Assembly (NCBI GenBank): GCA_051047955.1
Contig: JBPGPT010000063.1
Coordinates: 1 to 34,502 of the forward strand
Length of the DNA stretch: 34,502 nt
DNA from: Cystobasidiomycetes sp. EMM_F5
Taxonomy: Eukaryota
Direction of reading: 5' to 3'
The notes beneath the pieces are model-generated. The model was given only the letters and a program-made list of their open reading frames with translations. It ran no database searches and was not told the origin of the DNA. The position numbers were made by a program, and so were the translations under genes. Shown here one piece after another: positions 1 through 34,502 of the stretch (the stretch's first letter is position 1; the number at the start of each line of letters is the position of its first letter).

Positions 1-1178
1 TAAATTAGTCGTCAGCTGTTGTCTCCTCATCAATTCATCAGCTCAAAATTTGAAGCCTCTATGCGAACTGCATAGCGAGTTTCTCGTCGTTGGTTTTCGT
101 TACGTTTTTCTCGTAATTGCTCCATCAATGTTCATAATCCAGTCACAACGCTCAGTTGAAGACAAGCTTATATGTTCTATCGTTGATGTCCATGCATGCT
201 ATCTTGAGGACGTGTAGCTCGCCCTGGAAGCATCTACTGTGCTTCCTCCACGGCTATTGCTTCAATCAGAACCAGCGGCTCCTGTGGTTTGCAAAGGTGG
301 GTACGTGAATATAACGGCCTGAAACCATACTCAAATAATGGTTAATGGAAGGGGTCGCCCATGCATCATTGGATCACCCGTCCCTTCTTAGCACGAGGCC
401 CTCAAAGTGCAGAAATCGCCACGAAACCGGACCCAACAGATCGCAATGCATAGTAATGGACGATATAGCATGTTCATAGTACGGCAACGACGTTTGTAAC
501 GCACAAAATGCCGGAACTGGACCTGAGACAAGCGTCACCGTTGGAGCCGAAGCGAAGCGGCTCTGAAGCCTACAGCCGCTTGACGAGACCGTTAGATGCA
601 GATATTCTGCTGCTCCAGGCACTTTTGGTGATTCTTGGGTGTCTGCGGGCTGTCTGTCCATTTTCGCAATTCTCAATGGTTTAGGTTGACAATTTATAAG
701 TTTATCTGCGCAACGAAAAAGACAAGACTGGTTCATTTGGACATTTACATAGATATATCGTTCATTTATGCAATATAAAGTTAGAAAAAGTTCATTTCCA
801 CAACTCGTTCGAAAAACGACCTCGTATCAGGCACAATTGACCCCTATGTAATTTGCGAGTCTTGTAGCTGTACTGTAAGATCAGAGTAGATACGAGACTG
901 TGATTGTACTGCACGGTAGATGAGATTCCATTCTAATCTTTTGAGACTTTCCCGACCATTTGCCCTTTTTTTTCTTGGCTGACTTCAACACAAACCTTGC
1001 GGAAGTCATATCCAATACTCAATACATTGTCTTCTTCCGTAGATTGATATTGACTCATTGCCGCCGACTTCAATCTACCTTCGAACAATATCAGCAGCAG
1101 CTGGCACAGTCTACGAGTAGATGCCATGCTATGTGATATCCACCATAGTCTCTTGAGTCTTTTCAAGACGGGTATCTA

Positions 1179-1286
1179 CGTAGGGGCTCAAAAACTCATA
1201 GTCGTTTGGGCGCGACTCTTATTCTAAAACCCCGTAGGGGCACAAAGACGCATAGTCACTGCCACGAGACTTGCATTGTAAAGTCA
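1179..1286. repeat. Degenerate 54-bp tandem direct repeat (2 copies)
   Basis: 1179-1232 and 1233-1286 align without gaps at 37/54 identity (CGTAGGGGC.CAAA.AC.CATAGTC...CG.GACT...ATT.TAAA). Confidence 0.7.
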
Positions 1287-1568
1287 CTCGGGCCCTGCTG
1301 ACTCGCTAGCAGGCTTTGAGTTTTTCGGACGCTGCGGATCTCATTCATTTCATCCGAGGATAAGCGCCTGCTGTATCTTTGGCGCAGATATGCGCGTTTT
1401 ACACGGTAAGGTTCGCTAAACGGTATTCGGTATCGTCATAAGCAGGCCATGTCGAGCAAGACTTCCGCAAAATGCGCCGTCACAAGCGATTTGTTTGATA
1501 ACAACGTTTAACCGATCTTTGCAAAATTCCGCCTATTACTTTGGCACAAACACTTCTCGACGTGCTCA

Positions 1569-2924
1569 TCAACGAACCGCTAAGTTTGCCATGTCTGAGG
1601 AGAGGCCGGCCGTGTTCCAGATCACGATGCGGCCGTCCAGACCAGAAGTGCTGATCTTGGATACCTCGGCTGTGTACTGGCCTTGATACGCTCGAATAGA
1701 AGTGATGGTATTCTGATGAGCTGTGTTCCTCTCCCCTCCGGCTTTCGTCGCGTTACTGGCGCCGACCGCTACTCCGGGACCCGCTCCAATGGCAGGCGTT
1801 GAGCTGATTCCTCTGCTATCAGCGGCTTTGAAACGATTGAAAGCCTCATTGCCGGACAATCCTCCACGACTTATACCTCTACCTGCATTGCCAGTGCGAC
1901 CTGCAGGGTCGTCTAAAGACTTGGACGTCATCCAGCCAGACTGATCGTTGCCGATGAAAATGATTGGCTCGTAATCGTGTCCAGCTGCTACGATTGTATG
2001 CTCGTTCGTGAAAATTAGAGAAAGGAAGGGCAGAGACGGCAAACGAATGTTGTATACAGCTTGCGGCGGCTGCTCAGGGCCTGCAGGATACGCGACGGTG
2101 ATGGACGCATCGTGGCTTGCAAAGGCGAGAGCGTTCCCGGAGGGTGAAAAGGCAACAGCGTGAACCCATCCGCCAGACATCGATTGATATTCGCCACAGA
2201 CGGTGTTGAAAGGAAGCTTCGTGCCCCAAACCGTGGGTTCCGGCCTGTTCAACAGCATATCAGCTGTCCAACTTCGCCGAGCTTGCGCACCGTCAAGGTA
2301 CGGCGGCTCACTTTTGGTCAACTTCCTTTAGGTATGCGGAGAAGACTCTAGCTTTGGAGTCAGCAGCACCGGCCGCCAGTAGCACACCATTCGGATGCCA
2401 GTCTAGACTGAGGACTGTCGACCTCAGCGGCTTCTTGATATGCTTTGCTATCCACCAATTCTGTTCCTGGTCGAACTGGCACACTGCAATTGTACGTGCA
2501 CCGGACCCGACTGCAAACTTGGTCTCATTCGGCGACCATTTGAGGCACGTTGCACTCCTGTTGAGCCGAAGCAGGACAAGGGTTGGACTCCACGATTTCG
2601 TATTGCCATCCTGTTCCCATACATAGGCGTTACGATCTTGCGAGCAGGACACGATGCGTCCGGATTTTGGTGCCCAATCTATGGATGTAATGACCTTGTC
2701 GTGCTCGTCCAGCGAGTGCTGCAGTGTCCAGGACGAACCGGATTTCGAATAGATGTCCAGGGTCGATGTGTTTGCGCAGACTGCCAGGGCTGAGTGTCCG
2801 ACCGGTGCGTAGAAAAATATAAGCATTGACGTCTAGTAGAAGTGTATCCGCCCTCACCGTCTCGTCCTGCGTTGAAGGCATGAGCCGTCAGCGGTGACGT
2901 TGTAATCTGATATTCGGCGTCCAT
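1569..2924 (-). CDS. ARC40: Arp2/3 complex subunit 1 (ARPC1/Arc40), WD40 repeat protein
   Basis: Predicted complement(join(1569..2244,2312..2789,2858..2924)) with GT-AG introns. The protein reads [29 protein letters not shown]...[30 protein letters not shown]...[13 protein letters not shown]...[30 protein letters not shown]...HQNTITSIR...[12 protein letters not shown], all hallmark ARPC1 segments. Confidence 0.95.
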
Positions 2925-3375
2925 GGTTCTTTAGCGGGGCCAGTGACTCGTGCTTGCTGGCAGGACTAGCAGTCTACTGTCAGATGTCGTAGAGCGGTAA
3001 TCGCAGAGTTATGATTGCACTGGTTGGAAGGAGAACAACCCAGACAGCTGGTGACATTTCCAATTCAAAGAACGAAGATGGCACTCCATCTTCCAATCAA
3101 TATCAAGGACACTCATGAAAGCTATGCTCAGTTGATGAAAGCAAAGGCAGTCAGCAGCATTAGGCGGCTCTGGCTCGCCATCTGAAAACAACCCCGCCCC
3201 GCTTGACAAGCCCTCGTCGGGCTGGCGGGCAGCTCTGCAACTAACAAGCAAGCACGCCGAAGCCAATGGGCAAGCTCTCAACCCGACGCGCCCTTCTTGC
3301 TTTGCATCTAACTCCTGGAAACCGCTTATCGCACTTTACACCCTGATATTATACGCCAACTGATCCATTTCGGCC

Positions 3376-6300
3376 ATGTCAGCGTTCGGCATGACGGGCA
3401 CATTCCAGATACAGTATGCCTGGCAAATCTTTGTGCTCAAGTTCCTGTTGGTCGTGGTCACAGCATGGCTGTTCGTCCGGTTGAGTCTGTCCTTCCTACT
3501 GTCGACCTTCCTTCATTCGCATATACGCATCGGTCATGTAGGATGGTTCAGCTTTGGCAACATCCAATGGGAAATTGGCAGGCATGCATGGAACACGTCA
3601 AAGACACTTCGCGTGCATCGCGTAAACGTAGGCCGCATAGGGTGGGTAATTAGGTCTGGATCAGCAAAGCACAATGATGCAAAAGGCATCGGGTGGCTTG
3701 GGTTCGCCTTGACGGAGGTTACTGCGGAGATAGCTCTTGTTGCACCGAAAAGTCTCTCAACGGTCGACCCTGCTCCTCCACAAGAAAACGGCAATACCGT
3801 CCACGGCGACGGTAACAAGCAGGATGCTCATCGAAGCGGAAAGTACAACGCACCGCAACGACATGTCGCTCCGTCAACTATCCTGGGCCAGTTCCGTGCT
3901 ATCATTGTAAATATTCACCAAGCTCGCAGGGCTCTTCGCACGCGGCTCGTTGAACTGGCACCAAAACTCGTAGGGCACGGCGTCATACGTGCTCGCGACT
4001 ACTTCACAGCTCCGCTTCGGAGTGTACTGGACAGTTTCGTAAGACGGGCAATGCTTGGTGCTCAGTATCTGGCCATCGAGCTTGCCAACGTAGTTATCAG
4101 CATGCCTGAGATTCAATATGAGCTGCGACTGCAGTCACTCCTTCTAGGTGCGCAAATCGTCCGAGGCCAGCAAAACTACATAGAGTTCTGGTCTCGCATC
4201 GAAAATATAGCCCTCTCAGCTCAACAGCAGACGCAAGACACGTGTAATGAGACAGTGCACCACAAGAATCAGAGTGTCACACCTGTCCTCAGCGTGAGTG
4301 AGACGTTTACTATTGAGGCTCGAGCGAGCTTCGATCCGGCAGTTGGCATTTCTGGCCTGTGTAAGCGGAATTCGTCAGGATCTCTGGAACCGCGCAAATC
4401 GATTCTAGACGTACATGCCGGCTTCGAAAGCGAGGCGGTATCAGACCACAACGAACGCTCAAAGGTGCGACCATCGGTACATGTCTTTATGACTTCTGCA
4501 TTGGACCTGGCGAACCGTATCACATCGCGCCTGTCGCCAAAACCTCATCTTGGACCACACTTAGGTCCGCACATGCATCGGCCGACCAATTGGGATACGG
4601 ACGGCCCAATGCACACGCTGTCCGAAACATCAAGCCCCATTGCAACGCGGCAAAACCCACTGGGCATGCTGAAAGCTGTTCGCTTTGTGTTACCATTGTG
4701 TCTCGTAGAAGCAGAAGTGCAGAGTAGTGACCACACGCCTCTGAAATACATATACGAAGCCAAGCTTCGCGGTCTCGCTATCAAGATCGCCCTTGGCGAG
4801 GTGATCGACAATACTCGCAAGCACTCGGAATGGTTCGGAAGTCGTACTGCCCTCAAGGCAGCTGCTGGCTGTGGGTTCGAAAAGCTCGAGATTAATGCGA
4901 TGGCAGTGTCAAACAACAATTGTACGTTCTCGCGCCATGGGCGAAGCGGTAACGATACTGACATCCACGCCCCTGACCAGACACAGTGGTATCCGCATCC
5001 CGCTTGATAGAGATCACCGCTTCCGGCGCAAGCCTCACGTCGACATGGCTGCCGAGAAGGCTGGACATGCTCGTCACACCGGTACAGGACCTCATTACTG
5101 AAGGCAAGACCGCCAAAGCGGCCTTCGTTGAAGATCGGAACGCTTGCATTGCGATAATCGAATGCGACATTGGTGGCATTCATGGCGAAGTGGGCATAGA
5201 CATGCTTGAGGATATACTTCGTCTACTAGCGGTCGCGAACACAGCTCCAGCTGGACCGCACACCGATGCTTCCACACCTGATAGACACAATGATCTGGAC
5301 AAGCTTTTGTACACCCCTCCTTCGATTGTGATGGCCGTGGAATTGGGCAGATGTGGCTATCGCATTACCGGGCCGAAAAAAGAACACAAGTCACACTTTG
5401 GACCAGGCGAAGATGGCGGTGACTTGACGAACGGGTGGAAAGGGCCATCAGCTATGGTTTTATCGATACCATTCGCGTCCTTTCACGTTTCCACCGCATA
5501 TACTGACGTGTGCCTTCAACGCACGCTGAACGAGAAGAAAGAAATGCTACGACTCTTACGGAAGGGCAAGATACCCATTCCGGACGTTCTAAGCGCCAGT
5601 CTCGACCGACAGTCCGATGGTGGGGCTCCTCCCGGTCTAAGTCGCTCGACTCGTCTGCGACTTTTCGATTTCAGTGGAGACAGCCTCGGTGAGGACGATG
5701 AGTCTGGCTCGGCGACTCTCTCACCGATGGAATCGCCTGCTGCCTTCCCACGTAACCAACAGAGTCCTACTCATGCAGATCTCAGCGACTGCCCCTTTAT
5801 CCGACCGGGCAACACTTCCGGCAGTTTCAACGCGCCCGTCACTATCGCTGTCCGCGCGAGCGAAGACGGAATGCGTATGCACCACTTTGTCTATAAGGTG
5901 CAATCTTACCTGAACATCGGCCGTTCGGAACTCTGTTTAATAGGCCATCCCGAAAGCTCTATTGCTAATGCAACTCGAACCAACCCGACCTCGGCGGGAA
6001 CATCCAGGACTTCCTTCCCACCACAATCTTCGACATCTCCATCTACACCTAGTCGACAACAACCGAAGACTGCCTACCTCGAACGCTTTGACCTCTTGTC
6101 GTTTGGACCCGTTACATTTGACACAGCGCTTGAAATGGCTGGATCGGAAGTGCGGGATCGCGTTGCTACGATGGCTGGAATCGATACGCATTCGGCTGTA
6201 GTTGATTGTCAACATCGTAGAGCCACCATAAGGCTACAGATTGAGAATGTTTTGGCCGACTTGACGCGAATCAGCGTGCATGATGCCCTCAACGGCCTTG

Positions 6301-9300
6301 TGCAGCGCCTATATGACGTCAAGAGTTCGTTCCACGCATCAAGCTTCAGTGGAATAGATACCGCCCAACCTGCTTCATGTACGTCGCATCAGGAGCACCT
6401 CGACAGCGCGCCAATACCAGGGACGCGTCCTTTCATCGATCGTCTACTGTCCGATGTTCACGTAGTGTTGGGCATTGGCAATATTGACATTCACGTTGCT
6501 GGGCCTGATCCCAAATGCAATCCAGGAGTCTGTCGAGGCGTCGCTATCCAGATCCAAACTGCCGTCATCGAGTGCTATAAGCAGTCACGCCCCCATAAAG
6601 TTTTGGTGGAACCCCACGTACGTGCGTCACTTGGATTACAATATGATCTCTTCGCGCACGCAAATGTCGAACAGTCCCGCCTACCTCATATTCCGCAGGG
6701 TTATGTTATGCTTTCTCTAGCCAAGTTAAGCATAAATCCCCTTAAGGATGCTGGTACGTCCTCGAGGTCTGCCCGGGTTCTCCGCGCAAAAACAAGCGTA
6801 AACAGTGAAGGACAAGAGGAGGCGGGTTCTGCAGTTCCATGGGAACTACGAAATCGTGACAAGCTGCTTGGCAGAAAAGCACACCGCTACTTTGACGATG
6901 TCAAAAATCGACAGGCGAACATCTCCCACGCACTTATCAGAGATTACGTATGGCTCCCGTCGCTGTCTGTACGTATATCGACGTGGGCAGATGAAGACGC
7001 GAGCAGCCCTGTCAGCCACTTTGGCATCGATCTCAGCGTCCCAACTATCATTATACGCATCGAGATCTTCCCGATCTATTGCTATTTGATGGCCTTCTCC
7101 GCGCTACAATCTCTCTTGCCGATTGGACGCTCTCCTACGTCGGCGTCGGCCGCGTCTGTACCAGATCATCTTACACATCAGCAAGCGGTTGTGCGGTTCC
7201 GAGCGACACTCCCTGAATTGCATGCGTATCTCGACCTTGGTCACAATGTGCAGCTCTTCGCACGCTTTCGTAATACTAGAGTCACAAAATCTAGCTCCGG
7301 CGAAACTGTCTGTTATATTGAGCATGGCATTGTGGCTGTGGCAAGCGTATCCTCAAAAGGTCGGTGGGAAGATCTGCTGCGTCTGCGAGAATGGAACGTC
7401 ACCTTAAGCGAGGAGGATAGTCACAAGGGCTACGGCAAGCACTCTGTCAACCTCAGCGGTATGGGCGCGAGATTGCGCATACCTTTTGCCTACCCGTTCT
7501 CAGAAGTTATCGAGCACTCTGCGACTTTCGTGAAGACGCTGAAGCAGCTAATGCATCAATTCATCCAAGGACAGTACAACTTTGTCATTAATCCGCATCC
7601 CGAGGATGCCAAGAAGCTTCCCCGGATCAGAGTCGCACTGAAAGTGCTTGTTCTGGAAGCGGAAGATGACCCCTTTGAGACAAGAATCAATCTCATTTGG
7701 CGTGCCGGCGTGGCAGAGCAGGCCGAAAGAGTAAAACGATGGAAAGTCTTTGATGATAAAGTCGCACAGCACAAAGCTGACATCCAGGCATGGCGAGATG
7801 GCGGCTGCGAGGGTGCGGGTCCGCAGCATGCAGTCCAGGAGCAGGACGCTCGGGCTATGCTGATGGGTGTCAACTCCACTAAGTGGGTGCAGCGCCATCG
7901 CAATGCTGTGGCAACCCGAGTGAGCAGAGAAGAGGCACAGCTACGGCGCTTGTATGCAGGACGAGTCACAGCAGGAGCGCTCGTCGAATCAGGCCTACCC
8001 ATTGATCTTATTTCCACGACCGGCAGCACACCCTTATTCCGCATGGCACTTGAGTCGCCAGTCCTTGAATTCACAAAGCCATCCTTCTCAGAATCTCCGA
8101 CCGGTCTCCAGGACTTCCTGTTCGACGTGGGCAAAGGCATGCCCAAGGACACTCAGTACTCGCTCTTGATACCTTTTCGTATACACTGGCAGATGAGCGA
8201 GGCCAGGGTAACGCTTCGTGACTTTCCATTACCGCTGCTGCACGTTCCTCCGGTTGATGCTACCGACCACAACCATAAGTCGTGGCAATTGTCAAGCGAC
8301 TTTGTGATTGCAGAAGAGATGGGAGGACCCGAGACAATTCGATACGTGCCTTCGCTAATTGTGCCCCGTGCGGGCAACACTGGCAGTCCGCATGTTCCGT
8401 ATATTATGGAGGTGCCCCGCACCGCCATGCCTGTCAAGATGTATGCCGTCCCAAAGATTGTCATCAATTCTAAATGGGCTACGCGTATAGGGTGGGGGAA
8501 TTCTATCCAGCCTACTATACAGGATGTGATGCGAGTCATTGACTCGCTGACCAAATCCCCTCCCGACCCGTCTGAGCGCATGGGATTTTGGGACAAGATC
8601 CGGCTCAAACTTCATTGGCGGATATGTATCGACTTTGAAGGCGAAGGCCCATTACATTTCATCCTGAAAGGCTCCCGCGATCCATATAGCCTCGAACACA
8701 CCGGGGCTGGGTTTGCTCTGTGCTGGTCAAAGTCTGTCCGTTGGCAGATCGGCCACAAGAATAACGAGAATGAATTCTTCCAGATTCACAGCAAGGAATT
8801 CGTGCTGGCAGTACCAGGTCCGTGCCTTTTGTCCCCCTCCGATCGTCAGCTGGGCACCGATACTGATGAGTGACCCGAAAATCAGACTTGAAGGATTTTG
8901 TCGATGCCGCAGCTACTGGGATCATCAAGCGGCAGACGATGTCTGACGCAGTCGACGAGTCTGGAGTAGGTATACATTCATCGCATGACTCCGCTCGTCC
9001 TGTCTACCGAACCAATCAGGATTTTGCCAAAGTCTGCGCGAAGTTCCTCGGCGGGGTTAGATGGGGCATAGGCATGAGAATGGAGCGCGCTTGTCGACCC
9101 GATACATGTATAACGGGAAAGTGCTCTGGTAGCCTCCTACAGCGCGCGTGTCGTCTGTGGGACTTCGTCCCTCACTACAAGGTCTCAACGCTTTCCGGTC
9201 CAGCCGTTCGGCCTAGCCCCGTGAGCCCGTTCTTTGTCCGTCAGCCACTTTTCCAGACCGCACTGACACCTTCACGCAGGAGCACGACTCCTTTGCTGGC

Positions 9301-12300
9301 TTCCGGTCCGATTTTGTGCACTTCTCGGTCTCTGTCGCTGCACCTGACGCTCAAGAGAAGGCAAACTCAATCCATATGACGCCAAATGCGTTCGATCACT
9401 TTTGGTCATGGTGGCATCTTTTCGACGGTACCCTGTCATTACCTATTCGCCAAGGCAGAATTTTCCCAAGCACACAACCCGCTAGCAAGAAATTTGGTAA
9501 AAGTTGTGCGACAATCAAGTACCGTGCCCAATTGTCTCCGGTATTCATAGCACACACTAGCCAGCAGCACGAGCGTGCGGATGAATGGCGTGAGGGTTTC
9601 ACAACTTTATTCGGCATAAAGGGACGCATCGATCATTTCAATGTTGATCTTCATCAACGCGAAGAAGTGGATCATGTATGGAGCGAAGGGCTCAATATGA
9701 CGAGGAGACGGACGCACAAGCCCTTCTGGCGAGCCGAAGTAGACTGTCGCGTCACCGATCTCAGAGTTCTCGTGACTCGCTACCTTGACGTTACGAAGCG
9801 TCTGGTGGGAACAACAATGGCCTTTGCACCAGAAGAGCCTGATGACGTGCCGGAACTATTTGGGCTGGATGACCCTGATAACCAGCATGCTGATGATGAT
9901 CAGGCATGGCTCGACCGCGATGACTATTGCGATCTAGGAATAAGGTTACCGGAGCAAACCCCTCGATTCCGCATGTGGCCATGCTTCACATCGCCCAGAT
10001 TGACCTACTCACGTAATACGGAACCCCAGCATGTCAGTCTGGAAGACGACGGAAGCGCACAGAGCGATCGCTGTGGCGTGTCCAAATTCAACAAAGAGAG
10101 TACTCACTTCTGTCTCCTTGACAGAGCTGCCAGTCCGTTCATTCACATACTCAATCGAAGTGGTGCTGAAAACGTTCCGAATACAGATCCAATTGACGTG
10201 CAGCTGGCCCTGGCGCAAGATCGGAGTACGGAACTTGAACAAGAACTATTGCAGGCGCACATGTCGAAAATGGACGCTGTTAGTGGAATGAGGCTAATAC
10301 CCCTTTCCATTGTTAATGTGGCTGACTCTATAGTTGAGCAGACCGCAAACGACATCGCTTCGTTGCATCGGCAACTCGAAGGCATTGACAAGCTGCTTGA
10401 TCGGTACCGCCTCTTACAAAAGGAAGAGGCTCGTCGTCGTGCTGCGACGGCCGGGCAAGATGATCAAACAGCAGAAGACAACTTTGCCAGCATACTCCAA
10501 GACAAGGCTGAAGGTCTCGACTCCAACATCTATGCAGATATTGGTGAATTCGTCAATCGCTTAGTTATACACAATCCACACGTAGTCGTAACGCAACAGA
10601 TACGCGACATTTTGTTGCGATACTACTACAACTCCCGCACTCGAAAGCTCTTGGAATGTGGGTGATTTCCATACAGTCTGTTACTTGCGCACTCTGACCG
10701 CATACATTCCAGATGCCATGACTGCTAAAGCCATCAAATTCATCAAGGACCTGATAGTCGACGAGTCTGACCCCAACGAGGCACGAGAGCAAGAACGTCG
10801 GCAGAGAGCGCAGCGACGGAGGGGTCCTCCGCCTAATACAGCCGGCAAAGCGAAGCACAAGGACTATGGCGACCTTTTGGACGAGTTGCTGAAAGACGAT
10901 GGCGTTCGGTGGAGCTTGAACAGCACACGTAGTGGGCGCACCACTTCGGCTGCCAGCGAGTCCGACTCCTTAGCTTCGACACACGAAGCGGATCCTCACG
11001 CAGAGGCGGCACAAGACTTGGCCGATACTTGGAGCATACGCAATTCTTTCATTGTATCCATATTTAAACCTCAAATCGCCCTCAATTCGGACACCAGTAT
11101 CGACACAACTCTCATAGTGTCTGCTCTAGCTGTACAGCTACGATCATTTGCCGTCATGGACGAAAAGCACATTGAGGACCCCGTCAATGCTTTAGTCATG
11201 CATCGAAATTTCGGTACGATCGATCAATTGCAGGCCTTTTACCCACATATGCGAGGATGGAGGAGCGGCAAACGATCCCGCCTACTTGGTTCCGCTGCCG
11301 GTTTTGTCCCGCTTGAAGTACTTGCGGGATATGCTGATGATCCGGCTGATCTGGATCGCATCGTGCCCAGAACAGGCGCACGTCTGCGCTACGACAAACA
11401 TAATCGTCTGAGATTGGCTCGGAATCGCGACAGTAGCGGCGGTAGGACGAAACTGAGCGACAGCTGTTCTAGCAGTGTCGACCGTCTATTGGTCGATTGC
11501 GAACGCTTTTCCGTATCTGCAACTCCCACGCACTATGGGGCCATCTACGAGGTAATCACAGGTCTCATCTTGTACACGGATCCAAACCAGAAAGCGAGGT
11601 CGCAGAAGATAGAGAAGATAGTCCTGTCTAAGAGCTTCTCCGATAGGCAAGGCATTGCTCGCCAAATCGAAATGCAACAACAGGAGCTTCGTGCCCTCAT
11701 GACGGAAGCTATCCGAGATGCACAAGTCGGTGTTGAAACTTTGTCTCCCGACGAACTTCTTCGCTACTATACGCGAGGTAGCGACATACTCAACAGAATG
11801 GACGTGCTCACCTTGTGGATGAGCGCAATTCAGACTGCTCAGAATACGCGCAACTCGGGCAGATCCATGGGTATGCAGCTGGACGCCAAGGCTCGCGAGA
11901 TCGTGTGGCATATGCGAGAAGAGCACGGCACGCCTCTGGTGAAGGTGGCAATTCAGCGCATCCAATACCGCTGGCTCAACAGCAGTGACGGCTCTGTATC
12001 CAATGCGCTGGTGATTGGCGATCTCAACGCCCTCAATAGCAGTCCTGACCAATATTTTCCCGAAATCGTTTCTAAATACTTTCCCACCACTGGTGAACAA
12101 AATACAATGCGGTCAGATCTCTTCGCAGTTTTGCTGTGGTCTATCCAATCCCCTGTTGGAGGCATTGCTGTAGTAGACCGCTTAGAGACGCATCTACACT
12201 TTATACGCTTGCAACTGGAACAGACCATCGGAAAAAAGGTGATGAATTACATATTTCAGCAACGATCGCCTCGCAATGTGGGGAAGGGGAGCAGTCGAGA

Positions 12301-13492
12301 GTCGTCACCCACTCGCGACAATGGTGGGGACCCGAGTGGACGGAAACGTTTGGCCAAAACCCCTTCGAGGGAGAGCCTGTTGTATGGGCGACAATCACAA
12401 GAAGTCGTCGTTTCACCTCGAAGCGATGTTTCTTCTCTTCGAGTGCCGGGTTCAGCCAGCTCAACCGCATCAATGACCTCGTCGCGGGCTGCCTCTTTGC
12501 GACAGGTATCTTCGAATGAAAGTCTGGGTCTTATCGCTGCAAGAATGGATGACTATCTGGATGCCGAGGAGATGCGAGAGCGGGCCCGCCTTAATCGAGC
12601 ATTTCTGCATGTCGAAATATTTCCAACTACGTTCTGTTTGTCCTTCAAGGTCAGTTGTTGCACATCAATCCTCAAATCGAGGTTTCAGACTAAATGCTGT
12701 AGTTGATGTAGGGATCTAAATCGACAAGCGTTCCAGATGTTTATGGTCTCATCTACAAATTCCCTCCGGTTGTCCATTGTAATCGTATCTGGACTTGTAA
12801 GCTTCGCTGCAACTCCCTCCATACGAGTCTGACTGTTTCTTCCATATGTAGACCTGGACTTGATTACGAGCGTGAAAAAGGGTGCGTGTAGGCGGATATG
12901 AATCGCATTGCAACCTGCTAACCTGTTCTGGATTTAAATAGATTGGAAAGCGAGTGTATGGGCGCAGGGTGCAGGTCTCCTTGGCCAAGTATTGACCACA
13001 GCCAGGCGTCCAGGAAACGTAAAGAACGTGGTACAACAACGTCTGCTCGGCCATTCGGGGAACGACAAGTCTTCACCTAGTCAGCCGACAGGATTTCGTA
13101 AAAAACGAACGTTCACAGGGCCATTCCGTCTTCGAGCTAGCAATAGTGGCGAGCCTGCAGCGATCTCTTCTGTGCAACCTGGCCCAACCTCTCCGCTTCG
13201 TGCGTCTGTGCTAGGTTCGCGTACAGACACTCCGCACGTTGCGTCACACAACGACAGCCAACCCTTTGTTGCCGGCTCAAATGAATCCGACAGCGATCAC
13301 GATACTTCCTCCTCTTCTTCGAGTCCTGCAGGCGACAGCGGGAATGATGTGTTGGATGACTATGCTGATCATTCCACCGTATTTGAAGACTCGCCAGGCA
13401 GATCCGGCAGTCTGAAGAATGCTATCGTCACGAGGTTGCGCCATCCTACAGGTGACTCATCCGCCACAGCCTTCACCGCCACAAGTTCGTAG
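3376..13492 (+). CDS. FMP27: FMP27/Hobbit/BLTP2-like bridge-like lipid transfer protein (~3,200 aa, multi-exon)
   Basis: An N-terminal hydrophobic anchor is followed by family-typical motifs: EDDPFETRINLIW, DTQYSLLIP, LRDFPLPLL, PPDPSERMGFWDK (GFWDK motif), LKGSRDPY, GAGFALCW, GFRSDFVHFS, HMTPNAFDHFWSWWHLF, SLPIRQG..F...KKFGK, VDLHQREE. Predicted introns: 4922-4980, 8818-8885, 9221-9279, 10133-10186, 10279-10341, 10658-10712, 12650-12711, 12797-12851, 12882-12941. Stop is TAG at 13490-13492. Confidence 0.9.
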
Positions 13493-13690
13493 CAGGGATA
13501 AATATTCGCATGACGCTTTGGACACTATGCTTTCTCCTTGTCGAAACTTTCACATCTTGCAGTAGTGACATTGACCTGTCAGACGCGTCGATGTTGTACT
13601 TAGTCGCATGACGTTGGAATTGTATTATGATTTTCAGCATGACCTTGTGGCGTGGGCGCCTCACCTTTTCATCTGCCAATGATTGGTAGA

Positions 13691-14880
13691 TTACACTTGA
13701 ATGTCGCCGAGCTGAAGGCGAATAGCTTCGACTATATCGAGATAGGCGGTAGTAGCTGGACTATCAGGGTATTGATCGATGAAACTTGTTCCAAAGTCGC
13801 AAGATCTCCCAATTCGTGGGTCCAGAGGAACTTTGCCCAGCAATGTAAGGCTCATCTCTTTGCAGAGAGCTGCTGCTCCGCCGGTCGAAGGGATGAATAT
13901 ATCGCTGCGACCGGAACAGTCTGGGCATACGAAGCCCGACATGTTTTCGACTACGCCGAGGATGGGTATGTTGACCTTTCTGCAGAAGTCAATCTCCTTG
14001 CGCACGTCCTGCAAAGCAACCTCCTGAGGAGTAGTAACGACAACGGCACCGTCGATTCCAGACTCCTTGAGGTACTGGACGATGGACAAGTGTTCGTCTG
14101 AAGTGCCCGGAGGAGTGTCGATGATGAGGTAATCGAGATGCTCGCCCCAGTCTACATCTTTCAAGAATTGCTTGATGATGCCATTCTTTTTGGGACCGCG
14201 CCAAATGACAGCGTCTGAAGAAGACGGCAGCAGGAAGCCAATACTCATTACACAAAGGTTGTCCATGACGTAAAGTGGAGACCAGCCAGCGGATGTTGCG
14301 TGTAGTTTGGATTCTTGAAGGCCGAGCATGAGAGGAATGGACGGGCCGCAGATGTCGACATCCATGATTCCCGTCTGTAGTAGTCCACTGTCAGGCTGAT
14401 GTATAACCACACCCGGGTAGATCGCAGGCGCACCTGGAGATCTTCGTCGCTTGCCAGGGCCCAACCGAGAGCGGTAGTAAACGTACTCTTACCGACGCCA
14501 CCCTTACCGCTGAGAACTAGAATTTTCCGCTTGACGGACGACATGCGCGCCCTTACGGCTGGTAGGTCCGGATCCGGTCCCTTGGGAGCAGTCTGGCAGG
14601 CTTCCTGGTTGGGACATCCTTGGCACGCGGCCGCTCTGCCCGACTCGAGTGATTCTGTACCCGGACAGCTTTCCGGGGCGTTCTCTGGCTTGTCCTGCGT
14701 GCGAACGTGATGCGAGGGTTGAGGAATGCCGTGGATTGGGAGAATAGAGCTTGTCAGGAGAGTATTTCAATAACAATAATTTAAAGATGTGTCAGCACTG
14801 ACGGCGGGAAGAAGGGTTGCAGTCTGGCGGAGGGCATGGGGAGGCAGCACATCGTTGACTGCAAGAACTTGGGCGGTCAT
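13691..14880 (-). CDS. NBP35: Cytosolic Fe-S cluster assembly factor NBP35 (P-loop NTPase)
   Basis: Predicted complement(join(13691..14374,14434..14694,14803..14880)). It has the N-terminal Cys motif [10 protein letters not shown]...[11 protein letters not shown], which distinguishes Nbp35 from Cfd1. Also present: deviant Walker [37 protein letters not shown] and C-terminal FVCPDC. The first exon is less certain. Confidence 0.93.
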
Positions 14881-15038
14881 AATTTCCGAGTATAACAAAA
14901 TGGTTGGATTGGAAAGAAAGAAAGCCGCAACATCGTCCAAGGATATCTTGTCTTTCTTCTTTCTACCAATTTGAAGTTGAAATAAAGACAACTCTGCGAT
15001 AGCCTAGCCCGTCGCCAGCGCTGTCCAAGCTGTTGACC

Positions 15039-17408
15039 ATGCCATCCACCGAGTTCAGACTGGTCGAAGCCCCCGATGTCGTCGTCGACGAACTCGCAGA
15101 ATGGCTGGAACCCCCCGACATTCTGGCACTCGCAGCGACCTGCAGGCTGCTCTATGATATGCTCGTAGCGCCAGGAGGAATGTCGGAAGCGCTGTGGAAA
15201 CGCAGAATACGACGAGACTTGCGCTTTCCAGTGTGAATTTCCAGCAAATGGACGTCAAAGTGCTCAAACGCTGAAACGCTGAAACCCGCTCTAGCGAATC
15301 CACAGCGAGGCATTCCGGATGGCTGAATCTCTACTCAAAGATCTCCAGGCCGCACGTCTAGTGCGTTTCCGACCAGACTTGGCCGGACTCGCTACATTAT
15401 GACGTCGCAGACTGATACTGATATTCATGGACTATGAATCCGCAGCTTGTGGGGAGAAGCGACGCAGTCCCGCTTGGCAATGACTCGCACAGATCCGCGC
15501 GCAATGCATCTCGTTCGCACCGGTCTGCCCATCCCATGTCCACTCAGCCTGCCCAAACCTATCATCGATATTGTAGCGGGCGGATGGTAGGCCTTCGCTT
15601 CCTCGATTGGCAACATGAAGACGCTGCTGATCGGCAGATCGCCATTGTGTAGGTCTTTCCACGCGCTAGCTATCGACGGGACCGTACTGCACTGGGGCAC
15701 TCTGAACGGGGACTCCTTCGCTCCCTTCGTGCCAGCAAACTCGCCTGTACACCCTCTGGCACATCCTGGACGTGCAGCACCGACGCCAACTCTCCTTCGA
15801 GCGGAAATTCCCCCCATGCAGCGTATGGTATGCGGCCGAAGTCACGTCGTCGCCTTGGATTCTCAAGGCAATGTTTGGACTTGGGCCAATTGGGCAGAAG
15901 CTGCACAATTGAGTGCCGAATGGCTTGGACTTCATAGCGAAAGCACTGCTCGTTCGATCATCGCAGACATTGCAGCTGGATGGAATCTGTCCGCAGTCTT
16001 AATGACAGCCTCGCCAGGAGGCATAGGTAGAAGTGGTGGTGCAGGCCGCTCGCAAGCTCGACACCGTGAGGATGTGTATATTTGGTTTAGGCAATTCGCG
16101 TCTCCTAGCCTTCTGTCGTACATCGGTCACCCTACGAACGCTACGCCGATAGCGGGTCGAAGGGCTTGCTTCACCTGGCAGCCGCAAGCCCTATGTTTGC
16201 CTCCCATCCCGATCGCCGTGTCTGATGAAGGCATCAAGACTGCATCGCTATCGTCAGAGCAATATCCAACTATTAGCAAGATATCTGCCGGCGATAATTT
16301 TGTTTTAGCTCTGACTAATACGGGCGATGTGTACAAGATCGATGTCACACCGCCAATGCGTCGTCCCGCAGCATTTGACGACCCAGACGCTGGTCCGGAC
16401 GCGGAAGGGCGAGACGACGGCTCTCCCAGTGTGCGACAACTGGCTGACCTAGAAGACCTTTTCCTTACTGGACGTAGAACGTGGCGGCATCTACCAACTT
16501 TTTCGCAGTATAGTTCACGGGAGCAGGAGCTAGGAGAATTACGCGGGACTGGCAGAGACGCGACACCGACTGGCTATAATTCCAGCAAGGAGAAGCAGAG
16601 ACCGGCAGCCATCACTCACATCTCTTCCAATTTCCAGACTTTCTTCTGCATTGGACCAGGAGTGGTCTTGCAGGGCAACAAGGATGCCGATGAAACTACG
16701 CTACCGCTAAAGAAACCAGAGTTGCAGAATGCAGATGTGATACGCGTGGAGTGTGGTGACTATCACTACGGCGCACTTACGTCAACGGGTCGGCTCTTCA
16801 CTTTCGGACAGTTTAGCAATGGCGCCTTGGGTCATGGGCCGAACAATAGCCGTCTCACCAACCCTCTCCTTTCTTCGCCCACTGGTGCCGTCGAAGTCCC
16901 ATCGATGGTGCACTTCCATAACCTTCTTGACGATCCCGAAGGGACTGTAAATGCAGACGACGTTGAGTCGGAGTACTGCTTCAACATTGCATTAGCTGGG
17001 TGGGCTAGTGGAGCTCTGACAGTATCCTTGCATGACAATGTGAGGCAGCCTAGGCAGACCGAGGAGATTATGAGCGAAGGCAAGGTATGTTTTGGTGTCT
17101 GCTCAAGACTGCAAATCTCCCGCTTACATCGTATGCTTGGTAAGGACAGTCATTCTGCATCACTACCTAGGCCCGCGAGCGGTGCCGCGTCCGAAATGCC
17201 ATTCTCCATGGGAAGCGATGATGGCTGGATCCCACCGCTACCTGTGCTCCATCGCCCACTGTTACCAGACGGCACGGAACCCCTGACTAACCCGAGAGGG
17301 CGCGGTTTCCGATTTCCTATTCGCATTGGATACCCTGCACGCGGAATGTTCCGCGGAGGAGCTGGTCAGGGCCGCGGTGCGACGACTCACGATCAAGCTG
17401 AGGATTAG
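15039..17408 (+). CDS. SCF-associated factor 1 (Saf1)-like F-box + RCC1/BLIP-II repeat protein
   Basis: An N-terminal F-box-like segment (LVEAPDVVVDELAEWLEPPDILALAATCRLLY...LWKRRIRRDLRFP) is followed by spliced ESTARHSGWLNLY...YLWGE. RCC1-type repeats follow: DIVAGGW-SFHALAIDGTVLHWG, CGRSHVVALDSQGNVWTW, ISAGDNFVLALTNTGDVY, CGDYHYGALTSTGRLFTFGQFSNGALGHG. Introns fall near 15233-15293, 15361-15445 and 15587-15651, with a probable in-frame one at 17085-17144. Confidence 0.85.
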
Positions 17409-17641
17409 AGCTTTCGAAATGGACATAATCGGTGCAAATTCAGTATTGGCGAAGCGTTATATGTCTTTGAGACATTGCGCTTGTAGATGGTTGGTTGGAC
17501 AAATTGCCTGTAGCATAGCTTGATGATCGAATATTTCGTCGCTCTGAGAGCGATGTGACCTACACGGCTCACTGCTGTTGCGATATCGCCGCTGGCAAAG
17601 GTGACGACTATTATCGCCGCGGTATTTGGGGAGAAGCCCCA

Positions 17642-18370
17642 CTAATCACTACTTCTCGGCTTCTGTAAATCCTCTGCAGCTTGATGGTCAGTATACTGGA
17701 GGTACCTTGTCGTACGCCGACCTACCGGGACCAAAAGAGTGAGGCAGCAGATCCCCCATTGTACTTTCTAGAACAGGCTGTGCGCCTTCAGCCCCTTTGC
17801 TTGAGCTGTATGATGACGGGACCATGTAGATTGGAGTCTGTGTAATGAGAGAGTCGCATCAGAAGGTTTTCAATATGGCCCGATGTTTTCATCTCGTACG
17901 TCCAAAGGTAAGAACTCTTGGAGTATGGAAATAGATTAGGAAACGTGCGACAATCGAAGGCGAAAGTACACACCCCGCATGAATTGCCTACAGACTCCGC
18001 ACGGCGAGCAGGGCCCGTCCAGGTCACTGGCCACCGCGACTGCGCGAATTGTGCGCTGGCCATTTGATATCGCGCTACAGAAAGCTGATCTTTCTGCGCA
18101 TATGCCGGGGGAGTAGGCTGCATTCTCGATATTGCAGCCTTTGACGATATCGCCGGAGCTGGACATGTTTTGCAGATACTGTCAGCCAATGCTCACGGCC
18201 AGCACTCTGCGTACCGGTCAAGAGCTACGCTTCACGCCTACGTACGCCGTCAGGATGGCCGCTCCGACCCTAAAGTTTGAGTAGGGTGAGTAACTTGCGT
18301 TTCTCGCGTCCAAGGCTCCCTGCAGCAGTTTCTCCTTGACGGCATTGGTGATTGCTTTAGATTCCGACAT
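17642..18370 (-). CDS. CDD1: Cytidine deaminase (homotetrameric type)
   Basis: The spliced product reads [67 protein letters not shown]...PCSPCGVCRQFMR-EFLPLD-TPIYMVP...LLPHSFGP-EDLQKPRSSD*. Zn-binding CAE and PCxxC motifs are present. It includes a 17-nt exon at 17900-17916. Confidence 0.92.
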
Positions 18371-18516
18371 GAGTTAGTGTACTATCCGTTTAGTAATTGA
18401 TGGTTAGGTCTGTCAGTGCGTCAGTCGGAATAAAAACAAAGATATCCCTCGCGAAATGGCTTTCAAGTCTTTCTCTTTCGCTCCAAAACAACGCCAAAGG
18501 CCAACACTGCAGACTT

Positions 18517-20002
18517 ATGGCCAGACCAACGGGCAACGAAAGCGGAACGCAACGACGGCCGCCGAGCTCGTCGCAGCCGCTATTCCAGCCAGCTGGGGGG
18601 TCTTCTTCGTCGCCGTCGCGAAGTCGGACAACTGCGACAACGTCAATCAGGATAGCTGGGGCAGCTTCTGGCTTCAACGCGCAGGTGTCGCCCATGTTTG
18701 CGTCGAAAAGACCGGCAGCCGCAGCCAACAATATGGCTTCGACGAGCAGAGTAACCCTCGATACGCCCAGGCGCGATATCCCAAGGCAACAGCCAAGTTC
18801 GGGACAAAGATGTACGGTTGTATTGATGCTCAGCTAATGCGAGATGACAATTTCGACGCGTCCGCTGAACTGGTTCTCCACAAACCTCGTTCAATACAGC
18901 TCAGGTCGCTCGCAAGTCTGCCAGTGGAAAACCCCGCAAGGTTCTGCCCAAGACTCGACGTAAGCTGCTCAGAGTGTGCGTTAGGTTGACCGAGTTGACG
19001 GAGGTGCGATGCCTTGCGCGATATACTGCGATAAATACAGCCGGAGACCCTCTCCCGCCTCCTCCGACTGTACTGCGTCAACAAGCAAATGCCGCTGTAC
19101 CCCGGCGACGGCCTTCTACTCCTGAATCCGTCGAAGACAGCTGCGAAAGTACAGAGGCTTTTCCCCAACGAAGCCGTTACAACAGGACTGCAACCAACAA
19201 TATCGACGAAGAGCGGGAAGAGGTGTCAGACAGCGCGGATGATACCGATACAAGGATACGAGCGCACTTGCGGAAGAGACAGGAGGAAGAGCAGGAGGAG
19301 TACGATAGGCAACAACGCCGACTGCAAAAGCAGCAGCGTCGGCAGCAGCAGCAGCAGCAAGAACCTCCGGCTCAGGAACGTCCGCCCAAGCAGACTTCTA
19401 CAGCAGCGGGCAGAGCTAGAGCGAGGGGAGATCAAGGTGCCGAGGAGAGGCCACAACAACAGCCGGAAGGCAGAGGTCAACCGAGACAAGCTGCACCTCG
19501 CAAGCCGCACAGGTATAAACCGGGTGCAAAAGCACTAAAGGAGATCAGACGGTATCAGAAAACGACAGATCTTCTGCTGCGCAAGCTGCCTTTTGCAAGA
19601 TTGGTGAGCCCTAGTTTCGGCGTCACGCCATCACACAACTTGACGTCGATGTCTGCTGTACTTCAGGTGCGCGAGATTGCCTTGGAACTAGGTCCGCAGC
19701 GTGGAGACGGCCTGGGCCTGCGGTGGCAATCTTCTGCGTTATTGGCGATGCAAGAAGCGAGTGAGGCGTGAGCACACAATCAAAGCGTCGACGCTCATCC
19801 ATCAGCTCATTACTGTTTTTCATAGCTTTCTGGTCCATCTCTTCGAGGATGCCAATCTATGCGCAATACATGCGCGCAGGGTGACTATCATGGACAGAGA
19901 CATGCAGTGAGTTGCCTCCACCAAGCTGTTCTGGTGCTTTTGACCGATTATTCAATAACGGAAAGACTGGCAAGACGCATTCGGGGCAATTGGGGCATGT
20001 AG
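18517..20002 (+). CDS. CSE4: Centromeric histone H3 variant CENP-A/Cse4 (~378 aa, long N-terminal tail)
   Basis: Predicted join(18517..18811,18900..18959,19041..19603,19667..19767,19826..19906,19966..20002). The histone fold reads [102 protein letters not shown]. CenH3 diagnostics are LPFARL (not LPFQRL), a longer loop 1, LRWQS (not LRFQS) and VHLFED. The start (MAR...) and tail exons are less certain than the fold. Confidence 0.9.
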
Positions 20003-20202
20003 ACAGTAATAAATAGGCCAATCGTTGCGCAGTCAATTATAGTAAATTAGGACTGCTTGTCCACTCCTCGTACAAGCGGCTGCTATTGCCGAATCGCACA
20101 AAGGAAGAGTTGCACACAACAACAAACAGAAGGTACTGAATGACCGAGATACACGAAACTGAATCCAAACGCAGACTCTGCCATGGGTCCTGTGGACACG
20201 AA

Positions 20203-21489
20203 TTAGGCCAGGACGCGTTCTCGAGCAGGACCCTCCATTTCGTATTCGACTTCGACTCGCGGACCAGCTCCTCTGCGAGGTTTCTTGCTCGCCGCAGGCA
20301 AGGCTTGCTTTCCTTTGGCCTTGCTGCTTGCTAATTTGCGCTTCTTAGCCCTACGGCTTCCATCGTCATCCGATTGATCGTCCTCATCGCTGCTACTATC
20401 CTCAGCGTTAGCGTTGTCGTCGTTGTCGTTATCCAAATCCTCGAGATCCTCAGCATCGCTCTCGTCAAAATCCTCGATGTACTCGCGGTCTTGCTCGTCG
20501 AATTCTTGCTCCAATTCACCCTCATTTTCAGATTCTAGATCCTCCTCATCCAGGCTGTCGTCGTCTTGTTCGAGTTCGAGAGCCTCCTCGCCCTCGCGCT
20601 CGGCTTCCAGACGTTCTCGTTCCAACACAGCGTTCCAGACATCTTCATTGACGTTGAGGGGCATGTCTCCGTATGCTCTGCTCTTCAGTCTTGCCACAAG
20701 CTCCTTTTCAAGATTCTTCTCCAGCTTGGCAGCAGCCAGAGCTTTCGTCTCGCGTATCGCTTCACGTCTCTCTAGCTTCTTTTTGATGGGGACTAGTTTG
20801 CCTCCTTCCCTCATGCGCAACTTGCGCATCTTTATCAGATACTGTACAATCTTTGTCGTCCGTTGTTTGCACTTGTGTATGAGAAACTTGGGCCAGTACT
20901 GTAGCTCCGTGTCAATCTGCTCCAACGCCTTGCCATAGTCGTTTGACAATTTGACCCTCTCCCACATCTTGGATGGCAAGTGTGCCCGCTCTGGCGTCTT
21001 CATGAAGAGATAGAGCGCGCCTGCGTGTAGTGATGCTTCCTCAGCTGTCGCAAAAGGGTGCATGCAGCATTACGCACCTTCCTGCTCTCGCACGGTAGCG
21101 TACTTGTTGTTTGCGAGTGGGCACGACTGCCTGTTGCACATTCCCGACACATTGTAGACGTTTCTGCAGAAATTCTGGGTGACGGTTCTGGTGAGATTGG
21201 AGGGAAGAGTGATTGAATGGCTCTTCATCGTCAGCCTGCCCTTTTCAACGACGTCCTCGAGCAAGATTCGCCCACTTGATCTTGAATGCGCAAAACGAGC
21301 CTGTCCCGGGCGGGCCAATGGCTTGCCAGACCTTTTCACACGGATACGCGGCAAGTCATTAATGGGCCACGTCGCTCCAAAGTAAGAAATCTCGCGGCAA
21401 ATTACCAGCTCCTCTGCAGAGTTTGCCTGGGTTTTTTACAAGTCAGTCTGGGCAGCCAGCACGGCGGTTTGGACGTCGTTGCTGACCAT
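20203..21489 (-). CDS. MAK16: MAK16 pre-60S ribosome biogenesis factor
   Basis: Predicted complement(join(20203..21020,21078..21187,21276..21331,21406..21426,21487..21489)). It gives [89 protein letters not shown]...HKCKQR...acidic tail...RVEVEYEME. Confidence 0.93.
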
Positions 21490-21938
21490 CCCAGCGTGCC
21501 AAATGCAGAGTTATCGCAGAAATGCAGCACTTTTGTCGGGTTGAAAGAGAGCAAAGCCGCAATCAAACGACGAGGACGGCGGTTGACCTTGGTGCAACTC
21601 GACCGGGAGTGGGATTATTGCAGCCTGGACATATACACTGACATTCAGCTGACCAGCGAGCACGTACGAGTGCCGTCCAACTTCAAGCTCGTCAAAAGGC
21701 CGTCTTTTGAATAAACGTCGAAAAAGAAAGCCGAAAGCTTGGACGGGCAGAAGCTGTTGCAACGCTGGGCAACGCGCAAGCAAGATATACGGCTACGCAG
21801 AAGCAACTCCGAGACTGTGCGATTCTCTCCCGCTTTTCCCCGTTTGAAACAGAGCAATACCTCTTAAAACACGTCGAAACATCAGACGACGCGATATCCA
21901 AGTCGCGCTTGGACGCCAATAGCTTACACGTTCTCAGC

Positions 21939-24900
21939 ATGACGGTCAAGACCGCGTACGCCATCCCGCAGCTGGCGCCCGAAAGTCTGGCAAATATCAA
22001 GGCATTGCTGCGAATTGTCATTCTAGGAGCTATTGCCGGAGCTGCAGTCGCATCGAGGCTATTTGCCGTTGTTCGGTTCGAGAGCATCATTCATGAGGTG
22101 GGTATGCATATTGCTGCAGTGTAAAGCGATGCTGAAAGCCGCTGCCTCTGCAGTTTGATCCGTACGTTTTCAGTTGAAGAAGCGGGCGTCAGCTAACATC
22201 GTCTAATACGCTTTACGACTGAATGTAGATGGTGCGTACTACCTCCAAAGCGGACGGCTGTCCGCCAGCTGGCTGTTCTGACTCTGCCCGAAATCCTGTC
22301 CTCCAGGTTCAATTATCGTGCAACAATGACTCTGACGTCTGGCGGTTTCTACGAATTCTGGAATTGGTAAGTCCTGTTATTTGCCATTACATTGATCTAA
22401 GTCGACGTCCAAATGCAGGTTCGATGAGACTGCTTGGTACCCTCTAGGTCGCGTTGTGGGCGGAACAGTCTATCCAGGTGAAGAATATCGAGGACAATGC
22501 AGATCATAGCTGAAGCTGGTCACATGCACACCATAGGCATCATGGTCACTTCTGGTGTCATCTATAATGTCTTGCATTTCCTCAACATCCCCGTCAACAT
22601 TCGCGATGTCTGCGTCATGTTGGCACCTGCTTTCAGTGGTCTCACTGCATAGTGAGGCTAGTAAAGCGAGATCCTAATGGCTGGACTGACTTCTTTCCTA
22701 CAGTGTCACGTTTCTTTTAGGCAGGGAATTGGGTCGCGACGAGGAAGGGAAAGGAGGCGAAGGAACAGGCTTGTGGGCTGCCCTGTTCATCGGCATTGCA
22801 CCTGGGTACATCTCTCGCTCAGTGGCCGGATCATACGACAACGAAGCGATTGCAATCTTCCTGCTCATGTTCACCTTTTACCTTTGGATAAAGGCACTCA
22901 AGGAGGGGTCTGCCCTCTACGGATCCATTACCGCTGTCTTTTACTTCTACATGGTCGCTGCTTGGGGCGGGTACGCTTTTATCACAAACATGCTGCCAAT
23001 GCATGCCTTCGCCCTCCTTTGTATGGGTCGCTACTCGCAGCGGCTATACGTGTCCTACTCGGCTTTCTATGCAGTAGGCACGTTGGCTTCTATGCAAGTA
23101 CCGTTCGTTGGGTTTCAACCGATGCGCACGTCCGAGCACATGTCGGCGCTCGGAGTATTTGGATTATTGCAGCTCGTGGCATTTGCAGAGCTCGTGCGCG
23201 GCCTGGTACCCAGCGCCCAGTTCAAATTACTTTTGCGAACATCACTTGTCTTATCAGCAGTCATTGGGGCGGGTGCAATTGCCCTGCTGACCAGCAAAGG
23301 CTGGATTGCTCCATGGACTGGACGCTTTTACTCGCTGTTCGACACGGAATACGCGAAGATACACATTCCAATCATTGCATCGGTCTCGGAACATCAGCCT
23401 ACAGCCTGGCCTTCTTTCTTCTTCGATCTCAACCTTTTGATTTGGTTGTTCCCGGCCGGTATCGTTTTGTGCTTTCGAACGCTTCGGGAGGAGCACGTTT
23501 TTATCATCATTTATGCTCTGGTTGGCTCGTACTTCGCTGGTGTTATGGTGCGACTCATGTTGACTCTCACCCCCTGTGTCTGCCTGTCGGCTGCAATGGT
23601 CGTTGGCAAGCTTGTGCAAACGTACTTAGATCCAGTCCTTCCAGGAGCAGCGGCAGATGTCAGATCAGTCGAAGGTACACGGAGCGAAGTTGTACCCAAG
23701 GACGTGCTGGAGGACGATGCTTCAGCTGTGTCTACGAGCGTGCCGGATGCTCCGCTGGCTACAGCCACTCCCACGAAGCGCAAATCAAAACCTCAAGCTC
23801 AGAGTACCGATTCATACTCCGTCCCTCTAGCGAGCAAAGCAAACTCTGCCGAAGCTGCACTACGCGGCTTGGATCTCCGTGCCGCTGTTCTTCTGTTTTT
23901 CGGCGGCCTTTTGGGAATCTTTGTCCTCCACTGTACTTGGGTCACATCCAATGCCTACTCGTCACCATCAGTCGTCTTGTCAAGTAGAGGGGCAGACGGT
24001 AGTAACATCCTTATTGACGATTTCCGGGAAGCGTACTACTGGCTGAGGAGGAATACAGCCGAAGATGCGAAGATTCTATCGTGGTGGGATTACGGCTATC
24101 AGATTGCAGTAGGTCGATCCTCGCGCGATGTGCACTCCCGCTGATATCCTGGCTGTAGGGATTCGCGAACCGGACGACCCTCGTTGATAACAATACCTGG
24201 AACAATACACATATTGCGACTGTTGGGAAAGTCCTGGCCACTCGGGAAGAGGTAGCATACCCCGTTCTCAAAAAGCACGACGTAGATTACATTCTCGTCA
24301 TCTTTGGTGGACTGATCGGATACAGTGGCGACGGTGAGTTCAATGGGCAACTTAATTGAAATCGCAGCTAAACGAAGATACGACCATCTTCTACACTACT
24401 AACATGACGTATTCAGAGTGCGTTGTACTTCTCCTTGTCAAAACGCGTGCTCCACTGACGATTTTTTGTTTTTTTGTGCTGGAAACTGCGATATCTTCTA
24501 ATTTATAACGTTCTGGGCACGCAACTGACTCGTAAACGGTCGTTTCAGCCTAAACAAGCTGTTGTGGCCGATAAGGATTGCGCAAGGCGTCTTCCCTGAC
24601 GAAGTTGATGAAAAAAACTATTTCACGCCCCGAGGAGAATATCGAATGGATGCGGAGGCTACGACAACAATGCGAGAGTCGTTGATGTACAAGATGAGCT
24701 ACTATCGCTTCACTGAGCTGTTTGGAGGGCAGCCAGCAACGGACCGCGTTAGGAATCATCAAATTCCGTCCCCTGGTCCCGTTCTGGACGCGTTCGATGA
24801 AGCTTTCACTTCGGAGAACTGGATTGTCAGAATCTACAAGGTGAAGAAGGAGGACACGCTAGGTCGTGATCATAAATCTGCAAATGGTTTCGACTCCGGC

Positions 24901-24960
24901 AGGCGGAAGAAGAAGGTCAAGGCTGCTGGCTCTGCGGGGCGGAGACGAAGCAGTGTGTAG
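21939..24960 (+). CDS. STT3: Oligosaccharyltransferase catalytic subunit STT3
   Basis: Predicted join(21939..22097,22154..22161,22229..22231,22307..22366,22419..22477,22537..22651,22704..24108,24159..24333,24417,24549..24960). Motifs: [103 protein letters not shown]. Confidence 0.96.
24397..24403 (+). promoter_or_regulatory. Consensus branch point TACTAAC upstream of the predicted 1-nt STT3 exon
   Basis: A perfect TACTAAC ends 13 nt before the acceptor G (24416) in TTCAG|A|GTGCGT. Confidence 0.8.
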
Positions 24961-25133
24961 ATGACACGAGGCGACTGTCGGGGAAAGCCATTCCCACTAC
25001 GCGCTAACGACTAGACACCGATGCAAGTAGTGCGCAGTGCGAGTCTCGTTGTTTGAAAATGAAAGACAAAAGCATCCCATGCCTTGCCGCTCGGCTTTCT
25101 TTCAGCCCAACACCTATGTGAGCCGCAAAAGCC

Positions 25134-26198
25134 ATGTCTTCTGGCGGGAGCGTCAGCGGAGTAACACGCAGGCCGCCAGTGGTCATTCCGACCAACGCAT
25201 CGACGTCCGCTCCCAGCGCTGGCAGCTCGCGTATCGTCGTTCCCAGTACCGCAGGCTCTTCTGAAACCTCTGGCGCCTCAGCTGGCAGCGCAGGCGCTAA
25301 TCGCATCCAGAGACCGACGACTAACAGTATACTCGTCAATCCGTGTCAGGTCGGGCTCGTTTTGCCTAGATTGATTGAGGTAGACTGACGCCGGCAACAG
25401 AAAGGCAATCCGATAATCAACTATATCCGCAACGTAGCGTGGGAGTACGACGATATCCTCGTTGACTACTCGGTCGGAGCTACGACCGGCGTGCTGTATC
25501 TCAGGTGGGCACCCAGAATTGCAGCTCGTCAGGATCTCGTCTCTGAGAAACATCGTTCAGCCTACGATACCATCGACTGCATCCAGAATACGTGCATGGA
25601 CGTATCGCCAAGCTGGGTAACGCCTACTCTTTGCGCGTCCTCCTCGTGTCGGTCGACGTCGATGACCACCAAGAAGTGCTCAAAGAGCTCACAAAAGTAT
25701 CCGTCATCAACAATCTGACCATTATGCTGGCTTGGTCGTGTGTCCGCCTTGCATTGCATTGCGCTGTGCATGACAGTGCTGACTCGCCGATGGTGTAGGT
25801 CGCAAGAAGCAGGAAGATATCTCGAAATATACAAGTCGTTTGAGCGAAAGCCCCCGGACCTTATAAAGGAAAGACGCGATAACGATTACATGTCACACAT
25901 GAATGCAATCATGACTAATGTTCGGGGCATCAACAAGACAGATGTCGTTACACTCACTAGCAATTTCGGGGTAAGCCTATCTGAAAAGGGTTGCAGATGT
26001 CGGCTAACGTAAAGCTCGGCGTTCCTTCAGTCATTTCGTAACATTGCACTCGCTTCAGCCGACGACCTCGTAGGATGTCCAGGTTTGGGAGAAAAGAAGG
26101 TGAAGCGATTGCGCGAGAATTTCACTGCTCCTCTCATGGTCAAGAAGCGAAAGAGCAACGCGGAAAAGCGTGCAGAAGCTGGAAATGCATTAAACTGA
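25134..26198 (+). CDS. ERCC1: DNA excision repair protein ERCC1/Rad10/Swi10
   Basis: The spliced product reads ...NSILVNPCQ-KGNPIINYIRNVAWEYDDILVDYSVGATTGVLYLS-LRYHRLHPEYVHGRIAKLG...RVLLVSVDV...[29 protein letters not shown]...VRGINKTDVVTLTSNFG-SFRNIALASADDLVGCPGLGEKKVKRL (C-terminal HhH2). Four GT-AG introns are predicted. Confidence 0.93.
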
Positions 26199-26258
26199 TG
26201 CCTCCAACTTGCGTATGTTCACTTCCGCTGGCATCGTTGAGATGCATATACAAAACAA

Positions 26259-27565
26259 TCATCGACACGGTTGAAGACCCAAGGCTTCCTCGATCTGCGG
26301 CTGTGTCAGGAACCAGCGCTCCTGAAGGCTTGTATCGAGTAACGCGTTGTCCAGCTCCTCGAATTTATCACTATGGCCAAGGAATGCCTCTTTGGACTCT
26401 TTCAGTGAATAAGGCTGTACAATGGCTCTGACAATGCCTTCTGCGCCTAGTGCAGCGCCAGCCCATCAGCAGCGTATCGGCTTCCAGGAAAGTCGCCGAC
26501 TTACCCTTTTCCAGAGAAGTAGCGAAAGGAGTCCATCGCATGAGCATACTGCCTACCTGGCCCAATAAACCAAACTCTCGCCCCAGTCTGGTAGCTGGGA
26601 CGAAGCCTAAGGGGCGCTCAGTGTAATTCTGGTTACAGGAATGCCGAGTGTGATGCTCACCGGGTGACACAGCAATTGTTCCGACATCGATGGGTAGAGA
26701 CCTCCTCCACTTCATCAGACTCAGCAGTTGTATGAATTTGGAGGTGTTGTAGATCTCGAAGGGTGTCGCTACGGTTGTGCCTTTTATGACATCCCCAAAG
26801 GTTGCTTAATGCGCTGCTCAGTCTCCATCTCTGCAGCGGGCAGCGGCTTACTGACATATCTCTGGGACATCTTTATATTTCCTGGACGACACGAATACGA
26901 TTTTAGATGGAGCTTGAGACATGCTCGAAATTAAGAGATGGATCAAGTATTGCTGAGCTGGGATCCGGGAGAATAAGCAACTTGTTGTTTGAGCCTGTGG
27001 CCAGCTAGCCTAGCCTACCAACGTAATTTACGAGGAACGCTTCGCAGTACGGAGCCCGCTCTACGGGCTGCGCGTTGCCTTTGACGATCGCAGCGCAGAG
27101 TAAGAGTGTGTTGATGCTGCTTCCGGGTGTCTCCGCAAGAGTCTTCTGGACACTGTTAGCGAATGTTTGAACAGTTTCGGGCAGCGCAAGGTCAAGGCGA
27201 TGGCACATCAAGGAATGGCGGGGTGCGAGTGATATTGAAGCGTAAGACCTTGTAGCTGCGTCGACTCTGCGGGCTCCGATGATGATTCGGTAAGCTATGT
27301 CGCTCGGGGCAGCATGTAGCAGCTGTCTGACGGCCTCGAAACCCTATCAGCATATAATCAGTCGCTGGCGTCAGAGGCTATCGCAAGGTTGGGGAATTAG
27401 AAGGTAAGCCGAATCTACCAGACCTGATGAAGCGCCTGGTGGTTAGAGGTCGTGTTTAGGTTCAAGCGGTCACGAATCATCCGACGCCGTCAGTCATCCA
27501 CGTCTCCGCAATAATGAATCCATCTCACCTGTTGCGACGATGGTCCACAGCTTGGGCGAAGACAT
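26259..27565 (-). CDS. Short-chain dehydrogenase/reductase (NAD(P)-binding Rossmann fold)
   Basis: The spliced product reads MSSPKLWTIVAT-GASSGL-GFEAVRQLL...IIIGARR...LDLALPETVQTFA...INTLLLCAAI...FLVNYV...KIVFVSS...FEIYNTSKFIQ (YxxxK)...IAVSPG-FVPATRLGRE. The TGxxxGxG motif is split by a 17-nt exon at 27419-27435. The 3' exon boundaries are less certain. Confidence 0.8.
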
Positions 27566-27806
27566 TGTACGGAGGTCGGAGAAGGTGGAGAAGCGTCGAA
27601 AGATGGTTATCGTAGAATTGACAAGTTCGGAACAGCACGCACAAGCCAACTGATTACACATTGCCGTTCAAGAGACTGAAGATTGGTCAATCAGTGGACA
27701 CTCTTTGGCAGGTCAGACCGTCCGAGATGCGGAAATTGCTTTCTTCTAGCAACAACGCTGTGAAGACTAAGGAGCTCTGACAGTGTGTACATGAAAGGCG
27801 GCAATC

Positions 27807-28696
27807 CTATGACATTAGGCGTATGTATGCTGAAAGTGGAGTAGTATGAGATTGAGTACCCTTATCACGCACAAATGGATGCCACTTACCGAGTAACAAT
27901 GCACCGATACCTGTAGTAGAACCAACGATGTATTGAAGGATGGAAAACTTTGCGCTCTCCATGGAACCTAAAGAGCCATAAGTGATCTTTCAGCAATTGA
28001 CGCTTAATGCGTACTTACCACGAATCATGGCAATTTCGCCTTCTATACGCGTTTCGGTTTCCTTGATCTTGCTGTCGCGCATAGACAGCTCGTCTCTCAA
28101 CCGACCCTTCTCCAGATTCAGATCGAGTCGTACACCTGCTTGCGTTCGGCCAACCTGCGGGCGTACATTTCTATTAGAAGATGGGTACAACGTACCTGAG
28201 CATGGCCATGACCTACCTCTTCCCGTAATCGCTGTTTGAGCCTCTCCACCTCGTTCATGAGCCGCTCGTTCTCCGCCTTGAGCTCTGCAAAGTCCTGTTT
28301 CTCCAGGAGGGTAATCTCGCTTTTGAGCTTCTGGAAATCGACCCTCTGCGTGTACTGGTGCTTTTCCTGCTCTGACCGCGTCACCAGATTGCTCGTCATG
28401 GTTCGTATGCTCTCTTCAACAACTTCCTGGAGGGCTTCCATGATTCCGACAGCCTGTTTGCGTGTGAGGCCCTCTCGCTCGACCCTGCTGACGAATTGGG
28501 CCGTGTCGAAGGAATACTGCGCTCGTCTTGGGCGCGTTAGATGTAGAGAGCGTCTAGAGAGTATCGTCTTGGGTTTGGAGCGTTCAAAGGCTGCGGTTCT
28601 GGCTGGGCATGCAGACTTGAGCTCGCTCGAAGCTGGCAACGCGGCCCAGGATCGTGCCAGCGCTCGGAGTGACGGCGGCATGGATGTTTTCGACAT
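27807..28696 (-). CDS. Mitochondrial DUF1640 coiled-coil protein (FMP32/MCUR1/CCDC90-like)
   Basis: An Arg/Ser-rich presequence-like N-terminus is followed by YSFDTAQFVSRVEREGLTRKQAVGIM, YTQRVDFQKLKSEI, LKQRLREE-VGRTQAGVRLDLNLEKGRLRDE and a C-terminal TM segment KFSILQYIVGSTTGIGALLL-AYIRLMS*. Three introns are predicted. Confidence 0.9.
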
Positions 28697-28810
28697 TTGT
28701 AATGATCCAGGAATTGAAGCTCAATCGTCGTCTTGTGCGCTCGAGTTGGTCGGAAGGTGAGCCGCCAAAGGTCCTTGCAGCTTGGATTCCGGACAACCAA
28801 TGTCGAGAAA

Positions 28811-30616
28811 ATGGATGTTACGCTGCCGTCGCACAAGATAAAGAGTGTGCTCTGACTGGAATGGCAGCACTGAAAAGCGCTCCAGCGTCCTGACTTTTTT
28901 TTTGGTCTTGTTGTGTCGCAAACAGCCTTTACGAGAAGCCTAGCATGCCTGACGAGATTCGGAGACGAACTGGCCGTCCACGCCAGTCTGACCAGTGTCA
29001 GCTGATGTTTCTTTTTGGCGGCTAACGGATGGCTGACTGCGTTTTGGTGTCACTTTGTGCAATATACCGCCCCGCGTCCAGCTCAAGCTATCCACAATCT
29101 CAAACACCCGCTCGGCGTTCTGTCTCTTTACCTTTGAAGCCGCATACTTTTCAAAGTACCGCATAACCGCCGCATCCCGCGATGGGCCGCCGGCATGCCA
29201 GATGCAACTTCTCGGAAAGGTTGGCCTGCTCGACTGAGCTAGTTTTGCGCTAGAATTGACATGTGTGTGTTGGGTCGCGACGCAGACTCTACACGACATT
29301 TTCAAGCAAAGAACTATCGCATCAGCAAACAAAATTGTCATACACGTACCTGCCAGCGACTTTGACCAGGCAGAGCATCATCGGGCCCGCAACGACGTCG
29401 ACAGTGACGAAGTACCGGCTGCCGAGTGCCGGTTGACAGTCACAATATATCATTCACATGGCGTCAAAAAGACGTATCGCCTGACCTATGCAGCTGGACC
29501 GTGCATAGTGGCAGTTGCCGACAAGAACAGCTGCGCTTCCCACTTCACTGCATCTCCGCGCCTGATCAAAGACTGGACAGACCATTTTATGCTCGGAAAG
29601 CATGGAACTGATGAAGTTACCTTTTGGTGTACCGGACAGACGTGTAAAATAAAAAGCTTCGAAGACGCCTCAGCTGCGGCAGAGTCTTCTCGGCGCAACG
29701 GTTCTGCCAAAGATCAGCTCGGTGGTAAACAGTCCATCTCAACGACTCTCACGGTAGTGACAGACGAGTTTGACGCATACGATATGGGAAACGAACAAGC
29801 TCTCATAACGATTGCGCTGAAAGAGATCAAAGCGCTCCTGGACTTCGCCATAGGCATGGGCGATGTGCTGCATTGGCACTTTGACCAAGGAGGACAGTGA
29901 GTATATCGCGCAAGGTCATCAGCAGGCACTTCGACCTGACCAGACTCCCCAGGCCGTTGATAGTAACGCTGGAAAGTGATGGCTTACAGATCGAATTCAT
30001 CATGAGTACAAATGAAGAAGACCCCGCTGGCATACAAAGGGAGCAGGACGTCAAACCTCGCTTATCGCAGACTAGACTGTCTAGTGTCAGGGTGGCCAAC
30101 CCAGAGCAGCGATCGAATCAAGCATCGGCGACACAGACGCCAGCACCTTCCGGCAGGCCGCAGAGCACACCGAAGGAGCCGCCAGCTGGCCGACAAAATG
30201 GCAGGGCTCAACAACCCCTGTTTGCTCCGCCTGACGAAGACGGAGACAACGACGAGGATATGTGGAATGAGATGGACGCAGCTGACCCAACATTCAGTCA
30301 AGTTGCGATGGATCTAGAAATGACGGTGTCGCAGCATCCGGAGCCCTCGGCCCGCTCTGCTGGTAACGAAACAGACGAAACAGACAGAGCCGACGCATCC
30401 GCAATCGGGCACACTGCATCCATACAGCCGCTGCCAATTGCTCGGCCGCAAATGATCGACATGAGTCTGGATGAGAGCGCAAGCGAAGGCTCGGAGACCG
30501 ATCAAAGTGACACGCCCCGCAAGCGGCCGCGAAAGGTATGTATTCGTCAACAACAGGCTAGCAGCTGCTGATTTGATGATAGACCATTGACCTAGGCGTT
30601 ACGTAGGAGACTGTGA
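28811..30616 (+). CDS. RAD9: 9-1-1 checkpoint clamp subunit Rad9 (S. pombe Rad9/human RAD9A/Ddc1 family)
   Basis: The spliced product reads MDVTLPSHKIK-TFTRSLACLTRFGDEL...LKLSTISNTRSAFCLFTFEAAYFSKY...CQMQLLGK-TLHDIFK...CRLTVTIYHSHGVKKTYRLTY...EFDAYD...ITIALKEIKALLDFA...FDQGGQ-PL. This matches the PCNA-like Rad9 pattern and ends in a disordered acidic tail with a basic PRKRPRK motif. Confidence 0.88.
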
Positions 30617-30756
30617 TGAAAACCGCATCCCGAACAGAGCAAGTAGCAGCAGCAGATAAAAATTTGGAAGCAACAACAGCAACAGCAGAAAATAACTGGA
30701 ACTCAAAGGTACAGTTGTAGATACACCACAACCTCAATCATACCTGATTGAATAGG

Positions 30757-33700
30757 CTAAGAAGCCTGGTAGGTGACATCTGTAAAAAGCTTCCACGCCT
30801 TGGTACTCAATGCCTGTCCGATAGATCGTGCAGACACCTGATCTTCGCCGGCCAATAAAGTCTGGCGCATGATCCAGCATTCGCCGTAAGTACCCTTGCC
30901 TTTGCCTGCCGCCCGCTCAGCGGAAGTCTGGTCGGCATCCGCAGCGATCGCACGTTGCAAGTCTGAGAAAAAGAAGGCAGGCGTGGGGAACCTCTCGACG
31001 AAACGCTGCGTAAGCTCCGGCGACATCTGTTGAATTGAAACTAGTAGATGCGATAGACATCGAGCGCTGTCAGCTATTGTCTCCTACCAAATCTACACTT
31101 GTTAACTTACGAACCATCTTTGCCCACCCCGCTGCGAGAGTGTGCGGTTTCTGATTGAATCGCGAATGTGACTCGAATGTCGGACAGAAGCTTTTGGTGG
31201 GGTAGTCCTTCCTCAGACGCTCAGTGGTCGGGAGGAAATTGCTTTGTGTGAGCGCCTTGTCCGGCAGCATGTAAAGCGTAGTGTACTGTCAAAATGTCTC
31301 TGTGCGTAAGACCGCATAAGACTGCTGATGATCGTCTACACACACCTTGTATATTTCGGCGAGCACGTGTGTCATGCTGGCCAAGTGTTGGCAAACTTCC
31401 TTGCGAGAATTTGCGACTTGGACTTTAAATCCACTGTGCAACGATTTGAGTATAGCTACGTGGTAGCTGTAGCAAGCCCAAACTTACTCGGTCACCTGCA
31501 ATGATGATTTGATGGTGGCAATCTGCGCAGAATAGTAATTCTCCTTCTTGCTGAGATCGTAGTTTTCGATGAGATACGTCTACGGGCAGCGGCATCAGTA
31601 ATCTATTTCCGTTTGCTGCTCACGCCAAGCGCACTATTCTGGATATGCCGCTCTTCTTCATACGATTCTTCTGCTCCGAATACCGGCCATCTACAGCACG
31701 ACATTTTAGCCCCAAGTCAGACGATTCTCAATGGATCACACACCCTTCAAGCTATCTATCAGATCATCTGTACGCTTGCGCTCCAGACAGCAATCTAGAA
31801 CGAGCTCTCTGGCTGTGGTCTTGCATCGCGCGATCCAGATAGCGTCGCTGGTTGCCAGGACTCGGGATTCCCATACAATCCCTTGCTTGATCAGCAACTT
31901 TCCAAGTTCCTTGCCTTTGGTCACGGCTTTCTCGCGCATATCGAGGAGAAGGACGATGTCGTATGAGCCCGCTGGAAAGGTGACCAAGTCTTTGGGATTG
32001 ATACTGAGCGGTGAGGTGGACTCATTGAGGTACCCATAAGCAGCAGTTGCAACAGTTGTGGAAACAGGTCTGAAGGATGCGCTTTGTTGAGAAGAGGTTG
32101 CACCGATCGATTGCTCCCCATTTCCAGTCGTCTGAGCGCGACGCGCAAGGGCAGCCTGTAGAGACCGGTTGACAGGCGCAACCGGACGATCGGTCTCGTT
32201 TTCCGTATCCGTGTCGAGGTCAATCACTTGCGGTTGTGGCAGTTTGGTCGGCTTCCCCGATCGAGCGGCCTCGTGTTTAGTCGACGGAGACGAAGTCTCA
32301 GGTGGCAGTATGGGACGCGCTGAGGTCGAGGGAGCAGGCTTTCGGGCTGGTGACTTGGCATCCGTGGGACGATTGAGGGGAACAGGACGAGCTTCCCTTT
32401 GAGCAATTGGCGGATCAAAGCCAGGCGCCGTCTCAAAGCTACGAGCAGCCGGTATGAGTGCAGAAAACGTCTGCTCTCCTTGTCGACCGCCCGGATTATT
32501 GAATGGAGTAATGGCTGAGAGAAGCTTGGTAAATACGTGATTGCGCTGAGATTCGGGAAACTCAATCAGAAACTGCGGTGTATCTAGCGGAATGCTAGAT
32601 CAGCGAAATGCCGATAATATAGTAAGTTTGACACGCACAGTCGTTTTCATCGATGGAGACATCGGCATCATCGCGCTGTTTCACCCGTTCATGCCGTATA
32701 TTGAGGTAAAAGTAGAAGAATGGCGCTGTGCTCGCAGAAGTCCACAATAAGTACCTGGTATGACCTGGCTTCGACATTGATACGTACCCGCTAGATTCGA
32801 GTCAGATTGCCGTGGTCTAACGGTCGCCGCAGCACGCTGTGTGCCGTTCACTTGCTCTGATGCTCTGCTGTGCGTGGTCGACTGTGTACGACGCTTCGGA
32901 CTGTCGTGCTCAACGTGTGCATTGCCATCTGTATCGTCATCGGATGATGCAACATTGGCAAATACCGGCAACGCCGCCCTTGCCTGCTCATCGAAATGAG
33001 GAGCAGCCTTTGCGTTCTGTACAGCTTTGCGTGCTATCTTCCAGCCTGTGCACGACATGGATGGGGTTAGGGCGCGCGCACGAACGACGTAGGTTGAATG
33101 TACCTACCATCGTACGTTATGCGGTACAGGACGGGCGCCCTGCCCTTCTTCTCGACGAGACCCTTCTTGCACAACGTCTTGTTCATCGATGACCACCCCG
33201 AGTAGCCATAGTGGCCGGCACCGCCTGTCGACTTGTCTTGGTCGTTGAGCGAGTCGCCGTCGTCCTTGAAGAATGCGTCTGCCCTGTCTACAATGTGCTG
33301 CTCGGTCTCCCAGGCGCCAGTACCGTAGGAAGCGAGGCCAACGAGGATGGCGTACGGGCCCGACTTTGCTCTTGGAATGTATGGCTTTTTCGGTCTGTCC
33401 TTCTTCATGGGGGATGTGTCTACGTCGTTGTTGGGGTTGTCGTTTGGCTCGTCGTCGTCCTTCTTGTCGTCGTCGTCGTCGTCACCATCGCCCATCTTCT
33501 TTCGCTTCTTGTTGGTCGTGCCCGTCTTGCTCTTTATCGTCTTGTCTGCTTTGTCCTGCCACGTCTCCACCTCGGCGACGGGCATGTCGAGGCCGTGCTC
33601 TCTGCAGTACCTCTCGAGACGTTCTGTGAGGTACTGAATCGTCTTTTTGCCCACTCCTTCGAGGGTGGATGCCCCGCTTGGGTGTGCTATCGGAACTGGA

Positions 33701-33947
33701 CAGGCCATGAACGACTTGCGCGCCTTTTGGATTGCCTGTAGTATGAAACGGTCAGCGATGTTTCAATCTGCCTCACTGCACCCGCCTTTGCAAAGTACTC
33801 GCTGCGGGTGCTGTCCACCTCGCTCTCCCACTCTTGGAGCCATTCGACTGCATATGGTATATGGTCAGTCTGGTCTGTGTTGTGAATGGTAATCAAAGAC
33901 TTACTCCACAAGGGATTGCCAGGAAGGAGTCGCTTCTTGGGGGCCAT
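30757..33947 (-). CDS. MUS81: Crossover junction endonuclease MUS81
   Basis: It has an N-terminal HhH (AIQKARKSFMACPVPIAHPSGASTLEGVGKKTI) and a winged helix (KKPYIPRAKSGPYAILVGL...YSGWSSMNKTLCKKGLVEKKGRAPVLYRITYDG). The ERCC4 nuclease reads YDIVLLLDMRE...SDAIWIAR...LDCCLERKRTDDLIDSLK-DGRYSEQKNRM, containing ERKxxxD. A C-terminal HhH reads SIGQALSTKAW. Many GT-AG introns are predicted. Confidence 0.93.
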
Positions 33948-33979
33948 CCTGGCGAGTAGTTGTCCATGGGAGAGTGTGA

Positions 33980-34112
33980 TGTAAACTAATGTAATCTAAA
34001 CTGACTATCTTGTAATCATCTTGTAATCATCTTGTAATCTAATGAATACTCTGATTACTACGAGATTACTACCTGATTACTACGAGATTACTACCTGATT
34101 ACAATGTTTACA
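33980..34112. repeat. Foldback-like element: inverted arrays of 11-bp-period repeats bounded by imperfect terminal inverted repeats
   Basis: The left arm has TGTAAACTAATGTAATC plus (ATCTTGTAATC)x3, with GTAATC at 33991, 34012, 34023 and 34034. The right arm has GATTAC at 34053, 34064, 34075, 34086 and 34097 (alternating GATTACTACGA/GATTACTACCT) and ends GATTACAATGTTTACA. Confidence 0.8.
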
Positions 34113-34210
34113 ATACTCAGAGCAGAAGCAAGAGACGGTGTAGAAGGATGGACATACGATGACATAAGCCGATTGCTGACTAATCCCGCCCATCCGAGAA
34201 TAGCCGCCAG

Positions 34211-34221
34211 CTCTTTTTATA
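34211..34221 (-). promoter_or_regulatory. Candidate TATA box (TATAAAAAGAG) upstream of MUS81
   Basis: The minus-strand TATAAAAAG lies about 270 bp upstream of the MUS81 ATG. This is a motif match only. Confidence 0.35.
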
Positions 34222-34502
34222 GCCTCCCGTTCCAATTTTGACGACTCGGACGGGCAGCTCACTCGCACAGTCGCATCAAACACACGCACGCTGGGGACAG
34301 CTGCATCGTATTCCTCGGAGCAGCGCGGTCACGGCCGTCTTTTCAGCAGAGCCGTGCGACCTCGGGAAGGCAGGGAACGGGTATCCTCCAACAAGAAGCA
34401 AGATATACCCTTCGAGATAGAGATACAAGGAATATCCGCAAGATATTAAACATATTCTTTGAATTGTATAATCTCCTCCCGCGAATCTACCCTCAATCCG
34501 CA

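What the first reader, a model, noticed from the sequence alone, without database searches (positions are those of the whole stretch)
24334..24548. Single-nucleotide exon (A24417) builds the DxxK Asp of STT3; skipping gives an immediate stop
Seen: the upstream exon ends ...TAC AGT GGC GAC G|gtgagt (24333) and the last exon begins tttcag|C CTA AAC AAG CTG TTG TGG (24549). Joining them directly gives GAC GCC TAA, a stop. The conserved STT3 sequence GYSGDD(I/L)NK needs exactly one extra A (G+A+C = Asp). Inside the unusually long 215-nt interval lies TACTAAC-atgacgtattcAG|A|GTGCGT: a perfect branch point, an acceptor, one A and a donor. This splits the interval into introns of 83 and 131 nt, and the second has its own CTGAC branch site at 24525-24529. 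Established: this Asp starts the DK (DxxK) motif that helps bind the sequon Ser/Thr, and 1-nt exons are very rare and usually missed by annotation. Inference: an essential N-glycosylation gene depends on a 1-nt exon, probably through ordered (recursive-like) splicing, and skipping could act as an on/off or NMD-type switch.
Basis: partly seen in the sequence, partly recalled or inferred. Interest (0 to 1): 0.92.

Follow-up and report, generated by a model that had tools for sequence, protein, structure and literature searches.

The report
One-base exon in fungal STT3 gene
An essential glycosylation gene of an unnamed basidiomycete fungus can only be read in frame if a single base, A24417, is spliced in as its own exon, a rare but already documented kind of gene structure that no RNA data could confirm here.

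Summary
Window 21939-24960 (+) is a complete STT3 gene. Exon 8 ends at G24333 and the last exon starts at C24549. Exactly one residue of the Mixia STT3 protein (an Asp) is left uncovered between them, and a direct join gives a stop.

A24417 has complete splicing signals on both sides:
- Intron 1: GTGAGT, then TACTAAC, then CAG.
- Intron 2: GTGCGT, then CTGAC, then CAG.

With this base the CDS is 2397 nt and reads GYSGDDLNK. That composite appears in 0.02% of shuffles and only once in the window.

New here:
- The same gene also needs an 8-nt and a 3-nt exon.
- An unnamed fungal fragment (P0395) has an ordinary 56-nt phase-1 intron at the same codon position, followed by "AC". So intron 1 looks old, and intron 2 looks like a gain one base downstream.

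Two rivals remain. One is a weak donor (GTTCAA, 24338) that would insert a Gly seen in none of the homologues. The other is a base missing from the assembly.

No RNA run, read coverage or close relative's DNA was available.

One-base exons are already described in Arabidopsis, Fusarium and Coprinopsis, so this is a new member of a known kind.

The parts
21939..24960 (+). STT3 gene (catalytic subunit of oligosaccharyltransferase). It has 10 exons if A24417 is counted. The CDS is 2397 nt, giving 798 aa plus a stop.
   Evidence: Pfam PF02516 matches exon 7 at E 2e-86. The gene is colinear with the 797-aa Mixia osmundae STT3. The exon model comes from my spliced alignment.
24159..24333 (+). Exon 8. 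It ends ...GYSGD plus G, the first base of the next Asp codon (phase 1).
   Evidence: Translation. tblastn shows 81% identity to Mixia residues 600-657.
24334..24416 (+). Intron 1, 83 nt. Donor GTGAGT at 24334-24339, branch site TACTAAC at 24398-24404, acceptor CAG at 24414-24416.
   Evidence: Sequence and intron table. An ordinary phase-1 intron sits at the same codon position in P0395 and in 19 other clusters of short STT3 fragments.
24417..24417 (+). Proposed 1-nt exon, A. It is the middle base of the Asp codon G|A|C, equivalent to yeast Stt3 D583, the first residue of the DxxK motif.
   Evidence: It is the only one of 27 single-intron and 113 two-intron stop-free solutions that gives GYSGDDLNK. 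Shuffle test. Alignment to solved structures. There is no RNA evidence.
24418..24548 (+). Intron 2, 131 nt. Donor GTGCGT at 24418-24423, branch-site candidate CTGAC at 24525-24529 (20 nt from the 3' end), acceptor CAG at 24546-24548.
   Evidence: The 3-nt exon at 22229-22231 is followed by the same donor hexamer.
24549..24960 (+). Last exon. It starts with C, the third base of the Asp codon, and then reads [13 protein letters not shown]... through to the stop.
   Evidence: Translation. tblastn to Mixia residues 659-793. Its first residue aligns to I584 of yeast Stt3, chain 6c26_A.
24338..24343 (+). Rival donor GTTCAA. Joined to the acceptor at 24548 it gives a single 211-nt intron and inserts one Gly (GYSGDGDLNK).
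   Evidence: Found by my spliced alignment and by enumeration. It has T at +3 and no G at +5.
22154..22161 (+). 8-nt exon, TTTGATCC. It encodes Phe, Asp and the first two bases of Pro in the conserved FDPW stretch.
   Evidence: Spliced alignment to P0006. Flanking signals. Relatives have an 18-nt exon here instead.
22229..22231 (+). 3-nt exon, ATG. It supplies the last base of Pro and the first two bases of Trp in FDPW. It is flanked by TAG on one side and GTGCGT on the other.
   Evidence: Spliced alignment. Intron table.

Best explanation
A24417 is a genuine single-nucleotide exon of a functional STT3 gene. It lies between two complete, independently recognisable spliceosomal introns.
- Intron 1 (24334-24416) has donor GTGAGT, branch site TACTAAC and acceptor CAG.
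- Intron 2 (24418-24548) has donor GTGCGT, branch site CTGAC and acceptor CAG.

Shown here: the signals, the one-base phase mismatch, the invariance of the residue, and a phase-1 intron at this codon position in other STT3 genes.

Inferred:
- Both introns are actually spliced, one after the other. Either order leaves an ordinary substrate for the second step. Two spliceosomes can hardly sit on a one-base exon at once.
- Intron 1 is an old phase-1 intron, and intron 2 was gained one base downstream of it in this lineage.
For: 1. Frame. Exons 8 and 10 match Mixia STT3 up to residue 657 and from residue 659 onward. One Asp is left over, the phases are 1 and 2, and a direct join gives a stop. With A24417 the whole CDS is 2397 nt, a multiple of three, giving 798 aa against 797 in Mixia.

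2. Uniqueness. Of 27 single-intron and 113 two-intron stop-free solutions, only this one gives GYSGDDLNK.

3. Invariance of the motif.
- 107 of the 107 homologues that reach it read G[YF]SGDD[IL]NK with no insertion. The other 15 of the 122 proteins do not reach the motif.
- 73 of 80 metagenome loci encode SGDDxNK contiguously.

4. Signals. The composite of YAG-A-GTRNGT with CTRAY upstream arose in 41 of 200000 shuffles. It occurs once in both strands of the window.

5. Comparative evidence.
- The short ORF call P0395 is fungal-type and 75% identical over exon 8.
- It reads GFSGD, then G plus 18 further read-through codons ending in Gln, then TSTSSCG.
- TSTSSCG is one of only 192 possible out-of-frame readings of (D)INKFLW(M).
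- That decodes as an ordinary 56-nt phase-1 intron at the same position, followed by AC.
- Nineteen further clusters also show the G|GT read-through.

6. The same gene needs an 8-nt and a 3-nt exon to encode the conserved FDPW. The 3-nt exon is followed by the same GTGCGT donor.

7. Intron length. The seven other STT3 introns are 50-75 nt, so a single 215-nt intron would be an outlier.

8. Precedent.
- Coprinopsis cinerea has 13 exons of 1 nt in its long-read annotation (PMC12230235, passages).
- Fusarium CYP621A has an AG|G|GT exon with SRA reads (PMC12940212, passages).
- Arabidopsis APC11 has a constitutive single-nucleotide exon (PMC4674806, abstract).
Against: - No RNA. No RNA run was listed, and no contig of the four runs laid crosses 24311-24635. 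The assembly at the two boundaries is not independently confirmed either.
- No relative with AG-A-GT could be examined. None of the 80 loci has an intron at this position. The two closest genomic contigs, those behind P0004 and P0009, were not retrievable.
- My spliced aligner does not score splice-site strength. At its default penalties (intron 12, gap 9) it preferred the single 211-nt intron from the GTTCAA donor in 3 of 3 queries. By my arithmetic the margin is 3 score units.
- The introns of 83 and 131 nt are both still longer than the other seven.
- The residues just after the junction are atypical. Leu stands where 251 of 252 homologues have Phe, and Pro where 250 of 252 have Met. This stretch is therefore not under textbook constraint.
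- The U1 binding site of intron 2 overlaps the acceptor of intron 1. That is a steric difficulty, inferred and not measured.
Confidence: 0.8

Rival explanations
1. There is a single phase-1 intron of 215 nt, and the frame problem is not biological. Either one base (an A before C24549, or after G24333) is missing from the assembly, or this copy carries a real one-base deletion and is a dead or strain-specific allele.
For: The phase-1 donor position is that of an ordinary intron in P0395, whose next exon begins with AC. A lost A at the acceptor would recreate exactly that structure. No reads cover the site. The protein shows two rare substitutions right after the junction.
Against: - The internal TACTAAC..CAG-A-GTGCGT would then be a coincidence, seen in 41 of 200000 shuffles, or 10 of 200000 with CTAAC.
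- The intron would be 215 nt, against 50-75 nt for the other seven.
- Neither boundary lies in a homopolymer.
- All other exons are intact and colinear with Mixia STT3.
- The two ORF transitions of the Hobbit gene that I checked by eye can be bridged by GT-AG introns, with no sign of indel errors.
- The few contigs of run X1 that match do so with 0 other letters elsewhere in the gene.
- The C-terminal region is no more diverged than that of P0005.
- That fungi have a single essential STT3 is recalled, not tested here.
Confidence: 0.1
2. There is one 211-nt intron that uses the donor GTTCAA at 24338 and the acceptor at 24548. The protein then carries one extra Gly (GYSGDGDLNK) and keeps DLNK.
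For: The solution is in frame and stop-free with a GT-AG intron. It was the top-scoring path of my aligner at default penalties in 3 of 3 queries, and it is listed. It needs no unusual exon.
Against: - The donor matches the consensus only at GT. It has T at +3, and lacks G at +5 and T at +6.
- In this gene, 7 of 7 other donors have a purine at +3 and 6 of 7 have G at +5.
- In 22 introns of related STT3 loci, +3 is A or G in 21 and +5 is G in 22.
- It would have to beat a full-consensus GTGAGT four bases upstream. That GTGAGT sits at the conserved phase-1 intron position.
- The Gly insertion is seen in 0 of 107 homologues and 0 of 73 loci.
- It leaves the internal signals as a coincidence.
Confidence: 0.05
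3. The strong sites are joined directly (24333 to 24549) and the gene is rescued or regulated at another level. Possibilities are a -1 ribosomal shift at GCC giving Asp-Ala-Leu-Asn-Lys, editing, or production of a truncated protein only.
For: The donor at 24334 and the acceptor at 24548 are both good sites.
Against: - A stop follows one codon after the join, and there is no slippery heptamer.
- The result would replace or remove the DK-motif Asp together with 137 C-terminal residues that align well to solved STT3 structures.
- No RNA family or unusual fold lies in the region: 0 Rfam matches and a fold z-score of 0.53.
Confidence: 0.03

Closest known systems
One-nucleotide exon of Fusarium CYP621A P450 genes (PMC12940212; passages read)
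   Same: Both are fungal genes with an AG|N|GT exon that supplies the middle base of a codon in a conserved motif. In both, a phase-1 and a phase-2 boundary cannot be joined otherwise. In both, the interval is more than twice the usual intron length (139 nt against a median of 56 there; 215 nt against 50-75 here). Automatic gene models fail in both.
   Different: There the base is G, the residue is the Gly of PKG, and the host is an ascomycete. The exon is conserved in 20-24 orthologues and confirmed by SRA reads. Here the base is A, the residue is the Asp of DxxK in an essential housekeeping gene, and the host is a basidiomycete. Here there are no RNA reads and no orthologue DNA with the same structure.
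1-3-nt exons in the long-read annotation of Coprinopsis cinerea (PMC12230235; passages read; supplements not opened)
   Same: It is also a basidiomycete. It has 13 exons of 1 nt, 57 of 2 nt and 27 of 3 nt, and leaving them out mostly creates premature stops. This shows that basidiomycete spliceosomes handle such exons.
   Different: That is a genome-wide catalogue resting on full-length transcripts. I did not see which genes are involved. Most loci fetched here encode the motif contiguously, and those loci are not assigned to taxa.
Constitutive single-nucleotide exon of Arabidopsis APC11 (PMC4674806; abstract and outline read)
   Same: A single base serves as a constitutive exon of a housekeeping gene, and annotation missed it.
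   Different: It is a plant gene, shown experimentally with GFP fusions in Arabidopsis and rice.
Ordinary phase-1 intron in the same Asp codon of other STT3 genes (P0395 and 19 other clusters)
   Same: The donor position is the same, after the first G of the second Asp codon. P0395 has a GTGAG-type donor and a CAG acceptor.
   Different: In P0395 the next exon starts with AC, so no extra exon is needed. In the window only A follows, and then a second intron.
Recursive splicing (zero-length AG|GT ratchet points) and fungal stwintrons (both recalled from memory; none of the 15 papers listed holds the word stwintron)
   Same: Two splicing reactions occur at immediately adjacent sites and probably have to happen one after the other.
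   Different: In those cases nothing is retained, and the second site is only created or completed by the first reaction. Here one base is kept, and both introns have complete donor, branch and acceptor signals from the start.

Membership tests
STT3 / GT66 oligosaccharyltransferase catalytic subunit | The Pfam STT3 membrane domain is present. | tested here: met
   PF02516 scores E 2e-86 and 291.5 bits on exon 7.
STT3 / GT66 oligosaccharyltransferase catalytic subunit | The gene is colinear along its full length with a named STT3 and contains the WWDYG motif. | tested here: met
   tblastn of the 797-aa Mixia STT3 covers residues 1-53, 78-599, 600-657 and 659-793. WWDYGYQIA is present. Residues 54-77 are recovered with the 8-nt and 3-nt exons.
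STT3 / GT66 oligosaccharyltransferase catalytic subunit | The DK motif DXXKXXX(M/I) is present (consensus as given in PMC3703281, passages). | tested here: inconclusive
   D-L-N-K is obtained only if A24417 is spliced in, or with the rival donor. The third signature position is Pro, not Met or Ile; 1 of 252 homologues also has Pro there.
Single-nucleotide exon (Arabidopsis APC11, Fusarium CYP621A, C. cinerea type) | The flanking exons have incompatible phases and lack exactly one base relative to intron-free homologues. | tested here: met
   Intron-free homologous loci number 73 of 80.
Single-nucleotide exon (Arabidopsis APC11, Fusarium CYP621A, C. cinerea type) | AG|N|GT lies inside the interval, with donor, branch site and acceptor for both flanking introns. 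| tested here: met
   The chance estimate is 41 of 200000 shuffles.
Single-nucleotide exon (Arabidopsis APC11, Fusarium CYP621A, C. cinerea type) | The inserted base restores a conserved residue. | tested here: met
   The Asp is present in 107 of the 107 homologues that reach the motif. By alignment it equals yeast D583.
Single-nucleotide exon (Arabidopsis APC11, Fusarium CYP621A, C. cinerea type) | Mature mRNA contains the base at the junction. | not testable with these tools
   No RNA holder was listed. No contig covers the site.
Single-nucleotide exon (Arabidopsis APC11, Fusarium CYP621A, C. cinerea type) | AG-N-GT is conserved in orthologues. | not testable with these tools
   No genomic DNA from the window's own clade (P0004, P0009) could be fetched. 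Protein-level ORF calls start downstream of the junction.
Recursive splicing / stwintron | The second splice site is formed or completed only by the first splicing reaction, and no nucleotide is retained. | tested here: not met
   Both introns have full signals in the primary sequence, and one base must be retained for the frame.
Regulated unproductive splicing (NMD switch) | A skipped isoform exists, varies with conditions, and is degraded. | not testable with these tools
   There are no RNA data. Only the predicted consequence of skipping, a stop at 24551-24553 in the last exon, follows.

The most novel reading that the evidence does not exclude
This lineage gains introns right beside existing ones. 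An ancient phase-1 intron in the DK-motif Asp codon acquired a second intron one base downstream. The conserved 18-nt FDPWFN exon of relatives was likewise cut into 8 nt, 3 nt and the remainder. As a result, one essential gene carries three exons of 8, 3 and 1 nt, each inside a conserved motif (FDPW, DxxK). Because the donor of intron 2 overlaps the acceptor of intron 1, the two must be removed in a fixed order. Failure of that order (skipping of A24417) would give a truncated, inactive product. That would allow output of the oligosaccharyltransferase catalytic subunit to be tuned by splicing.
Probability: 0.15. Interest if true: 0.65.

Novelty: new member of a known kind. Interest (0 to 1): 0.45.

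Why it matters
If real, this is an essential, single-copy-type housekeeping gene whose reading frame and conserved DK-motif Asp depend on a one-base exon. The gene also contains 3-nt and 8-nt exons. Automatic annotation would call it truncated, frameshifted or a pseudogene, so genome completeness and gene-loss claims for such fungi would be wrong.

It adds a case with a plausible origin: a new intron gained one base from an old, widely shared phase-1 intron. It also offers a compact natural substrate for asking how close a 3' and a 5' splice site can lie. The kind of structure is already documented with RNA evidence in Arabidopsis, Fusarium and Coprinopsis, so the advance is incremental.

Tried and rejected
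- **RNA evidence.** The look-up of sequencing runs listed 5 runs and no RNA holder; the best share of words was 0.15. Read laying of X1-X4 gave only short pieces. Some match with 0 other letters elsewhere in the gene. None lies between 24311 and 24635, and none of the listed joints concerns the site.
- **Whole genome.** None is held for this window.
- **Relatives' DNA.**
  - None of the loci has an intron at this position.
  - The contigs behind the closest proteins, P0004 and P0009, are not among them.
- **C-terminal ORF calls of relatives.** P0324 (on a contig of the same length as P0004's) and P0345 start at an internal Met, so they say nothing about the acceptor.
- **More introns for splice-site statistics.**
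  - A pattern-based intron finder was too biased to use.
  - A representative search with the MUS81-like exon found only distant homologues and was not taken further.
  - Two Hobbit-gene introns were placed by eye only.
- **Repeats.** The introns have no introner-like copies in the window or in the loci.
- **RNA in the long intron.** There are 0 Rfam matches and no unusual fold, z 0.53.
- **Pseudogene signs.** The C-terminal identity to relatives, 62-70%, is like that of P0005.
- **Earlier notes of this scan.** None were found by place, words or sequence.
- **Literature.** 0 papers hold STT3, microexon and fungi together.
- **Not used.** Structure prediction, complex prediction and the protein atlas were not needed for this question.
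Full report
**What is there**

Window 21939-24960 on the + strand is an STT3 gene.
- The 459-residue translation of exon 7 matches Pfam PF02516 (STT3) at E 2e-86.
- It has 7298 homologues at E <= 0.001 among 8000 scored candidates.
- The best named homologue is Mixia osmundae STT3 (P0006, 69% identity). The closest of all is unnamed (P0004, 79%).
- In a 24-row tree the window pairs with P0004 (support 100/99), then with P0005 and P0009 (100/99). This unnamed clade sits beside Mixia with weaker support (87/84).

So the organism is a basidiomycete without a close named relative. No whole genome is held for it.

**The observation**

- Exon 8 ends with G24333, followed by GTGAGT.
- TACTAAC lies at 24398-24404 and CAG at 24414-24416.
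- A24417 is followed by GTGCGT.
- CTGAC lies at 24525-24529 and CAG at 24546-24548.
- The last exon then starts with C24549 and reads LNKLLW....

tblastn with Mixia STT3 aligns residues 600-657 to 24159-24332 and residues 659-793 to 24550-24954. Exactly one Asp is unaccounted for. Joining the strong sites directly gives GAC GCC TAA. With A24417 included, the ten exons sum to 2397 nt, which is 798 codons plus a stop, against 797 residues in Mixia.

**Is it chance?**

I shuffled the interior of the 215-nt interval 200000 times.
- AGAGT fell in a usable place in 10.2% of shuffles.
- With a YAG acceptor, a GTRNGT donor and a CTRAY box within 40 nt upstream, it occurred in 41 shuffles (0.02%).
- With CTAAC it occurred in 10 shuffles.
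- On both strands of the 34.5-kb window, YAG-N-GTRNGT occurs 6 times. The version with an upstream CTRAY occurs once, at this site.

**All alternatives**

I enumerated every GT/GC-AG solution that leaves an open frame into the last exon. There are 27 with one intron and 113 with two introns and an inner exon of up to 40 nt.
- Only 24334-24416 / A / 24418-24548 reproduces GYSGDD-LNK.
It gives one 211-nt intron and an extra Gly (GYSGDGDLNK).

My own spliced aligner does not score splice-site strength. It preferred that rival at its default penalties in 3 of 3 queries, by what I calculate as 3 score units. This has to be weighed rather than ignored.

Evidence against the rival donor:
- It agrees with the consensus only in GT.
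- The seven other donors of this gene all have a purine at +3, and six have G at +5.
- In 22 homology-defined introns of related STT3 loci, +3 is A or G in 21 and +5 is G in 22.
- It would have to outcompete a full-consensus GTGAGT four bases upstream.
- The Gly insertion occurs in none of the 107 homologous proteins that reach the motif (15 of the 122 examined do not reach it).
- It occurs in none of the 73 of 80 metagenome loci that encode the motif contiguously.

**Comparative evidence**

None of the 80 related loci has an intron at this position.
- L070 and L076 have an intron four bases upstream (GG|C), and five loci end before the region.
- DNA of the window's own clade could not be fetched.
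- ORF calls on relatives' last exons start at an internal Met.

Short ORF calls homologous to exon 8 were informative. Of the 120 listed:
- 90 run straight through DDxNK.
- 10 end earlier or break elsewhere.
- 20 read ...D-G and then unrelated residues. That is what translation through a G|GT donor gives.

One of the 20, P0395, is of fungal type. It is 75% identical to the window's exon, and its best match is P0005 of the window's clade at 85.7%, with the next match at 83.9%.
- It reads GFSGD, then G plus 18 further read-through codons ending in Gln, then TSTSSCG.
- TSTSSCG is one of only 192 heptapeptides that (D)INKFLW(M) can give when read two bases out of frame.
- So this organism has an ordinary 56-nt phase-1 intron at exactly the window's donor position. 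It ends in CAG and is followed by AC and then the Ile-Asn-Lys codons.
- The other 19 clusters are of the GYSSD/GYASD type, which by my recollection is more like animal or plant STT3A.

The donor at 24334 therefore sits at a widely shared intron position. In the window the matching acceptor (CAG at 24414-24416) is followed by the expected A. A second intron then stands where the relative has C. I infer that intron 1 is old and intron 2 was gained one base downstream.

**Context in the same gene**

The spliced alignment of the N-terminus needs an 8-nt exon (22154-22161) and a 3-nt exon (22229-22231) to encode the conserved FDPW. The 3-nt exon is followed by the same GTGCGT donor. Six of the eight related loci tested have an 18-nt exon FDPWFN at this place. 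L054 and L056 gave identical results; L076 has no introns there, and L058 lacks the region. So this lineage has split an already small exon further. Very short exons are evidently processed in this gene.

**Function of the residue**

The first residue of the last exon aligns with I584 of yeast Stt3 (chain 6c26_A and related entries). The split Asp therefore corresponds to D583, and the Lys to K586.

The DK motif is given as DXXKXXX(M/I) in PMC3703281. There the Lys is described as part of the pocket for the +2 Ser/Thr of the sequon (passages). The Asp is the first signature residue.

The window's motif is unusual in two places. It has Leu where 251 of 252 homologues have Phe, and Pro where 250 of 252 have Met, with one other Pro. 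Otherwise the C-terminal region is no more diverged than that of P0005, so I see no sign of decay.

**Mechanism**

Shown:
- There are two complete sets of signals.
- The branch A of TACTAAC lies 13-14 nt from the first acceptor.
- The CTGAC lies 20 nt from the second acceptor. Both distances are within the 14-32 nt seen for candidate branch sites in the other introns.

Inferred:
- The introns are removed one after the other, because the U1 site of intron 2 overlaps the acceptor of intron 1.
- Either order works. Removing intron 2 first gives intron 1 a normal downstream exon. Removing intron 1 first gives intron 2 a normal upstream exon.
- Nothing recursive is needed. Unlike ratchet points or stwintrons (recalled from memory), no site has to be created by a first reaction.

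Skipping A24417 would place a stop at 24551-24553. That is about 400 nt before the normal stop and lies in the last exon. Whether that isoform exists or is degraded cannot be said here.

**Error and pseudogene rival**

A base missing before C24549 would recreate the P0395-type intron, so this rival is coherent. Against it:
- It leaves the internal signals as a 0.02% coincidence.
- It makes the intron three to four times the length of the others.
- Neither boundary is a homopolymer.
- All other exons are intact.

I give it about 0.1. I give the weak-donor rival 0.05, other rescues 0.03, and the 1-nt exon 0.8.

**What is known**

Single-base exons have been described before.
- Arabidopsis APC11 (PMC4674806; abstract).
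- Fusarium CYP621A, with SRA reads. It is called there the second example and the first in fungi (PMC12940212; passages).
- The long-read annotation of the basidiomycete Coprinopsis cinerea, which has 13 exons of 1 nt (PMC12230235; passages; supplements not opened).

A full-text search for STT3, microexon and fungi together found no paper. This is therefore a new member of a known kind. It is notable for the gene (essential, with a conserved motif residue), for the company of 3-nt and 8-nt exons, and for the visible route of origin. It is not confirmed by RNA.

**What led nowhere**
- No RNA run was listed, and no read covers the site.
- There are no introner-like repeats.
- There is no Rfam family or special fold in the long intron.
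- This scan holds no earlier notes on the region.

Noticed in passing
window 22154-22161 and 22229-22231: STT3 needs an 8-nt exon (TTTGATCC) and a 3-nt exon (ATG) to encode the conserved FDPW after SIIHE. Related basidiomycete loci have a single 18-nt exon, FDPWFN, at this place. The window's lineage has therefore split it further.
   Followed up: yes
window 24559-24561 and 24568-24570: Two near-invariant positions of the DK-motif helix differ here. Leu stands where 251 of 252 homologues have Phe, and Pro where 250 of 252 have Met. One other sequence, P0406, also has Pro. The Pro falls on the third signature position of DXXKXXX(M/I).
   Followed up: partly
proteins P0395, P0405-P0416, P0430, P0441, P0452-P0454, P0461, P0465, P0468, P0493, P0500: Twenty of 120 short STT3 ORF calls read through a G|GT donor after the first Asp of GDD. 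A phase-1 intron in this codon is therefore shared by a fungal-type sequence and by many GYSSD-type sequences, which are probably non-fungal. It may be an old intron position.
   Followed up: partly
L070 1879-1969 and L076 2570-2644: Two related loci have an intron four bases upstream of the window's, in phase 2 of the Gly codon (GG|C GAC GAT). It is a different, neighbouring intron position in the same motif.
   Followed up: partly
window 8818-8886 and 9221-9279: Introns of the Hobbit/FMP27-like gene, placed by eye at ORF transitions. One has the donor GTCCGT (pyrimidine at +3, with G and T kept at +5 and +6). The other has GTGAGC. I saw no sign of frameshift errors at these two transitions.
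   Followed up: partly
window 3638, 4290, 18282 (+) and 34293, 5528 (-): These are five further YAG-N-GTRNGT sites, none with an upstream CTRAY box. Two lie inside a long open frame of the Hobbit-like gene. By a rough estimate of mine, about four such sites are expected by chance in this much sequence. I did not examine them as possible 1-nt exons.
   Followed up: no
whole window: Gene content by Pfam on open frames:
- WD40 protein (-, about 1570-2830)
- Hobbit/FMP27 family (+, 3364-12703)
- NUBPL-type P-loop NTPase (-, 13694-14766)
- RCC1-repeat protein (+, 15591-17405)
- histone-fold protein (+, 18869-19768)
- Mak16 (-, 20206-21435)
- STT3
- Rad10/ERCC1 (+, 25389-25795)
- CCDC90-like protein (-, 27993-28720)
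- Rad9 (+, 29238-29897)
- MUS81-like ERCC4 nuclease (-, 31739-33762)
   Followed up: partly
tree: The window's STT3 forms a well-supported clade with three unnamed sequences (P0004, P0005, P0009). The clade sits next to Mixia osmundae with moderate support, and apart from the Microbotryomycetes-type yeasts, the Melampsora row and the Agaricomycetes rows in the tree. It looks like a poorly sampled basidiomycete lineage.
   Followed up: partly

Follow-up and report, generated by a model that had tools for sequence, protein, structure and literature searches.

The gene encoding STT3, the catalytic subunit of oligosaccharyltransferase, lies at 21939-24960 on the plus strand of the window, by which we mean the whole stretch of 34,502 nucleotides that was analyzed. 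It raises the question of how the middle of its HEFDPWFNYR motif is encoded. The frame that opens with the ATG at 21939 runs up to 22097 (...FESIIHE, ending in CATGAG) and is followed by gtgggt. It resumes at 22307, after cctgtcctccag, with GTTCAATTATCGT, which is read as G TTC AAT TAT CGT. A preliminary description of the locus had placed the FDPW residues on two tandem micro-exons of 8 and 3 nt within this gap, and we asked whether any other arrangement of splice sites could account for the motif.

The gene is intact and its host is a Mixia-related basidiomycete. Its large exon matches the N-terminal membrane domain of STT3 (Pfam PF02516, E 7.6e-88), and the best named match of the protein is the GT66/STT3 of Mixia osmundae (69% identity), followed by rusts and other Pucciniomycotina. 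Mixia STT3 in turn matches the yeast and human STT3 chains of solved structures with E-values of 3e-277 or better. We built by hand a gene model of 10 exons and 798 codons with no internal stops (Table 1). Residues 1-797 of this model align end to end with residues 1-793 of Mixia STT3 (blastp, 68% identity, 4 gaps), and the model likewise follows, colinearly and at 75% identity, the unbroken reading frame of L001, a metagenome record that resembles a transcript. In an approximate tree without support values (FastTree, run on 89 of the 93 rows of a stitched alignment, leaving out L048, L054, L065 and L068 with less than 200 aligned residues each), the STT3 of the window adjoins P0003, then P0005 and L001, and then Mixia. 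The locus might instead be a decaying or untranscribed copy, in which case the apparent micro-exons would be meaningless. The length of the stop-free frame, the catalytic motifs, all of which are intact, the canonical ends of all nine introns and the full-length similarity to the Mixia protein argue against such a copy, and we consider it very improbable.

Table 1. Exons and introns of the STT3 gene model. Offset is the position of an intron within the 30 coding bases of HEFDPWFNYR.
Feature	Position	Strand	Length	Intron ends or donor	Content
Exon 1	21939..22097	+	53 codons		ATG to ...FESIIHE; N-terminus colinear with Mixia STT3
Intron 1	22098-22153	+	56 nt	gtgggt...ctgcag	Follows the Glu codon in HE (offset 6)
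8-nt micro-exon TTTGATCC	22154-22161	+	8 nt		Phe, catalytic Asp (yeast D47 equivalent) and two Pro bases
Intron 2	22162-22228	+	67 nt	gtacgt...atgtag	Offset 14
3-nt micro-exon ATG	22229-22231	+	3 nt		Last Pro base and first two Trp bases
Intron 3	22232-22306	+	75 nt	gtgcgt...ctccag	Offset 17
Exon 4	22307..22366	+			Third base of the Trp codon, 19 residues, then two bases of Trp
Intron 4			52 nt	GTAAGT	
Exon 5	22419-22477	+			
Intron 5			59 nt	GTGAAG	
Exon 6	22537-22651	+			
Intron 6			52 nt	GTGAGG	
Exon 7 (large exon)	22704-24108	+			
Intron 7			50 nt	GTAGGT	
Exon 8	24159-24333	+			
Intron 8			83 nt	GTGAGT	
Exon 9 (1-nt exon A)	24417	+	1 nt		
Intron 9			131 nt	GTGCGT	
Exon 10	24549-24960	+			Stop included

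On direct reading of 22098..22306, every coordinate and every string of the layout that had been put forward was correct. Immediately before the 8-nt exon TTTGATCC stands ctgcctctgcag, and directly after it gtacgt; the 3-nt exon ATG lies between gaatgtag and gtgcgt. When the exons were joined by coordinate in a script and translated, they restored ...IIHE-FDPW-FNYR..., in agreement with the claim that the two micro-exons complete the motif.

We searched the region exhaustively for GT-AG splice paths, depth-first from the His codon, with introns of 30-500 nt and up to three introns. The path through the 8-nt and 3-nt exons was the sole one leading to HEFDP[WYF]FN[YF]R. A relaxed search, in which GC donors, 20-nt introns and four introns were allowed, added one poor alternative, and the remaining extra paths to the motif repeated the first one and placed a spurious fourth intron downstream of the motif. 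The alternative that emerges from the relaxed search would take the Trp from another 3-nt exon, CTG at 22269-22271. This exon requires a GC donor of poor consensus (GCTGTT) and a last intron of 35 nt whose sole CTGAC begins 8 nt past the donor, so that it is hardly credible. The CTG and ATG exons would give an identical protein and would differ at the third position of the codon for Pro.

Other ways of bridging the gap were tried and discarded. A single intron spanning 22098-22306 leaves the wrong frame. Extending the exon to encode FDPY leads to no acceptor that yields FNYR, as reasoned from the sequence, and such a path is absent from the relaxed search. The other in-frame paths encode unrelated residues (for example, HERAFNYR, HEVDGAFNYR and HEPLPLQFNYR). 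We also shuffled the 209-nt gap 20,000 times while preserving its dinucleotides. None of the 20,000 shuffles contained a GT-AG path to HEFDP[WYF]FN[YF]R, and likewise none contained one to HEFDPFN[YF]R. When the 8-nt exon was held fixed, a 3-nt exon restoring the residues arose in 376 of the 20,000 shuffles, and in 19 of the 20,000 when a GTRNGT donor was required.

Both micro-exons are bounded by AG and by a donor of consensus type, and the three introns that flank them measure 56, 67 and 75 nt, compared to 50-59 nt in the four ordinary introns of the gene. Intron 2 has two branch motifs, CTAAC and CTAAT, whose distances to the 3' splice site are 32 and 22 nt, and in intron 3 a CTGAC precedes the pyrimidine-rich CAG acceptor by 25 nt. 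Only the near-consensus CTGAA is found in intron 1, which is one of three out of nine STT3 introns where a perfect CTRAY is absent. As had been noticed previously, the introns after the 3-nt exon (at 22232) and after the 1-nt exon A (24417) have the donor GTGCGT in common; it is one among several consensus donor variants in this gene. We looked for signs of a repeated, introner-like origin by comparing the nine introns with each other and with the 34.5-kb window (blastn-short) and obtained nothing better than E 0.05. Likewise, no RNA structure joining the splice sites was apparent, as the predicted fold of 22085-22320 is unremarkable (z-score -0.83, with 38 of 200 shuffles folding equally well).

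By looking at the products of incomplete splicing, we could follow the consequences of losing each element. As previously proposed, loss of the 3-nt exon leaves the frame intact and costs the protein the Trp alone, while skipping the 8-nt exon shifts the frame; in our model the shifted frame meets a stop at codon 76. Retention of intron 1 or of intron 2 introduces a stop at codon 61 or 60, respectively. Retention of intron 3, a possibility that the preliminary description had overlooked, adds 25 residues and leaves the frame open, with 823 codons to the stop. Since intron 3 is in frame and stop-free, the unspliced form would escape a premature stop.

Two of these products could in principle represent the main form of the protein, and related STT3 sequences help to judge them. 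The motif HEFDPWFN[YF]R (ESIIHEFDPWFN[YF]R) is present in all 10 full-length named relatives that we read. In a metagenome scan we fetched 80 STT3 loci and applied the same splice solver, which resolved 67 of them and failed on 13. All 67 resolved loci encode HEFDPWFN[YF]R and all have Trp, although the solver permitted Tyr and Phe at this position.

The first of the two products would result from the use of the 8-nt exon and predominant skipping of the 3-nt exon, with splicing from the donor at 22162 straight to the acceptor at 22306, so that the main protein lacks the Trp. Such a path is canonical and in frame, and the 3-nt exon is the hardest of all to define. Nevertheless, the Trp is invariant in all relatives examined, a strong donor follows the 3-nt exon, branch motifs and an acceptor of its own are available to intron 2, and the shuffles with a GTRNGT donor (19 of 20,000) show how rarely a suitable 3-nt exon arises by chance. 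Predominant skipping therefore appears quite unlikely.

In the second case there would be no 3-nt exon at all: 22229-22366 would form one exon, and intron 3 would be translated as a 25-residue insertion between Trp and Phe. The open frame of the retained form is in favor of this arrangement, as is the presence of an open reading frame at 22197-22367, and by our estimate about one tenth of 75-nt introns would be in frame and stop-free by chance. Against it, no insertion follows the Trp in any of the 67 resolved loci, in the 10 full-length relatives or in L001. Moreover, intron 3 has a typical length and a full set of signals (the consensus donor GTGCGT and the CTGAC at 25 nt from its pyrimidine-rich CAG), and in the relative P0124 read-through past the Trp meets a stop after 9 codons. 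Translation of intron 3 in the main product is unlikely.

We consider that the 8-nt and 3-nt exons are probably constitutive spliceosomal micro-exons, both included in the main mRNA and lying between three independent short introns. Judging from the sequence, we assign this reading a probability of about 85%, and at this level the interpretation given in the preliminary description is supported. Each intron would be removed by means of its own GT donor and AG acceptor and, in the case of introns 2 and 3, also of its own CTRAY. Recognition would presumably occur through intron definition, as in other short fungal introns. U1 pairs with donor positions -3 to +6, and many bases of the exon upstream lie under the spliceosome. 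On steric grounds, two spliceosomes would find no space on either side of a single 3-nt exon, so that the introns would have to be removed successively. Once spliced, a micro-exon merges into the neighboring exon, and hence the same mRNA would be formed whatever the order of removal. The removal of all three introns would restore the invariant HEFDPWFNYR, including the acidic residue to which the acceptor asparagine and the metal ion bind.

The comparison of intron positions across related STT3 loci gave a mixed outcome for the layout: offsets 14 and 6 both occur elsewhere, each singly, while the tandem arrangement 6+14+17, or any intron at offset 17, was found in none of the 67 resolved loci. 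An intron at offset 14 alone is present in four loci (L015, L016, L024 and L031), which are not close kin of the window in the tree, and one at offset 6 alone is present in L047, which lies among the Microbotryomycetes. The motif has no intron in 15 loci, several of which are transcript-like, a single intron at offset 5 in three loci and a single intron at offset 7 in 11. The most frequent arrangement, with introns at offsets 8 and 26 that delimit an 18-nt micro-exon, was found in 33 loci. Two of the loci on which the solver failed, L023 (with an in-frame TAA) and L063 (with a GC donor), are of this type by eye, which brings the loci with the 18-nt micro-exon to approximately 35. As for the others, L066 starts within the motif and ten loci are without the region.

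Additional indications came from short open reading frames of relatives that run from exon 1 into the intron, where the intron position is deduced from peptides and not from DNA. P0123, the closest relative with such a read-through frame (its N-terminus is 76% identical), breaks after HEF with GES. This fits a donor G/GTGAGT (the slash marks the splice site) at offset 10 and not at offset 6, so that conservation cannot vouch for intron 1. P0124 reads HEFDPW followed by CV and stops 9 codons past the Trp, which fits a GTGYGT donor at offset 17. Two more frames, P0125 and P0126, diverge directly after the Trp with RV, and no GT donor is assignable to them. Overall, the DNA of basidiomycete loci shows seven intron positions within the 30 coding bases of the motif (5, 6, 7, 8, 14 and 26, and 17 in the window), and the peptide of P0123 suggests offset 10 as an eighth. 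The tandem layout most likely originated through lineage-specific intron gain or differential retention at a hot spot of introns in basidiomycete STT3.

To relate the micro-exons to the active site, we aligned the proteins with yeast STT3. Residue 22 of Mixia STT3 aligns with yeast residue 14, and from this offset the Asp of EFDP (residue 55 both in Mixia and in the model of the window) corresponds to yeast D47. According to the part available to us of a review (PMC7226087), yeast D47 is equivalent to PglB D56 and touches the acceptor Asn's carboxamide group as well as the catalytic metal. The role of catalytic acidic residue that had been attributed to this Asp fits both the alignment and this account. 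The Asp is present in the product only when the 8-nt exon is spliced in. The D-x-E metal-binding motif, which we equate with yeast D166/E168 on the basis of the same partly available review (PMC7226087), and the WWD motif both lie in the large exon and are identical in relatives.

A further micro-exon affects the DK motif. Without the 1-nt exon A at 24417 the model does not give GDDLNK; this exon is the central base in the codon for the second Asp. By hand count, the Lys of this motif lies 65 residues past the last Tyr of WWDYGY, the same spacing that separates Y521 and K586 in yeast, where K586 touches the Ser/Thr at +2 (PMC7226087, as far as the available text goes). As the gene model predicts, and in line with what had been suggested before, two active-site motifs of one enzyme would therefore depend on extreme micro-exons: FDPW on those of 8 and 3 nt, and DK on that of 1 nt. 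Of the 45 loci resolved at the DK site, no other has the 1-nt layout: 35 have no intron there, seven have one at offset 18 and two at offset 2. The solver gave no solution at this site for 36 other loci. Introns also crowd the codons of WWDYG in the closest relative, as they do those of FDPW and of the DK motif here.

Exons of this size have precedents. One is the 18-nt micro-exon of Agaricomycete-type STT3, which encodes (F)DPWFN(Y/F) and thus involves the same gene, the same motif and the catalytic Asp between two short introns; it is, however, one exon of 18 nt between introns at offsets 8 and 26, while in the window introns at offsets 6, 14 and 17 set off exons of 8 and 3 nt. Guo and Liu reportedly described in 2015 a single-nucleotide exon in Arabidopsis APC11, from which the spliceosome is said to be able to include exons shorter than 3 nt, although in this case the gene is from a plant. 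Long reads of Coprinopsis cinerea have returned 13 exons of 1 nt, 57 of 2 nt and 27 of 3 nt, and 1165 gene models (approximately 9% of genes) that contain an internal exon no longer than 15 nt (PMC12230235). Like the window, this is a basidiomycete with spliceosomal introns and internal exons of 1-3 nt, whose omission breaks gene models; on the other hand, those exons are backed by transcripts, are genome-wide and belong to a different subphylum, and the excerpt of the paper at hand makes no mention of STT3 or of a tandem pair. The PKG motif of Fusarium CYP621A relies on a 1-nt exon that is confirmed by SRA reads and conserved in 20 orthologues, according to the portion available of PMC12940212. 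As in the window, an extreme micro-exon sits there in an invariant enzyme motif, and the clues to it were a mismatch in phase and a relative free of introns; unlike the window, where the layout is deduced from sequence and unseen in relatives, it is a single, conserved and read-backed micro-exon of an ascomycete P450. The same excerpt of PMC12940212 describes an 8-nt micro-exon in the I-helix motif of a P450 from Phanerochaete chrysosporium, which is again an exon of 8 nt in a conserved catalytic motif of a basidiomycete enzyme, but from a different gene family and with a single micro-exon.

Since exons of 1-3 nt are documented in Coprinopsis and Fusarium, the kind is already known. Our literature searches on STT3 together with microexon or micro-exon found no paper, and in the Cryptococcus paper PMC3990503 the word 'microexon' occurs once, as an aligner setting. 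These searches turned up no published description of the STT3 case, of the tandem pair or of its combination with a 1-nt exon.

The locus is striking for annotation and for minimal exon size rather than as a new principle. In the model of the window, the catalytic Asp and the reading frame hinge on exons of 8, 3 and 1 nt. Exons of this size tend to escape standard gene prediction and the alignment of short reads, and automatic annotation of this lineage will probably yield a broken or wrong STT3. With three introns in 11 coding bases and two more that are one base apart in the same gene, the locus offers a compact natural test case, which could show the smallest exon that the spliceosome keeps and whether neighboring introns need a fixed order of removal. 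The many intron positions in the motif stretch may also make it useful for the study of intron gain, loss and sliding.

A further reading would assign a function to the arrangement, with the 3-nt exon and the stop-free 75-nt intron 3 acting as a splicing switch, where skipping loses the Trp and retention adds 25 residues. We regard this as improbable. If it were true, each of the two forms would yield a stable STT3 whose active-site loop is altered, neither would be removed by nonsense-mediated decay, and the crowding of introns on catalytic codons would be functional rather than neutral.

The surroundings of the gene are those of ordinary fungal nuclear DNA. Mak16 lies upstream of STT3 on the minus strand and ERCC1/Rad10 downstream, while a Hobbit/FMP27 gene, NUBP, RCC1, Rad9 and ERCC4 are found elsewhere in the window.

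The 30 coding bases that specify HEFDPWFN[YF]R are an intron hot spot across the 80 basidiomycete STT3 loci of the metagenome scan. Counted as offsets within these 30 bases, introns interrupt the stretch at positions 5, 6, 7, 8, 14 and 26, and the window adds position 17, while a further STT3 protein record, P0123, probably has one at position 10. About 35 of the 80 loci carry an 18-nt micro-exon at this stretch. At L063 (3490-3750) the offset-8 intron is of the GC-AG type, with the donor GCAAGT. L023 (9-270) reads CAC TAA TT where its relatives read CAC GAA TT, so that this sequence is erroneous or the gene copy is dead.

In the window, the third STT3 intron (22232-22306) has a length that is a multiple of three and contains no in-frame stops. 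Left unspliced, it would yield a full-length protein with an insertion of 25 residues after the Trp of the motif.

Within 24334-24548 of the window, a putative single-base exon consists of the A at 24417, preceded by ttcag and followed by gtgcgt. This base supplies the middle position of the second Asp codon in GDDLNK, the DK motif, and if it is left out, the frame shifts and ends at codon 662. None of the relatives among the 45 loci that could be resolved here has introns at the two positions that delimit the 1-nt exon in the window.

The closest relative, the protein record P0003, is 79% identical to the window STT3. In the C-terminal part of its ORF, SWWD is followed by about 20 unrelated residues and then by GYQIAGF, as expected if the Tyr codon of the catalytic motif WWDYG were split by an in-frame intron whose donor is GTAAGT. 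Since the window STT3 has no intron at this position, the putative P0003 intron would make WWDYG a further catalytic motif with an intron in the clade.

Over its full length (1-34502), the window hosts ordinary fungal housekeeping genes.

Genes and domains recognized in the window
Feature	Position	Strand
WD40		
Hobbit/FMP27	3364-12703	
NUBP-type P-loop NTPase		minus
RCC1 repeats		
Histone-fold protein		
Mak16		minus
STT3		
ERCC1/Rad10		
CCDC90-like		
Rad9		
ERCC4 with HHH domain
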